DNA of 64,000 nucleotides from Paramoeba atlantica. Taxonomy: Eukaryota; Protista; Discosea. Shown here piece after piece: positions 1 to 64,000 of the stretch. The stretch spans positions 186,001-250,000 of the forward strand of contig CDRNVI010000059.1 in the NCBI GenBank assembly GCA_977017575.1. Reading direction: 5' to 3'. The stretch's first letter is position 1, and each line of letters starts with the position of its first letter. A program made the position numbers and the translations under genes. Below the pieces are notes generated by a model. That model was not told the DNA's origin. It saw nothing but the letters and a program-made list of their open reading frames with translations, and did no database searches.

Positions 1-168
1 GGAGAGGTAGGTTCAAGAGAAAGATTGCGCAAAACTTAATTTGCGTACACCTGAACACACGTGAAGCCCCGAAAAAGGTTTGGCTAACATACACTGCATA
101 TAAGCAATACTGAAGGAAATCCTAGAGAACCATACAAAAACGAAAGAGGGGGCGTATATTATTTACAG

Positions 169-446
169 CTATTCTAGGAAGGTGGTTCCTTCAAATACCA
201 TGCGGATGTCTTGCAGGATACGGCAATTGCGCGAGGCTCCATTTCGGCCAAGACACCCATTCACGAGTTCCCCGTAAAATTTCATGTGCGCCTCTCGGTT
301 TGTTTCGTTCGAGTCGGTAGTGCCGCCACGAAATCTTATTTCGTCCTTTGACTTAGTGTTAGCCGACTCAATCGTATTAGTGTGAGCCCCTGTTGCTGAT
401 ACCCACTCCTTCGGAAGGAGTCCTTCCTCTAGTTTACACGTTCATG
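169..446 (-). pseudogene. Merlin/IS1595 (ISXO2-like) transposase C-terminal fragment
   Basis: Manual minus-strand translation gives HERVN, a frameshift, then KEWVSATGAHTNTIES. This matches the family motif HxxVNHxxxFVxxxTGxHTNTIES. Stop at 169-171. Confidence 0.65.
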
Positions 447-502
447 GCGTAACTACTTGCTCAAACATACGTATGCTAGCTACGTACGTATGCTAACAGT
501 AA

Positions 503-1681
503 GACTCAGAGAGAAAACTGAAGGATCTCCCCAGGCAATGCGCCCTACCCCTCCTGCGGCTATGCGGCAGCCCGCGCTGGAATTATATGGTGCGGACGCA
601 CGAACCCCCGGTCACCAAGATGGCCAATAAACAAATTGACTGTGCCATCAAGGCGTGCTCTGAAGCCTTACTCGGAGGGATGGACCCCCTTGGAAAGTCG
701 CCGTTCTCAAATCCCCTTTTTACGGCGGACTTCCTAGGAACCATTCCTTTCGAGCACAAAGGTGAGGACATGCAGGGAAAAGTCAAAAACGCCCTCTAAA
801 GACTCACTCAGGGTACGCCAGCCAAGGAGCTGAGACGCAGCTTCTGTGAGGCGGCCATCCAGAAGGCCCCCTCGGCCACGCATTTGGTCTGTATGAGACA
901 GATTCAAAACATCCACTCTACCAAATAGATGAATGCGTGGCCGAACAGGCCGGAATACTACATGCGGGACCCCGAGTGGGAAACAGCGGCCCGCCTTCGG
1001 TACTTGGTCTCCCCGACCTCCGAACCTGAACTACAGTGCGTGTGCGGCGCCACCCTCAGGAACGAGGATTTTTGCGTCCACGCGCTGGACTGCAAGAAGG
1101 TCAGGGGCAAGACCCAAGCCTCCCGACATAAAGTAGTTAAGGAAACCTTCCGAAACCTCCTAAACAACTATGGTTTCTCTCCAGACCTTTGCGAACCCAG
1201 GTTCGACAACGGTCGAGGTCCTGACATATGCTTCCAACTGGGCCGGAAGCTCGCCCTTGTGGACGTCACCGTGGTCAACCCACTGGCCCCGTCTTACGTA
1301 GACAAGGAGGCCACCCATCCCTCTTATACACTGAGGATGGCGGAAGGCAACAAGCGCCGCGCCCATGACGAGATGGCGGCCGCCAGAGGGATGGATTTTT
1401 TCCCCCTGGCCTTCACCACCTATGGGGTGCCTGGCCCAGAGACCCTCAATTTTCTCAAAAGGGTGGCCAGAGCACACACGTCCGACAGGGCCGGATGTCT
1501 CTCTCACCTTCTGATGGCTATGGGAGTAGCCATCCTGAAGGGCAATGCCCAGATAGTGCATCGGCGGTACAGGATTGGTACCGTCGCGGGGTGCGTTAAC
1601 TGGGGTAGGAGCGGGGGTGAATGTGTTTCTATATTTTTTTTTCTACCTATATATAGATTATGTAAACTAATATGCGTATAA
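503..1681 (+). mobile_element. 5'-truncated CRE/SLACS-clade non-LTR retrotransposon relic (post-RT region, zinc knuckle, restriction-like endonuclease)
   Basis: One frame from 503 reads LLRLCGSPRWNYMVRTH ... CVCG...HALDC...RHKVV ... GPDICF...LVDVTV ... AILKGNAQIV. Two in-frame stops (797-799, 926-928) join ORFs 587 and 929. Confidence 0.8.
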
Positions 1682-2133
1682 AACTGATCAGCAATTTTGT
1701 CCCCCTGTACACGGGCATACCTATTTTTCCTCATATTCAATGTATTCTTGTGCTCGAGTTCCGTGATGGGATTTCCTTCCGCAATAGACTCGTTGTGCAT
1801 CAAGTTTGTGGCATTTCCACTATTTTGAGATTGCAGTGTTCTCTGTTAATATGATCATAGAGAAACTTAGCTCTGAGGCAGACACAAAGTCATCACAGAT
1901 TTAGGCAAGTATCTGGTTTCGGCATCAAAATTAATACGCAGAATGAAAACAGAATGGAAGCTAAAATCTCAAATCGAAGTAAAAAAGTATGGGTAATAAA
2001 AAAACGCTAATGGAAGTTTTTTTTTGCACCACTTTGAATCTACACGCTAAGCGGGTGCCTCGGCGTACTATATCTTCATCACGGAAGTAATAATTTAGGC
2101 TCTTCGTTAAAAGCGGTGGTTGTTTTCAACTTA

Positions 2134-3118
2134 GAGGGGTGACTCTGAGTGGGAGCACCTGGGAGCGCCTAAGATATCTTTCGTTAAAATTTTCTTCCTT
2201 AGCTTCTTAATATTTTTTGCTTCAATCGGAAGATATAGAAATCATGTTACTGGAATTGTTATTCTGTAGGACTTAAACGAGGGTTTCGGCATGTAATACA
2301 CGTTAACAATACATTGTGCTTAGAACGGTGACTCTGGGCGGGAGCGCCTAGGCTCCCGCCTAAATTTAGGAATTTTTCCAACTTTTTTTTCGTGAAAAAT
2401 GCGAACTTGGCGGACCCATCCTGCGGATAGCAGGGGGGGTCACCCCCACGTGGGGGTGGAAAATTTGTTCACTTTTTTTTAATATTCGAGGGTACAGCGG
2501 TAATTAAACAACCACTGCAATACACATAACGTTAAGACCGTCCAACCGGTGGGCTTTTCTTGGGCCACTGAGCGGAGCGTTGTAGTATCGGACTGCGTCA
2601 GCGACTCTGCTAATTCACGCGCTAAAACTCCACTACCCCAGATTGTTGGTCTGGGACGGTCCTGGCTCGAGGAACGAAGTTTTTTACGCCTCCACTCCTC
2701 CGGAGATGGGGTAGGATTCGACCAGAGCTTGCATGAGTGCAGTTCCACCTCCATCGAGGTTACAAGGTTGGCACGCGAGAAAAGGTGGTGCTAACAACGT
2801 ACTCCCGGCGATGGACTTGCCACGCCGTCTTACAACCCCGGAACGCGGCTAACGACTCCGCGAATAGGGGTTAAACAGGAAAAGGAATGGACAAATCCCT
2901 GCAACTAGCTGGAAGTCCTTACTTCGGAAAGCTGGGGTCGCCACGCCCCATCACCGACGACACCCCAACGCCGGTCTCCCTTTCTAACTCTTTGTCATGT
3001 TAGCCCAGCATGTTCCATCTAAGGGACATTGAGGATTCCGGACCTCTTTGAGAAAAAATCATTTTACCAAGTCGGATCTCCGTAGAAGTTTACTGGGAGC
3101 GCCTGGGAGTCACCCCTC
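2134..3118. mobile_element. PIF/Harbinger-like non-autonomous element
   Basis: Perfect 12-bp TIR GAGGGGTGACTC (2134-2145 / 3107-3118), TTA duplicated at 2131-2133 and 3119-3121, and subterminal gggagcgcc repeats. The empty site aacttagaagtcac is present in the copy at ~34950-34963 (minus strand). Confidence 0.75.
2500..2920 (-). pseudogene. possible decayed retroviral-type integrase (rve) core inside the PIF-like element
   Basis: Minus-strand fragments across stops and frameshifts: PYSR, KTAWQV, VPTL, LDGGG, PGPSQTN, ADAVRYYN...H. Their order resembles an rve core, but similarity is weak. Confidence 0.3.
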
Positions 3119-3380
3119 TTAGAAGTCACTCGTGCTGCGCGCTTCGTGTTGAAAACTACCTCCGCGTTTAACGAAGAGCATATAAAAGAAAAATTGGCGA
3201 GGGACGCTGAAGAAAACGGAAGGGTTTAAGTTTATGGACCCCCCAAGGGTCCGATTTTTTTTGAAAATTTTTGGACCACCGGAGCCCCTTTTATATATTT
3301 TTCTTCTATTATAAACCCCTCCGCATCAAAAGGGCACCCACCCTTATTTTTCGCATGACGGGGGCTAGGGTATGTTTTTT

Positions 3381-4101
3381 CATGCAGGGCGAGACCTGCA
3401 GAGATATTTAGGCCCAGCAGAGGTAGGCGCAATCAACGCTCCCTGCTGGTCCTTTTCGCCTTCCTCGGCGACACAGGGAAATGCGCGGGATATCTGCCCC
3501 GGGAAGGCGAAGAGAGACGGCCTCATCGGGATAAGATGTCCCAAGATGCTCAGTGAGCGCAATGCGCCAGGGAAGACATACGGATCTATAGGACGCGGAT
3601 GGTATTCCCATCGTACATGCTACAAATGACTTCCATGGTTCATGATACAACATGGTCAGGGCCATGGATGCATGCTGGCAAATGGAGTCATGGTTCATGA
3701 TGCATCATGGGCATCGGGGTCCCACAGAATCCGCCACGGCTGGTGAGCAAGAGAGGTGCATAGAGCATCCTCTAGAACACGCATGCAACGTGTTTGCTCG
3801 CCGTGTGGGAGACTTCCGGTATATGGAAGCCTCCTGCGCGCAGCAGTACCGGTGTCGCGCGATGGGGAAGACACGCCGCGTGGTCCCGTAGTTGGGTCCT
3901 GCAGCGCATGGGGACTCGGAACCATGTTCCGAGCGGGGTGGTGGGAGATGAAGGAAGGGAGGCGCACCCCTACTTTGCGACAAGAGGGACAGTTCCTCTC
4001 CTAGCGCCATCCGGAAACGGGCATTGACATAGTAAAAATATGCCCGTTTCCGGGAGAGAAAAGATGAGCTAGGAAAAAAAACAACAAGGTACAGAAACTG
4101 T
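3381..4101 (-). other. SL-headed inserted segment (putative retrocopy), no intact ORF
   Basis: The minus strand begins with the SL-like 20-mer, then a T9 run and a 14-bp hairpin, then GC-rich sequence. It abuts and truncates a Tc1 fragment at 4101. The left boundary is uncertain (T6 at 3375-3380). Confidence 0.45.
4082..4101 (-). other. spliced-leader 3' end relic ACAGTTTCTGTACCTTGTTG
   Basis: 17/19 identity to the conserved kinetoplastid SL end CAGTTTCTGTACTTTATTG. An identical 20-mer is at 61876-61895. Confidence 0.75.
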
Positions 4102-4495
4102 TATCGCACCACTTTATCGTGCAAAATTTTGAGATCTGTACGTTCCCGTTATCTTTAGCTCATTTCGAAAAATAAAAAAAAGTTGAATTTGTTTCTAATT
4201 TTTTTTCACTTTTCATGCCAAAAAATACGTATCGACTCCCCAGGGGTGGTCTTACAGAAAGTGGAAAAGTGTTATTACGCATGAGGCTTGGCCAAGGGGT
4301 TGCGATAAGGCAACTAGTCCGCGAGTTTAATGTCAATATGAAGCATATTCGAAAATATTTGAAAAAAAATCGCCGGAAAATATTTATTCTCTGAGCCCTG
4401 AAATAAAAAAAGAATCAAAAAACGGAGAAGCCTCGTTAAAGATACTATTGAACCTTTAGACCGAGCGGGGGTTCCCATAAATGGGTCTGCTCGCA
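4101..4495 (+). mobile_element. Tc1-like fragment (subterminal region plus N-terminal HTH), same family as 42747-44081
   Basis: caaaattttgagatctgtacgttccc is shared with ~43975-44000 (inverted). The translation PRGGLTESGKVLLRMRLGQGVAIRQLVREFNVNMKHIRKYL parallels ORF 43695-43904. Confidence 0.7.
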
Positions 4496-6130
4496 AGATT
4501 CAGTATACGAGAAGATGTGTCTTGCTGAAGTGCCGCAGTGTCACTCTCCCTATTCGGGGAAATTTGGTCGTATATGAGTTTGAGATCTCCTTCGCAATTG
4601 TTGCGTGCCATTGTTGTGATTCACAGAACTTCCGTCCGCGATCATGAATTTTAGCTTTAGAAGGCGCTATGCTCACCAAGATTCGCCCGAAGAGTACAAG
4701 TGAACACTTTTCGGATACTGTTTTTCGATCAAAAGAACGATGACTAGGAGGGTAAATTTGAGGTAAGACGTATTCTTCAGGGTCTACGTAAGACGGACAA
4801 CAAAATATGCTCAGACTTTGCTGAGTCGATTCCTGCATCAACGGCAATTCCACCATGTGTAAGTCAACGGCAGCGCAAAGCTTCTCCCGGACTTCGTGGG
4901 CTAAAATTTCAGTGTTGATGCCATCGCTTCAAATTGTTTTCGGAATAGTGTAGCATTTTTGATAACATTGGGTAGAAGGTCGAGGAGGAGATTCTCATAC
5001 TTGAACATGCTAAAAAAGTCGACCAAGTTGAAGAATCCTGGAAATGAGATTCTTTTCTGTCACATTGAAGAACGCGTGGGTCATTGCCTGTGTTTACAAA
5101 TACGCGACTTGTTCCTTGGTAAATGAATTGCAACATCGTAACACTTCCTGTTACGATGACAAAACATTGCAAGTGAATCCCTGTTTTTCTTTACGAACAG
5201 AGATTGTACGCGATTCTCCGCGATCAATGCGCTCCCATGTCCAAGTAGCGTTCGATCTGCCTAATCCCAAGCACACAAAACATTCGCCAGAATTGAATAC
5301 AAACTCTTTATCGCATGTACCTTTGAAGACCTCAAGTTGCGAGAAAAATTACTTAGATGATTCGATTGCTTCGCCTGGAGTCACGGTAGTGGAGTCACGG
5401 TCATAGCATGACGCACGCGTTATTTCTTTTCATCCAATCCTTTGCCCAAGAGGAAGAAAACTTTAGACAACCCCCATTAAAAGTCGTGGATCTAAGTGAA
5501 CAACGCTCTTTGATTCCTCGGGCGACGCTTGCTATAAGTCACTTATAGCATCACTTAAAGCGATGCGTAAATACATACCTTCCGCGTGTAAGTGTGTACG
5601 TACACGTGTAAGTTAGCCACTTACACACTTTTCTTGTAACACTGTTTTTGTTGATGGGAAAGCGATCTCGTGTAAACAGGCGCGGAAACACATAGACGAA
5701 TTCACAACAACAGTGCTGTGTTGCCGCCGTTCCTCGAGTGCCCGGAGCCACTTTCAGCTCGGTCCGGTGGTCATTTCAGCGTGGCAATACCTGGTGCCCA
5801 GAGATTCTTGTCACAGGGAAAATAAACCGAAACCCATCCCCCGTGAACGCGAAAAGTCTCGTCCTGCGCATATCTCTCATCGCCCTCGCGTTGTTCTTGC
5901 TGTGTTGCCGCCCTTCCTCGAGCGCCCGAAACCACTTTCAGCTCGGTCCGGTAGTAATTTCAGCGTGCGCAATACCTGGTGCCCAGAGATCTGTGGCGCA
6001 ACGCGGTTGTCTCCTGAACTCAGGAAGAAGGCTGTCGGAAGCTATGGTGTAGAAGAACGCCTCAAGAGGCGTGCAGTATACTGTAAAGTAATACTGAAAG
6101 TATACGAATAGCACTGCCCCCCGTACCCGG
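4496..6130 (-). pseudogene. decayed pogo-like (DDE_1) transposase
   Basis: Minus-strand fragments: TTGPS*KWFRALEE (Tc5-HTH-like), FVFNSGE...TW...RKEKQGFTCNV, LQFIYQGTS, ESHFQDSSTW. Many stops and frameshifts. Confidence 0.55.
5715..5990. repeat. ~90-bp direct repeat pair
   Basis: gctgtgttgccgcc...ctggtgcccagagat at 5715-5805 and 5899-5990. Confidence 0.85.
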
Positions 6131-6333
6131 TACCAACAAAACAAGGTACAAAACAACTAGGGTAACACTCTTTCCCGTGTCGGAGTAGTAGTATTAGAGG
6201 GCTGAAACCTGGAGGACCCTGTCACTTATCAGGTGGGATCGGTCGGGATCGACGCTTGAGTAGCTTCTTATGATACTGTGTTTTTACAACTTTTTTGGTG
6301 ACCCTTTTTTCTATCACTTTTTATTCTTTTTTG

Positions 6334-6428
6334 GGCTCTTCGTTAAACGTGGTGGTTGTTTCCAACTGAGATGACACCACTGCTGCGCGCTTCGCATTGG
6401 AAACTACCGCCGCGTTTAACGAAGAACC
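6334..6428. mobile_element. 95-bp hairpin mini-element (uninterrupted copy)
   Basis: Arms ggctcttcgttaaacgtggtggttgtttccaa and ttggaaactaccgccgcgtttaacgaagaacc, about 32-bp imperfect inverted repeat. Confidence 0.8.
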
Positions 6429-6650
6429 TAAAAAAAATGGAGAACGATACTAAACCGACAATTATCGTATCTACATTATTCGTTAAGTAGTAATTTACTT
6501 GTTAAACAGAACAGTACGGGCTTTTGGAAGGGGAAAATGGAGAAGAAAAACATGAAAACGTGCACTGAAAAAACACAGAAAATACAAAAAACACAGAAAA
6601 ATAGGGATACTTTGTTCACGTAATTGGTCGAATACTCGCAGGAGAAGAGA

Positions 6651-6944
6651 TCACTCCTGATCATTCACTATATTATGGCGATCACGTGAGACAATGTTGT
6701 TTAAATCTTTCATGCCTTTGTATAACCCTACGCACGATAGAGAAATGACGCGGCCAAAACGTTCTAAAAATCGCTCATGTACGAAAGCGTTTTTGCACTC
6801 GCCTCGCGTATTCTCGAAAAGCCACTCGCGCTCTTCACGGTTTAAGTTTTTCGCAGCCGACTGCATGTTTCTACCAAGTTCGATGGCATTGGCAGTGATG
6901 AAGCGATTTTGGATATCCATAACAGAGCGTTCAAATAATGACAA
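6651..6944 (-). CDS. 97-aa protein with CENP-B/Abp1-N-type HTH, inside a one-ended Tc1/pogo-like element
   Basis: LNREEREWLFENTRGECKNAFVHERFLERFGRVISLSCVG fits the LTxEQRxxL...FxxxFGxxISxSxVS pattern. A TIR-like end TA|CAGTGACGTTAAAAATGTCCCCACG lies at 7096-7122 on the minus strand. Confidence 0.45.
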   Translation of the reverse strand: MSLFERSVMDIQNRFITANAIELGRNMQSAAKNLNREEREWLFENTRGECKNAFVHERFLERFGRVISLSCVGLYKGMKDLNNIVSRDRHNIVNDQE

Positions 6945-7240
6945 AAAACATTTTACTCCGGAAAACCGAAATAATGCCCATTTTTAATTTTAGTAGAAAT
7001 TAATTTTCGTCCCACGAATAATAGCGACATTAAATTTTAGCTCCACTCTAATCGAAAGCGTGCAAACGTGATTCAATCCCACTCTTTTTTTGTAACGTGG
7101 GGACATTTTTAACGTCACTGTAGCAGGTGCCATTCCCCCTAATTCGGTCAGACTCATTATTCCTTGACCTACCTGTATGTTTATCATCATTTCGACTTTT
7201 CTTTCTGAGTAGATGTTTCGTACCGCCCAACCTTCGTGAG

Positions 7241-9769
7241 ATGAGCACCGCGCCGGTACGTCTTGCTTCTCTCACCACCATCCCCGAATTTCGCAAACTA
7301 TGCGGCCTTTCGGTTTACCAAATTCATCGTTACTTAGAAGCCTACAATGTTTTGCATATTCCAGAAGGGTCAGAAAAACCAAGTAAAGCTCAATTCGTCC
7401 CCTTTCGCGTCGCGCGAAACCTTCTACGAGAAATTTCTCCAGGATGTGTTGTGCAATACTACGAACGGGATCGATTTGTAAACCCAAAATTATTCCACGT
7501 GGGACCACAGCGTCCCCCCGTTGCATGTATTGCAGGCCATATCGCGCACGGCAAAACGACTCTACTCGACTCATTGCAGCGTTCTGCTCTTGCCAAATCC
7601 GAATCCGGCCGCATTACACAAACCATACGCGCATTCAATGTTCCTGTTCAACCATTTTCACCCAACCAAGAGCAAGCACCGCTTCTGGGAGCTCAAACAC
7701 CAGCGAACCGACGACTTGCCGGCTGGCTGCCGCCACACCTACAGTCAGTAACTCTCATCGACACGCCTGGTCATCGCGTTTTCTCCGAAATGCGACTCCA
7801 CGGACTTCAAATCGCTGACATCGTGCTTGTTCTCATCGCTCTCGATGAGGGCGTTCGCGGACAAACCACGGAAGTCATCCTTTCCTGCCTCGAGCTTCGC
7901 AAACCCATCGTTTTTGCTTTTAACAAAGCCGACCTTTTCCATGATCCCACCGCGCTCGCATCCCGGCTCAACACCATCGCCTCCGATTTACACCATCTTA
8001 AAATCGATCTCCATCCCATAACCTCATTGTCCTCTCTTTCCCAGTTCCTCAATAATTCTCACCCAACGGGTTCCAACCCCACAAGTTCTAGGAGTACCCA
8101 AATCCCTTCTTCCACCCACCGTTCTCCTGCACTCTGTATCTCCGCACTCCACGGCACCCACCTCCCTCTCCTCCTTCACCTCCTCTCTCATTACGCCTCC
8201 TCCTTCCTTACCCCCTCCTCTTCCTCCCATCCCCCTCCCCGGGGGTCCCTCCGCTATTCCCATCGTAGCTCCTCTACAACTACGAACCCTACGACGAGTA
8301 CGAATACTACAACTGATACTAACCCTACGACGAGTACGAACACTACTACTAACAGTACGACTAGTGCTATCCCTACGACTACTAACGCGACGACTACTAA
8401 CGCGACGACTACTAACGCGACGACTACTAACGCGACGACTACTAACGCGACGATTGCTAGCACTACGACTAGTAACCCTACGACTACTAAACCTACTACG
8501 AGTACTAACACTACAACTAGCACGACTAACACTCCTTCTACGACAAGTACTTGTAGTACGCCCTGTACTTCCAGCAGTAGTCCTACTCCCTGTACGACAA
8601 GTACTAGTCGTCGTACGCCTTATACTACGCGTAGTAGTAGCCATACTCCCTCCACTACCCGCCGCACGAACACGCCTTATACAAGTCGTACCACTCCTCG
8701 CAGTCGTACACCCTATACGACAAGGAGTCGTACGAGTGGTCGTGGGGGTTGTCGTGGTCGTCGTAGTCCTGGTCGTACGCCGTATACTACCAGTAGTAGT
8801 ACGAGTCGTCCTACGCGTACTGCAACGGCTACGACTACCCCTACGACCCAAGCGGTCATCCTCGAGAGCTTCCGCGACCCCGGGACCTCCTCGCTGGTCG
8901 CGAGCACGCTGGTGCGCTCCGGGACCCTTCGCCGCGGGATGTGGTTTCTCGCGGACCGCAACTACGGCCGGGTCGTGGGGCTCACGAACGCGTGGGGGGT
9001 GGGCGTCCCCGAGGGCAGGCCCGGGGTCCCGGTGAACGTGCACGGGCTGCAGCTCAACGGGTGCCCCGGGGTGGGGACCCACGTGCTGGTGGTGGGGACC
9101 CGGGAGGCGACCGCGGACGTGGCACGGTTCCGCGCGATGCTGCTGCTGTTCGTGGAGCGCCACCCCAGGGCGCTGGGGCTGCTGCGGCCGGAGGGGATGA
9201 ACACGGATTTCTTGCATTTGGGAAACTTCGGGCAGCTCGAGCGGGATAACTCGTTGGGGTTTCGGTTGACGCAAAGGGGGGTGGGGGAGCAAGCGGAGGG
9301 GATGGGGAAGGGGGGGGCGGAGGTGCCGTTGGAGGGGGGGGTGGAAGCGGCCCCGCCGGATCACACGGAGGCCCATAAGCATACGCCGCGGAAGCAGTTG
9401 CGGCTGTGCTTGCTCGTGGATACGTGGCACAGTGCGCGTATGATGATGCGGGAGCTTACGCGTCTGTCCTCGGAACACGTACAGGTGGCGTTGCTGACGC
9501 TCTCTGTGGGTCAGCTCACGGAGAGGCAAATCAAGGCCGCGTTGCTGGCGCAAGCGGATATGTTTCTCTGCTACCGTGCAGAGGTTGGGAATGCGAAGGC
9601 AGAGCGTCATGCAAAGGAGCGCAGTTTACCCATTCGTAAGTTTTCCGTGTTTATTGACGTTTTGGAGCTCGTCCGGGGTCTCATTGAGGAACGGGATAAG
9701 GAATGGAAGAGTGAACGTGAGGCGACACATCGCGATGCCTATGCTGCAGCGTTTATCCCCGCCCTGTGA
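7241..9769 (+). CDS. MTIF2: translation initiation factor IF-2, mitochondrial type, with large Thr/Ser-rich insertion
   Basis: G-motifs GHIAHGKTTLLDSL, DTPGH and NKAD, plus the domain II motif GTLRRG...GRV. The first in-frame ATG is 7241 (the ORF track starts at a GTG, 7127). Confidence 0.85.
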   Translation: MSTAPVRLASLTTIPEFRKLCGLSVYQIHRYLEAYNVLHIPEGSEKPSKAQFVPFRVARNLLREISPGCVVQYYERDRFVNPKLFHVGPQRPPVACIAGHIAHGKTTLLDSLQRSALAKSESGRITQTIRAFNVPVQPFSPNQEQAPLLGAQTPANRRLAGWLPPHLQSVTLIDTPGHRVFSEMRLHGLQIADIVLVLIALDEGVRGQTTEVILSCLELRKPIVFAFNKADLFHDPTALASRLNTIASDLHHLKIDLHPITSLSSLSQFLNNSHPTGSNPTSSRSTQIPSSTHRSPALCISALHGTHLPLLLHLLSHYASSFLTPSSSSHPPPRGSLRYSHRSSSTTTNPTTSTNTTTDTNPTTSTNTTTNSTTSAIPTTTNATTTNATTTNATTTNATTTNATIASTTTSNPTTTKPTTSTNTTTSTTNTPSTTSTCSTPCTSSSSPTPCTTSTSRRTPYTTRSSSHTPSTTRRTNTPYTSRTTPRSRTPYTTRSRTSGRGGCRGRRSPGRTPYTTSSSTSRPTRTATATTTPTTQAVILESFRDPGTSSLVASTLVRSGTLRRGMWFLADRNYGRVVGLTNAWGVGVPEGRPGVPVNVHGLQLNGCPGVGTHVLVVGTREATADVARFRAMLLLFVERHPRALGLLRPEGMNTDFLHLGNFGQLERDNSLGFRLTQRGVGEQAEGMGKGGAEVPLEGGVEAAPPDHTEAHKHTPRKQLRLCLLVDTWHSARMMMRELTRLSSEHVQVALLTLSVGQLTERQIKAALLAQADMFLCYRAEVGNAKAERHAKERSLPIRKFSVFIDVLELVRGLIEERDKEWKSEREATHRDAYAAAFIPAL
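8375..8449 (+). repeat. 5 x 15-bp perfect tandem repeat ACGACTACTAACGCG (TTTNA) within IF2
   Basis: Five exact copies counted, embedded in a larger act/acg/agt/cgt low-complexity tract (~8270-8850). Confidence 0.95.
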
Positions 9770-10455
9770 GCTGCCGACAGCAAGTTTGAGGTTTTGGGTA
9801 CAGAGTGCAAGCGTTTGGAGAATGATTTCCTACCATACAATGCTTTGAATTCAACGAAAACCTGGTTATACATTTTTATCTACATGATACATGTATGTCC
9901 GCCCCAGGTGTAACTGTCGACGCACTTAGGAGTGATTTTCTCTACTTATCCCGTTTGTTTTTTATTTTAAAGAAGCCTACCACTCTGGGACAACGTCGAA
10001 ATGTGCTTGAATTGGTTCATCCTCATCAGCACATGCTTCTAAAATAGGGGAATGGCTTCTAAAATAAGCGAAACGCCTCTGAAATGGGTGTCGGCGGTTA
10101 AGTAGGTAGTATTCCCAACTCGAGCGTTCTCATGCAAGTCACCCACGCAATGTTCACCCGCGTCCTCCATGTTACTAATGAATGTCCACGACTATGAATA
10201 AAGATTGTGAAGACGAGCAACCTACTGATTGCCTTAATTAGAGCGCCGGTCAACCAATTTTTGTTCGGGAAAGAGTGAAGCATGGTTATGACATATTTTT
10301 TATTTTTTCAAGAAATCATTCTTGCAAAGAACATACAAACCGGAGCGATCAGTTTTATGTAAACTGTTTTCTAACAACATTTTTTATAAACGGTTTAAGT
10401 AGGGCAGGAGGCCTGCGACCAGCTAGATACGATTTCACAGTGACCTAGGCATGAG

Positions 10456-11310
10456 ATGTACAATAACGAATTAGCACTTTTTTCAACCTTCATACTCATG
10501 ATGAAGTTTTTACCCACTTACGGCGCCGATCATCAATCAAGCCTTCGGCGTGGACGTATTGATGGTTCTCTTTTGCCCCCAGAAGCACTACTGTGGCATT
10601 TGACCGCAAAAATAGACTACCGACATCCCAGTTGGGTACTTGAGAAACGAAACTTTTTCCGCACCTCGCGCGTGTCGCCTTGCACGTGGGCTGGTGTAAC
10701 ATGTGACGCACATAAAACCGTTGTGTCACTTGATTGGTCAAGAGAAAGTTTGTCTCATCCCATCAAATATCACATGCAGGGGAATCTCACGTGGGAGAAC
10801 TTACCACGAACCTTACAATCCGTCAGTGTCGCTCGACACCTTCTCCATGGTACGATGGATACGCGCGTGTTCCCCCCCGAATTAACTTCCTTTACGACGT
10901 CCGAAAACGGGCAATCCGGTCCAATCGATCTCTCTTCCCTTCCCTCGGGAATCACCACCGTACGATTTAATGTTAATGCACACACCGGGACTGTCGATCT
11001 CACTTCTCTCCCTGCTGGCCTTGTCTGCCTGAACCTTTCGCGAAATTTATTTACGGGGGAAATTGATCTCGGTTCTCTTCCAGGATCGTTACGTCGGCTT
11101 GTGCTCAGCAACAACCGACTTAGTGGGATTGTGGATTTTACGGCCATCCACGAACGTCGAGAAGTAGAAAGGGAAAAGGATATAGGCATTCTAACCATGC
11201 TTAGAGTCAACTTGGAACACAATTACTTTTCGCGCTATGTACCCGCAGGACCTTTGCCAAGGTTTGTGCCATGGGATCCCATGTCTCCGGATGAGAGTTC
11301 TGAACACTAA
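10456..11310 (+). CDS. leucine-rich repeat family protein
   Basis: N-cap CTWAGVTCD, repeats such as LNLSRNLFTGEIDLGSLPGSL, hydrophobic N-terminus. Confidence 0.85.
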   Translation: MYNNELALFSTFILMMKFLPTYGADHQSSLRRGRIDGSLLPPEALLWHLTAKIDYRHPSWVLEKRNFFRTSRVSPCTWAGVTCDAHKTVVSLDWSRESLSHPIKYHMQGNLTWENLPRTLQSVSVARHLLHGTMDTRVFPPELTSFTTSENGQSGPIDLSSLPSGITTVRFNVNAHTGTVDLTSLPAGLVCLNLSRNLFTGEIDLGSLPGSLRRLVLSNNRLSGIVDFTAIHERREVEREKDIGILTMLRVNLEHNYFSRYVPAGPLPRFVPWDPMSPDESSEH

Positions 11311-11705
11311 GTCTTCTACATTATCGACTTAGCTGAATAATGGTTGCATTGGGCGAAATATGTCTTTTCTTTTTTTTAAAAACAAAGTCTTTTGATGGGC
11401 TTTTACATTCTGTTTGGAAAAGAAATTGTAACAATAATTGTAACAAATGAAGTCTTATTTTAGTCAAAGTCTTATTTTTTCATGTTGATACAAATCGTGT
11501 ATTAGTGATTCCAGCGCAGTTTATTTAACTACTGAATATCAAAATAGGGGGTAAGGTTCAACATTTTTTTTATTTTGTGGGTTGTTCAGTCTTGACACCT
11601 AATTTCAAGCGTGTTTTCGATTAAAAAATCATTTCTGAAGTTTATGTAATGAATCTTTTGCAGTTTGGAACGCTCTGTTGTTAGTGTATTCTTTACTTGA
11701 ACAGA

Positions 11706-11758
11706 TTTTTCATCCTTTCTACTCTACTCTTATGTTTTCGCCATTTCTTTTTCAATAG
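11706..11758 (+). promoter_or_regulatory. putative trans-splice acceptor (polypyrimidine tract plus AG) upstream of SmB
   Basis: About 48-nt pyrimidine-rich tract ending ttcaatAG at 11757-11758, about 40 nt before the ATG. Confidence 0.5.
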
Positions 11759-11797
11759 AATTTCGTTTTTATTTGTTGTTCTTCCCGCCTTTCTCCT

Positions 11798-12202
11798 ATG
11801 CAAAGCGCGCGATTTAAGGCCGCGCGGCACTTAGGCAAACGTGTTCGCGTGTTCGTCACACCCGCTACTCACCCGTACCACATCGATGGCGTCTTGCGGG
11901 CCTTTGATGCTCACATGACCCTTGTGCTTACAGAGGCGATAGAAACGCGCACAGTGCGACGAAAAAGAGTACAGCCCGATGCAGAAGCTGTAGAAAATAC
12001 GGAGAAAAACGCAAAAACAAATGTAGAATTCGATGAGGAACAACGATCGCTGGGACTTGTCATTTTGCGCGGAGCCGAGGTGCTGAGCATTGGTGAAGTT
12101 CCGCAGGACAAGGCTTCGGCAGATAGGGGACGGAAAAGAGGACGTGCCGCCAATCTGCCGATTGTAGCAGAAGAAACGAAAACTTCTTTGTCTGCAGAGT
12201 AG
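11798..12202 (+). CDS. SmB: Sm protein, SmB-like
   Basis: Sm1 motif GVLRAFDAHMTLVLTEAIETR and Sm2 motif EQRSLGLVILRGAEVLS. Confidence 0.75.
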   Translation: MQSARFKAARHLGKRVRVFVTPATHPYHIDGVLRAFDAHMTLVLTEAIETRTVRRKRVQPDAEAVENTEKNAKTNVEFDEEQRSLGLVILRGAEVLSIGEVPQDKASADRGRKRGRAANLPIVAEETKTSLSAE

Positions 12203-12415
12203 AATTTTTTTCGGTATTCCGAAAAATAGCTTGAATCAAGAATTGCGAAAATATAGACTCATCAAGCATTTTTTGGAACTAATTTTGACACAAGAGTGTT
12301 TGTGCAGAAAAAATCATTATGTAACGTTGTGAGATAAATCCCCACATTTTACACTTACCTTTCAATCATAGGAATATAACTTATCCTCATTTCTTTTCCT
12401 ACATCCCGCCCTCCC

Positions 12416-12820
12416 ATGGAGGCACAGCGTAGAATGATCGACGTCGCACGTCGTCGCAAACTGCTCTACGGCCCCGGGGGTCGGATTCGTGTCACGGGGT
12501 TCCTGCAACTGCTGTGGACGGATTACCGCACCCACCTGAAAGTGCTTGTCGGGTGCATGGGGATTGTCTACTTGCACCATTGGATGGCCAACGTGATGTC
12601 GCGGGAGACGACGGCGATCGAGCAGCAGTACCACACGACCTCGGAACTTGCCATGCGGGACTCCGGGAAGCTGAAAGGGCCGCAGTACATTGCGCGTCCC
12701 GGACGTGTGACCTATGATGATGACGTGTATAATTTACCCACGATGGCGGGAGACATGATTTTGGGGGATACCCCAAAGCGTCCAAAATGTTTTGAGGAGA
12801 ATGCGGGGTCCGAGGGGTAG
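12416..12820 (+). CDS. hypothetical single-TM protein, possibly mitochondrial
   Basis: 134-aa ATG ORF with an Arg-rich N-terminus, one hydrophobic segment (LKVLVGCMGIVYLHHWMANV) and coding-like GC content, co-directional with neighbours. Confidence 0.65.
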   Translation: MEAQRRMIDVARRRKLLYGPGGRIRVTGFLQLLWTDYRTHLKVLVGCMGIVYLHHWMANVMSRETTAIEQQYHTTSELAMRDSGKLKGPQYIARPGRVTYDDDVYNLPTMAGDMILGDTPKRPKCFEENAGSEG

Positions 12821-13234
12821 GCCAGACAGGTTAGAAGCCTTCTAAACGGTTTTAATGGAAGGTGTGATTGGAGTTCGAATGGGGATGAGCACAAGAAAGG
12901 TGGAATTCCGCTTCAGCCGAATTTCCTGCAGGGTGGTATTGATAGAGGTCTCCGGGGCCTTCGATGAGTGCTCGGCAACTCGATGAGTCGCAAGCAATCG
13001 CGTCGTTGCGGTGTCTACGTCCTGTTTTCCAACAATGTTACCTGCTCCACATTTAGCTGATGGAGACCCGACCTTCCAGGGATTTGCCGACAAAATGATA
13101 TTCTATTAGCGAAACAGAGTCTTTGTGAGAAATTTAACGCTCTTCGTCAAGAAGCAGCATGTTGCTGAAATACGTTTTATGTTCGGAGGGATACGGCAAT
13201 GTATCATGTACGTCACTGCATGCGTCCCTTGTGT

Positions 13235-14620
13235 CGCTCAATGTTTATTTGGGTTATTGAAGAAGACGCAAACCATGCCCTGCAGCAGATCACAAGTGCC
13301 TCTTTCAGTTTTCAATAAGCAACATTATGTCGCCATTACACGTTCGGAATGGGTTTCGGAAAAATAAATTTTGTTCAGCGCTAAACGACAAATGTGGAGA
13401 TGCTTGTACTTTTGGGAATTTGAGGGCTTCCAATAGTCAGCCCCGAGCTGCCGATTTACGTAGTTGATCATAAGATCGAACTCGGACAAGTTCGCGTGAG
13501 ACGGTATTCTCAAAGTACCGGATCACTCTGCTTTTTTTGTCATTGTAAGTAAACATGGTTTCGATACTGTTCTTCGTATCTACTGAATTCGGAATACTTA
13601 ACGAAAGGAGAAAGAGCACAAAAGAAAAGAAAAAGAGGTGAACGCAGGTAGGGAGCACGGAGGTAGGGAGCAAGAGCTGTGGGACACATCATCTGTTTTC
13701 CTGTGAAAACCCCCGTTGATGCATTGCAGCGAAGTTTGCCGAGGATGATTCGCACAAATTACCAAACATTTTCAAAGGCATAAGCAAGTTAAATTACTCT
13801 CAGTATTTGATGCGTTGTCTGCTGTCACATGAATTACATCAACGCTACGATTTTCTCAAAGCTCAAAAAAAGATGCGGAGATTATCACGCAAGTTATTGC
13901 ATTCTTTGCTCCTGATAGCTTTCGCGTTCACAGTAAGTTGGCAGCGTGCATCTGGGTCATGCACGCAAACATTGAAGAATTCAATGTTTTGTATTTTACC
14001 GAGGTCAGAAAAAGCACTGGCATCGAATAAATTTTTCGGAAGAAGTGCTTCACCTCTTTTGACGATCGCAGCCTTTGTCTGATGTTCGCTCATGCTAGTG
14101 TTGATTGTTCCTTTCAACAGCTCACGCAGAATGCTCAAGGCAATTGTAGTAGAAGAGAACAGAGGGCATATATTTTTTCTTCCGTTGCCTCGGGGATAGC
14201 TCTCGTACTCAAATGAGTTTGCCGCAATTGGGGCACATTATGTGAATTCATGATCAGAATCATCAACTGGTTGTTTGCGATCAATTAGCATGTACATTCC
14301 CATGTGTCATATACATTCCCTTGATCTTTTCTTCGATCGCTACAAACTCTTCTTTGTACGCGGGGAGCCTATAATTTCTTTCCAGGAAGGATGGACGCTT
14401 TTAACATGCTCGATCAACACGGAGTGCGGGGGCTCGGATGACTTTTTGATAGGCTTATAGCCATACACCTTGTTTGGCCTTACTCACTTCGCACATAACC
14501 TGAATACTGGATTGGCTGGATTTCGCACAAACCATCACTCCATCAAGACCTAGCTTTCCGGCATTAGGATGTACTTTATTCAATATATTTTTTTTGCGGG
14601 CTTCGAGACATCTCGTTTGC
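13235..14620 (-). pseudogene. decayed hAT-like transposase
   Basis: Minus-strand fragments in hAT order: LGLDG, KIKGMYMTHGN, HIMC, and a C-terminal dimerisation-like YW...YKHLHICRLAL...SETHSERVMAT*CCLLKTER. Confidence 0.5.
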
Positions 14621-15609
14621 CTAGCGAAGCGCTTTCTACATATATTGAAAACGACCACCTATTTTAACGAAACGACTAAAAAAGAAAATATTAGGTAGAG
14701 AAAAATACGGGAACTGCGACAAAGGGGAAATCTAAAAAGAAGAGCACGACTTCCAGTGTACAACGCAAAGCGAAATCGAGCAAAAAAGAGGAGAACAAAT
14801 CTAAAATGGAGAGACAAACCGAGTAATGTTGGTAAACGCAAACGTGTGGAAACTAAACAGACTGCTGCGCAAACAAAGAACTCGAAAGTAAAGCGAGTAA
14901 ATAAGATTAAAAAGGGGACGTCACGGAAATAGGTAACGCAGGAAGGAATAGAATGCGATGAGATAATATACATGTACATAGTCCATTGTTTGAGCACTTA
15001 CTGTCCTCTTGAACAGCACGTCAGAACTTTTTATGTTCCTTCCTTCTTTTTGTATTTCTACATGTACACTGTATCATGTAGAAAAATCATGGTACAGCTG
15101 TTAATTATTACAGTATAGATAAGTTACTTATCTATACTATTTAAAGTAGTACATCAAAAATTAGTTCGACTTAAAGTAGTACGATACGTATTTTTATCTT
15201 AGGACTTCACTAAACATTTTATTGTTTTCTTGATCACCTAAGTAGTTCCTAACAACTAGACTTAATAGTCTGTACATTTTGTGCCATAATTTGGTTACCA
15301 TGTATTTTTTTGCAGTACATATTCATTTATATTCGTTCAATTTATATATGCGGAGGTAATAAGAATTGAAAACCTTGGTTTTGATGTAATTTATTTGTAA
15401 CCTTTATTATAAAGTTACACTCCATTCTATTGTGCCACTTTTAGTCTTGCATCATAAGAGACATATTGAGTATAATCAGTTTGCTTTCGAGCTCATTATT
15501 TTGAGTACATCATATGTCAATAGATGATGTTTTTACACAATGTACCCAAATGACTTTTGTAATCAAATTTTCATTCGCGTCTATCACAGTACTTTCCTTT
15601 TAAACATCC

Positions 15610-18600
15610 ATGCAATCATCGCGTGAGATTTACCTTGCCCGCCTGACACACTATCTAGAAGGCAACAACAGCGTCTTGGATCCTTTCCTGTGTATGTCTC
15701 ACCCTAGTCTATACCCTTCAGTACCCCAGATACCTGCCGCGACCTTCATGCTACACTATTCCGGACTGATAAAATCATCTATCCAGGATGAGGATAATGA
15801 CCATGAGGGTGCCGGTCCAAAGAAGAAAGCCCGTGTTTCTCGCTCGAAAGCGGATAAAGCCGAAAAAGAAATAAAAAACGTCCCCACAGAGAATCCTCCT
15901 GTCCAGGCCAATGAATTCCATCTCCTTTACGTTACTCGTATTCGTGAAACTGGTATTGAAGTGCAATTGCCCCATCGTCTGAAAGGATTCCTTCCCTTCT
16001 CCTTAATCTCCGTGGGGGAGCACTCCGATTGGGTACTCTCTGTGATACGGCGACACTGTGCCGTGCACTACGGACCTCTCCCCTTCCCCGTAGTTCCAGT
16101 CGGGTTGAGCCTACGAAACGGGGTCGTTCAGCTTTCTGCACTTTTTAAGCATACGAATATTGCTCGCCAACTTCAGCTTCGACAAGAATCGACACTCCCC
16201 TGTCCTGAGTCGGGTATTCAACAAACGCAGAAAGAAATTGAAAAACTGCTTTTACCTCCCATGCATGATTGGATAATGAATGAGACAAACATGAAACACG
16301 AACTAGAGCTACAATCTTATTTATGGGATCGTCAAAAGTGGTTGTGCTGTGACACAGGGCATGGAGTGGTACCCACCGACAAGACTTCGGAAGAGCAAAA
16401 GCTGAGTTCTACTCTTGCATTTAGCTCTCCGTTACGTGAGGTAAGCTATCTGGTAGGCCGAGTACTCCCCGCTCGGATCCAGAGCGTTCTCTCCAAAGGG
16501 GTTAAATTTTCCTTGCCGGGTGGGATCACAGGGATCGCATTCCGTCCCGCACGAGGCGGGAAACGAGGAAAGTCGGAAAAGCAAGGAGCGCAATCGCAAG
16601 CTCCTGCCACAGAGGAAATTGGAAATGAAGTCCCCATTCGTATTCTTGATTTTGACTTGGAGAACTCTCTGGTGGACGTAACAATGGATCTCCGATGGGT
16701 CAAAACAGCGCCAAGAACAGAAGCAGACTACGTGTCCATTCGACAAATGTTTGAGTCCACAGCCAACAGAGTACACAACGCATCTGCGGAGAATGATGAA
16801 TTTTTTCGTCCGTGTTCACCTTTTCAAAAGACTTGCTTTTCAGCCCATGTGATTCTGAACAAGTCCAATTACAGTATCGTAGCCGTGCATCTTACAAAAT
16901 CCAATGACTTCAAGGATAATTCCTCAAGTACCGTCCGTGATGCAGCAGAGAACAATGCGCAGAGCGAGGTGAAATACACACTCATTGCTTATATCCCACG
17001 CACGACAATATCAAATACGAACCACAGACAGAATACCCGTTCCGCTTCCGATACGAATTCTTCCTTGAAAGTAGGCACCACGATTCAAGTTCACTTTGCT
17101 CACCTCTGGTCTCCCCTGTTTCCGTTCTACGTTGTGAATACAATGTCGAACACACAAATCGGATCTTCCGAGCGCATTGAGCACACCATAACACCTTTTA
17201 TAACCCCCCTTCCCACTTCCGATGCATTCCTGCGACTTTTACAAAAGCCACTCCCTGATGAAGAAATCTTAGCCGATCCCGATCTCACCTATGCGCAACA
17301 CGCACTTCAACAACAAAACAGAATGAATCTCTACAACACAAACGAACGCCTCGTAATCGACGAACGCGCTCTTCCTCTTCCTTGGAAATGTACTTCCGCG
17401 AAACAAAAAAAGGAACTCTACTTTTATGGGTTAACCCGACCGAAGGTAAACCCATTCCTTCTTCAGTCCTCCACAAACGAAAAATCCATTCCTGAAAAAT
17501 TAAATTCTGAAAAATCAATTTCCGAAAAATCGCTTTCTGAAAAATCGGTTTCTGAACCATCCATTTCCGAGAACTCATCCAAGAACTCATCCCATCCCCT
17601 CTCCCGTCGTGCTCGCGAAACCCTCATCCAATCCGTCGAGGCGAAACACGCCCAAATCCAACACAACACTCCCCTCTCCCTGTCCTCTCTTCACGCCCTC
17701 TCCTCCTCGGAAGACTTCGAGCGCGCGCTGGTGACCTCTCCCCAAAATCCGGAACTCTGGGAAAAGTTCATCCACTTCGCTTCTGAGTCCGGAGCCCCGG
17801 AATCCGGTCGTCGTACTGCGGAACGCGCCTTGGGGGTTCTGGATGTGCGAAACGAGAGGGGCCGGTTTCTCGTTTGGGTGAGTTACCTGAAACTCGAGCA
17901 CACGTACGGGACCGCCGAGAGTGTGGAGAGTCTGTTGAAAAGAGCCACGTCGCAGTGCGACGCCCCGTTAAAGGTAGCGCTGCGTATGGCGGAGATCTAT
18001 GAGGAGGCGGGGGATCTCCATTCGGCTTTTTCGTTATTTCGACAACTCTTAATTGATAAAACCTATAAACATGTCCCGGAGGTCTGGATGCGGTATGGGA
18101 AACATTGTGTGCGCGCGCATCGGGTGGATGCGGTCCATGCGTTGTTAAAGAATGTGGTGCTGGCGCTGCCGAGTAAGCAGGAGCACTGTCTCGTGATGCT
18201 GCATGTGGGGCTGGCGTGGTATGGCAACGGGGAGGAGCTGAGAGGTCGGGCCCTGTTTGAACGACTCCTGGGGGAATACCCGAAAAAAGGCGATTTGTGG
18301 AATGTGTATGTGGATCAGGAAATGAGGGGGTTGAGGAGGAGCGCGCAGGGGGGGGAGAAATCGGAAGATTTGAACGAGAGCGAGAAAAAGAAAAGGAAGA
18401 GAGAAAAGAGAGCGCGTGAGAAACAGGGAGGTGAGGATGATTCGTTGTCGTTTGTGCATCGAATAACGCATATCCGTGAGATTTATCTTCGTATGACATC
18501 GTTGTCGCTTCCTCCACGTAAAATGGAGTCCTGTCTGTCTCGTTTTATGGAGTTCGAGAAACAGTATGGGGATGAGAAGAGTGTGGAGGTGGTGCGGAAT

Positions 18601-18648
18601 CGTGCGTTGTCGTATGTGGAGGCCAAGGAGAGAGAGGCGTCGGTGTAG
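15610..18648 (+). CDS. RRP5: rRNA biogenesis protein RRP5 (degenerate S1 region plus C-terminal HAT repeats)
   Basis: EDFERALVTSPQNPELWEKFIHF...GRRTAERAL...RFLVWVSYLKLEHTYG and GRALFERLLGEYPKKGDLWNVYVDQE. Confidence 0.85.
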   Translation: MQSSREIYLARLTHYLEGNNSVLDPFLCMSHPSLYPSVPQIPAATFMLHYSGLIKSSIQDEDNDHEGAGPKKKARVSRSKADKAEKEIKNVPTENPPVQANEFHLLYVTRIRETGIEVQLPHRLKGFLPFSLISVGEHSDWVLSVIRRHCAVHYGPLPFPVVPVGLSLRNGVVQLSALFKHTNIARQLQLRQESTLPCPESGIQQTQKEIEKLLLPPMHDWIMNETNMKHELELQSYLWDRQKWLCCDTGHGVVPTDKTSEEQKLSSTLAFSSPLREVSYLVGRVLPARIQSVLSKGVKFSLPGGITGIAFRPARGGKRGKSEKQGAQSQAPATEEIGNEVPIRILDFDLENSLVDVTMDLRWVKTAPRTEADYVSIRQMFESTANRVHNASAENDEFFRPCSPFQKTCFSAHVILNKSNYSIVAVHLTKSNDFKDNSSSTVRDAAENNAQSEVKYTLIAYIPRTTISNTNHRQNTRSASDTNSSLKVGTTIQVHFAHLWSPLFPFYVVNTMSNTQIGSSERIEHTITPFITPLPTSDAFLRLLQKPLPDEEILADPDLTYAQHALQQQNRMNLYNTNERLVIDERALPLPWKCTSAKQKKELYFYGLTRPKVNPFLLQSSTNEKSIPEKLNSEKSISEKSLSEKSVSEPSISENSSKNSSHPLSRRARETLIQSVEAKHAQIQHNTPLSLSSLHALSSSEDFERALVTSPQNPELWEKFIHFASESGAPESGRRTAERALGVLDVRNERGRFLVWVSYLKLEHTYGTAESVESLLKRATSQCDAPLKVALRMAEIYEEAGDLHSAFSLFRQLLIDKTYKHVPEVWMRYGKHCVRAHRVDAVHALLKNVVLALPSKQEHCLVMLHVGLAWYGNGEELRGRALFERLLGEYPKKGDLWNVYVDQEMRGLRRSAQGGEKSEDLNESEKKKRKREKRAREKQGGEDDSLSFVHRITHIREIYLRMTSLSLPPRKMESCLSRFMEFEKQYGDEKSVEVVRNRALSYVEAKEREASV

Positions 18649-19059
18649 GCAAGGGAAAGTGTGGATACGCGTTCGCTGTTGATTTTTCGGTTGATATTCA
18701 GCGTCGGGCTTAAGGCATTATGGTTGTAGTCCTGATAAAAATTGTCTTTCATCATATTGATAAGAGAGAAAAAGAGAGAGAGCGTTTCTGCTTATTCACA
18801 GTTTTCATTTATTTTATAGTATTATTTCTTCGTATTATTGCTTTAACCATTGACTTGAGAATAGACACACGACCTTGTTATTCATTTACGGTTTCGCATT
18901 TGTAATGTTCTGCGCTTACCATGAATTAGGGTCGCACAATGATGGGTACACATATTACAATGTAAGCTCTAGCTTTGTACGTGATGAACTATAAAAAGCG
19001 AAGAAAGGTTTGTTTTTGAAGTCGGTCGCACGCCTCAGAATATTGCCGTATCTCATTGA

Positions 19060-21621
19060 ATGGACCTTGAATTAAGCCACGAGGCGACACTGCTCTTTGG
19101 GTTCGCCGCATGGTCTTCTTCGAGAGTATGTCATTGGATTTATCAAAATAGGATGTCAAAACACAAGAAACAAGAACAGCAGTGGCAGAGCGCAGCATTA
19201 GAATTACTCGAACGTATTCGTTTGGATCGCCAGCGAATGATTGACCTTAAGTCTAACTATACCTATCAGCTTGATCGAGAGGAATTTATCGAGCTATTTG
19301 ATTGGGGGAAACGTATTGGAATCAAGGTTTCACATCCGGTACGTCAGCGCCTTGCAACGGAATTGCTTCATAGTGTGCAGCATGAATGGAGTTCCTCTGA
19401 ACAGCATGATTTTGATTCAGGAAACAATGAGACATACGAGGCGCTACCGCTATTTTTTCGTACTTCATTCTCATGTGAAAAGACTCTCTCTTCGGATGGT
19501 CTTTCCTGGGAGGATGTACTTTTTCGTTGTCCAGAGCTCACGAATCTTCTGCCACGTGAAGTGCGCAAGGCAGTGCGTCGTCATTTAAGATCGCGCACGA
19601 GGTCCCATCTTTTTTCCATGTTCCGTTACTTATTTATGCGTTCGGGCATAAAACTTGCCATAACTTTGCTGATTATCCCATTCTCGGCTACGTATACATG
19701 GCATGATATTCATATCAAGGCGGAGCAGACAGAAAAATGCGAATCCTTAATCGCACGCATTCTTCAAAGAAATCAAAGCTTAAAGGAATCCTATAATAAG
19801 GACCATTGGTTTGGTCCACATGACCCTACCTTGTTCTGTGATATTGGTAACCATATCCTTACAATGGCTGCAACATGGGTCATGACATCTGCAACACAGG
19901 GCTTGATTTCTCGATTAGGCCAGGAGGGTGCGCGATGGTATCGAAGGATTCAGAAGCAACAACTTTACGTTGCCCTATCGAAACTTCCTGCAACTTTTTA
20001 TGACTTTCACAGTGCCGCTGATGTGGAGCAGATTGTCTATTATGTAGATGATTTAGAGGGAATTGACGTCCAAGTGTTTTTACACCTCGTTCATGGAACT
20101 CGGGGAATACTTCGAGTCATTGCGCTGAGTAAAATGCTTCGCTCATCATCGAAAGTTGGAAGTTTACTTTTACTTTCCTATGTCATGCAGAACGCCAAGG
20201 AGTGGTTGCGCGAGTACATTACAACGCTTTTGTTGGATGACACAGATATGTCGAGCGTTCATAAAGGGGATTCTTGCTTAAGCTCTCGGTCCAGTTCTCA
20301 ACAATCCGTAGGATTCTCTGTACTTTTAGAGAACATGCGGACGTTTCGTGCCATGAATATTGATCAGTCACTTTGGAAGTCTTTTAGGCTTATACCAGAG
20401 GAAGCTTCCTGTGGCTCTTCTCGAATGTCCAACATGCTATGTAACGTTCAACATTTCCTTTGCCATTTCCTGCAGCAGGAAGTTTCGTGCCTAAGCACAA
20501 GTACCTTTGGTGCAGTATGGTCTTCCATGCAACTTTTTATAATTTCCATTCTATTTCCCTCGTTTAACAGTATTGCACAAGTTTATCAAGCAAGAACCTT
20601 ACTGAATGAGTGTCTTGCGGAGGCTTCATCTTTACCAATGTTAACTCATATTATTTCACTCCAGGCTTCTAAGGCGCACGTGCTGTGCAACATCCTTGAC
20701 TATACCCCACAAGAGCGTACGTTGATCCCTAAAACACCCGAAGAGCCTTCGTGCACAGAGGAAGTAGGTGCATGTGTTTATTCCGGGAGCATAGTTTTTT
20801 CGAACGTCACTTTTGCCTATCCTACCCGCCCAGATATCCCGGTCTTAAATCATTCGAATCTCACACTTCCACTGGGCAGTTTTTGCGCCATCCAGGGCCC
20901 GAATGGTAGAGGAAAGTCAACACTTCTACTTTTGCTGTGCGGCGTATACACTCCGCAGCAGGGCAGTCTTGCGCTGGAGTTCGTCACGACATGCAAACGT
21001 TTGGTGGATACACTATCACCTGAATATTGTATCGAGATGACAACAAGAAACTTTTGCGAAGTTGTTAAAGAATTTCATGTAGGCATGTTGTCCTCCGTGA
21101 CTGGCTACGTTCCTCAAATTTTTATTCAGCTTCCAGGTAGCATTATGGACAATGTTATTTGTGCTCGAGATGGGTATGGTCAAGGCGATGTCATTCGGGC
21201 CTGCAAGCAAGCAGGTCTGCACAGGATGATTTCAAGTCTTCCAGAGGGCTATCACACAAAACTTGGAGCTAAGAGTTACTCACTAAGTCAGGGTCAGGCG
21301 CAACGGCTATCACTTGCACGAGCCCTTCTCACGCGACCGCGTATCTTACTTTTAGATGAGCCCACGTCTGCTCTAGACAAGGAAAATGAATTACATGTTA
21401 CAGATTTTCTACATTCTTTTGTAGCTTCCAAGTCTGACTCTACGATGAAATTGAAATCTTCGCTAACTACGAGATCTGTTTCCGTTCCTTCCTATAATTT
21501 TACAGGAAGGGGAGATTTAACTACGGAAGAAACATCATTACATTGTATTCCTCGAACTGTGATATGCGCCACACATTCTTCCACAGTGATACGAAGTGCT
21601 GACTACAAGATTTCACTTTAA
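19060..21621 (+). CDS. ABC transporter, ABCB-like half transporter (TMD-NBD)
   Basis: Walker A GPNGRGKST, signature LSQGQ, Walker B LLLDEPTSALD, A-loop FAYPTRPD, and hydrophobic N-terminal segments. Confidence 0.85.
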   Translation: MDLELSHEATLLFGFAAWSSSRVCHWIYQNRMSKHKKQEQQWQSAALELLERIRLDRQRMIDLKSNYTYQLDREEFIELFDWGKRIGIKVSHPVRQRLATELLHSVQHEWSSSEQHDFDSGNNETYEALPLFFRTSFSCEKTLSSDGLSWEDVLFRCPELTNLLPREVRKAVRRHLRSRTRSHLFSMFRYLFMRSGIKLAITLLIIPFSATYTWHDIHIKAEQTEKCESLIARILQRNQSLKESYNKDHWFGPHDPTLFCDIGNHILTMAATWVMTSATQGLISRLGQEGARWYRRIQKQQLYVALSKLPATFYDFHSAADVEQIVYYVDDLEGIDVQVFLHLVHGTRGILRVIALSKMLRSSSKVGSLLLLSYVMQNAKEWLREYITTLLLDDTDMSSVHKGDSCLSSRSSSQQSVGFSVLLENMRTFRAMNIDQSLWKSFRLIPEEASCGSSRMSNMLCNVQHFLCHFLQQEVSCLSTSTFGAVWSSMQLFIISILFPSFNSIAQVYQARTLLNECLAEASSLPMLTHIISLQASKAHVLCNILDYTPQERTLIPKTPEEPSCTEEVGACVYSGSIVFSNVTFAYPTRPDIPVLNHSNLTLPLGSFCAIQGPNGRGKSTLLLLLCGVYTPQQGSLALEFVTTCKRLVDTLSPEYCIEMTTRNFCEVVKEFHVGMLSSVTGYVPQIFIQLPGSIMDNVICARDGYGQGDVIRACKQAGLHRMISSLPEGYHTKLGAKSYSLSQGQAQRLSLARALLTRPRILLLDEPTSALDKENELHVTDFLHSFVASKSDSTMKLKSSLTTRSVSVPSYNFTGRGDLTTEETSLHCIPRTVICATHSSTVIRSADYKISL

Positions 21622-22093
21622 TTTTCGGTGGGGGACCTCAAATTACGAATCGGACCCATGGGCCGAACAAAGGCTAGATTTCTGTCATCATTGAACCAGA
21701 ATTGTACGGTCCCGTGGTCCACCGATATTTTTTCCTCAGTGGTGAAGAGAAGACACTCAGTATTCCACATAAGCCTAAAGAGTTTCACTACTACGACATG
21801 AGTTCGCGCACAAACGTGCATAGACCGATGCCTATCAATGTACACATTAAAGCGCTTCACAGTGCCGCGCAGGTATGCGAAAGATTGATTAAACTTTGCC
21901 TCCTGGATAAGCGTTGGTTGTTTGTGCGCACGCTTGTATTCATTTGGGAATATCGTGTGCGAATTAGCGATATACACAAAAGGTCGCAATAGCGGCATTG
22001 GTTCCTGAGCAACCCACGCATGACTTGGGAATCATGATGGAACAAAACTCTTAGAATCATGTTCTGAGCCAATAGACGGACCATGGTACCATA

Positions 22094-23727
22094 CAGTCCA
22101 GGTATTGGTTTCCCCCCCAGGCTCCTGAGCACACCGTAAGAGCTTTTAACCTAATTCCTTCGGCATTCAACGGATCTCGAAAAAGTAGAGCGTTTCCCGC
22201 CGTTTGTTTGCCCATCACCCCCCCTGGGTTCTGGGTGGGTGTGATCAAAGATGGCAAATTTCAAAAGTAAAAATATTTTTGAAGGGGAGTAAAAAATGAC
22301 AAAAAAGGTGTATGAATTCCTATATTAATACCCACAATGGTCTCCTTGAACGCTCTGCACTATTCGCAAGCGTTTAGGTACTGAATTTATGCAATTTAAG
22401 ACTTGGCGTCGATAAGGATGACGCTTAAGCATCATGAAGGCTTTCTTTATTGCCTTCCGGAGCTGTGTTCCAGTCTCTGGCTTCAGAATTTCTTTCACAA
22501 TTCGGTCCATTATTGACCAAACATTCTCGATCGGATTGAGGTCAGGAGAGAGTGCTGGCCACTCCAATCGAGTAATTCCTTTTTCGAAAAGGACACGCTT
22601 CGTTTTGTTATGCGTGGCCGCATTGTCCATTTGCACAATCGCTTGTTCTCTATTTTCAACTAAATATTCAAGAATACCCCCCCTTTTTGAAAAACACTCA
22701 ACGAGAATCGTTTCACCCTTCACGGAACTTGCATCCCTAATTTTTTTACCTTGCGATTGGGATGAAAACAAATGCAAAAAAGGGCCGTGTTTCACACTCA
22801 TTCCCATCCATACCATGACAACTTTACCACCAAACCATCGGTTGTTTCTCCTCATTTTAATTTTGGTACATCCTTTCTTTCCGATAAAAAAGCGAGAGTA
22901 AGTCTTTGAACCACATGTAAATTTTTTTTCGTCCGTCCAAATTATAGAATCTAATTTTTCTTTGGGAAAGGACAATAAAGACTCTGCTAGACCTAAGCGG
23001 GCCTCTTTGTGATGTTGCTTTAACTCGCAGCTAGGTGCTTTTGCTTGTAGTAGGTAATTTAATGAACGTAGAGTTTACTTTATTGTGCTTAGAGAGCAAT
23101 GAAACCCCTTTTTAATCATTTCGTTATGTACTCAAGGAAAGGATGGGCAGCCATCGATTGTTTTGTTAGCATCGTCAACAACTTTGACGATTGGGGCCCT
23201 GAATGGCTTCGTAGACACAGAGAAACCAGGGCCTGGGTGGGGTTTGGGTTCTAGTGGACTTTTAGACTTCCACGTAGACAGAATTTCGCGGACAGTCTTT
23301 CTGTCCCTGCCAAAATTTTTAGCTAAAGTATAAATCGAATTTCCTTTTCTATATTGGCGGACAATTTCAAGGCGCTCTGGGAGTGCACATCGCGAAGTTT
23401 TATGGGTAATAGGGGGTCTCTTGTTTTTCGGCGAGTTGGAGTACTGACCTTTAGTAGATTTAACGGGGGTATCCCTCAAATTCATAGAATAAGAAACCAT
23501 ATTTAATAAAAAAATCCTAATTTTTTGAAATATTGGATTTTTTTGTTAAAATTACTCTATTTTTTCGTGTGTTTTCAAAATATTTTTGACCCAGGGGGGG
23601 GTGATGGGCAAAAAAACGACGGGAAACGCTCTACTTTTTCGAGATCTGTTGAATGCCGAAGGAATTAGGTCAAAAGCTCTTACGGTGTGCTCAGGAGCCT
23701 GGGGGGGGGAAACCAGTACCTGGACTG
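22094..23727 (-). mobile_element. Tc1/IS630-like DNA transposon, full length (1634 bp), disrupted transposase
   Basis: TA|CAGTCCAGGT ends with TA at 22092-93 and 23728-29, TIRs of ~140 bp. HTH ORF 23132-23500 and DDE ORF 22325-22975 (WTDEKKF, MDNAATH, SPDLNPIEN). Confidence 0.95.
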
Positions 23728-23943
23728 TATATGCTGTATAAACGGAGAAGTGTAAAGAGCGAGGGACTAAAGACGTAAAGAGATGATAGAAGCCACGACA
23801 AAGACTTTTTTTGTATCTTTTTAGAATATTTTTTCGGGAAATCTAATATTCTTTTGTAAAAGGCGAATTCTCCTTCACTTTACCGGAAAACAGAAAGCAA
23901 GCAATTTACGGCTTATGCAATATTCCTTGACTTAAGCAATTCT

Positions 23944-24693
23944 TTGACTTATGCAAAATTCCTTCACTTTGGGCGAGCTAAACTGCCAGACGAATACCAT
24001 TTAGCTCAATTCCTACAGGACATCGACAACAAACATCCCTCCTGGACTACGTGTACTCCCGTATGCAAGTGGGATAAGGTGGAGTGTGATGAGAAAGGTG
24101 AAATTTTTCGAATTAATTGGACGAAGCTCTCTCTCGACGGAATACCACATTGGATTCATATATTGAGTATAAGGTGCACTTTTATACTCCTTGCTGATAA
24201 CAAGCTAAGAAAAGGAATTGTACTAAAATGATTACCCCCGAATATTAGATATTTCGATGGTAGCGGTAACTACTTTGGTGGCAGCTTAAATTTAGAAACA
24301 TTGTCAGAACAACTACAGTTCCTCCATTTAGTTCGCTGCGACTTACGCGGGTTCATTTCTCTTGACACACTGCCTCATGAATTCAAGTCGCTCGTATTAG
24401 GAGGAAATAATCTCCGGGGTCCTCTCGACTTTCGAGCTTTACCAATCACAATTTAGTCGTTGGGCCTCAGTAATAACAACTTCTCGGGACCTGTAGCTTT
24501 CCACGCCCTTCCACATAATGTTTTGCTGTACTTGTACAACAACCCGAATCTCTGGGGTGAATTTGATCCAATACTTTTCAAAAACAACATTATCACTGAT
24601 GGCACACGAATCAAGAAACTCCCGCCTCGCGGTTCTTATCGTTGCTTTTTGCCTCTGCGATACGTTTTTGATTCCGATGTTTGGAATTTTTAG
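23944..24693 (+). pseudogene. LRR family pseudogene
   Basis: One frame with CKWDKVECD cap and LRRs, broken by in-frame TGA (24229-31) and a TAG near 24455. Confidence 0.8.
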
Positions 24694-25074
24694 GAGAAAT
24701 CCAAATTACATTTATTTTCTTCGAATTAATTTGTTTATTTGAATCGCCACCATACATGGCTGGAGTGCTGCGGGGAAGTTCGGTGAAAGGGGTCGTTTCG
24801 ATACACTGAGACCCAATGCTTTATCCACCCCGTAAATGTTTTATTATAAGGGCGATTTTTTCTACTGCTAGTCGGTAGGCATCGCGTGTTTCTTTCGGAT
24901 TAAGATGTGCACGTGCTGCTAAGAAAACGGGAAACCCAAAACAATGATCCTCTGCGGAAAAATTGATATAAACGTTTTATTGCACTTCACGTCCGGTAAT
25001 TATTTTTTTCCCGTAGAAAACCTAGAAACCGTTTTTTCACCTTATTCCTACGCTCCTTTCTCCCTCTCCAAGAA

Positions 25075-26934
25075 ATGCCCCCTACCCGGTTCGACGAGCT
25101 ACCCTTAACCGACGAAACCCTCCGCGGCCTTCACCGGGCCGGGTACGAGCACCTCACCCCCATCCAACGTGACAGTCTCCCCCACGCCCTGGAGGCCACC
25201 CATGACATTGTGGCCTGTGCGAAGACCGGCAGCGGCAAAACGCTGTGTTTTCTTCTCCCCGTGCTGGAGACCCTGGCACGGGAGAGCTGGGTGAACGAGG
25301 ACGGTCTCGCGGCGCTCATCCTCACCCCCACCCGGGAACTCGCGGTACAAATCACAGAGGTGCTGCACAAAGTCGGGAGGTATCATAAAACTTTCTCCTG
25401 TGGACTCGTTACCGGTGGGGTGGGGCTGGAGGCCGAACGCGCCGCGCTTGGGGTGACCTCCATTGTGGTGGCGACCCCCGGTCGACTCCGACAGCACTTG
25501 GATGAGAGTGTGGAGCTACGCACGGAGCATCTTAAGGTACTTGTACTGGATGAGGCGGACCGTTTACTGGATGCGGGATTCCGAAAGGAGATGGAGGCGA
25601 TTTTTGAACACCTTCCCCAGCCTGTCGAACGAACCGAGAGCGCGTCCACAGAGGCTGGATTCGATCAGGACTCCCACACACGCCAGACACTGCTCTTCTC
25701 CGCTACGTTTGGGCTTGACGTTGTGATTCCCCCAATGCTAGGGTTACGTAGCCCCACCTACCTCAACGTAACGCACAACCCCGCCACACGCGCTACCCCC
25801 TCCCGGCTATGTGAAACCTTTATCGTTCTCCCCCTGGAGGAGAAACTTAGTTTTATCTATAGTTTTCTTCTTTCTCACCCCCGGCAAAAGGTCATGGTGT
25901 TTGCCTCGACGTGTCACCAGGTGAAATTTCTCTACCTTGTGCTTAGCCGGGCGTTAAAACAGCGAGGGGTCTCCTGTGCCTGTTTAACGGGTAAGATGAA
26001 ACAAACCCAGCGCCAGGACGTCTTCCGGGTGTTCTGTCATAAACCCGGGATGGTTTTATTTTGTACCGACGTGGCGTGCCGAGGGCTGGACTTTCCAGCG
26101 GTCCATTGGGTGGTCCATTTGGATTGCCCGGACTCGGTACAAACGTATATTCATCGCGTAGGACGCACCGCTCGAGCAGGACACGCCGGAAGCAGCGTGC
26201 TGTATCTCACTCCGAGCGAGACGGACATGTTGTATTATCTCCATGAAGGAAATAGTAAATTACGGGAGATTACGGTGCAAGGGAGTCGGTGGCATTCGGT
26301 CCAAGAGGAGGTGGTAGGCGCCGTGGCGTCTGGGTTGAAAAGAGAAGCACGGAAGGCGTTTGTGAGTTATTTGAGGCATCTAAGCTTCTCGGAGAACCCT
26401 ACGGTGTTGAATGTCGGGGCCGTCGAAGTGGGGAGCTTTGCCCGCTCTCTTGGGCTGCATAGTGTTCCGAGGCTCACATCGTTGAGGTTAGGGGTGCGCA
26501 CGAAGAAGAATTTGCCGTGGGTCGAGGTCAATGCGAGTTCGTCACGCGCCCCTTTTCTTACTTTAGAGACGGATTGGGGACATGAAAACTTCGCAGAGAA
26601 AGTGCAGGAAAGTGGTTTTTCATTGACTCACGAGGTTAACATGGGTGATCAAAGTCTCAGAGATAAAGAACAAGCAAAGAACACTCAAGAGGACACCGAG
26701 GATATTTTACAACCGATGGGGGCCGTTACGGCGGAGACTATAGAGGCTCATCGAAATGCGGAGTCAAGGAATGACAAACCGAGTCATCCTACGGCAAGAA
26801 AGCGTCCGCATTCGATGCAACTTTCCGATTTATCTAAGAAAGCACAAGCAAAGTTCAAAGGTGTCGATGGTGTGGACGTGAGCGTTGCCCAGTACGGCTT
26901 GGGAACCCACAAAACCTTTGATGAATCCGACTGA
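25075..26934 (+). CDS. DBP4: DEAD-box RNA helicase DBP4/DDX10
   Basis: Q motif TPIQ, AKTGSGKT, PTRELA, TPGR, DEAD, SAT, HRVGRTAR, plus the DBP4-typical DGLAALILTPTRELAVQI.EVL..VG. Confidence 0.85.
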   Translation: MPPTRFDELPLTDETLRGLHRAGYEHLTPIQRDSLPHALEATHDIVACAKTGSGKTLCFLLPVLETLARESWVNEDGLAALILTPTRELAVQITEVLHKVGRYHKTFSCGLVTGGVGLEAERAALGVTSIVVATPGRLRQHLDESVELRTEHLKVLVLDEADRLLDAGFRKEMEAIFEHLPQPVERTESASTEAGFDQDSHTRQTLLFSATFGLDVVIPPMLGLRSPTYLNVTHNPATRATPSRLCETFIVLPLEEKLSFIYSFLLSHPRQKVMVFASTCHQVKFLYLVLSRALKQRGVSCACLTGKMKQTQRQDVFRVFCHKPGMVLFCTDVACRGLDFPAVHWVVHLDCPDSVQTYIHRVGRTARAGHAGSSVLYLTPSETDMLYYLHEGNSKLREITVQGSRWHSVQEEVVGAVASGLKREARKAFVSYLRHLSFSENPTVLNVGAVEVGSFARSLGLHSVPRLTSLRLGVRTKKNLPWVEVNASSSRAPFLTLETDWGHENFAEKVQESGFSLTHEVNMGDQSLRDKEQAKNTQEDTEDILQPMGAVTAETIEAHRNAESRNDKPSHPTARKRPHSMQLSDLSKKAQAKFKGVDGVDVSVAQYGLGTHKTFDESD

Positions 26935-27102
26935 ACCGCCCCATTTAGAAAACCAAGTATACGTACACCTTATTTCTTTCTCAATATTTTCTTATACGTT
27001 CGCTTTAGCATTTCTTCTCCATCGAGCGCACCATCCATCTCTCCTTTCTCACCATCCACCCCTCTTCTTCCCCTACCCCCTTTTTTCTCCCCCCTTCTTC
27101 CC

Positions 27103-28710
27103 ATGGACCCCCCACCCCCCCTCCCCCCTCTCACATGCAACACCCTCCGCTCCTCGACCTGGACCGATCTCACCTCCACTCTGTTTCAAAACCGTACCCT
27201 CCTGGACCCTTGCGCGTCCCCCGACCGCGCGGCCCGGACCACGCAAGAGATGTGGGGCCTCCTTAACGAGACCGCGCATCGATCTGGGCTCCCGGCCCCG
27301 CTCCAGGGCGCGCTTACCACATTCTTAAGCAGTGAAATCGGGCTCTTTGGCCCGGCCACAAAAGGACACGGGGAAGAGGATTTACGCACCGAGCTCCACA
27401 GCCTCCTTACGGAGCCCAAACCCTCTGAAACGGGGAAATCGACGTTGTTGTATGTCGCGTTGGTGCGCTGGTCCCTGGGTCGTCCCCATGCAAGGACTGT
27501 GCATACGTTGCAAGCCCCCCCGAGTCGGTGGGAAGAGGACGAGTCTGCGGTCCAGGAGTTGTTAAACTTTTTAGAACAGCTCATGGGAGAGCTCGAAAAT
27601 GTGGTCCAGAAAAATAAAAAGCTCATGGGTAGAGTGATGGCATCACTGAGTACCACGACGCTGTCACCCGAGGGGAAACGGGTGTTGGAGAGCGGGTGGC
27701 CACTACCGTGTCGGAGTTGTCCGGATTCGATCTTTCCTCCGGGGGAGTGTCTGGGGAAAACCGTCGCGCTGGAGTGGGATGCGACAGGAAATCGGTTTGT
27801 CGCATCGGAAAACCAAAGCGTGAAGCAGAAGGCGCGTTCTCCAGTAAAACGCAGACGATCGGAAATGAAGGATTCTAGAGAACAAAGCAAAGAGCGTAAC
27901 AAGCCTACAAAGGAGTCTTCGGATTATAAAACGCTCGAAGGTACGTGCTTAGAGCTCGATCCTACGCGATGGGTAGAGTCCGTGTTTGTGCTTGGACTGG
28001 TCGTTTTGGAAAAATCGTGGAAAATTACAGCGTCTCCCAATCCCTTGCGACTTTCATTGACGCTAATTCTCCGTGCTATTGGGAAGTTGTTCCAGCTGGT
28101 ACAGGCCCCGTTATTTTACTTTCACATTATCATGCAGTACCCAAGTTGGTTTTCCGTAGACACCAACGAGGGTCCCTCGTTGTTCCAGTCACCGAAAGAG
28201 GCCGAAGGGAACACTTTAGAACGGCTCGAGCAGATCGAAGGAAAATGTGCCGAACATGAAAACAAACAAACACGCAGTGAGTCAGATGAGCGATCGAAAC
28301 CTTCGGAAAGTTTAGAACATATTTTCGCCACGAGCCCTAGCGGTACGGACACTGCTACCCGGCTCGCAAACACAGTGAGAGGACTTACGCAGCCGATAGA
28401 GGATTCTAAGCAATGGCACGAGGAGCACGCAGGAGAGGAGGATACATTTAACATGTACGACCCCATCGCTTGGCCCACTCGGAGAGAATATGGGTACTAC
28501 CAAGCGATGAGGACCTTACTGGAAGTTTCTACTTCCAATAATTGTGAAGTAAATACAATGAATGATGTATTTCAAACTACTTCTGTTCTCTCGCGCGCTG
28601 TGAACATAAAGGATGACCTTGCGTTACCTACTTCATTATCCTCATCGGAGCTATCTTCAATGGAGTCTCTGTTATGGGATTTGAGGCAAAAACTTCCCGC
28701 TGAAGTGTAG
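27103..28710 (+). CDS. hypothetical protein
   Basis: 535-aa ATG ORF, co-directional, no family recognised. Confidence 0.75.
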   Translation: MDPPPPLPPLTCNTLRSSTWTDLTSTLFQNRTLLDPCASPDRAARTTQEMWGLLNETAHRSGLPAPLQGALTTFLSSEIGLFGPATKGHGEEDLRTELHSLLTEPKPSETGKSTLLYVALVRWSLGRPHARTVHTLQAPPSRWEEDESAVQELLNFLEQLMGELENVVQKNKKLMGRVMASLSTTTLSPEGKRVLESGWPLPCRSCPDSIFPPGECLGKTVALEWDATGNRFVASENQSVKQKARSPVKRRRSEMKDSREQSKERNKPTKESSDYKTLEGTCLELDPTRWVESVFVLGLVVLEKSWKITASPNPLRLSLTLILRAIGKLFQLVQAPLFYFHIIMQYPSWFSVDTNEGPSLFQSPKEAEGNTLERLEQIEGKCAEHENKQTRSESDERSKPSESLEHIFATSPSGTDTATRLANTVRGLTQPIEDSKQWHEEHAGEEDTFNMYDPIAWPTRREYGYYQAMRTLLEVSTSNNCEVNTMNDVFQTTSVLSRAVNIKDDLALPTSLSSSELSSMESLLWDLRQKLPAEV

Positions 28711-28863
28711 ACCAGAATCTGGACCTGTTCATTTATCTATCAACGCAACGTACTCATATTGTGCATTGTTGACTCATTATAAGGTACTTCCTAAGTAGCG
28801 CCATAAATGTAGACGCCGTCTTTCATATTTTCATAGAATTTAAATATAAATCACGCACAAATT

Positions 28864-29736
28864 ATGGACTTCTATCCTGGCCGATATTACACTCGCTTTC
28901 GCATTCCCAATCTGAAGGGTATCACAGGACATAATCTTTCAGTACTTCTACATAGTAACGGATTAGCTCTACTTTGCATTGATCCGACACACGTATTATT
29001 TACCGATCTAGACATTCAACCCCCGCAGACTACTCTAGGGGACCACACGGTACTCCCCAAGGAACGAGAAAACTCATGCAATATTGTTTTTGAAGATGTT
29101 TGGAGATCCTATGTCTCCTCGTGTGATATGCCTGCATCCATTGAGCACGATGAAGAGAAGCCAAGGCTTACAAAAAAGAAACGAGCCCGTCTCTCTCTTT
29201 GTCATGTAGGCACTAAACTGGGCGCGCTGCGCGTCCAGCAAATGCGTACTTTTGTCCGAACTCGTGAGGCAAATGCTTTTGCAGCTGAAACCTGTCAAGA
29301 TAATGAAAGTTTATTCAAAGACGTGAAGAATGAAACACAACGTACGGCAAACGTAGACTCATGTGTATCGCACTCTGTTGAATGGACTGAGTACCCTTTA
29401 GTAGCAGGAATGACATGCCACTTAATGGAGCTAAACAGAAATTTGCTGGAAAACCCATCGTGGATAATAACTCATCCCTTTACGAAGGGGTATCTGGCAA
29501 TTCTGAATCCAACATTTAAAGTTTCTCAGCAGCTCTCGCACATGGTAGAGCACTGGTGCACTGAAGCAGATGCGCGGCGTTCCGAAATCGGAGAAATACG
29601 TGAAGAAATATTTCAAGATGCATACCATAGCAAAGAAGAACGTATCGCACGGAAGGGAGTCTCTTTTCCAGAGCTTGAGAAGTGGCAACTTACAGCCAAA
29701 CGGAATGCCCCGGAAATGCATTACTTTGAATCTTGA
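28864..29736 (+). CDS. ABITRAM: ABITRAM/FAM206A (Simiate)-like protein with GCV-H-like fold
   Basis: RYYTRF...VLLHSNGLALLC..PTH and LMELNRNLLENPSWI...PFTKGYLAIL. Confidence 0.7.
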   Translation: MDFYPGRYYTRFRIPNLKGITGHNLSVLLHSNGLALLCIDPTHVLFTDLDIQPPQTTLGDHTVLPKERENSCNIVFEDVWRSYVSSCDMPASIEHDEEKPRLTKKKRARLSLCHVGTKLGALRVQQMRTFVRTREANAFAAETCQDNESLFKDVKNETQRTANVDSCVSHSVEWTEYPLVAGMTCHLMELNRNLLENPSWIITHPFTKGYLAILNPTFKVSQQLSHMVEHWCTEADARRSEIGEIREEIFQDAYHSKEERIARKGVSFPELEKWQLTAKRNAPEMHYFES

Positions 29737-29903
29737 AACAGGAATACAACTGCATATTTTAGCTCTATGAAACAAAAAAAATTAGCTTGAATTTGGTGAT
29801 GGTGGCCTATTATATTTAACGACCTACATAAATGGGTAAATCACTAGTAATAATTATGCGTCCTTTAAAAAAATCAACGTTCATTATTTACGTTAATATC
29901 GCA

Positions 29904-30578
29904 ATGATTTCACCTTGCATACATTTCAGTGTTGTTCGAACTGCCGACTCGTCATATCGACCGAGCAAAGTTCATGGCGCCGTTTTGCCCCAAGAATATA
30001 CTTTATTACAATTCTTGGGCAAAATTGATTTGAGTGAAGCATCTTGGAGCACTCAGACCCCAGCATGTGAATGGAAATACGTCATATGCAATGAAGAATT
30101 GGAGGTAACTCATATACATTGGGATTACCTCCCTACCAACTTGTGTTTTTCCAAAGTGTGTCTTACGAATGTTCTTCAAGGCGAGCTTCTCTGGCAGTAC
30201 TTACCCCACACTTTGATACATTTTTCAGCTCAATGTCACGGTATCACTGGACCAATAGATTTTTCTGTGTTACCTTCAAAGCTAGTAAATTTTTATATCG
30301 GCTCTAACAAGTGTGATGGGTCGCTAGATCTTTCTCACTTGCCATCTAGTCTTAACGTATTATTTCTAAGTCATAACAAATTTACTGGTGAGATCGATCT
30401 GACGTGTCTACCTGGGTCGATTTCTGAGGTACACGTGAGAGACAATAGGCTATACGGGGCGTTAAATTTCAGCAAACTTCCAAGGAGCCTACGGGGACTG
30501 GACCTTTCAAATAATTGTTTTGTAGTACCTGAGCATGTGCCAGATGTCGTTATTATTGGACTGCAGAACACATTGTGA
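29904..30578 (+). CDS. LRR family protein
   Basis: TADSSYRPSKVHGAVLPQEY leader, CEWKYVICN cap, LFLSHNKFTGEIDLTCLPGS repeats. Alternative start 29832. Confidence 0.85.
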   Translation: MISPCIHFSVVRTADSSYRPSKVHGAVLPQEYTLLQFLGKIDLSEASWSTQTPACEWKYVICNEELEVTHIHWDYLPTNLCFSKVCLTNVLQGELLWQYLPHTLIHFSAQCHGITGPIDFSVLPSKLVNFYIGSNKCDGSLDLSHLPSSLNVLFLSHNKFTGEIDLTCLPGSISEVHVRDNRLYGALNFSKLPRSLRGLDLSNNCFVVPEHVPDVVIIGLQNTL

Positions 30579-30780
30579 ATCAAATTACTGTATCCCCTAC
30601 TTAAGTGTCACCGGTCTACCCCCCCTCTTTAATTGTACTTTTTGACGGGTCCCTGGGTACATCCAGGAAACGTACCAAAATAGGGGCGGGGGTCAATGGG
30701 TTCGGGGGATGAAACGAAAGAAGGATTCATACAGTTATACTGTAGAGATTAAGTCAAATAGCCTGGGATCACACAATATA

Positions 30781-31673
30781 CACCCATGGACAGAAGTGTG
30801 CCCCCGGCCTGGCAAATGCCATTTGTTTTATCCGTTTTTGCTCATTTTTGCAGCATTCGAGAGATCTCGTTCCCCTAGCGAAGAGCTTTGCCGCCTTTTT
30901 TTCATAGGGGACCCCCTGGTGCTCTGGTGGTGACCCCAAAGTAGGCCAAAAACAAAAAATGGTACATTAGACATCCAGAAAAAAAAATCACCCTTTCAAT
31001 GATAAAATGAGAAAAAAGGAAGAAGTATCAATATCCGCAGTGCTCCCCATTGGTCTGAATAACTATTTGCATACGTTTGGGAACAGAATTGATGGAATTC
31101 AACACTTTCAAGGGCTTTATGCCGTTCGGTGAGGTCACGGTTCCGTACCTTGGCCATCCTCGTGTACCCTGAGTTATGTAATACACGAAAGACTTTCTTA
31201 ATGGAACAATTGTACCCTTTCCTTTTTAATTGATCATGAACCAAGTTGTACGTCAAGCAACCCTCTTCCTTTGTATTTTCCTTATTAACTATTGATTTCA
31301 CCTTTGATACAAATCTTTTTGAAGGCTTTGGCCTACCTGATTTCAGTGGAGATGACAATTCATTACCTTGTTTTGAGAGATTAATAAATTTTCTAATTGT
31401 ACGGCGGTCACGACCAAAGTTTTAATGAAGTTGGGTGACGCTGACGCCAGATTTATGCTGTTTAACTATCTCTGTTCTCTCCGAAATCGACAAAGCGATG
31501 TTTCGTTTGTGACTTATACGAGGCGGGGTCCTCATGAAGAAAAAACAGGGAGAAAAAAGGATGATATACTAGAAAAATTGACTGTGTTCCGAAAAAATGG
31601 GTAAAAAAAACATGTTTTTTGGACCCAGGGGGTACCAGGGGGTCCCTATGAAAAAAAGGCGGCAAAGCTCTTC
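30781..31673 (-). mobile_element. internally deleted Tc1-like element
   Basis: Inverted repeat gaagagctttgccgccttttttcataggg at 30880 and ending 31673, putative outer end TA|CACCCATGGACAGAAGT. Minus-strand HTH ERTEIVKQHKSGVS...NFGRDRRTIR is homologous to 23132-23500. Confidence 0.7.
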
Positions 31674-33251
31674 TCCTGCATATTCTCCTCCCATGGGCAA
31701 GTTAGTTCAATAATGAACTCTTTCCCGTCCCTTAGCTTTACCCACCCGTCCGGACGCAGCATACCATCATTGTCGGCTAGCCACGTTGGAGGGCGTCGCA
31801 TGCCAGGTAGGTCGAAATGAGAGAGCTTTATGGGGGGACTCGCTTACATGGTAAGCTAGGGCCCGTAAGATGAAGTCGTGTCTGAAAGTGTAACGCCCTT
31901 GATCTAGAGCAACTCGGCATCCCGCGAGAATGTGCCTTGGGGTTTGTACCTCTGTCTTGCATAGCGGGTATTTGGTGTCTGTGTGGGTTGATATGCCCCA
32001 GTGGTGAATTGCAGCCCTGGTAGGTAGCGGGGCCTGTGTGAGGACAGGAGACAAATCGCGTCAGGTGCGTCGACCTGATGTTACACAGGTCGGCTGCCGG
32101 GCGCACATGCCCGCGTGAACGCTGCCTTTTCTCGTTCTCAATTTTAATTCGCAATGCGTGCCGCACCGCCGGATCCCGAGAAGCATTCATTTGATTTAGG
32201 TTTTGGGCTGTGCAGTGTAGCCACAATTTGGACAGGCTCATGAGGGCCCAACCACGTTCAGAGTAAAGGAGCTCACTCGTTGAGGTTTTAGCGATATTTA
32301 GCCACTTTCGGATGTGCCGGGTTGCTAGTTTCTGCAGTCGGAGCATATGAGTAAAAGAAAGTCTGGGGTTGACTGTTAGTACATAGCGCAAGCGAGCAAT
32401 GATGGCGTGATTGTATATCCAAAGCTTAGCGGATGGGTCGTGAGCGCTCTCAGAGATTCTGCTCAACCAACCTGATAGTTTTTCCTTAACTTTGAAAGGT
32501 AATTTTGCCTTGTTGTGCGCCGGGTGCCAGTGTCATGCCCAAAAACATACTCCCTTTATCGCATATGTGAGGAATAGGCGTGCCTTTGGCCATAATCTGC
32601 GGGCGTCTGGTCATATATCCACTGCCTGTTGCCACGGACATGTGCTGAACTCTGCATTTCCCAATGTTCAGTGTCAGCCCCAATCTCGAAAGTGCTGTTG
32701 TTAGGGCGTGGACTGCCTGTTGCATTTCCTGAGGTGTGTTTGTAAGGAATGTAATGTCGTCCGCGTACGCTTTCTGAAAGACTGTCCCGTCATCCCATTT
32801 CACTCCGTATCGAGGACAACTGGCCCGTACGTAGCTTAGTGCAAACTCGATGCATGGGTTGAAAAGAGTAGGAGAAAGAGTGTCACCTTGAAGGATTCCT
32901 CGGCCTACCGGTATTGGTTTGCTTAGTCCTTCTGAACAACATACTTGAAGGCTGGAATTGTCATACAAGGATGCATCATACGACCTAATTACTGTTGGGG
33001 CTCGAATCCAATTCAGGGAGTCATGAATAACATCGTGCGAAAGCGATCCGAAGGCGTTCTTCAAATCAAATTGTGCAAGACAGTACTGATTTTTGTTGCG
33101 TCGCTGCTGGGTAAGAATTTCACATAGCGTTTGTGTGTGTTCAATGGTTCCATTCATACGTGAGAGAAAGCCCTTTTGCACTGATGTGTTTATGTACCCT
33201 GTGGACGTGACATGCGCGAGAATACGATGGCTTATTATTGAGTGCAGGATC
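31674..33251 (-). mobile_element. R2/NeSL/R4-like non-LTR retrotransposon relic (RT, CCHC, REL endonuclease), truncated at both ends
   Basis: RT motifs QKGF, DLKNAFGS, GILQGDTLSP, AYADD; knuckle T.RHILAGC...RHD; REL motif LRPDGW...IELTCPWEEN. Frameshifted. Confidence 0.9.
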
Positions 33252-33564
33252 TGTTCTACTGGCACTCCAGGAAGAACTTGTTAGTTTGATGATTCGAAGA
33301 TGCCAGAGCAACATTTGAGTAATCTAAAGTAAATTACATCGCTTTTGGAATTGTCTCGATACATAATAATGCATATAAAGAATATATCTGAGCATATAAA
33401 GAATGTATCTGTTCTACTGGCACCCCGAGAAGAACTTGTCAGTTCTTTGATTCGAAGATGTTAGAGCAACATTCGAGTAATGTAGAGTAAACTACATCGC
33501 TTTTGGAATTATCTCAGCACATAATAATGCACGTAAGGAACTTTACGCATAAAGAATTTTAGAA
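33249..33564 (+). repeat. two 158-bp tandem units starting with a relic of the adjacent LRR gene 5' region
   Basis: atctgttctactggcac at 33249 and 33407. The units translate LLALQEELVS, similar to LLAPQEELMS in 33568-34386. Confidence 0.8.
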
Positions 33565-33567
33565 CAA

Positions 33568-34386
33568 ATGTTTTACAGCGCTCTTCCCAGCCTGATTTAC
33601 ACGGCGGACACACAACCCTCATCCAATCGTCGGGGCAAAGTATCCACTCTACTGGCACCCCAAGAAGAACTCATGTCAGTACTAATAAGTAACCTCACGC
33701 ATCATCCTTCCTCGTGGGTACGTCAAAAACGTAGTTTCTTCGGTCAACTTCGTGAAGTTTCGCCCTGTACATGGAAAGGTGTCCTTTGTGACTCGCGCGC
33801 AAACGTGTTGGACATTCGTTGGTTTGGAAATCCGAATCAGCAGAACTTTTTGCGGGGAAGCTTAATCTGGAATTATTTACCCCCCACGTTGCAAAGATGC
33901 TACGTAAGAAATCACGGGCAACACCTCAAAGGTACTCTCCCGCTTGATCAACTCCCTCAAGCTTTGACTCACCTTGATGTCGGTCTGAACCGACTAAGTG
34001 GATCGCTTGTGCTGAATGCTCTTCCAGAAAAACTCTTCCTTCTAAATGCTGAAGCCAACCATTTTCATGGTACGCTATGTTTATTGAATCTCCCGCCTTT
34101 GTTAGCAGAACTCACTTTGAATAATAACATGTTTAAAGGTCCTTTAAATCTTAGCAGTATACCGCTCACTCTTACGTCTTTAAATTTGAACGGCAACCTC
34201 CTCAATGGTATTGTTGATCTCTCACCTGTTCTAGGTGAATCGCGCAAGGGCGCCCCTCCGCTGCTTCTCCAGCTTTACGGAAATGAGTTTGAATCCTATT
34301 TGCTGCCTCCTTCTATTGCTCAATTGCCAGACAACGTCCAGTACGACGAGCCTATGGCGCTCGCGGACATGTACATGATGGGATAA
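33568..34386 (+). CDS. LRR family protein
   Basis: TADTQPSSNRRGKV leader, CTWKGVLCD cap, LTLNNNMFKGPLNLSSIP repeats. Confidence 0.85.
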   Translation: MFYSALPSLIYTADTQPSSNRRGKVSTLLAPQEELMSVLISNLTHHPSSWVRQKRSFFGQLREVSPCTWKGVLCDSRANVLDIRWFGNPNQQNFLRGSLIWNYLPPTLQRCYVRNHGQHLKGTLPLDQLPQALTHLDVGLNRLSGSLVLNALPEKLFLLNAEANHFHGTLCLLNLPPLLAELTLNNNMFKGPLNLSSIPLTLTSLNLNGNLLNGIVDLSPVLGESRKGAPPLLLQLYGNEFESYLLPPSIAQLPDNVQYDEPMALADMYMMG

Positions 34387-34589
34387 CGTGAAATAGCGCC
34401 TGCAAGGCCTTTACACTTACGGTAAAGTGCTCTACAGAAGGGCTAGCGTGCAACTGTATAATATGTATAATATCTGCATATTGCGGTAGTTGTATAACTA
34501 CCGCTCTACCCTCGATTATTGCAAAAAAAAAGTGAACAAAAACATTGAAAATATAAAGAGACACACAGTAATAATAGAGTTATAATAGA

Positions 34590-34993
34590 AGAAAAAAATA
34601 TAAAATGGGGCTCCGGTGGTCCAAAATTGAAAAAAAAAATCAAAAAAATGGGGGGTCCATGGGGGGGGGATACGTCGCGAAATTTTTTTCGAATTTTTTG
34701 CTTTTCAAAATCGAGCGCAGGGAAGTGGTAGAGTAGGCTGCGGCGATAATTTTCCACCCCCCCCCTGGGGGTACCCCCCCTGGTACGCGCAGGAGGGGTC
34801 CGATAAGACCAAAATTTCTGAAATTTTTAGGATGACCAAAAACATTTTTTTTTTGACCCAAAAAAAAGTAAAAATATTATTTTTCCAAAATCAACTCCTA
34901 AAACGCATTTTAGGAGTTTGGGACCGGGAACGCGAAGCGCGCAGCATGAGTGACTTCTAAGTTGAAAACAACCACCGCGTTTAACGAAGAGCC
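34590..34993. mobile_element. composite MITE-like repeat related to 2098-3300
   Basis: 34929-34993 is the inverted left two-thirds of the hairpin mini-element. 34745-34810 matches 2400-2470 and 34600-34630 matches ~3270-3300 (both inverted). Confidence 0.65.
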
Positions 34994-35155
34994 TAAAAAA
35001 ATTAATAATCGCTAATAATGATTTAATGCTTAGGTAGCAATAAGTAAGAATTATTATTAAAGACTGAAATTATTAATAATATATATAGCCCTACCCCATA
35101 AATTTAATTTGCACAAACTAATACTAACCTTCCTTTCTTCCTTCCTCCCTCTTTT

Positions 35156-37597
35156 ATGTACAACACTTTTGATCGAAAGTCAAACGACCTTCCCCCAACT
35201 CCCGAAGATCGTGAACTTGAACAAATCGTCGTCCACGCCCTACGCGAAGACTCCCAGTACCTTGCCGATCGACTGAAACAAACACGACAACTCGTCGTGC
35301 CCCACCCCCCTCCCGAACCCCCCAACCCTCCCCCCACCTCTTCTTCCCATTCCCCAACCCCTCCCCCCACCTCCTGTTGCTCCCTCTGCCCCTCCCCCGC
35401 CACCTACCGCTGCCCGCGCTGTTCCACCCCCACCTGTTCCCTCCCCTGCGTCCGCGCGCACAAACGCAAACACAACTGTTCCGGTACCCCCACCCCCGAG
35501 GCCTTCACCCCCCTCCCCGCCTACTCCTCTCTCCACCTTAAACGGGACTACCACTTTCTAGAGACGTTACGCAACGGTCTCGAGTCCCTGCGCCGGGCCA
35601 ACCCCTCGGTGGCCCGTTTCAACCACCGCGTGCTCCCCCCTCCGTTGCATGCGCTCAGCAAGGCCTCCCGCGCCCACGGGGTGGTGCTGCAGATCATGTC
35701 GGAGGGGATGGGGAAGCGCGCGGGGAACACCTCGAGGTATGAGAGGCGGCACGACACGATTACGTGGAGGGTGGGGTTTGTGCTGCATGGAGGGGGAGGG
35801 GGGGTAGGGGTGGGGGAGAGGGTGGAGAGGGTAGTGTTGAGTCCGTTTGAGAGAGGGGAGGGGGGGAAGAGGGGGACACCAACCACCACAACGACAACAA
35901 CAACAGAGGATGAAAAGGAGACAGGACGTCATGGAGGTTCTTCGGTTGCGGTGATTCATACGGACTGGGCCAGTGAGCGGTTTAAATTGGGTGAGATTTT
36001 TAAAACGGCGTGGAGACGTAACCCCGGACTTACGTCGCATCCGATTCGGAGAGGGTATAATCGTGCAGGGCGATGGATACCGTCGGGGATGGGAAAAGCG
36101 GGTGAAGAGGTGTCGAATTCGATGCAGGAGGAGAGGGATGAAGGGGTCCACTCCCACAAGGAGCCTGTTGAAGAGGTCGCTGCTAAGGAGGGGGATAATA
36201 AACGTCAACGCTCTGAAGGAAAAAGTACAGCAGGGGAGATTTCTCAGCAGGGGCTGCATCATGAAGAAAATATTCCCGAGGAAGAACACGGAGGTACCCC
36301 TGATAAAGAACGGTCTGTTCATTCAGATACCTCGAATGAGGAGAGTGAGGACAGTGATACCGAGGGCCTTACGAAACAGTCTTGTTCAACAGAACAAGAA
36401 AAGGACTCCTCCCCGAAGAGGCCTACCAATTCGGAAAAGACGATGGGCGTACCCTCTACCAGTGTAGAGACCAGTACATTTTCGGGAGCCACCAGCGATG
36501 ATGAAACTAACGCACAGCGTAGGCTTCTTCAGCACTTTGAGGCGGTTACTGGAGGTGAATATATATTTCTCTACCGTGCCGAGCGACTCGGAAACACCGT
36601 AGCGTACTACCCACTCAATTCCTCAGACACTTTGCATGACAATCTGCGCTCCGTGTTCTACGTCGTCGAAAGTCCCGTCATCGAAGTCGTGCCTTTGTTT
36701 ATGGCGGATCAGTTTCCTCTCATCACAACGGAACAAAAAACGTTTGTTCGAGAGAGCTTTCGAAAGAACTCCGCGGCGGCGTGGAGTAAAAGGGTGGATG
36801 GAGATTCTAGCACTACAACCGGAAGCAACGCTAAGGGGCCTCATGAGAGCCAGAAGACGACACCCTTTCCTGACCGTAAACGTCCGGCAGAACAGCCCAA
36901 ATCCGACGTTCCTTGCGGTAACTTTCGCAAAGGTACGTGTCGTTATGGGGATCAGTGTCCGCGAACACACTACTCGGAAGAGGAACTCCCGGTTTGTCGT
37001 TTTCTGATGAAGGGACTGAAATGTGCACATGGGGAGCGCTGTCTGTACAGTCATGACCCTCGTCGAGCTCCTGCCTCTCAATACTATCACGTTTCACGGG
37101 GACAGAACCGTAGAGGGGGATATGACCAGAGGGGTTTTTCAAGTCCTGTAGGGAATGGCAGCGGACGAGCGTCTTTTTCTACGTCTTATTCGGCACATGA
37201 ACCGTCACCCAGAGGTCCCTATCAAGGTAATAGAGGGCGTGGAGGGGGCGGAATGCGTCCCTCAGGCCATTTTAACAACATGCGCAATGAGCCTCGCGGA
37301 AATTGGGGTGAGACCACGAATCACGTAAGTAGCACACCATCCACACGAATGTATCCCGCAGACTCGTTCTTTCCTCATCCATCAAATCTACAGTCGTCAA
37401 GTCCAGTGCATCCGTACCCGGCTCCTGTTCCGGTGGATGGGAGTTCCGGTGCCCCTCACTACGGGTTTTCCCAGGCCTCATACGCTAACTCCCAAAACGT
37501 ACCCACAGAACCTCGAATGCAACATCCTGGGTTGTCCTCACATCATCAACGCCATGGAGCACCAGATTCGTTTCCACCACCTCATTTCATGCATTAG
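35156..37597 (+). CDS. BCD1: box C/D snoRNP assembly factor BCD1/ZNHIT6-like, with two C-terminal CCCH fingers
   Basis: zf-HIT CSLC...YRCPRC...CSLPCVRAHK...CSG, followed by LKRDYHFLE; CCCH fingers CGNFRKGTCRYGDQCPRTH and CRFLMKGLKCAHGERCLYSH. Confidence 0.8.
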   Translation: MYNTFDRKSNDLPPTPEDRELEQIVVHALREDSQYLADRLKQTRQLVVPHPPPEPPNPPPTSSSHSPTPPPTSCCSLCPSPATYRCPRCSTPTCSLPCVRAHKRKHNCSGTPTPEAFTPLPAYSSLHLKRDYHFLETLRNGLESLRRANPSVARFNHRVLPPPLHALSKASRAHGVVLQIMSEGMGKRAGNTSRYERRHDTITWRVGFVLHGGGGGVGVGERVERVVLSPFERGEGGKRGTPTTTTTTTTEDEKETGRHGGSSVAVIHTDWASERFKLGEIFKTAWRRNPGLTSHPIRRGYNRAGRWIPSGMGKAGEEVSNSMQEERDEGVHSHKEPVEEVAAKEGDNKRQRSEGKSTAGEISQQGLHHEENIPEEEHGGTPDKERSVHSDTSNEESEDSDTEGLTKQSCSTEQEKDSSPKRPTNSEKTMGVPSTSVETSTFSGATSDDETNAQRRLLQHFEAVTGGEYIFLYRAERLGNTVAYYPLNSSDTLHDNLRSVFYVVESPVIEVVPLFMADQFPLITTEQKTFVRESFRKNSAAAWSKRVDGDSSTTTGSNAKGPHESQKTTPFPDRKRPAEQPKSDVPCGNFRKGTCRYGDQCPRTHYSEEELPVCRFLMKGLKCAHGERCLYSHDPRRAPASQYYHVSRGQNRRGGYDQRGFSSPVGNGSGRASFSTSYSAHEPSPRGPYQGNRGRGGGGMRPSGHFNNMRNEPRGNWGETTNHVSSTPSTRMYPADSFFPHPSNLQSSSPVHPYPAPVPVDGSSGAPHYGFSQASYANSQNVPTEPRMQHPGLSSHHQRHGAPDSFPPPHFMH

Positions 37598-38013
37598 GAT
37601 GAGCCTAAGCCCCCCGAAATCCTTAATTTCATGTTCACTTCAAACCCCCAGATTTAAAAGCTCCATGAAATACATGTATACGATCTTGTACCAAATAGCA
37701 TCTCCATGTGCCTATTCGTTGGATCACTGATTATTTAACAACCAAAAACGCAATGCACCATGATAATATTTACCTCATAAATTTACCTCATAATTTATTG
37801 AATTATTAAATTACGATAAAATATTATAATTTATTATACATCTCATAAATACTCATGAGGAACATAGAGACTTTACAAATGGCCATGCAACAATATAGCG
37901 CATGATACATGTATGTATGCGAAGATCGTACACGTATGTACGTGCCGCAGAGTGTAATGAATTTGATTTCTGCGAAATTCTATTTTAGGACTCGAACTAC
38001 TTCATACTATAGT

Positions 38014-39303
38014 ATGACTTCGCACTCCCGCTTCTTCGATGAACTCCATCGGCAGTGTGAGAAGGGATGTTTTTACGAAGCCGTTCAACGGAGTAAAGCA
38101 CAGATGAATCGTCTGCTACGTGCGAAACGGATAGATGAATATATATCTCTTTGTGCTTTAGTCGTAGAGACTCTTTTACGGTATGAACGAGTGGAGGAGG
38201 TTGAATCTCTTTCGATGGAAATTCTACTTGTCTATCGCCGTGAAAATATTGTGCCGGACAAAACCAGTGTGGAGAATTTACGATGCATAGCGGGCCGGCT
38301 TGTCGCTGCGTGTAAGATCGATTTGGAAAGTACTGAGAGCACGGAGACATTGGCTATGGATAAATATGAGATTTTCTCAATGGTGCGTCGGGTCCTTGTG
38401 AAGTACTATGACTGGTATTCTACGGCCCCAGTCCCCTGCATGAGAGCAGAGAAATATGAAAAAGTGGAGTATGAAGAACTTTTGATAGAGCGTGAGCCTT
38501 GGGATTTCATTCCACACGCATTGGCAATCATGGATTTACGTCATGGCATTTGCAACATGCAAACTCGCAAGTGGAGTTTTACCACGGTGAATACTGCGCT
38601 GCAGTTAGAGACAATTTTGACGCTGTTCTTAAAAAAGTGTTGTAGAAAAGAAGTTTCGAAAACCTTCATGCGCGACGTAGTGGATTGCTTTAAAAAGGCG
38701 GGAGTTTGCTTAACTGTTTCAGACATGACCCCTTTGCAAGACTTGCACCACTGTTTTACCCATGATACTCCTCTAGTACAAAATATGAAGATGATTGACG
38801 ATGAGATAAAGCGCGGAGGTCTCCTTTCATTTTTTTCACAATACAAAACAGAATTCATTTTTATGATTTCCCGCGTCGTGCTGGAAGCTCTAGCAACAGT
38901 GGACTTTGTTATTGTTCAATGTATAATGCGTGGTGTATATCTTCCGTTAGCCAACTTTATTGGAATGTGCCAAGAAGTAAAAAAGATGAACAATTCAGAC
39001 ATGAACGAAACTTCGAATACACCTCTAGACGTGTCAAAGTCTAGACAAGATTTTTTGAAGAGAAGAAATCAGCTTTCTTTTACTGTTGTGCATTTTGTTT
39101 GCTCTGTTTTTGAACTAAGTCAATGTATTGCTCTAGCTAAAAGGAAAGAAGTCAAACCTGCATTTTCCGAGTTATCAAAGTATCACGAACATTTTATGGG
39201 GATCTGCTCCATATATTCTCCTATACTTACCTATGACGTCTCAATTTCGTTAATATTGAAGAACGTCGAAAAAAAATATTTTCGTTCCCAACACGATTGG
39301 TAA
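38014..39303 (+). CDS. GET4: GET4 (Golgi-to-ER traffic protein 4)-like
   Basis: N-terminus ELHRQCEKGCFYEAVQRSKAQMNRLLRAKRIDE matches the GET4 G.YYEAHQ..R....R pattern. Alternative start 37909. Confidence 0.6.
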   Translation: MTSHSRFFDELHRQCEKGCFYEAVQRSKAQMNRLLRAKRIDEYISLCALVVETLLRYERVEEVESLSMEILLVYRRENIVPDKTSVENLRCIAGRLVAACKIDLESTESTETLAMDKYEIFSMVRRVLVKYYDWYSTAPVPCMRAEKYEKVEYEELLIEREPWDFIPHALAIMDLRHGICNMQTRKWSFTTVNTALQLETILTLFLKKCCRKEVSKTFMRDVVDCFKKAGVCLTVSDMTPLQDLHHCFTHDTPLVQNMKMIDDEIKRGGLLSFFSQYKTEFIFMISRVVLEALATVDFVIVQCIMRGVYLPLANFIGMCQEVKKMNNSDMNETSNTPLDVSKSRQDFLKRRNQLSFTVVHFVCSVFELSQCIALAKRKEVKPAFSELSKYHEHFMGICSIYSPILTYDVSISLILKNVEKKYFRSQHDW

Positions 39304-39356
39304 TGAGACGACCCTAAGGTTCATTCCAGGGTCCGAATAATTTTATAAAGTTTATA

Positions 39357-40993
39357 CAGTCCAGTACACAATGTTTGCTCTCTCAGACCACAGAGTACAC
39401 CGTAAGAGCTTTTGGCCTCATTCCTTAGATACACCCCTGGGCAACTTCATTTACCCCCCCCCTACAGGTCTTGTATTTTGTTCGATTTCGGAAATATTTG
39501 GTATGGGACTGTTTTTCGCTCCGATCGTCTCGAATCCGCGGTCGTTTTCACTCGAGCGACCTTGATTTGCTCCGAGACCTTAAAAAGTTTGTCCAAAAAG
39601 TCAATTTTTCTTTGCCCACCCTAGAAAAATCTACTTTTTTTCTGTTTTTTCCTCAATGGTCAAACGATATCGGGCTTCTTCCCTCCCGAATCAGCGTATT
39701 TCACCAGAAAGGCGAACTCTCATCATAGCACGCTACAAGGAACTAGAATCCCTACGTGCTGTAGCTAATGAGCTCAAAATCTCCAGGAATGGAGTAAGAT
39801 ATTGGGTGCGGCACTTTGAAAAGCTCCAATACGTTTCCACCCCACCTCGCCAAAAACGGCGTACGGTAGTTACCAATCGCTACCGTCGTGCGTGTGTCAA
39901 GGTTTGCCGCAAATTAAAAAAGCAAAACCCCGAAGGAACATCTATTAGCCACGTTGCACGCGTGGTTACAGGTTCCCACGGGGGTTCAAGCAGAAGCGTT
40001 ACCCGAGCTTTGGATTTACAAGGCTACGGGAAAATTCGCAAGGAGCGTGATGTAGGGCTTACACCAGCACACGCGAAGAAGCGGCTTATCTTTGCGCGCA
40101 AACTTCTTAAATGGAGTGATGCGAAGTTAAGGCGTATCGTCTTTTTATTATGCTTTTTAATTGTTCCCTCGGTTCCCGTCAAAACTATTATGTTGATAAG
40201 AAGGGGAAGAAAAAATTAAGGCAGTCCCCCAGACAGAAGAAGTTTTTTGGGGGGAAAGGTATCATGGTATGGATGTGTTACGGCCCTAATCATGACCTTC
40301 TGCACCACATTTTTAGTTGAGAACGGGGCGCTAAAATCGATTCTGCAGATGCGTGGAAAGCCTTGGTGGAAAGCGGTTTCATTGCTTCTTTACGAAGGAA
40401 CCGCAGGGCAATTCCTCAGTTGGATAATGCCCCCACTCATTCTCTTGCATTTAAAAAGCTGAAAAAGAGAGCATTAGATTGCCCCCCCCTATCCCCTGAT
40501 TTAAATCCTGTAGAAAACATGTGGTCTTGGATGGAGTACCACATCAAAACAGTAATAAAACCTAACAATAGACACGAATTACAAGGCGCTATCATCAAAA
40601 CATTCGATGTTTTATCAGGAGTACATGTCGATAAATTAAGAAATCCATTTAAAGACTTCCACAAACGACTTAAATTGGTGGTAGAAAAGAAAGGTTATCA
40701 CATTGGTTATTGAATACGTATTCAGCGTCTTTTTTGCGTTCTCTAAGCATGATTTACATTTTTAAAAACATAAAAAATATTTAAAAGCAAGAAAAGAATT
40801 CAAAAAAAAAGTGTACACCCTCAAAAATTGTCTAGTCATTTTAGTAAAAAAAAATATTATTCCAATCATGAAAAGGACCGCGAATTCGAGACGATCGGAG
40901 CGAAAAACAGTCCCATACCAAATATTTCCGAAATCGAACAAAATGCAAGACCTGTAGGGGGGGGAGGGGGTAAATGAAGCTACCCAGGGGTGT
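39357..40993 (+). mobile_element. Tc1-like transposon, frameshifted, right TIR truncated
   Basis: TA|CAGTCCAG left end; >120-bp inverted match between ~39425-39545 and ~40870-40993. ORF pieces 39656-40713 carry LDNAPTH and SPDLNPVEN. TIR segment caccgtaagagctttt is shared with 22094-23727. Confidence 0.9.
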
Positions 40994-41982
40994 AGATCCT
41001 TAGAATTACTTAGATAGATCTCGAAAAGGGAACCCGGTTCTCGTATTTTTTTCATCCGCAGAGACCCCTAGATCCCCTTTGTGCATCCTCAAGGTTTTTT
41101 CCTAAAAAAATAGATTTTTTAGACTAAAAACATGAAATTCATCGGAAATACTTCTGTGAAGGGATAAATCAGTACCCTGTATGGTCCTACACCTAAACAC
41201 TCATGAATGTCTTTTAGAACCTTTTGCGTCGCCCCATTAACTCTGATGAGAAATTTTTGCGAACGTACAAAATCTAGTCAAAAACTTTTCTTTTCCGCTT
41301 TCGCGCAGGGACTCAAAATGATAAGAAATACCACTGAAGTACCGAAACGTCATCGGTTTCGTAATCGCAGCAAGAGCGTCTCGACGAAGAAATAGATGAG
41401 ACAATCCTTTTTCCTACAACTCCTTGTTGCATCTAGGAGGGTATTGATATAGGAGGTATTGATAAAGTGCTCCGAACCCAAGACTCACCAGTGTATTCCA
41501 CTCTTTCTTTCTATAAATACCGTTCACTGTGTACATTTCTGTCTTTTATTCCTTGTTCACAATGCATTTTGATTTGCCAGTATCTAAACTAGCACAGAGA
41601 GTTTATTTCTCTTCTATAGTCAAGGCAGCGCGAAATTTGCTCTGACCCAGAGTTTCATTTTTTGAGTTTAAAACTAGCGCGTTCGGCGGAACTGTAGATA
41701 CAGTATTTCTCCATGGAAACGTATAACAGCGATTGTTTCACTGGGAAGTGGAGACATCATGACTCGACTAGATTCAAAAATTAACCGGGGCGGACTCCTA
41801 AAAAAGAGTAAGAGTAAAAGGTTTCAAAATTTCATTTCAAAATAGGTTGTGATGTCTATACCCTATTACCCCCTTATCATCAAGCGTTGAGGATAAGGAA
41901 GGGGGTAGGATTAGTAGGGGGGAAGCAGTATTCCTAGAAAAATAATCTTTACTACGATTCTGACTCTACTGTATGTACTTTC

Positions 41983-42180
41983 ATGTCCTTTATTTTTTGC
42001 AGTACAGCTGAATCATCTTACCCGCTTCGAGAGAGCAAAGTAAGTGGCGCCAACTTACCCCAAGAATACACTCTATCTCAATTCATGAGCAAAATTGCTT
42101 TTGAAGAAGCCTCCTGGAGCACTCATACTCCAGCATGTGAATGCAAATACGTCACATGTAATGAAGAAGGGGGTGTGATA
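41983..42180 (+). pseudogene. LRR family 5' fragment truncated by insertion
   Basis: STAESSYPLRESKVSGANLPQEY...ACECKYVTCNEE, closely similar to 29904, cut at the MITE edge. Confidence 0.85.
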
Positions 42181-44176
42181 AACCAGGGGTGCGGATAAAT
42201 ATTTAAATTCCGATTTAAATATTAACCCGCAATTTAAATATTAACGTGTAAGAGAAAACGATTTAAATATTAATGTGCAAGCAGGTTAATATTTAAATTC
42301 CAGAATGTTTTTCAAGGTATGATCTTTTTTTACGAATGAGGGGATGCGAGCATGATCTCGCGTGATCTCACATGATCTCTAGTGATATCGTTTTGGGCCT
42401 CACCCGCAGACGCTCGAGTGTAGAAATATAAACAGGGGGGCGGATTATTATTACAGTGTAAAGGCTAAAAGGGTTAAGATAGTTCAGCGGACAAGTTGGA
42501 TGAAAATCCACCTTTGAGTGATAGCCTCCCCAAAAGCTACCTCAGTTTACTACGAGGAGGCAACACCCCCATTGGGATAGAAAGCCTTACAACTTTCAAC
42601 TTTCCCTGGTGACGTCCAAGGATGACCGTTCAGTTGAATGCCTCTTAACACTTTCATGAAACTGATCTGCGAAAAAGGCTTCCATAGGAAAAAAAGCGAT
42701 TTAAATATTAATCTGCATCAAAATATTATGTGCAAACAGGTTAATAAACCCCTGGCCAAAATAAGGCACCCCCCTCTAAAAATTCGATGCTTTGTTTGTT
42801 TCAGCTAATTTCAATGGCATTTTGCAGATCTCAGTTCGGGATTTATGTCCTCCCACACTTGGTCACTAGTCCTATAGCTATTTATAAAGTGGAAACTATT
42901 TACCACTTTTTTACCTTTTCGCCACCTAGTTCGACGCAGGCCTTCAGTCTACGATCGAAACTTAAGATGGTGTCACTTATCATCTCAGTCGGTAAAGAAC
43001 TCCATGTGTTTAGAATACACCTTTGCAGTTCGGAAACTGTAGATGGTAGCTTTTCATTTACGTCTTGTTGTACCATTGACCATATGTTTTCAATGGGAGA
43101 AAGATCGGGAGAATTTGGCGGCCAATTTTTTAGTAGATTAATTTTTCGTTTGTTCAGGTAATTTATGGTGGCCTTGGCCGTATGAGCGGTGGCACCATCT
43201 TGTTGAAATATTCTTTTGCGGGGGAAATAAACATGTTTTAGTGTGTCTATGCATGTTTCGTGGGTAATAGAGGTCCTGCTGGATAAAAATTTTAAGCATC
43301 CCCAGTTAATTCCTATAGCACCCCACACCTGACACTTAGGCGCCCAGCGCACCTTTAGTCTCTTTGCAGGGGTCTCTCCTTTTTTTACCCACATTTTCAT
43401 TCGATTATCGTTTGTATCACCTTCTCATCTGAGAATATAAATTTCGATGTGTCCTCTTTGTAATTTAAAGAAAACTGTACGCGTTTTTCTTTTTGTACAG
43501 CGGTGAGCCCTTGTGAAATTGGGCGTGGCCTATATTGATGCCCTGCTTGCCTCAAATCTCGACGAACAGTTCGAGGGCTTGCAGTAACACCCTTTCTGCA
43601 CAAAACAACAGAAATACGCTTTGAACTGTTGTACTTTGGCACCCCTGCCGCATCTTTCTTAGAAATAATGGTTTCAATCCTTTTTTACGAGACCTTATTT
43701 TTTTTTCTGTGGGGATTTCTTTAGGCTTTTTTCCGTCTCAATTTTGGGGTGATCACGGAGGTATTTTCGAATGTATTTCACGCTTACATTCAATTCACGT
43801 GCTATTCGTTTCTTTGGGATGCCATCTTGAAACCTTAAAAGCATGACTTCCTTCCCCGGGGGGCTGAGGCCACCTTTCGGAGGCCTGCGGAATGATTTTT
43901 TCATAAATCGACCCTAATGTTAAAGTGGTAAAATATTTTTTTATTTTTTTTGTTTTTCATGAGCTAAAAACAGCGGGAACGTACAGATCTCAAAATTTTG
44001 AACGAAAACATGGTATGATAACCCTACCATACCCCCTCATGCAAAAAATAAGGGGGGGTGCCTTATTGGTGGCCAGGGGTTTATTTAAATAAAATTTAAA
44101 TATTAACTTGCAATTTAAATATTAAGGCGAATTTAAATATTAATCCGCATTTAAATATTATTCCGCACCCCGGGTT
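42181..44176. mobile_element. foldback-like MITE with ATTTAAATATTAA subterminal arrays, hosting a nested Tc1
   Basis: Terminal inverted aacc(a/c)ggggtgcgga; multiple atttaaatatta(a/t) copies at 42200-42300, ~42700 and 44093-44160. Confidence 0.75.
42747..44081 (-). mobile_element. Tc1-like transposon (DD35E), 1335 bp, disrupted
   Basis: TIR aacccctggcc...ataaggcaccccc with TA at 42745-46 and 44082-83. Motifs FSDEK, QQDGATAH, NSPDLSPIEN (35 residues between D and E). Confidence 0.92.
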
Positions 44177-44179
44177 ATA

Positions 44180-44760
44180 ATTCTCCCACGCTTGCGGGAT
44201 ACGCTCGCGTGACTACTGGTCGTTTGGGTGGGGTTTCTTCAGAACTTCTTGCTGCGCGGTGCAGGGCCAGCCACACGATCCCGAAAATCCTGTCTATTCT
44301 TGCGTAATGCGGGGCAATATCGCTGGATATGACCGGCGTTACACGCAGTAATAACACACTGGCGCATTCATTCCCTGAGTCGAGGAATATCCAGAATTTT
44401 ATTGCCCTTGAAAAACGCTGCGCAAGCGACTGTTAACGGATCGATACATCTTTTCTCGGTCGCTCAACTGATCCTGTATGTGATGATAGTACTTGTCATT
44501 GGGTCGTTCCTCTTTCTCCAACTTAGGTGCACTGCCTCTACATCCATTCGTCGTGCCTTCCAGTAGGCATCCCGAAGCGATTGCACGATTCCTTTGCCTA
44601 GTTTCAGAAAAGCTCCCGTGTGTACAACATCTTATTTAACACCAGCTCGAAACGGCGTTTTGCGTCGTTCCTCATCCATCCCTTTATTTAATCCTAATCC
44701 GTATTCGGAATTCAGGTTTTCACATGTAATGGTAAATGCATATCGCGGGCTTCGCTAACC
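44180..44760 (-). pseudogene. gag-like fragment with CCHC zinc knuckle
   Basis: 44314-44356 reads CYYC, a 1-nt frameshift, then AGHIQRYCP. Upstream fragments are charged and coding-like. Confidence 0.4.
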
Positions 44761-45099
44761 GTGAAGTTCTTCTGGCGCAGATCATACTGTAGCGCTTCAC
44801 GTGAGGTAATCTGCTCGAGACACTTGTCAACATCCGCCTGGGTTATAGAAGTGGGAGGAGAGCCGAAGCCCGATGAGTACCGAGCGCTTTCGCCGTTGTT
44901 ACGAGGTTCGCGTTGTACCTCAAGAGGGATGTGACGTTTTGATGCTTGGCGATATGAGCCACGGAGCCCTGAAAACGGTGGTCGGAGAGAAGCGTCCATG
45001 TAGTTCAAAGTTAAGGAGATGTCCATCCCGTTTGAAAAGTCAGGTGCAGAAGTCACGATGGACACTCTTCTCTTACGAATGCTTAATAAATATTTGCGC

Positions 45100-45420
45100 G
45101 TGACAGGGAACGCAGCGCTACATCAGCATGTATGGGAATTCGAGTTTTCAAGACTACGAGTGGATGAAACCTTTTATAGGGAAAGGAAATGTCGTAAGGG
45201 AAATCGTGAATTTTTACATTGGGCACAGTAATCGAAAAGTTTACCGGTACGCTCAGCGAATAGGGAAAGCGGGATCCATAGAAAGCGGGCTCTAGAGAAA
45301 GCAAAAGCCTAGGAAGACAACCTAAGCCACGTTTAGCGTATGATCTACGAGGCTGCCTAAGGCTAAAGAAAGCGGCAAAAGATTTAAACATTGCCGTGGT
45401 AGTCGGCTATAATTTTTATC
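45100..45420 (+). pseudogene. possible second Merlin/ISXO2-like transposase relic
   Basis: RVDETFYRERKCRKGNR...W, then a frameshift to TVIEKFTG, resembling VEIDESxFxxRKYxRGR...W...IERxTG. Confidence 0.35.
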
Positions 45421-45513
45421 TTGACTCTTGTACGCTATAATATTCACTTTTCCACTGCGCTTCCACAAAATCCCCTTTTTCTAAACTTCCCATTCACCCT
45501 TCTTGCTCTCATC

Positions 45514-46422
45514 ATGCCTCCTCCTTCTGCCCCACCACGCCACTCTCCATTCCTCTCCCTCCCCCACATTCTCTCTCCCCTCACCCTTCTTCCCTCTCTC
45601 CTGCTGCTATCCTCTGAACGCTTTAACACGGAGGACATTCCGGAAATGCATCCCTCCTCCTTAGTCGTTTCGCATTCTCCTTCTCCTGTCGCTCCTTCCC
45701 TTGTTTTCTTTATTCAACACCTTCGTAACCCCCATGAGAGTTGGACGCATAGCCGCCCGGAATGCACATGGGATGGGGTTCAATGCGACGCTCATGGTGT
45801 GCTGCGTGAGATCGACTGGAGAGGGCGGGAGCTGCACGGAAACCTCAGCTGGGGCGTGCTCCCCCCTTCCGTGACCTGCCTGCGGTTGGGTCCGGAATGG
45901 TTGTACACGAATGCACTACAGGGTTCTGTTGATTTCTTTACTCTCCCAGCCCAGCTGGTGGAGTTGGAGCTGACCGGAAACCAGTTTAGTGGTACCGCCC
46001 CGTTACACGCACTGCCGCCTTTGCTCGAGGAGCTTGCGGCCGGGGAGAACCATTTTCATGGGACGCTGGACCTAACACATCTCCCGCGGGGGTTGCGGTC
46101 GCTGTCTTTTTATGAGAACCAGCTCTCTGGGGGTCTTTGTCTGTCTGCTCTCCCCGCCGCGCTTACCTCGCTGTACTTAATGACCAACCACTTCACGGGG
46201 AGTGTGGAGTTACGACATCTCCCCGCTGGGGTCGAGGTAATTGATCTCAGTGATAACCCGCTGGGGGGATCGGTGCGACTAGAGTCATTGCCAGAATCCC
46301 TCCATACGCTGAATTTATCCTATACAGATTTAGTTCCCGCCCCCTCAGTAGCGGTTGTACCGAGATGTGTGCACCTCGGAGATGCAGCGATGCGGATGCG
46401 TATGAGGAACACATACGTATAG
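45514..46422 (+). CDS. LRR family protein
   Basis: CTWDGVQCD cap and LELTGNQFSGTAPLHALPPLL repeats. Start uncertain (45514 or 45646). Confidence 0.85.
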   Translation: MPPPSAPPRHSPFLSLPHILSPLTLLPSLLLLSSERFNTEDIPEMHPSSLVVSHSPSPVAPSLVFFIQHLRNPHESWTHSRPECTWDGVQCDAHGVLREIDWRGRELHGNLSWGVLPPSVTCLRLGPEWLYTNALQGSVDFFTLPAQLVELELTGNQFSGTAPLHALPPLLEELAAGENHFHGTLDLTHLPRGLRSLSFYENQLSGGLCLSALPAALTSLYLMTNHFTGSVELRHLPAGVEVIDLSDNPLGGSVRLESLPESLHTLNLSYTDLVPAPSVAVVPRCVHLGDAAMRMRMRNTYV

Positions 46423-47167
46423 CGCGTAGGTTCATAGGGAAACGCCCTGTCCTTCTGTGGGAATCATTCATTCCGTTCTACATAGAAACATTACGTGCCA
46501 TATGTAAAAAAGCCAACTCTGGATCGTTTCCCCGAGTGATATTATCGATGTCGTCGATCGTTGATGTCATCGACGACGTACGTTTTCTTCCCGATGTTGG
46601 GAGTTAACTTGATGATGTGGACAGATCGTCGAATCAATCGGCAACGAGGTAGTTTTAACAGCGAATGAGCTCCTGTTAGGTTCGCTACCTTAATGATTAA
46701 GGTACGCTGATTAATATGCTTAATACGCTGATTAATAATCAGCGTAACCTGAAAATGGATTTATTTTTCATGTATCCCTTTGTGGGATGCAATCCCAAAG
46801 TGGTACATGACAAACAATTTTTCTCACAAGTCTTCATATACTCGAAACTTTCATTTGTTTATCCGTCTTGTCTCATTTCTGTTGCATACAAGAGATCTCA
46901 GCAATCTCGTGAAGAGCTATGCTGCCATTTTTTATAGCAGAAAGTTTCTTTCATACGATTTTGTTGTCCGGGCATGCCCCGGGCGTAATGGTAGACATTG
47001 ATGTTATTTGAGGAATTAAAGAAACAGCAACGTCCGAACGTCGATCCTGAAAATTATTTTGTCAGACTTCGTGTTGCTTTTGCGATGATATAAACACACT
47101 ACACTACAGCATATCACATCTTTGGAGTTTTAAACTTGGATTGTTTGCTGTGTTTCCTCTCTCTTTC

Positions 47168-48127
47168 ATGTCTCCTTTCCTTCTCCGTACTATCTTTATT
47201 TTGCTCTTCTCCCTCCAGACGCACAGCTTTGTTTCCTCTGTCGACCATTACCCCTCGAATGAACGTACAGTTCCTCACAAAGTTCGTGGGTCGGTTCTGC
47301 CACCAGACGTGGAGCTAACTCGGGCATTTGCAAACACCACAAGTCCACACTGGTCATGGGGACAAGAAAACTATCACTACTGCGAGTGGCTCGGGGTGCT
47401 TTGCGATGAGTCCCAACACGTGGTGGAGTTGCTTGTATATTACTTGGAAGGAGAAATTTGTTGGCCGTTTCTCCCACATACGCTGTTGAGGCTCACTGTG
47501 CGGAGTGGATCGAAAGTGACCGGGGTTGTTCCTTTTGAGGCATTGCCACATGAGTTAACGCATCTTGAGTTAGGAGTGAACTTCCTTTCAGGTCCCGTTC
47601 CGACGCGTTATTTACCCCGATATCTGGAAACATGCTATTTACTGAAAAATCGATTCTCGGGAATCTTTGATGCTACATCTCTTCCCGCACTACTCGTTGA
47701 CGTAGATGTTTCGCACAACGAGTTTAGCGGCCTCTTGATCCTCACATCACTTCCTCCCCAATTAGGCCACCTTAACGTTGAGCAAAATCAGTTCCACGGG
47801 ACCATCGATTTGAGTCAACTTCCCGCATATCTGCATGAGATAAACCTTTCGCATAACCGTTTTTCGGGACCTATTGGTTTAGGTTCACTTCCGGAAAATT
47901 TACATTGGATTCGGCTGAAAAATAATACTTTCAATGGAAATTTGTCCTTATCGGCATTACCAGAAGGCTTCCGAGTACTAGATGCCTCGGAAAATCTCTT
48001 TGAAGGGTTTTCTCCGCAACACCTACCTGGATATGAGATTTCTTGTCGTAAACAAAGATTACGCATACGGAAACTGAAGCAACGCAAATCTTTGATGGCT
48101 CATCGTAAACGAGGGCACCGTTGGTAA
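47168..48127 (+). CDS. LRR family protein with signal-peptide-like N-terminus
   Basis: MSPFLLRTIFILLFSLQ leader, CEWLGVLCD cap, LNVEQNQFHGTIDLSQLPAYL repeats, basic C-terminal tail. Confidence 0.85.
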   Translation: MSPFLLRTIFILLFSLQTHSFVSSVDHYPSNERTVPHKVRGSVLPPDVELTRAFANTTSPHWSWGQENYHYCEWLGVLCDESQHVVELLVYYLEGEICWPFLPHTLLRLTVRSGSKVTGVVPFEALPHELTHLELGVNFLSGPVPTRYLPRYLETCYLLKNRFSGIFDATSLPALLVDVDVSHNEFSGLLILTSLPPQLGHLNVEQNQFHGTIDLSQLPAYLHEINLSHNRFSGPIGLGSLPENLHWIRLKNNTFNGNLSLSALPEGFRVLDASENLFEGFSPQHLPGYEISCRKQRLRIRKLKQRKSLMAHRKRGHRW

Positions 48128-48303
48128 TATCGGATTGCATTAAGTCAGAAACCGAAAATAGCAGTATCTAATTTGAATGGTATAAAGGAAATTATTACGT
48201 GCTATTTCAATGGGCACGCCGTGTGTCACACACGTCTCGTATTTGTATGCCTCTGCTTTTGCTCATATTAGTAAAACGTTTTTTTACGTTACTGAATCTT
48301 GTA

Positions 48304-48863
48304 CAGGGGGGATCAGCCAATGCTGGGGGTATCTAAAATTTGTAAAACTTTTAAATTTTTGGAAAATATAGCACATTCGAAAGCTCTCACACAGCCCTCC
48401 TGTGGAGGATATATCGTTTTCCGTGCTTTTACACATGACGCATTTTAGAGTGAAAATACGTTTTTTCGACTTACATTTTTGCATTTTTTTTATTGTTTTT
48501 GAGATTTCTCCTGTTTTCATCATTCATGCCTCAAAGACGAGTATCTGCACGTTCACTTCGGGAGAAATTGCCGGAGAGCCGTTTCTCATCCCAGGGGACA
48601 TAAATATTGTTATAGAGAGAAACGGGGGTCACTGTGAGTATTAGGTTTGGATTTACGTTTCGGGAAAAAACGTCAGAATTTCTTAAAAAACTTACAATCG
48701 ACGTTTTTGACCCTCCCACTATTTTATAAAACTGTTGATTTTATGCACAATGACATATCCTCCACAGGAGGGCTGTGTGAGAGCTCTCGAAGGCGCTATT
48801 ATTTTCCAAATTGGCCAAGTTTTACAAATTTTAGACCCCCCCCGCATTAGCTGATCCCCTCTA
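48304..48863. mobile_element. 560-bp MITE with ~115-bp TIRs and TA TSD
   Basis: ggggatcagc..aatgc...tctaaaatttgtaaaac...ctctcacacagccctcctgtggaggatat is mirrored at the right end; TA at 48302-03 and 48864-65. Confidence 0.9.
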
Positions 48864-49603
48864 TAATTAATATGTATATTAAATCGTAAAGAATTAATTA
48901 TTAGTTCGTAGAGAATTAATTATTAATTCGTAAAGAATTAATTAGGCGGAATTCTATTAATATAGGGTAGCGAGGGAATAGCATCTCCCTCAATAATAAG
49001 AACTAATGCATGTTGATAACTTTTAAAACAGGTCACAATGTGAAACGTTAAACAACATACATGTACTGTGACCCCCCCTTTAATATGCACACGTTTTTGG
49101 GGTTTGTGCATATTAAAGGGGGGGGGGGGGGGGGTAAGAGAGGGGAGAACCCGCCGCCCCCCCCCCCAAAAAAAAACATTTGCGCCGCTTCGCGGCGCCT
49201 TTCTCTCCTGTGCGTGTTTTGATCTTCCGTCGCACAAGCTTACGTCGCATAGCGTATGGTACTTTTCAGCAGAGATGATGGCCGGGGCGGGGGGACTGTT
49301 CGTGTGTGCCAGCATGGAAAATGTGAAGAACGTGTACATATTAAATATTAAAATATTTAATAAAAAATATTATTTGTAAGTTTAATTGTTGTAGCTCATA
49401 TTATTAATACATGAAGTAAATGTCATGTATGGTGAAACACGAAGAAGAGGGCGCGTACTAATGCAACAAGAAGCTAGTGCGGGGAAAAGTGTAGAAGCAT
49501 CGAACAAAACATGGAAAAACCCCCACAAAAAATATCAGTGTAAAATTTGAGTATAATAGCGCGCACATAAACTTATTTTGGATAGGAATTTGTATCTCCG
49601 TCA

Positions 49604-50172
49604 TTAATTTTCGGACAGCTCCCATCCATCCGCGGTCGCATCTTCAAGCTGCACATCGTTTATCAAATTGATTGTATACTCACAATCGGAATCTGAGTCA
49701 CGGAGCGCTCCGACGGTTTCTTCGTCAGTACTTTGTTTTTCAGGAAGTGATGGAATTCCTGGTCCGCACGGCCACCATGACTTAGAAAGATTCTTTCGGG
49801 TCAAAACATTATTCACCCTACTGAATGTGGCAGGATAGAACAGGAATGAACATAAATTGTTCACTACATGTATTCCACATTCATTTAGCGTAGGCTCCTG
49901 CTGCATGACTGGAGCATGTCGAAGACGAACATCCTCTATTGAGTGACCAAGAAGAGGACAGAATAATTTTAGAAAGCACTGAAGAAAATCTTGACGAGCA
50001 ATCGGAGAATAACCCTCGTAACTATCAAATATTGTCAACAGATGCTTTCGGAGTTCCACGAAAAAAAAATGGTTGTTAAAAAAGAGCACCGCAATAATTC
50101 GTGAGTCGGGGAAAATATGACTGAACATTTTGCGCTGAAAACCTAAAAGTAATCGAGTCTTTCCTGTGTTCA
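49604..50172 (-). CDS. Ulp1/SENP-like cysteine protease domain (peptidase C48), -1 frame continuation of the transposase
   Basis: FFNNHFFFV (His), IFDS (Asp), QQEPTLNECG (Gln, Cys) in clan CE order. One extra T in the T5 run at 50172-76 gives RICFLNT in frame. Confidence 0.8.
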
Positions 50173-51789
50173 AAAACAAATTCTTTTGTCTGCGGAAGGG
50201 GCTAGGCGGTATGCCTGCAATACATTTTCGCATAATGTATCAACAGCATGCGTCGTAAGAAATCGCTTTCGACCGCGGAATCGTTTCCACTCTTTGTCAT
50301 AGTGGGACGTGTTGCCCGCACTATCTTCTACCACAATGGATTCTTGTGTGGGTTTTTCTCCTTTTGAAATTGAGGAGGGTGAGACGGCATGTTCAGGACA
50401 TATTCCAAGAGTAGTTTTTGAGCCAACTGTAACGCTTGACTCAATCCAAGGGTATTCAGTCGCAGGTCGCAAAATGTAAGTTTGTGCAACTTTTAATAAA
50501 GTGCTCTGGTTTTTTGCCCATACATGTGCATGTGCATCCTTAATCCATTGCAAAACAAGCGCACGAGTAACCTTCTGGAAGCTATTTCGAAGTCGCCACG
50601 CGCTAAGAAGCTCATTATATTGACGCTTGAATAAGCGATTAAAAACGCGATCATGGAATTGTATGGCTTTCGTACACCCTCCGGGTATCGTCTGTGGATC
50701 ACAATTCGTTGGTACATTATTCGTTCTATGAGCGGTATAATCGTCCGTGATAATAACCGTCGAGGGGTTGTCAAGAGTATAGTGTAAATATTTCTTTAAC
50801 ATTCGCTCATAGACATCGTCAGTAACCCACCCAGAACGACTTACATCGATGTAAATCCCGCTCAGAGAATAAGCTAGACGTGTCATTTCAGTGTAAATGG
50901 TAGAGCTTTCTCGATTCTTTGCATTGTGCTCAAAGATCACCGTTGGGTAAAGTGGAAATACCTTATCCAAAGCAAAATCATACACACCTGCAAGAAAAGC
51001 TGTAACTGTTTCTTTCGGATTGGTATCCACGACTTTTGGCTGTGGGCAACCAATCGGAGCAAGAGTGTATCCTTGAACTTCTCCATTGACAAACATCGCA
51101 GTTTCGTCACCGAAGAAAGCGAAGCGATACTTACGCACAGTGTTTTGAGTATAAAATTTCTCTGCCCACTGAGAGATTCGAAATTCTACGTCACTGGGCG
51201 CCAGGCACTGCGTTCGACCCCATCTCCGCCACACCCATCCATAGTGCTTTTTGAAACGCTGATAAGTGTCTTCTAAAGCTGTTATAGAAGTTAATCTCGT
51301 TTTCTGTCGGATCAAATCGATCACCATCGACTTGGTCAGTGGGCACCACAATGCGGAGGCCTGCTCACAAGCACGATGAACAGACAGCATTGCCTCAGCC
51401 TTATCATAGACTTCGGCATTCGCATCACTATAATCCCCCCCTCTTTCATTGAATCCCCGGTTCCGGTGTTGGTTTCCCATGTTGCGGTTAATTAACTTTT
51501 GGTAGTGGTCAATCCCCGTTTTACGAATTTCATAAACCGCTCTCCGTGATATACCATACTTTTGTTCGATTTGCTTTACAGAACTTTGAGATCTACAAAT
51601 TTCTCGTTTCTCGAATATAGTAAGTTCAGTACGCTGCCGTTTTTCCTGAACTGTTACCGTCGGGGTGTTGTTAATAATAAGGGATGTGCGCTCCCCTACT
51701 TGCGGTTGGGGAGGGAGCTTCCGAAGCCAAGTGGTCAGAGGTCCACGCACAGAGTGAACTGTGGTCGGAACTCCGTCAGTATCTGACAT
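50170..51789 (-). CDS. pogo-like transposase (CENP-B-N/psq HTH, Tc5 HTH, DDE_1; DD30D)
   Basis: RTELTIFEKREIC...KYGISRRAVYEI; FFGDETAM; IITDDYTAH; IPGGCTKAIQFHD. 539 aa from MSDTDG (ATG 51789). Confidence 0.9.
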   Translation of the reverse strand: MSDTDGVPTTVHSVRGPLTTWLRKLPPQPQVGERTSLIINNTPTVTVQEKRQRTELTIFEKREICRSQSSVKQIEQKYGISRRAVYEIRKTGIDHYQKLINRNMGNQHRNRGFNERGGDYSDANAEVYDKAEAMLSVHRACEQASALWCPLTKSMVIDLIRQKTRLTSITALEDTYQRFKKHYGWVWRRWGRTQCLAPSDVEFRISQWAEKFYTQNTVRKYRFAFFGDETAMFVNGEVQGYTLAPIGCPQPKVVDTNPKETVTAFLAGVYDFALDKVFPLYPTVIFEHNAKNRESSTIYTEMTRLAYSLSGIYIDVSRSGWVTDDVYERMLKKYLHYTLDNPSTVIITDDYTAHRTNNVPTNCDPQTIPGGCTKAIQFHDRVFNRLFKRQYNELLSAWRLRNSFQKVTRALVLQWIKDAHAHVWAKNQSTLLKVAQTYILRPATEYPWIESSVTVGSKTTLGICPEHAVSPSSISKGEKPTQESIVVEDSAGNTSHYDKEWKRFRGRKRFLTTHAVDTLCENVLQAYRLAPSADKRICF

Positions 51790-52330
51790 AAGGGTGAAAA
51801 GTACGAGAGAAAGAGAGGAACAAGTATACAAATATATATTATCTCCACATACATAGATGCACATCAGAGGCTTAAAAGCACAAAGCCCTTTGAAGAAATT
51901 GGGTAAAAATAGGCAAAACATCTGCTTTTAAAAAAACGCTCCGAAAATTCAACATGGAATTTGTGCATATTAAGGGGGGGGAGGGAAGGGGGTGCATATT
52001 AAAGGGGGGGTCACAGTATGTTGTTGTATGTATTAGCAACAGAACACGATTCTTTTTCAAAATCTGCCATACAGCAATTGTCCATTTTTCGGACGATCAT
52101 TTTACCTAAATAAAACATAGACTATTTAGAACATTATATGCGTGCATATGACATTAGAAGACGTGCATTTGCGTCACTGCATCTCGATCAAGTTATTTTG
52201 GCAGTTCGCTTTCTTTTGGTAAGCGAAATTGGTAACCTATTGGATATTGTAGTAGAAGTATTAACATCTAGGCAAAATTAAGATTCGTACTGATATTTTG
52301 AGGGTTTTCTTAAAGGGATAAAAACACGTT

Positions 52331-52391
52331 TATTTTAGGGTATTATTTTAGGGTATTATTTTAGGGTACTATTTTAGGGTACTATTTTAAG
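52331..52391 (+). repeat. 13-bp minisatellite TA(T/C)TATTTTAGGG, about 4.5 copies
   Basis: tattttaggg tattattttaggg tattattttaggg tactattttaggg tactattttaag. Confidence 0.9.
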
Positions 52392-52479
52392 AACAAATGA
52401 CGCCCTGATTAGGAAATAACACTCTTTTCTAATTTTGATGTTTTTCTAAATTTGAGAACATTTGGACATTTTCAGGTCA

Positions 52480-54276
52480 ATGGAGGGTGTTCCGAAAGCT
52501 TCTTTAGCTTTGCCCACAAAGACATTGTATGATGTCTCCCTTCAAATTGTGCATATGGTGGGGAAATTGTGTGAAATATCGTCTCAAACGTCTGAGGAGC
52601 CTGAGACATCAGTAGATCGTCCTTCAAACAATGGTTTCTTGACTCCTCTGCTTCAACTGCACATTACATTGCTACGATGCAATTCGCATTTTTGTGCAGC
52701 AGCTTCGTCTCTGTCGAACAATTCAACTGAACGCTCTTTTGACGCTGAAATAGTATCGAACATTGTTACTCTTGCGGATATCATGGGGCTCAAGTTTGGT
52801 TCACACACTTCAGCATTCGTCCAATTGCATAAGATTATTGCTGTATGCATAGCAGTTTTATACGCACGCGCTTTCAATTTCTACCAACACGATACCGATA
52901 AGGAAGATTTGGCTTCCACAAGTTTCCTTCCTTTGGCACCAACTCAGCTGAGTAGTTTTATTGAAGTAACCTTAACCGCTCACATTCTGCGTTTCGATCA
53001 AAATAGAGCATTAGAAATACACCAGCCCCGTTTGAGTGAATCGAGATCCTCTGTCAATTGGGGTAGCCCTCTACCTTATCCGAACAGCTATGTGAGCCCG
53101 ATGCGAAATTTCGTAGCGCAAAGCTTCGGCTTCAATAGGCTTTCTCGTAAGCGCTCACGGAGCGCCTCCCTGGCAAGTTGTTGTAGTACTGCAGCTGATC
53201 CTGGGGTCCATGTCATCGAGCAAAACTCTTTTTCTCCTTTACATCCGCTGGTATTGGCAGATGTAATATACCACATGAGGTGTGTAGTGGCATACCTGTT
53301 GGATATACAACTGATTGGTTCCGATCTAAGCGCCGTACGAGCACTTGATGTGCACATTATTTTTCTGATGAATTATTACGAAGATCTTCGAAACAAAAGA
53401 TTTGCAGAGAAGCGCCGTGCACTCGAAGAAGGTTGCCAAGTATTTTCGAATCAAGGAGAAACGCAAGACAGTGTGAACCACATACCAATAGTGGAGTTTC
53501 TGACTCCAGAGAGGCCGTCCGTTGCAGAATGTGAACAAAACACCAAGAAATATGATACGCTTCTCTCTTCACTTGCAGAATTCTCCAAGCCATCACCAAA
53601 TATTCTACACGGCTCCGCCACTTCGGAAGGGTTGACTCCGGCCCATTGTGTGAAAGAGATTCATGGGACTACAACTTCTCTGCCGAATACGCCCTTGGTT
53701 TCGCGGAACATCTCACAACCTGGGACGCGAATACCCCGAAAAGTAGAAGATGTAGGAAAGGTATCAACTCAGGATACATGCTATGAATCTGGCAGGCATG
53801 AACCCGAAGAGCCCATCACGATGCTTCCGAGCGTCTTTCAAGTATTGTTTACAACCTCAGATCTGAACTCCACTCCGACATCGTGGAACAAAAGGGCCGA
53901 GGATTGGATAGTGTGCATGCCCTGGGTTGTTTATTTCTGGTCTTGGACACGGGATAGACTACTGATGCTCCATGATCACATAAACAGCATTGCTCTAGAA
54001 TCGTCATGCATAGAAAACGGGCGAACGAGGTTTCTTTCGATCCGTACTGCTCTCTCGGAAACAACAGAAGTGTACAAGCGGGTTACTATGGCGCTCTCTT
54101 CGGCATACCGATCTCTGAAGCTAGGCGACGAGAACAAAGATTTAAATCCTGCATCTACATACCAAGATGTCCTAAAACCAGGTGAAATAAATGGCGTTCC
54201 TTTAGAAATCACAGATGAATACGGGTTAGATGTCTTCTCTCTGCCATCCGGCCTACGTTTGTTCTTTGAAATATAG
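52480..54276 (+). CDS. hypothetical protein
   Basis: About 598-aa ORF from the first ATG, co-directional, no family recognised. Confidence 0.7.
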   Translation: MEGVPKASLALPTKTLYDVSLQIVHMVGKLCEISSQTSEEPETSVDRPSNNGFLTPLLQLHITLLRCNSHFCAAASSLSNNSTERSFDAEIVSNIVTLADIMGLKFGSHTSAFVQLHKIIAVCIAVLYARAFNFYQHDTDKEDLASTSFLPLAPTQLSSFIEVTLTAHILRFDQNRALEIHQPRLSESRSSVNWGSPLPYPNSYVSPMRNFVAQSFGFNRLSRKRSRSASLASCCSTAADPGVHVIEQNSFSPLHPLVLADVIYHMRCVVAYLLDIQLIGSDLSAVRALDVHIIFLMNYYEDLRNKRFAEKRRALEEGCQVFSNQGETQDSVNHIPIVEFLTPERPSVAECEQNTKKYDTLLSSLAEFSKPSPNILHGSATSEGLTPAHCVKEIHGTTTSLPNTPLVSRNISQPGTRIPRKVEDVGKVSTQDTCYESGRHEPEEPITMLPSVFQVLFTTSDLNSTPTSWNKRAEDWIVCMPWVVYFWSWTRDRLLMLHDHINSIALESSCIENGRTRFLSIRTALSETTEVYKRVTMALSSAYRSLKLGDENKDLNPASTYQDVLKPGEINGVPLEITDEYGLDVFSLPSGLRLFFEI

Positions 54277-54340
54277 AAGTGACAACATAGAAGTGGCAAA
54301 GAACAGTATAAGGTAAGAGTCCACATCTCTTTCATTTTTT

Positions 54341-54890
54341 TCAAGATTTATTCAAGGCGAAAAAAACGTTCCACTGGCGTGTACCTTCTATTCGGCCACA
54401 CTCCAAATCACCGTATCGTTTCCGATCGTTTACAGTGCTGGACCACATTTCTATGTCTGTATAATCAGGAATACTGGTACGAGTGGTTCCACTACGACGG
54501 CGTTGTACACGAATTCTCCCCCGACGGAGACAACCCTCCAAGTTTTGACCCTTGTTCCGACTAATAAAACCGTAAATCGCCTTTCGGGAAATGCTCACAC
54601 CTTCTTTGCGTAAAGTAACAGATGATACTTGTTGAGGGTTAAAGCGCCTACGTAGAAGAGACACCTAACTCTCTTTGATGTCCCCTTGAATTTTTATTTG
54701 CGCGGGATTCCGTTTACTTGTCGACTGGTTTGCTGCTTGTTCGCCCTGCTTGGCGTTGTGCGCACCATCTCGATCTCCGCGTGGCAGTTCTCGACTTACA
54801 AACGACCGATTTATTTTTCCCTTTCGCGTAATTTGCACCTCGGTAAAGTCTTCTTTGTATCGAATCTTAGTATCGAATCTCGATAAATTT
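54341..54890 (-). pseudogene. IS30-family transposase relic (N-terminal half)
   Basis: One frame: QITRKGKINRSFVSRELPRG...HNAKQGEQAA...S*VSLLRRRFNPQQVS...SISRKAIYGFI...CLRR...IPDYTDIEMWSSTVNDRKRYGDLE. This follows the IS30 pattern SRELxR...WSPEQI...SISHETIY...R...GDWE. Confidence 0.75.
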
Positions 54891-55072
54891 TAAATAAGCT
54901 TTTTTTGTAATTGACGCGTGAAAGAATGGCAGAATGTCTTTTATCACATTACATTACGCATTACCAGGATACGTGGTACTCTTCAATATCAAAATTTTAC
55001 GCTTTATAAAGATACGGGTGTTATTAACAAAATTGATTCCGTTGTCATAGTTTTTCTTATATTTATGTCAAT

Positions 55073-57067
55073 ATGTATGTGCGAAAAAAGCACACGAAAC
55101 AGAAACGGATGCTACTGCGATCCTTATACAACTTTTCTTCTCTCACACCTTTTTTACAAAGGCACCGCAAAGTAGTTGTACAACTTCCCGAAGACCTTCT
55201 GCCCTATGCCCTCCTAATTCAAGAACTAATTAAAGAAGAGTGGAACCATAGTCCTCAGAACGAAACTCGCTGTGCTAAAGCTGGGTCGTTAGGAGCATGT
55301 GGCATGACATGTGCTTGCACTCCTAACACGGACGAACAGGGTGTCGCACTAAATACACTGGACGAACTAGCTTGTCCAAAGCCGAATGTTACCTGTATCA
55401 CCGAGAAGAAATCTTCCTGTGATCAAGGAAAATACGGAGCGCCGTCTATTGCGATTATGGCAGACACAACATTTACCTCATGTTGTCCCGATGAGGTATC
55501 CGCTGAACACCTTCCCGGGGTTGATGGAATTGTACACTTTGGAATGGATTGCGGGATTAAAACTTCCCGAATACCCATCCAGTATTGCAGACGAAGCTTC
55601 TCGTCTACGTTTCTTGCAAAATGGGAAAGCGTTTTAGAAAACGAGCTGAAGTCTGTATTTCATACTTTAGAGAGCTCTGAACAAACATCTGGGGATTTCA
55701 TTTCGAACGCAAAGGATGGCACAGCATCATTACGTATTTTGAGTATTGTTCTTGCTGCGGAGGCATATGAGCTCCTACCTATTATACGAACCGTAGCCAA
55801 CCAACTTGCGGATGAGGCCAAACAACTCGGATGGGAATTCATTGTCGGTTCTACCACTACAAATGAAACGACCCCAGAGGGTTTCGATACAATACGCCTG
55901 GGCGCACTTCAGATCCCTCTGAAGGCCTCGGTCTATTTCCTTGTCGACCCTACGCTATCCGATGGTTCCCACGTGGGTGCTCTCCACGGGGCTTCCGAGC
56001 GTACAACGATCTCCAATCCCGAATCCCACCCACTCTTTTTTCTTACCGGATTGCTCGCCACACACTACGGCGTCCCTCTCCACATCTGCTCGGTTCGTTT
56101 TCCTTCACACGTAAAGGACGAAGCCCGATGGGAGTCGTTCGTCTCTTCACCTACGGTGCCCAGCAATGACGGAGTAAAAAGTCTACTCCCTATTGATGAA
56201 TTACACAACACCACCGCGAAAATGAATCGTTCAAAACCATGGGCTTCACACGAAGAGCGTGTTGCTGTAAAATCAGCACGATCCAGCGATGCAGAATTGG
56301 ACCCCTGCCGACGTCGTGCGACCCAATCTGTCTATCTGCGTGCGAAACTGCGGTCCTCGCTTGCGGTAGGGATTGTGGTCCATACCCTCAGTGCGGTCGG
56401 GTCGAATCTTTTAATCCGCTACTTGTATGATGTGTTAAAACGAGCAGGCAAGCGCCCGTACGTGTTGTATACGGGACGTCTTAATGTGCCGAAACTGGCC
56501 AATTTTACCGCCGATTTAGATCTCTGTGTGCTGGTGGGGTGTGCGTACCACGGCGTAATGAGCTGTTCACAATCCAGGGAGTATCCGATACCTGTTCTCA
56601 CCCCGATGGAGGTGTGCACGGGATTATTTGTGGATAACTACCCGGAATTAAACGTTTGTATGGGAAGTGAGGTAGATCCTGCGTTCCTGTCCCGCACAAA
56701 CGATGATTCGCCCCTTTTTGAATCTGCCCCTGTGCCCACACTTCCACTGATTCCCTATGCGCTGCGTTGGTTTCGACACGCCTATGAAAAGCTGGGCATG
56801 TCAAAGCTGGAGGAAGACACATCGAATGTGGTAACAGGAGGAAACTGTTCGTCACAAAATATCCTTTCGCGAGGGAATAAGTCTTCCGCACTAACAGTGG
56901 CCCCTGCACTCTCACTTTCGACAATAACACGTTGGCACTCGCGCAGCTACAAGGGGTTAGACCCACAAGTGGGGCAGACGCCTGTACAGGCAGAGATTTC
57001 AGAGGGCATGAGTGGGATACCCAGCGTTTACGACCATGAGAAGAGCGAGGAAACAGCATTGCAGTAA
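55073..57067 (+). CDS. DPH2: diphthamide biosynthesis protein 2
   Basis: VVVQLPEDLL, IMADTTFTSCCPDEVSAEH...IVHFG, GRLNVPKLANF, LTPMEV, and C-terminal RSYKGLDP...EG.SGI...YD.E. Confidence 0.85.
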   Translation: MYVRKKHTKQKRMLLRSLYNFSSLTPFLQRHRKVVVQLPEDLLPYALLIQELIKEEWNHSPQNETRCAKAGSLGACGMTCACTPNTDEQGVALNTLDELACPKPNVTCITEKKSSCDQGKYGAPSIAIMADTTFTSCCPDEVSAEHLPGVDGIVHFGMDCGIKTSRIPIQYCRRSFSSTFLAKWESVLENELKSVFHTLESSEQTSGDFISNAKDGTASLRILSIVLAAEAYELLPIIRTVANQLADEAKQLGWEFIVGSTTTNETTPEGFDTIRLGALQIPLKASVYFLVDPTLSDGSHVGALHGASERTTISNPESHPLFFLTGLLATHYGVPLHICSVRFPSHVKDEARWESFVSSPTVPSNDGVKSLLPIDELHNTTAKMNRSKPWASHEERVAVKSARSSDAELDPCRRRATQSVYLRAKLRSSLAVGIVVHTLSAVGSNLLIRYLYDVLKRAGKRPYVLYTGRLNVPKLANFTADLDLCVLVGCAYHGVMSCSQSREYPIPVLTPMEVCTGLFVDNYPELNVCMGSEVDPAFLSRTNDDSPLFESAPVPTLPLIPYALRWFRHAYEKLGMSKLEEDTSNVVTGGNCSSQNILSRGNKSSALTVAPALSLSTITRWHSRSYKGLDPQVGQTPVQAEISEGMSGIPSVYDHEKSEETALQ

Positions 57068-57349
57068 GATGAAAGAAGACGTACGTACTGTACGCACTGT
57101 ATGTAAGAAATCGATGCCAAAAGATTATTGTTATAAGAAAATAACACGAAAGCCGAAATACTTATATTTGATATTTGGGCCGCAGTTTTGTACACTTTTG
57201 CGAAATTTATAGCGCCATCTTTAGTATTTCATCGCTCTCCTGCTTCATTTGCCTCTCTAAGCGTAGTCACCTTTCGCCCACTCTCGACCATTCACCTCTC
57301 CTTATCATTTCCAAATCTATCCTCAACGAACCCCCCCAAAAAAAGGAAC

Positions 57350-58819
57350 ATGTCGCCCCCCACCCCTACCCTCTTAACTGAAATCCAACACGGACACGAT
57401 GCCGGGATTAGCTATGTGAAGTTCGTCTCTCTGCGCCCCAACGCACCTCTTTCCTATGACGCTCTACTCGTCACCTCTCTTGATGGCACGGTGTCAATAT
57501 GGGAACGCGGTCCCGCTGCTTCAGCCTCTGGGCGGTCTTCCCATAAAAACATGCCTTCTTTTTCCTGTCTCACACGATGGGGAGCGCCCTCGGAGGGTTT
57601 AGGCCCTTCTCATGAGGAACAGGAGCGCAGTATGATTAACTGTGCGTGTTGGTTAACCCCGACAGTATGCTCTCCAGGTTCTCTCCTGTTGGGATGGGAG
57701 ACCGGGGCGATTTCTCAAATCGTTTTTACCGGAACGACCCTTTCAGAAATCTCAAAAAAGATTTTGTGGCATTCCCCTGAAGATGGAGGGGTGAATGCGA
57801 TCACAAAGGTATTGGATCTCAACGCGTGGTTCAATCCTAATCCTCAAGATGGAAATCCGGATCCTCGAATCAGGGATTGGTATTGTTTCGGTACCGAGAA
57901 CGGGCGGGTGGGGATTTTAGATCCCCGCAGACCGCACGCGTTGCTCGCCTCGATTCAACTTGCATCGGACATTACCTCACTTTGTGTGATGCCGCTTAAC
58001 GAGAAGATGAGAGAAAAACAGGAAGACCAAAGGTTTGAATTTTCACAAACGGGTCTCTTGTTTGTGGGAGAGGGCTCGGGGACGTTGTCTTGTTGGGCTT
58101 CACCCCTTCTGAGTGGGAATGATCTTAAAAAAGAAAGAGGGGAGCCGAGGGAGGTGGTTGGCTCCGATGGAATTGAGCTGAAACAAGTGAAGCTACACAC
58201 GGACGAGACGGAGTACGGTATTGGGATCAATGGAATGGTAGGTTTGCCTGTTGAAGCGTGGGATGAAAAATTAAGCTGTGTAGAAACAAAGGAACGCCAT
58301 ACACAGGGTGGATTTAGGAGTCCTCAAGCAGGCAGTGTGGCTCGACTGCTGCTGTATTATGGTACTTCATGTGAAATTCGGGAGCTTCGTAAGATGGATC
58401 CTCTAAAAATTGGACTGGAGTGTGATGATGCTTCAATGGCAGATTTTGGCCTTGAATTACGTTCCACCGATGCTCGGCTATGTAGTGCACATGATGCATC
58501 GAGAGCACATAGCGACTACGTACGTTCCTGTGTCCGTGTAAACGATTCTAAAGGGTGTTGCTTGCTAACTTCTGGCGATGATGGGCGAATCTCTGCATGG
58601 TCGTACTCTACGAAAACTGTGAGATCTTTTTACAAAGATGACTGTAACGAAACTTGGCCATTGTTTGAATTAGCGGCTGATCAGGATCCCATAATGACTA
58701 TCGATGCCATAGTCAACACACCCACGCATGAACGTCGGGAAGGAAATAACTCTGAAGCAATTGTTTTTGTCAGTGGTTCAGAGGGTCCCTTTCTACGAGT
58801 GTGGGAGTGGCCTTCATAG
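57350..58819 (+). CDS. WD40 repeat protein
   Basis: GHDAGISYVKF...TSLDGTVSIWE; AHSDYVRSC...TSGDDGRISAW; VSGSEGPFLRVWEW. First ATG at 57350. Confidence 0.8.
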   Translation: MSPPTPTLLTEIQHGHDAGISYVKFVSLRPNAPLSYDALLVTSLDGTVSIWERGPAASASGRSSHKNMPSFSCLTRWGAPSEGLGPSHEEQERSMINCACWLTPTVCSPGSLLLGWETGAISQIVFTGTTLSEISKKILWHSPEDGGVNAITKVLDLNAWFNPNPQDGNPDPRIRDWYCFGTENGRVGILDPRRPHALLASIQLASDITSLCVMPLNEKMREKQEDQRFEFSQTGLLFVGEGSGTLSCWASPLLSGNDLKKERGEPREVVGSDGIELKQVKLHTDETEYGIGINGMVGLPVEAWDEKLSCVETKERHTQGGFRSPQAGSVARLLLYYGTSCEIRELRKMDPLKIGLECDDASMADFGLELRSTDARLCSAHDASRAHSDYVRSCVRVNDSKGCCLLTSGDDGRISAWSYSTKTVRSFYKDDCNETWPLFELAADQDPIMTIDAIVNTPTHERREGNNSEAIVFVSGSEGPFLRVWEWPS

Positions 58820-59025
58820 GTAAAACAACAAAACGACGACTAGGATAGTACTCTGCTGAAAATTTTCCTCAGTGCATTCTTTAAACACACCTTTAATTAA
58901 AACTCCCTTTCTTTTACCAAAACGGTGTTTTTTTAAAAACCTTTTTTATATCATCTACAACCATCTTATTTTTTTGGTCTTTTGAAGTATCTTACCACAA
59001 ACTTTATTTCCCCGAAACTTTTTCA

Positions 59026-59394
59026 ATGCTGTGGTCGGTAGTGCAATCAGTCTTCGGTTGGTACGATGTGGCGAATGGGAACCCAAAAGAGATTCCTGTA
59101 AATTACGTCTTCTCCAACGGATATCACAGTTCTCAGTCCATAGCTGTTTCGAATACTGTCCCGACACAACTTCGTACCTTTCCACGAACTCCCAGTCTTG
59201 CGCGTTCTTCGTCGCTCTTTACACTTGAACGACAACCTTCTACGGGACTCTTGCATTCACCCCTCCCTCTGGCACCCGGGGAGAGTTACCTGACCCCCCA
59301 CCGTTACTTGTGGTTTTGTTATGGATCAAACGTGCTGCTTTCGCTTTTTGCAATGCTTTTCATTGCATTTGTGCGGAACTTGTTTTTTGGATAA
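59026..59394 (+). CDS. hypothetical tail-anchored membrane protein
   Basis: 122-aa ATG ORF ending in a hydrophobic helix (VLLSLFAMLFIAFV), co-directional. Confidence 0.5.
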   Translation: MLWSVVQSVFGWYDVANGNPKEIPVNYVFSNGYHSSQSIAVSNTVPTQLRTFPRTPSLARSSSLFTLERQPSTGLLHSPLPLAPGESYLTPHRYLWFCYGSNVLLSLFAMLFIAFVRNLFFG

Positions 59395-59599
59395 GGGACG
59401 CCTTGGGTTATCATTCAGAAACCTTTGTTACTTAAATCCTTCGGTGGATTCACAGGGATTTTATTGGAGCGAAGGAGAAGCGCATTTTTCGTAATAAAGA
59501 TGTATATGATACGACTATATATATTGTACGTATACGGGCTATAAAACCTTTTCTCATTTCCGTTTTTCGATATTCAAAACTCATTCTTCCTCCGGATGG

Positions 59600-59900
59600 T
59601 CACTGGCAAACCAAACGCTTCACAGACAGATTTGGAAGTTTCGAGACGTACGTCCTCTACCAGTTTCCGCTTGTCCAAGTCGGCACAACGCGTTGTTTCC
59701 AAACTCTGGGTCGACCAATCGTACGTCATCACGGCTTACCCAAGAGGTGTAAGCCGTGCAAGGGAGCTGGTTCCCTAAGGGGGGTCGGTCTTCCGAGTAC
59801 TGGCCAAGACGGATCTCGACCCAGCCTCTTAGAGTGAGGCCGCCAGGTATTATGCGGGAGGCGAGAGTCGAGGTTGCCGTCTGCTTCAAGTTCTTGCCCA
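59600..59900. ncRNA. candidate structured RNA (unclassified)
   Basis: GC-richer non-coding island with several stems, for example cacggcttac/gtaagccgtg (59730-39 / 59749-58), aggga/tccct, gcctc/gaggc, ctcgac/gtcgag. Confidence 0.25.
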
Positions 59901-60173
59901 CTTACTTGAGGGGCCGCGGGTGGGGGTCAAAACGAGATCATGATACACGAAAAAGACCGAATAATAACCACTCACGCGCGAAATACTTTTTTATATAGTC
60001 GTGAAATCACGCGAGATCATACTTAATCAAGAGCTGACGTGAATGAAAGTACTATGAAAGTAATATGTAGACGCGTCCTTGATCTCACAAAATTGTTTCA
60101 GAATATTACATTGTAACTGCTTCAATTGTATCTAGCAGACATTGACTGGTTTCGCTTCCTCTTTGTCCATTCG

Positions 60174-61016
60174 ATGCACTTAATCCCCACTCCAGATATT
60201 CCACGTGTGGTACGCGCGGGTAAGGTACGTGGAAATCTTGCTCAGGAATATCAACTGGAACGATGTGTACATAATCTTACACAGCGGCACCAGTCCTGGA
60301 CTTCAGAGACCCCTGCTTGTATGTGGTACGGTGTGAGTTGTCGCCACGGGGATGTTTATGTTATTGAATGGAATCATGAAAAACTACGAGGCATACTTGA
60401 CTTCTCGGCCTTACCTGTCTCCGCTGTGGGTTTCCAGTGTAAAGAAAATCATCTTACGGGTCCCCTTTCCCTCGTTGAATTTCCTCCTTCTCTTTTAGAA
60501 CTTAACGTTGCCGTTAATCAGCTCTCAGGTGGTTTAGACATGGGAGAACTTTGGTCAAAGATTACATTCTTTGAGGCGCAGGTAAATACAATGTCGGGAC
60601 TGTTGGATTTTACACAAATACCTCCCGATTTGTGGGAAATGCGTCTTGCATGGAATGGATTCTATGGTAATTTAGATTTCACAACTTATCGGATACCGCG
60701 AAATCTGAGAGTTTTGGATCTTTCACAGAATAAATTTCGTGGCACGCTTTGCTTGAAAGGCTTATGGGCGCCCGATCTTCAATTATCAGTGCAGGGCAAT
60801 TCCTTGATTAAACATTTTGATGTCAGACAAGTGAATATCGCTCTGCTTACCGTAGACAGAAAAATGAAGTTGCTTGATGTCCCCCGCTTCTCACCAGTAG
60901 TTATAAAGTACGTCCCCCGCAGTAAATCACGACCGACTTCAAGATCTATATCTACTGATCCTCATGGCCTGTCAAAACGAACGTGCATGTCAGTTGCATG
61001 TCTACTCTATGTATGA
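60174..61016 (+). CDS. LRR family protein
   Basis: RAGKVRGNLAQEY leader, CMWYGVSC cap, LDLSQNKFRGTLCL repeats. Confidence 0.85.
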   Translation: MHLIPTPDIPRVVRAGKVRGNLAQEYQLERCVHNLTQRHQSWTSETPACMWYGVSCRHGDVYVIEWNHEKLRGILDFSALPVSAVGFQCKENHLTGPLSLVEFPPSLLELNVAVNQLSGGLDMGELWSKITFFEAQVNTMSGLLDFTQIPPDLWEMRLAWNGFYGNLDFTTYRIPRNLRVLDLSQNKFRGTLCLKGLWAPDLQLSVQGNSLIKHFDVRQVNIALLTVDRKMKLLDVPRFSPVVIKYVPRSKSRPTSRSISTDPHGLSKRTCMSVACLLYV

Positions 61017-61513
61017 GGTAACCCATCACAAACACCCATCACGAACCCCACACTCATGATCGGCCGTTTCAGGTCCACTGGGCGGTTGGTTCAGTGTGGT
61101 GTCTCCAACTTCGAAAATAGGTTCCCCAGTAACCAGCCGTCCTTCCCCGCACATGCTAAATTTTTACCCAAACACACAGCAGCAATGTAGAGTTCCATAA
61201 AGTTAGCTATTAGTATACAAGCGGTCCGAAGCATTTTTCATTTAATTAAGTATATTATAGTACAGTGTAAGCTTAGTATGTATTGAAATGAAGTAATTGT
61301 ATACATTGCGTAGTTCGGTACATTGTATACCCCATCTAGGGGGATGTACCCCCTAGTTATGTTAGCAGTTAGATAATTGTTGTAAATGCATGTGCCTGAT
61401 TGCAAATTTAATTCTAATTTCCTTGCATGTGATTACGTAAATGGATTCTTCAAAATCCATTTTAACTATTTGAGTTTTTAGGTGCACCCGTCGACCCTTA
61501 TCCATTACAATAA

Positions 61514-61875
61514 ATGTGTTGCATTTTCTTCAATACAGCTGACTCATCAGTTCGATCAGGAAAAGTGCGAAGAGCTCTTTTACCTCAGGAGTTCACTCTC
61601 GCGCAGCTCGTACAGGATATCACCACCTCCGAAGCGTCCTGGACTACTTCCGCTCCTGCATGTGAATGGTCGTACGTGAAGTGTAATGCTGAAAAGGAAG
61701 TAACTAGTTTGCCATGGTGCTTCAGTTTGTTTGCATCAGATTGTCCCACACTACAAGGAAAACTATCTTGGAAATACTTACCACGTACTTTGTTGTTTCT
61801 TGATGCTTCTTCGCAGTCTTTGAGAGGGCCCGTGGATCTTTCTGTTCTACCTCCGGAACTACAAGATTTCCAGAT
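61514..61875 (+). pseudogene. LRR family gene truncated by SL-headed insertion
   Basis: TADSSVRSGKVRRALLPQEF, CEWSYVKCN cap, first LRR ...LSVLPPELQDFQIQ. Family homology stops where the SL 20-mer starts. Confidence 0.85.
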
Positions 61876-61895
61876 ACAGTTTCTGTACCTTGTTG
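61876..61895 (+). other. spliced-leader 3' end relic ACAGTTTCTGTACCTTGTTG
   Basis: Identical to 4082-4101 (minus strand), followed by a second accttgttg and a pyrimidine tract. Confidence 0.8.
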
Positions 61896-61934
61896 ACCTT
61901 GTTGTCTCTTTTTTTCCCTACCCTTTACAACGAC

Positions 61935-64000
61935 ATGTTTTGCTTACTACTAGGGAAGGGCACACACCAGGCGTCGCAGGACTCTCCTAAGAGACCACGC
62001 GACGTGTCTAACCAAAACAAAAACCTGTCCCTGAAAGGCACTCCCACAGACAGGGTTGCAAAACCTGCTACCCGAACCGTCCAGGCTCTCATATCCCAAA
62101 AGAGCAATGAGTCCCTTACCAGCGACACAGGAGAAGCACCCCCAGCTCCATGCAAACATCCTTGTAAGGACAAAAGCACCTGCGGACACCCCTGTTGCAA
62201 GCGGGGTGTAACGCGGCCACATATCCTGGTCACTCCTCACACAAACGAACTTCCCCCTCACCCCGTCCCCCCCACCACACAACAAACGGTTCCGGAATGC
62301 AAACACCGCTGCAAGGACAAAGCTCACTGTGAACACCCATGCTGCAAACGACACCTGGTACGCGTAGCAAAACCGGATACGTACAACAATAAGAGAAGTG
62401 ACGCACCGGTGGATGCAAGAGAAGACGTGAAGGTGATCACGGCTGTGAGTGTAATGCCGGTACAACGTAGCACACCCTGTAAGCATGTCTGTAAAAACAA
62501 ACAGACCTGCGGGCACCCATGTTGCAAACGTAATCTTACACCAACAACATACGAACTCACGAGCACTACGGCGAGCGGTCAAGAATCCGGGCCCAAAGAA
62601 GCTCCAAGTACGCGACAAAGGGACGAAACGTCACCGCCATGCACGCGTGACCGCGTAACACAGGATGTGAAAGTACCGAAATCAAGCAACCTACTTGGCA
62701 TGGCAGCGCGAGCTGCAACACGATATCTGTTTTCAAGCCGCACTCAACCGTACGCTAACGGCACTCCCTCAACCCCGGCGGTAACCGTACGACCTCACAG
62801 CAGCACCGGACAGGATCGCTTGTCGTACACAATAGCACCCTGTCCAAAAGACGAACACGATTTACATGTACCCCCACCCAAGGAGGTTATTCCCCATCAA
62901 AAATCACCCACTGTTACCGTCGGTCGTGCCGTCGCATCAACTGCCTGCTCGCTTGCCAAATTCCTACTTTTCAACGGCGTTCCATGTCAAACTCCGGACT
63001 CCCAAAGCCTCCCCAAACCTAAATCTCAAACACAACTTCAGGTCCACGCCTTAACTAGCGTATGCAAGCATATCTGCAAGAGTAAAGATCAATGTAAGCA
63101 CGTGTGCTGCAAGCAAGGCCTAGGCCCCGCCTCCGAACAAGCAGACCGTGTCGAGCCCTGTAAGCATAAATGTAAGAACAAAGCAGGGTGCGGCCATCCT
63201 TGCTGCAAACGCACTGGCACACCGTTGACTTCGCTTGACACACCGATAAGCAAACTGGATGGGCAGGATACTCTACCCACCGGCCCATGTACCCTTCCCA
63301 AGAATCTCGTCACACCGTCCCTAAACGCAACCACTACGACAGCTGACCGTGCCGTTGCCAGGGAACCAACCATCCCGACTCCCAAAAACAAGGCACCGGA
63401 AAGTATCATTCTCTTGGTCTCATCTTCCCCAGCACACCAACACAGTCCGCGGAATGAGAATGGCGATGACGAAGTCCCATCCTGGGTTTTCCAACAAGCG
63501 CACAGCGTAGGGCGAATACAAAGCCCGCCGCTTGAACAAGGAAGCCTCTTACCCCCATCACAACTGGACACCCATTTACATTCGGACGAATCCGAGGGTC
63601 CCCAGATTCCCATACAAACTCCCGACAGCCCGTCACAGTATCTCCCGCCGCCCCAGGACCTCACGCATCCCGTAACCCATAACCGACACAAGCAACGTTT
63701 CCACTTTATCCAGTCCCGGTCAAAACCTGTCAAACTCCGCCTCGTCAACGACAACACATGGAGATATTTCCCGGATGTGCATGCAGCATGCGTAAGCCAA
63801 CTTGTGCGTAGTCGTATCCCTTCCCCCCAGGGGGCTGAAGCCGCCCTGTCCAAAGCGCTCAATGGGAAAAGTGCAGCACACGACATCGTCGTAGAAACGT
63901 GTACCGTAGACGAACTTATGGAAAAGAGAGCGTGTGACTTTTTAGAAGTTAGTAGAGTAGACTCAACAAGTCACATTTCTCGCCACGCGAACTGGGTATC
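61935..64000 (+). CDS. large ORF (at least 688 codons, runs off the window) with five CxHxCKxKxxCxHxCCK zinc-finger motifs
   Basis: Translated codon by codon from ATG 61935 with no stop to 64000, hence missing from the ORF track. Motifs start at 62151, 62298, 62478, 63063 and 63159. Confidence 0.85.
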   Translation, partial: MFCLLLGKGTHQASQDSPKRPRDVSNQNKNLSLKGTPTDRVAKPATRTVQALISQKSNESLTSDTGEAPPAPCKHPCKDKSTCGHPCCKRGVTRPHILVTPHTNELPPHPVPPTTQQTVPECKHRCKDKAHCEHPCCKRHLVRVAKPDTYNNKRSDAPVDAREDVKVITAVSVMPVQRSTPCKHVCKNKQTCGHPCCKRNLTPTTYELTSTTASGQESGPKEAPSTRQRDETSPPCTRDRVTQDVKVPKSSNLLGMAARAATRYLFSSRTQPYANGTPSTPAVTVRPHSSTGQDRLSYTIAPCPKDEHDLHVPPPKEVIPHQKSPTVTVGRAVASTACSLAKFLLFNGVPCQTPDSQSLPKPKSQTQLQVHALTSVCKHICKSKDQCKHVCCKQGLGPASEQADRVEPCKHKCKNKAGCGHPCCKRTGTPLTSLDTPISKLDGQDTLPTGPCTLPKNLVTPSLNATTTTADRAVAREPTIPTPKNKAPESIILLVSSSPAHQHSPRNENGDDEVPSWVFQQAHSVGRIQSPPLEQGSLLPPSQLDTHLHSDESEGPQIPIQTPDSPSQYLPPPQDLTHPVTHNRHKQRFHFIQSRSKPVKLRLVNDNTWRYFPDVHAACVSQLVRSRIPSPQGAEAALSKALNGKSAAHDIVVETCTVDELMEKRACDFLEVSRVDSTSHISRHANWV

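Follow-up and report, generated by a model that had tools for sequence, protein, structure and literature searches.

This locus raises the question of whether a pogo-type DNA transposon encodes a Ulp1-like protease in the same polypeptide as its transposase, and how the one-base break between the two coding parts should be read. A preliminary description had proposed such a fusion, and had named a programmed -1 slip, a recent deletion or a homopolymer assembly error as possible causes of the break. The element was analysed in its surroundings, a stretch of 64,000 nucleotides that we call the window. We consider it highly probable that it is a recently inserted transposon of the pogo superfamily (IS630-Tc1-mariner), from a small clade in which the transposase polypeptide ends in a CE-clan protease domain resembling Ulp1 and SENP (approximately 728 residues in total here), and that in this copy the reading frame has been split by the net loss of one base.

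The element spans window positions 49066-52016 (2,951 bp) and is nearly intact (Table 1). A perfect inverted repeat of 27 nt (49064-49090 and 51992-52018) consists of the TA and a 25-bp terminal inverted repeat (TIR), so that both ends were found as previously described. The window contains exactly two copies of the TIR 25-mer, whereas 0.00 are expected from shuffled sequence. TA target duplication and TIRs, two hallmarks of the pogo superfamily, are both present at the element and likewise at related copies, with TA flanks in L001, L004 and L006. The subterminal inverted copy near the left end is a putative extra binding site for the transposase. Long homopolymers occur at several places in the element, among them a T9 run at 50061-50069 and a G18 run at the left end. 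Rfam gave no match anywhere in the window. A diphthamide-synthesis gene is the neighbour of the element; a search of the ESM Atlas with this gene yielded no taxonomic signal. The orientation of the element is antisense relative to the ORFs on its flanks.

Table 1. Positions of the features of the element in the window.
Feature	Position	Strand	Remark
TA target-site duplication, left	49064..49065	.	
Left TIR, 25 bp (CTGTGACCCCCCCTTTAATATGCAC)	49066..49090	+	perfect match to right end, 0 by chance
Subterminal inverted copy, inner 20 nt of TIR	49105..49124	+	palindrome with 49072-49091
Poly-G and poly-C tracts, interior of left end	49118..49167	.	contigs and reads break there
C48/Ulp1-like protease core and acidic tail	49604..50173	-	-1 frame relative to transposase
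Ser/Asp cluster, then I/V/L hydrophobic core (DSDSDCEYTINLIND)	49655..49699	-	motif reading only
Junction ATT TGT TTT TGA	50170..50181	-	TGA closes transposase frame; protease resumes one base back
Protease first helix and linker (RFLTTHAVDTLCENVLQAY...KRICF)	50173..50265	-	encoded in transposase frame
Transposase ORF, 539 codons and TGA	50170..51789	-	DDE_1 core, Pfam match
Psq/CENP-B-like HTH (motif-level resemblance)	residue ~50 onward, from 51642	-	
Subterminal repeat of TIR core, right end	51962..51981	+	
Right TIR, 25 bp	51992..52016	-	
TA target-site duplication, right	52017..52018	.	

The listed transposase ORF begins at 51921 and comprises 583 residues; a conserved methionine at 51789, picked from relatives (MPHTDGVPTTVH / MNSVEGPLTSW), leaves the 539 codons of Table 1. 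In the DDE_1 profile search that had been suggested as a check, the transposase scored above the Pfam cut-off (PF03184, 31.8 bits versus 22), and the relative P0012 scored 23.8 bits; the ESM Atlas clusters nearest to P0012 are all DDE_1. The catalytic triad, assigned by motif (FGDET, TDDYTAH, HDRVFNRLFK), consists of D228 (51108-51106), D349 or D350 (50745-50740) and D380 (50652-50650). The triad is DD30D as claimed, or DD29D if the other aspartate of the pair is counted, and a spacing of 29-30 residues between the last two aspartates lies inside the DD29-56D range of pogo elements (PMC7386202). Assignment to the pogo superfamily is supported by the TA duplication, the TIRs, the DDE_1 match and the DDxD triad. 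The putative N-terminal helix-turn-helix (HTH) is too diverged for recognition by Pfam, with HTH_28 as the only match (E 0.08, below the Pfam cut-off).

Downstream of the junction, 189 codons (LNTGK...ELSEN, stop at 49606-49604) encode what profile and model evidence support as a CE-clan protease domain of the Ulp1/SENP type. In alignment with Ulp1 and Ulp2, the catalytic positions are occupied by His (50071-50069), Asp (50026-50024), Gln (49900-49898) and Cys (49879-49877), which confirms the full set reported for the -1 frame; the catalytic triad and the oxyanion Gln are kept in this order in the window copy, L001, P0012, P0009, P0014 and P0017. The outcome of the Pfam check was divided. The window ORF alone remained below the Peptidase_C48 cut-off (12.9-13.1 bits versus 20.7), and membership in C48 therefore rests on profile and fold evidence. 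Two relatives, P0014 and P0017, exceeded the cut-off in HMMER (29.3 and 31.6 bits), and a profile built on the protease relatives retrieved Ulp2, Ulp1 and SENP1/5/8 from the PDB (Ulp2, Ulp1 and SENP1 at E 1e-4). For residues 548-770 of P0012, an AF2 model (pLDDT 83.5, pTM 0.76) was compared with the PDB, and the top 50 matches were all CE-clan proteases, with TM scores of approximately 0.5-0.6. The model of the window piece (pLDDT 76, core above 90) had SENP5, Ulp2, Ulp1 and SENP1 as top matches in Foldseek, and the piece shares 24-26% identity with Ulp1 in an alignment of about 100 residues. Both models thus had their matches solely among CE-clan structures of the Ulp/SENP type. The domain is compact, with about 65 residues before the catalytic His, compared with about 110 in Ulp1. 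Phe follows this His, a position at which SENP and Ulp1 proteases usually have Trp.

The protease fold does not start at the junction. Its first helix is encoded upstream, still in the transposase frame, as had been noticed for the segment RFLTTHAVD; this part aligns to residues 561-590 of P0012, and the corresponding helix of the model spans residues 17-32 with a pLDDT above 90. Comparison with relatives supports a single ancestral ORF for transposase and protease. P0012, which comes from another sample, is an uninterrupted ORF of 784 residues with DDE_1 and C48-like parts. The diverged copies L001, L006 and P0008 are in frame across the junction and collinear with the window residue by residue, and the contig X1 from another run, about 99.5% identical to the window, has one base more and reads KRIVFLNTGK in frame. 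Joining the window transposase to the 189-codon stretch gives 728 residues, the size of fusion suggested earlier. With regard to selection, nonsynonymous divergence (dN) ranged from 0.33 to 0.59 in the protease and from 0.18 to 0.27 in the transposase; saturation of synonymous sites left dN/dS defined for one pair only (omega 0.16). Word-indexed protein searches with the transposase, P0012 and the family alignment A3 returned P0012 itself and the relatives P0001-P0004 and P0018, all five from assembly ERZ24900291, in which every copy is broken. Among the copies examined, none of the subfamily of the window element was fully intact.

The break itself was exactly as described (UGU UUU UGA in the RNA): the window reads ...AGA ATT TGT TTT TGA..., and the -1 frame goes on as LNTGKTR.... 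As a consequence, the transposase ends with TGA after Phe539, the protease core lies in the -1 frame, and the fold is cut after its first helix. Allele comparisons with read data were made at the level of assembler contigs. Adding a single U had been expected to restore the frame, whereas the actual in-frame allele X1 has ATA GTT TTT TTG for ATT TGT TTT TGA, a small complex difference that leaves X1 one base longer, and 4 substitutions and 1 insertion are clustered within 30 nt near the junction. X1 also carries one inserted base after 49808, towards the end of the protease. The contig X3, which derives from the reads of a public run, covers 49924-50610 without gaps, with the letters of the window at 50177-50206 and the same split junction; elsewhere, 15 positions distinguish it from the window. 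X2 has the length of the window at 50179, and its junction shows a G>T change that creates a T9 run. In L001 the junction is ATG TTC CTA, in frame and without the T-run, while L006 and X1 have a T7 run and are likewise in frame. L004, from another assembly of the same locus, ends at window position 50549, before the junction. These alleles are best explained by a small complex change in the T-run that removed one base net, an ordinary decay lesion rather than a regulatory device; among the three options raised at the outset, the recent deletion is the best fit.

Programmed frameshifting would require tRNA-Phe to slip back on U UUU U with UGA in the A site, so that some ribosomes produce the 728-residue fusion and the rest the transposase alone. 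A single P-site slip on U5 does give exactly ...KRICFLNTGK..., and the occurrence of the split in X3, in spite of 15 differences elsewhere, indicates that the split allele persisted or spread. Nevertheless, we judge this mechanism extremely unlikely, since an X XXY YYZ heptamer is lacking (the zero-frame codons UGU UUU UGA allow only a single-tRNA slip on U5), no downstream structure was found and the slip site is not conserved. In pseudoknot-free folding, the downstream RNA has a minimum free energy of -17.3 kcal/mol, compared with an average of -17.5 for shuffled versions (z 0.07; 106 of 200 are at least as stable), and the two-frame layout is absent from L001, L006, P0008, P0012 and X1. The break, moreover, sits within the protease fold and not at a domain boundary. 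In-frame junctions in other copies had been set beforehand as a test; their presence speaks against programmed frameshifting and for the fusion. The net loss of one base split what was ancestrally a single gene, which favours ordinary mutation over a programmed slip.

A consensus error in a homopolymer of the window assembly, with the real copy in frame, is suggested by the T-run at the junction, by the long homopolymers elsewhere in the element (T9, G18) and by the cluster of differences from the nearly identical X1. It is nonetheless very unlikely, because an independent contig derived from public reads (X3) carries the split ungapped and letter for letter, and X2 is of the same length at 50179. 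The differences at 50195 and 50206 are plain substitutions outside homopolymers, and thus fit allelic variation rather than consensus error. The notion of two genes, a transposase and a separately expressed, captured fragment of a host SENP that was never fused to it, draws on the two ORFs of the window, the second of which has an ATG at 50233. It is almost certainly wrong: this ATG opens 20 out-of-frame codons that overlap the transposase, P0012 is one ORF, and L001, L006, P0008 and X1 all continue collinearly and in frame through the junction. The second ORF was rejected as an independent gene because the protease fold, with its first helix, begins in the transposase frame.

With regard to function, the HTH would bind the TIRs and the subterminal repeats, and the DDD triad would catalyze TA-targeted excision and integration. 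The protease would have isopeptidase activity towards a ubiquitin-like modifier, with SUMO as the most likely one, and would act in cis, either on the modified transposase or on chromatin or repair factors in the vicinity. The window copy may still yield transposase, but probably no functional protease. None of the RNA runs searched contains the element. We regard it as unlikely, but worth serious consideration, that the protease domain is real and serves a purpose other than SUMO removal and counter-silencing, such as self-processing (as in the adenain-type CE proteases of Mavericks and viruses), action on ubiquitin or NEDD8, or non-catalytic binding. Besides the SENPs, the fold search also returned NEDD8 proteases, bacterial deubiquitinases and adenain as CE-clan relatives, and the His-Phe pair is unusual. 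On the other hand, the best sequence and fold matches are the SUMO proteases Ulp2, Ulp1 and SENP1/2/5, and all four catalytic residues are conserved between subfamilies as well as in P0012. The Ser/Asp and I/V/L motif of the C-terminal tail (a motif reading only) resembles a SUMO-interacting motif and recurs in the tails of relatives. A more far-reaching idea, which we consider quite unlikely, is that a euglenozoan pogo clade (the lineage being read only from a spliced-leader-like 3' end) depends on a transposase-borne SUMO protease with such a tail to remove SUMO from the transposase or from chromatin or repair factors close by, with intact members such as P0012 still active. If true, SUMO would be a front line of transposon control in such protists.

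The element shares the TA duplication, short TIRs, DDE_1 domain, third catalytic aspartate and 29-30 spacing with the pogo superfamily (pogo, Tigger, Fot1-like), and differs from it in the C-terminal Ulp1-like protease domain. The word "protease" is absent from a systematic survey of pogo elements, and a euglenozoan host, as the lineage appears here, is outside the hosts listed there (PMC7386202). From Ulp1/Ulp2 and SENP1/2/5 (MEROPS C48), with which it has the fold and the His-Asp-Gln-Cys arrangement in common, the domain is set apart by His-Phe instead of His-Trp, by a shortened N-terminal subdomain and by the fusion to a transposase. Capture of Ulp1 is common in transposons, with examples in Mutator (KI-MULEs), CACTA (Transposase_24), hAT, Ginger1 and Zisupton, all of which have an element-encoded CE-clan Ulp1 domain like the present element. 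Plant clusters combining hAT and Ulp1, and clusters combining Transposase_24 and Ulp1, were among the nearest fold matches. In Ginger1, the Ulp1 domain is a C-terminal extension of the transposase (PMC2836005). Since the transposase superfamily differs from those of the other Ulp1-carrying transposons, an independent capture would follow.

The novelty of this architecture is weaker than claimed earlier. Searches of the literature for pogo, Tigger, Fot1 or mariner elements with Ulp1, C48 or a SUMO protease did not find it described, but the ESM Atlas already contains a Basidiomycota cluster ('Ubiquitin-like protease family profile domain-containing protein', approximately 1151 residues, 64 members) in which 69% of the members have DDE_1 and 53% have Peptidase_C48. 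By language-model features this cluster is the nearest to P0012 (score 0.91, 186/256 shared). It has the same two Pfam families as the window element, but is fungal and much longer, and the likeness is one of annotation and language-model features.

DNA transposons in euglenozoan protists were first reported in 2021, for Merlin (PMC8101967). The present elements add a recently active DNA transposon group with multiple subfamilies to a lineage of kinetoplastid-like appearance, for which the searched literature holds Merlin relics only. The frameshift, as an ordinary decay lesion, is of no special interest in itself. To our knowledge, at least five other transposon superfamilies have acquired Ulp1-type proteases independently, and the benefit of the protease to the element has nowhere been demonstrated. 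A compact pogo-type element that is shorter than 3 kb, has a single ORF and integrates simply at TA would offer a tractable system for the role of the protease.

The element at 49066-52016 has the anatomy of a TA-targeting pogo transposon with a DDD core. The perfect 25-bp terminal inverted repeats (TIRs) and TA target duplication of the preliminary description were recovered: both ends are bordered by TA and the perfect repeat includes it. The whole 64 kb contains the 25-mer at these two places only, and 100 shuffles contained none. Long G runs and C runs mark the left end, and the element is antisense to the neighboring plus-strand ORFs. The transposase, read from the start conserved in relatives, is intact as claimed: it scores 31.8 bits against Pfam DDE_1 (cut-off 22), and its triad, assigned from the motifs FGDET, TDDYTAH and HDRVFNRLFK, is D228, D349/350 and D380. 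The resulting DD30D or DD29D spacing falls within the DD29-56D range of the pogo superfamily (PMC7386202).

Positions of the features discussed (window coordinates unless a locus is named)
Feature	Position	Strand	Remarks
Perfect inverted repeat	49064-49090 / 51992-52018		27 nt, TA + 25-bp TIR
Extra copies of TIR core	49105-49124, 51962-51981		20 nt, one at each end
Transposase ORF	from 51921, conserved start 51789, TGA 50172-50170	minus	539 codons from conserved Met
Protease frame	stop 49606-49604	minus	189 codons
T9 run	50061-50069	minus	CAT TTT TTT TTC
Candidate SIM-like cluster	49655-49699	minus	DSDSDCEYTINLIND
X1 contig	50027-50579		50177 C>A, 50179 A>C, +T after 50179, 50195 G>A, 50206 G>A; junction AGA ATA GTT TTT TTG AAC, in frame
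X2 contig	50027-51114		8 substitutions incl. 50177 C>A, one gap (place unlisted); junction T9 run, no listed length change there
X3 contig	49924-50610		15 substitutions elsewhere, 0 gaps; junction as in window, split
ACAGTTTCTGTACCTTGTTG and T-rich run	61876-61899	plus	start of insertion
ACAGTTTCTGTACCTTGTTG and T-rich run	4077-4102	minus	start of insertion
Deletion derivative	L003 5001-5954		317 aa
Deletion derivative (P0018)	L009 788-2155, 4001-5368		455 aa, two tandem occurrences
ORF beside truncated copy	L002 6454-7764		436 aa

In contigs assembled from the public runs X1-X3, depth over the TIRs (49066-49103, 51912-52016) was about 10-40-fold higher than across the element's interior, and loose TIR ends led into many different flanks. 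This depth reflects either many short TIR-bearing derivatives or tips common to subfamilies. The related copies L001 and L006 show the same 22-nt TIR tip.

The transposase frame ends in AGA ATT TGT TTT TGA and, as previously described, continues one base back (LNTGKTR...). This second ORF had been called a C48-type protease with a His-Asp-Gln-Cys set. On HMMER DDE_1 passed but Peptidase_C48 did not: formal membership fails because the ORF alone scores 12.9-13.1 bits, under the cut-off of 20.7. The assignment is carried by relatives, profile, fold and selection. Among 1.8 billion representatives, exhaustive searching with HMMER turned up 14 relatives; P0014 and P0017, two of those at greater distance, lie above the C48 cut-off (29.3 and 31.6 bits). 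The best matches of the family profile to PDB sequences are Ulp2, Ulp1 and SENP1/5/8 (E about 1e-4), with the motifs HF, DS and QQxPxxNxC aligned on the catalytic His, Asp, Gln and Cys. For residues 548-770 of P0012, an intact relative from another sample, the AlphaFold model (pLDDT 83.5, pTM 0.76) has only CE-clan proteases among its best 50 PDB matches (SENP2/5/1/3/7, Ulp1/2, NEDP1, XopD, NopD, adenain). The window's own piece, modeled separately (core pLDDT >90), first matches SENP5, Ulp2 and Ulp1, and is 24-26% identical to Ulp1 over about 100 residues. In comparisons between subfamilies, synonymous changes have reached saturation, dN is 0.33-0.59 and omega is 0.16 in the sole defined pair, so the protease domain evolved under constraint. 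From sequence and models, we conclude that the second ORF encodes a predicted CE-clan domain of Ulp1/SENP-like type whose catalytic set is complete.

The T9 run immediately after the catalytic His codon is a second slippage-prone site of this ORF. P0007 (2299 aa), repetitive in appearance, contains eight matches to residues 48-83 of the ORF (E 1.6e-12). The C-terminal tail after the protease carries a Ser/Asp cluster, then an I/V/L core and, after these, a conserved Trp (DGW/EGW); the cluster, which resembles a SUMO-interacting motif (SIM) in sequence, is also present in L001, P0005, P0006, P0012 and P0018.

Sequence comparison and modeling point to transposase and protease being one protein, as had been proposed. 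P0012 is a single 784-aa ORF (DDE_1 at 338-445, protease at about 560-735) on L005, a 2.66-kb contig from an unrelated run. Several diverged subfamilies occur in assembly ERZ24900291, from the same host species; they are flanked by TA and nearly identical at the TIR tips, and all copies in this assembly carry lesions. The related copies L001 (63% amino acid identity) and L006 read ...LTTHAVD...FLNTG... in a single frame, residue-for-residue collinear with the window, and P0008 also crosses the junction in frame. In the window, RFLTTHAVDTLCENVLQAY encodes a helix in the transposase frame, and this helix is the first of the protease fold in the model (pLDDT >90), in agreement with the Ulp1-like N-terminal segment noticed earlier; the break is therefore inside a domain, not between genes.

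Junction alleles were compared in assembler contigs of four public runs with the same organism label. The in-frame reading of X1 matches that of L006 (GAA ATA GTT TTT TTG AAT) in codons, and the in-frame junction is, judged from these sequences, the ancestral form. One extra U was said to restore the frame; X1 does gain a T, but substitutions at 50177 and 50179 accompany it. Late in its protease, the X1 copy has gained a separate single base after 49808. Because X3 provides the split junction in independent read-derived sequence, the split form is a real allele. Of the options offered in the preliminary description, a recent deletion is thus favored, and the split is very probably a genuine, ordinary decay mutation in a slippage-prone T-run. 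A homopolymer assembly error is unlikely, given the identical junction in the X3 contig. Programmed -1 frameshifting is more improbable still: an X XXY YYZ heptamer is absent from the zero frame, predicted folding of the next 120 nt does not surpass that of shuffled sequence (z 0.07), and the T-run lacks conservation, L001 having ATG TTC CTA.

Two other subfamilies include in-frame internal-deletion derivatives joining the transposase N-terminal part to the protease C-terminal part (L003, and P0018 at L009); the ends of the subfamily at L009 differ (CCCCCCCACTTATGCGCAACCG). Locus L004 of ERZ24900291 matches the window locus at 99.96% identity over 5.2 kb, departs from the element at L004 5242 (window 50549), and runs on for 4 kb or more in unrelated DNA that bears repeats. 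The same breakpoint occurs in a contig of run X4, and is a structural polymorphism, an insertion or rearrangement within the element. The L002 ORF contains apparent retroelement RT/RNase H-like sequence, and starts with repeated PPLYY/PPFIMH motifs that TIR-like repeats encode.

Elsewhere in the window, the ACAGTTTCTGTACCTTGTTG-type 12-mer has two exact matches versus 0.01 expected. Spliced leaders of kinetoplastids and diplonemids end, at their 3' side, in ACAGTTTCTGTACCTTGTTG, and both sites look, by sequence, like such an end within genomic DNA. Taken with the dense intron-less ORFs of the window, they may point to a euglenozoan host. The literature searched places the earliest report of DNA transposons in kinetoplastids in 2021, for Merlin alone (PMC8101967).

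Known carriers of Ulp1 domains include Ginger1 and Mutator elements (PMC2836005), and also CACTA, hAT and Zisupton elements. The claim of novelty holds for papers, as the literature searched yielded no description of pogo, Tigger, Fot1 or mariner joined to Ulp1 or C48, and a survey of the pogo superfamily makes no mention of a protease (PMC7386202). It probably does not extend to databases: the ESM Atlas cluster nearest P0012 by language-model features, a family from basidiomycetes with proteins of about 1151 aa, is annotated with DDE_1 in 69% and Peptidase_C48 in 53% of members, so the architecture is probably already present there, unremarked.

The element is a real feature, a pogo-type case of a transposon that carries a Ulp1 protease. 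It would move by a standard cut-and-paste mechanism, and the protease would remove a ubiquitin-like modifier, most likely SUMO, because SUMO proteases come closest to it in both sequence and fold and the SIM-like tail cluster recurs. The protease could shield the transposase against inhibition through SUMO, target chromatin or repair factors, or process its own polypeptide. A counter-silencing role is a reasonable hypothesis, one of several; a similar proposal was made for Ginger1 and Mutator (PMC2836005). The window copy would at best yield a transposase ending 31 residues into the protease domain. The fused Ulp1-like domain has been preserved by selection, across subfamilies and in another organism.

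What the first reader, a model, noticed from the sequence alone, without database searches (positions are those of the whole stretch)
61876..61934. Insertion begins exactly with a spliced-leader 3' end: genomic recycling of trans-spliced mRNA
Seen: LRR homology stops at 61875 and is followed by ACAGTTTCTGTACCTTGTTG, a second accttgttg, a pyrimidine tract and an ATG 40 nt later. There is no GT donor after the leader, so this is not an SL RNA gene. The identical 20-mer marks another junction at 4082-4101. Known: kinetoplastid mRNAs carry a 39-nt SL ending CAGTTTCTGTAC..TTG, and SL relics from cDNA recycling are documented in dinoflagellates. Inference: near-full-length reverse transcription and integration of mature mRNAs, a route for gene and TE birth in a polycistronic genome that I do not know to be described in kinetoplastids; the tandem 9-mer may record two rounds.
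Basis: partly seen in the sequence, partly recalled or inferred. Interest (0 to 1): 0.85.

Follow-up and report, generated by a model that had tools for sequence, protein, structure and literature searches.

The report
Retrotransposon copy headed by spliced-leader sequence
The junction at 61876 is the start of a jumping gene (an R2/CRE-like retrotransposon) that landed in a leucine-rich-repeat gene and carries the last 20-24 bases of the kinetoplastid spliced leader, which suggests these elements copy themselves from trans-spliced messenger RNA.

Summary
Observation confirmed. The 20-mer lies at 61876-61895 (+) and 4082-4101 (-). No shuffle of the window gave a match.

Interpretation partly supported. 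The insert at 61876 is not a recycled host mRNA. It is the 5' end of a non-LTR retrotransposon with a reverse transcriptase and a restriction-like endonuclease (R2/CRE-like). It cuts an LRR gene after codon 121.

In nine contigs of a public assembly plus this window I found 16 such heads. They sit on at least three LINE families (proteins 46-49% identical) and on a SINE-like partner, of which site 4101 is one copy. All heads end at the same base. Their lengths run from 10 to 28 nt.

The 28-nt consensus equals the last 28 nt of the exon of a genuine SL RNA gene on a metagenome contig. That gene has a GTATGAG intron and lies in a 5S-linked repeat.

SINE copies come with or without a 15-nt segment that ends in a pyrimidine tract plus AG. 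This fits trans-splicing.

The tandem 9-mer is specific to some copies and has no AG in front, so "two rounds" is not supported.

No head includes SL nt 1-10. That boundary matches the site where SLACS and CZAR split the SL exon, and I cannot explain it.

The host's SL was not read from RNA. The scan's first-stage notes flag the same phenomenon many times elsewhere in this genome, and none had been followed up.

The parts
61514..61876 (+). Target: LRR gene cut short after codon 121 (its paralog has 248 codons)
   Evidence: BLASTP against window 29832-30578: 50% identity up to ...LPPELQDFQI / ...LPSKLVNFYI
61872..61876 (+). AGATA: 5 nt shared by the LRR codons and the leader (microhomology at the 5' junction)
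   Evidence: A 24-25 nt blastn match from 61872 to heads in L003, L005, L006, L008 and L009. The paralog also has Ile at this codon
61877..61895 (+). Unambiguous spliced-leader-derived head (last 19 nt of the SL exon)
   Evidence: Identical to the exon end of the SL RNA gene on L013
61896..61904 (+). Copy-specific tandem duplicate of the last 9 nt of the head
   Evidence: Absent in L003 and L002 and 7 nt long in L001, all the same family
61905..61934 (+). Pyrimidine-rich 5' UTR of the element
   Evidence: Conserved in L001, L002 and L003 copies
61935..64000 (+). Open reading frame, 688 codons, open to the window end. It is the N-terminal part of the LINE polyprotein, with five CKHxCKxKxxCxHPCCKR motifs. 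Its last 21 residues continue into the RT-bearing protein P0032
3371..4101 (-). SINE-like non-coding element (about 730 nt) headed by the same 20 nt (4082-4101) and ending in ..GCCCTGCATGAAAAAACATA
   Evidence: Filled versus empty site. DNA contigs skip 3371-4099. The 3' end is shared with the LINE
4011..4053 (-). 14-bp hairpin 48 nt into the SINE-like element, conserved in other copies
4102..4181 (-). Upstream flank of the SINE-like insert: a dispersed host repeat ending ..GGTGCGATAA
   Evidence: (I4)
43941..44095 (+). Empty-site paralog of that host repeat (no insert)

Best explanation
The sequence from 61876/61877 onward is a young copy of a non-LTR retrotransposon. The element has N-terminal Cys-motif repeats, a reverse transcriptase and a C-terminal restriction-like endonuclease. 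It has no AP endonuclease. This copy inserted into an LRR gene. Inferred: its RNA template was the element's own trans-spliced mRNA, so reverse transcription copied the spliced leader into DNA. This copy keeps 19-24 of the at most 28 leader bases that such copies carry. Inferred: the 5' junction formed at a 5-nt microhomology (AGATA) between the leader and the LRR codons. The site at 4101 is the same process acting on a SINE-like partner that shares the LINE's 5' leader region and its 3' end. Inferred: because daughter copies replace the upstream acceptor with leader sequence, new RNA must come either from head-less master copies or from copies that land behind a usable AG.
For: (1) The ORF is 97% identical to P0001. 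Its relatives carry RVT_1 and zf-RVT downstream. The RT's best solved relatives are R2 proteins at 1e-26. The C-terminus aligns with an R2-annotated protein through CxxC..H..C, RH(D/N), RPD and E-x-T..K. No Exo_endo_phos hit was found. (2) There are 16 heads in 191 kb, on families that are only 46-49% identical in protein and on the SINE. Thirteen of the sixteen have no mismatch to the consensus over the retained length, and the others have one or two. All end at ..TTGTTG, and a family-specific UTR follows. (3) The 28-nt consensus equals exon nt 11-38 of an SL RNA gene on L013. That exon is followed by GTATGAGAAGC, a stem-loop and a T run, in a repeat that also holds a 5S rRNA gene. (4) Four SINE copies have the head plus GTACATTTTCCCTAG plus CTCATCC. 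Two have the head joined directly to (C/T)TCATCC. The missing piece ends in a pyrimidine tract plus AG. (5) Head lengths form a truncation series: 28, 27, 26, 24, 20, 18, 17, 13 and 10 nt. (6) Site 4101 has an empty-site paralog in the window, and DNA contigs skip the insert.
Against: The host's own SL was not read. The only RNA run laid nothing on the stretch I chose. L013 is an environmental contig that I could not tie to this organism. No transcript of the element was seen. No head contains SL nt 1-10, which simple full-length copying of an SL-capped mRNA does not predict. The partial tandem repeats at the leader/UTR border are not explained by trans-splicing.
Confidence: 0.75

Rival explanations
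1. Template jump instead of trans-splicing. The element RNA has no leader. The R2-like RT, on reaching the RNA's 5' end, jumps to the 3' end of a free SL exon (a splicing intermediate) or to another SL-bearing RNA and copies it.
For: Partial tandem copies of the last 7-10 leader bases lie exactly at the leader/UTR border in three copies of two families and have no AG in front. At least six stuttered ATAAAGAT units lie upstream of the head in L006. End-to-end template jumping by R2 RT is established knowledge; I did not test it here.
Against: It needs a defined element RNA 5' end at the same base in every copy, and trans-splicing at an AG supplies that anyway. The two SINE forms differ by a segment that ends in Py-tract plus AG. 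This rival may explain the duplications without replacing the main model.
Confidence: 0.1
2. Co-transcription from SL RNA genes. Master copies sit directly behind the exon of an SL RNA gene and are transcribed from its promoter. The head would then be read-through sequence, not a splicing product.
For: The elements are RLE-type, like CRE, SLACS and CZAR, which live in SL RNA genes (PMC12278014, PMC5814959). The 28-nt limit of the heads coincides with the CZAR/SLACS insertion point when counted from the exon's 3' end.
Against: None of the 16 copies is in an SL gene or is preceded by exon nt 1-10. At least three families would all have to insert exactly at the exon/intron border. It does not explain the two SINE forms.
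Confidence: 0.08
3. Retrocopy of an ordinary host mRNA (retrogene), as in dinoflagellates.
For: An SL relic lies in front of an intact ORF.
Against: The ORF continues into RT and RLE domains in sister copies. It is multi-copy at 92-97% identity in unrelated loci.
Confidence: 0.02
4. Terminus of a Tc1-like DNA transposon (TA|CAGT...), or a chance match.
For: At 61874 the sequence reads TA-CAGT, as at Tc1 ends.
Against: No inverted copy lies at the other end of the 730-nt element. The head's start point varies among copies. The elements encode an RT. No shuffle gave a match.
Confidence: 0.01

Closest known systems
CRE clade of kinetoplastid LINEs (CRE1/2, SLACS, CZAR)
   Same: Kinetoplastid host. 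A single long ORF with zinc-finger-like motifs, an RT and a restriction-like endonuclease. An intimate link with the spliced leader. The head's 5' limit lies 28 nt from the exon end, the same point where CZAR and SLACS split the exon (PMC5814959, PMC12278014).
   Different: The copies seen here are not in SL RNA genes. They lie in LRR genes, a dispersed repeat and other sites. They carry the leader's 3' part at their own 5' end. They have no long poly(A) and no clear target-site duplication. Clade membership by RT phylogeny was not tested.
R2 elements (RLE-type, site-specific LINEs)
   Same: They are the best solved-structure relatives of the RT. The RLE motifs can be aligned. Insertions are near-blunt. 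The 5' junctions show stutters and duplications.
   Different: R2 is cut out of a 28S co-transcript by a ribozyme. Here the 5' end is a spliced leader. The N-terminal Cys motifs are of another type.
SL-relic retrogenes of dinoflagellates (recycled processed cDNAs)
   Same: A DNA-encoded spliced-leader remnant at the 5' end marks passage through a trans-spliced RNA (PMC6050394, PMC12014239).
   Different: There the copies are host genes, and stacked relics arise because the leader supplies an AG acceptor. Here the copies are retrotransposons and their SINE, and the short duplications have no AG in front.
L1Tc/ingi with the Pr77 internal promoter
   Same: Another solution by kinetoplastid LINEs to the lack of gene-specific promoters (PMC1874656, PMC8190864).
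   Different: Pr77 gives unspliced transcripts from an internal promoter and uses an APE endonuclease. The elements here appear to depend on trans-splicing.
Partial SL sequences scattered in the Papus ankaliazontas assembly
   Same: About 80 contigs hold a partial SL and only one holds the full gene (PMC7859406). This may be the same phenomenon.
   Different: The authors reported it without interpretation. I did not examine those contigs.

Membership tests
RLE-type (R2-superfamily) non-LTR retrotransposon | Reverse transcriptase domain of LINE type | tested here: met
   RVT_1 in P0032, P0005, P0035 and P0036. The best PDB relatives are R2 proteins. The window ORF runs in frame into the P0032-type protein.
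RLE-type (R2-superfamily) non-LTR retrotransposon | C-terminal CCHC motif followed by a PD-(D/E)xK-type restriction-like endonuclease | tested here: met
   Alignment A3 with an R2DM-annotated protein shares CxxC..H..C, RH(D/N), LRPD, (E/D)-x-T-x-P and RK..KY. This rests on motifs. There was no sequence hit to a solved RLE.
RLE-type (R2-superfamily) non-LTR retrotransposon | No AP-endonuclease domain | tested here: met
   No Exo_endo_phos hit in any part.
RLE-type (R2-superfamily) non-LTR retrotransposon | Sequence-specific target | tested here: inconclusive
   A LINE (L003) and a SINE (window 4101) occupy the same base of the same dispersed repeat. Two inserts sit at the same LRR codon position. 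Other copies are in unrelated flanks.
CRE clade (SLACS/CZAR/CRE1/2) | Insertion in the SL RNA gene exon between nt 11 and 12 | tested here: not met
   None of the 16 copies is in an SL RNA gene or is preceded by exon nt 1-10.
CRE clade (SLACS/CZAR/CRE1/2) | RT groups with the CRE clade in a phylogeny | not tested
   No CRE reference sequences were available through the tools. The word-limited search returned R2-annotated arthropod proteins as the nearest named hits.
CRE clade (SLACS/CZAR/CRE1/2) | Poly(A) tail and target-site duplication | tested here: not met
   The 3' ends are short A/T-rich tails after a conserved ..CAGGT....CCCTGYATRA motif. The filled and empty sites differ by 0-2 nt.
SL RNA gene | Full exon followed by a GT intron, stem-loop and T run | tested here: not met
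   L013 shows what the gene looks like. At 61896 and 4081 the head is followed by element UTR, and exon nt 1-10 are missing.
SL-relic retrogene (dinoflagellate type) | The copy derives from a host protein-coding mRNA | tested here: not met
   The ORF is a retrotransposon polyprotein.
Tc1/mariner DNA transposon end | Terminal inverted repeats flanked by TA | tested here: not met
   No inverted copy at the 3' end of the 730-nt element. The head's start point varies.

The most novel reading that the evidence does not exclude
A whole guild of CRE/R2-like endonuclease-bearing LINEs and their SINE in a free-living kinetoplastid replicates through SL-capped RNA. The DNA copy of the leader always stops at exon nt 11, the very point where SLACS and CZAR cut the SL exon. 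That would mean the elements' own machinery recognises the leader. It either trims or blocks it there, or it uses the leader as a homology arm. The SL-gene-specific CRE elements of trypanosomatids would then descend from such SL-capped ancestors.
Probability: 0.25. Interest if true: 0.85.

Novelty: new variant of a known kind. Interest (0 to 1): 0.68.

Why it matters
Kinetoplastid genes have no promoters of their own, so any retrotransposon must find a way to make a capped, translatable RNA. Two solutions are known. One is an internal promoter (Pr77 of L1Tc/ingi). The other is living inside SL RNA genes (SLACS, CZAR, CRE). The copies here point to a third: relying on trans-splicing, which leaves the leader written into every new DNA copy.

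That gives a natural tag for recent retrotransposition in these genomes. It explains the dispersed partial SL sequences seen in assemblies. It shows repeated disruption of LRR surface-protein genes. The shared 28-nt boundary also offers a testable link to the origin of the SL-gene-specific CRE clade.

I found no description of this in kinetoplastids in the searched library. The library is incomplete.

Tried and rejected
- Host SL from RNA: read laying on 2300-8200 with the one RNA run (X5) laid nothing. DNA runs hold 0.86-0.92 of its sampled words.
- Literature search for the 16-mer, the 13-mer and related strings found nothing relevant.
- Rfam found no family in the window, in the SINE copies or at the heads.
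- A homology search with the 101-aa ORF of the SINE-like element found nothing. I treat the element as non-coding.
- Pfam and the Atlas on the 688-aa ORF gave only weak NF-X1-like zinc-finger leads.
- The C-terminal ORF has no sequence hit among solved structures.
- A findings look-up by the SL gene sequence came back blank.
- Metagenome hits L010, L011, L012 and L014 are chance or uninformative.
- SINE derived from the SL RNA intron: rejected. The intron of the L013 gene (GTATGAGAAGCTTCG..) is unlike the sequence behind the SINE heads.
- The head-less copy in L007 has a unique flank ending ..CTTTTTTTAG, 5 nt before homology to sister copies begins. This is suggestive of a genomic acceptor, but the copy is degenerate and it is a single case.

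Full report
**Observation**

The 20-mer is at 61876-61895 on the + strand and at 4082-4101 on the - strand. No shuffle of the window gave a match, even with three mismatches allowed. At 61896 come a second ACCTTGTTG, a pyrimidine-rich stretch and an ATG at 61935. No GT follows the head at either site.

The LRR reading frame that starts at 61514 aligns with its paralog at 29832-30578 up to codon 121 (ATA, 61874-61876). The paralog goes on for 127 more codons. The gene is therefore cut at this point. The bases AGATA (61872-61876) belong to both the LRR codons and the leader.

**What the insert is**

From 61935 a frame stays open for 688 codons to the window's end. It has five CKHxCKxKxxCxHPCCKR motifs and no Pfam hit.

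An exhaustive protein search found near-identical copies (97%, 97%, 92%) on three other contigs of one public assembly. It also found more distant relatives of its last 110 residues, two of which carry RVT_1.

In L003 the same ORF is followed by an 885-aa RT protein (P0032) and by a gene that hits zf-RVT. The window's last 21 residues are residues 2-22 of P0032, so here the frame runs on into the RT.

P0032's best solved relatives are R2 proteins (about 1e-26, against 1e-18 for L1 ORF2p). The C-terminal ORF aligns with a spider protein annotated as R2. The alignment runs through CxxC..H..C, RH(D/N), LRPD, E-x-T-x-P and RK..KY, which is the layout of a restriction-like endonuclease. No AP-endonuclease domain is present.

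The insert is thus the 5' part of an RLE-type LINE, not a host retrogene.

**Other copies**

I fetched nine contigs (L001-L009) through proteins of this family and three related ones. Together with the window this is 191 kb, and it holds 16 leader-like heads.

- Ten heads stand in front of LINE ORFs. The families' proteins are 46-49% identical.
- Six stand in front of a SINE-like element.
- Every head ends at the same base (..CCTTGTTG), and a family-specific UTR follows.
- Seven heads reach exactly 28 nt (ATAAAGATACAGTTTCTGTACCTTGTTG) with unrelated flanks, and none goes further.
- The other nine retain 27, 26, 26, 24 (this copy), 20 (site 4101), 18, 17, 13 and 10 nt.
- Thirteen of the sixteen have no mismatch to the consensus, although the elements behind them are far diverged.

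This pattern argues for repeated acquisition from one conserved external source, not for inheritance within each family.

**Is it the spliced leader?**

A scan of metagenome contigs for the 19-mer gave one telling hit. On L013 the 28-mer is preceded by AACTTTAACG. It is followed by GTATGAGAAGC, a GC-rich stem-loop and a T run.

The contig's two ends overlap, as expected for a tandem repeat of about 1.78 kb. It also carries a 5S rRNA gene (98 bits). This SL RNA/5S arrangement is the one described for bodonids (PMC7859406, citing Santana et al. 2001).

The heads therefore equal exon nt 11-38 of a genuine kinetoplastid SL RNA gene, and none is followed by its intron. I could not show that L013 comes from the window's organism. 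The only RNA run laid nothing on the stretch I chose.

**Site 4101**

The head there starts a non-coding element of about 730 nt on the - strand (3371-4101). It lies inside a dispersed repeat whose uninterrupted version is at 43941-44095. Contigs of DNA runs join 3370 to 4100 directly, which skips the insert. The insert itself has roughly 10-30 times single-copy depth.

In L003 a full LINE of the window's family (9433 to about 15008) sits at the same base of another copy of that repeat. The LINE and the SINE-like copies share a 3' end..CAGGT....CCCTGYATRA followed by a short A/T tail. They also share a related 5' UTR. This is what a LINE and its dependent SINE look like.

**Evidence for trans-splicing**

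Four SINE copies read head + GTACATTTTCCCTAG + CTCATCC. Two read head + (C/T)TCATCC. The missing 15 nt end in a pyrimidine tract plus AG, which is a 3' splice acceptor. The short form is what trans-splicing at that AG would give.

Three things together are best explained by reverse transcription of trans-spliced RNA: the exact exon end in all families, the truncation series and the invariance of the heads. This is inference. No transcript was seen.

**Junctions**

At 61876 the join has 5 nt of leader/target microhomology. In L003 a SINE sits at the same LRR codon position (..CTAAAGAT|) with 7-8 nt of microhomology, and the LRR frame resumes right after its 3' end.

In L001 the same LINE family cuts another LRR gene two codons earlier. 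Comparison with an intact 96%-identical paralog on the same contig shows a 36-nt filler copied from the upstream flank.

Filled and empty sites differ by 0-2 nt, so there is no real target-site duplication.

**The tandem 9-mer**

The duplicate is 9 nt here and 7 nt in L001. It is absent from L003 and L002 of the same family. A 10-nt one occurs in L004, but not in its relative on L008.

Each duplicate ends exactly at the exon end, and none has an AG in front. A second round of trans-splicing is therefore not the natural reading.

Stutters also occur at the head's 5' end. L006 has at least six ATAAAGAT units upstream of its head. Template jumping by the RT is a candidate cause. It is established for R2 enzymes, and I did not test it here.

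**The 28-nt limit**

No head holds exon nt 1-10. Counted from the exon's 3' end, this boundary is the one where CZAR and SLACS split the 39-nt exon, between nt 11 and 12 (PMC5814959). For RLE elements of kinetoplastids this may not be chance, but I have no tested explanation.

**Comparison and novelty**

The closest known systems are:

- the CRE clade, which is also RLE-type and tied to the SL, but lives in SL genes;
- R2;
- the SL-relic retrogenes of dinoflagellates.

Papers on Bodo saltans and on trypanosomatid mobilomes list CRE-clade elements but do not mention leader-headed copies. A paper on Papus reports about 80 contigs with a partial SL and offers no explanation.

First-stage notes of this scan flag the same phenomenon many times in this genome, and none had been followed up.

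I rate this a new variant of a known kind.

Noticed in passing
window 3118-3187, 6366-6435, 34931-35000 (also 2094-2135, 6330-6371): A short repeat of about 70 nt, in both orientations, with about 400-600 times single-copy depth in DNA contigs. It is probably a very abundant MITE-like element.
   Followed up: no
window 22112-23707 and 39455-40964: Two elements of about 1.5 kb bounded by 96-120-nt inverted repeats (94-97% complementary). The second holds an ORF with Tc3-type HTH hits (39656-40219). They are Tc1/mariner-like DNA transposons, which are not among the four TE clades reported for trypanosomatids.
   Followed up: no
window 50170-51921 (-): A 583-aa ORF with a DDE_1 (pogo-type) transposase domain. 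A first-stage note describes a pogo-like element here.
   Followed up: no
window 8280-8555: A run of 12-18-nt repeat units inside the eIF5B-like GTPase gene (7127-9769).
   Followed up: no
L006 3860-3946: At least six tandem units of (T/C)ATAAAGAT, the first 8-9 nt of the 28-nt head, lie directly upstream of a full head. This looks like stuttering of the RT at the end of its template.
   Followed up: partly
L013 1-1785: A metagenome contig that is one unit of an SL RNA / 5S rRNA tandem repeat. The 38-nt exon starts AACTTTAACG. The 5S gene is on the opposite strand.
   Followed up: partly
L007 3940-3980: A head-less copy of a related LINE. Its unique flank ends in CTTTTTTTAG, 5 nt before homology to headed copies starts. 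It is a possible genomic trans-splice acceptor.
   Followed up: partly
window 929-1681 (+): A 250-aa ORF with no Pfam hit, next to the repeat-rich region that holds the SINE-like insert.
   Followed up: no
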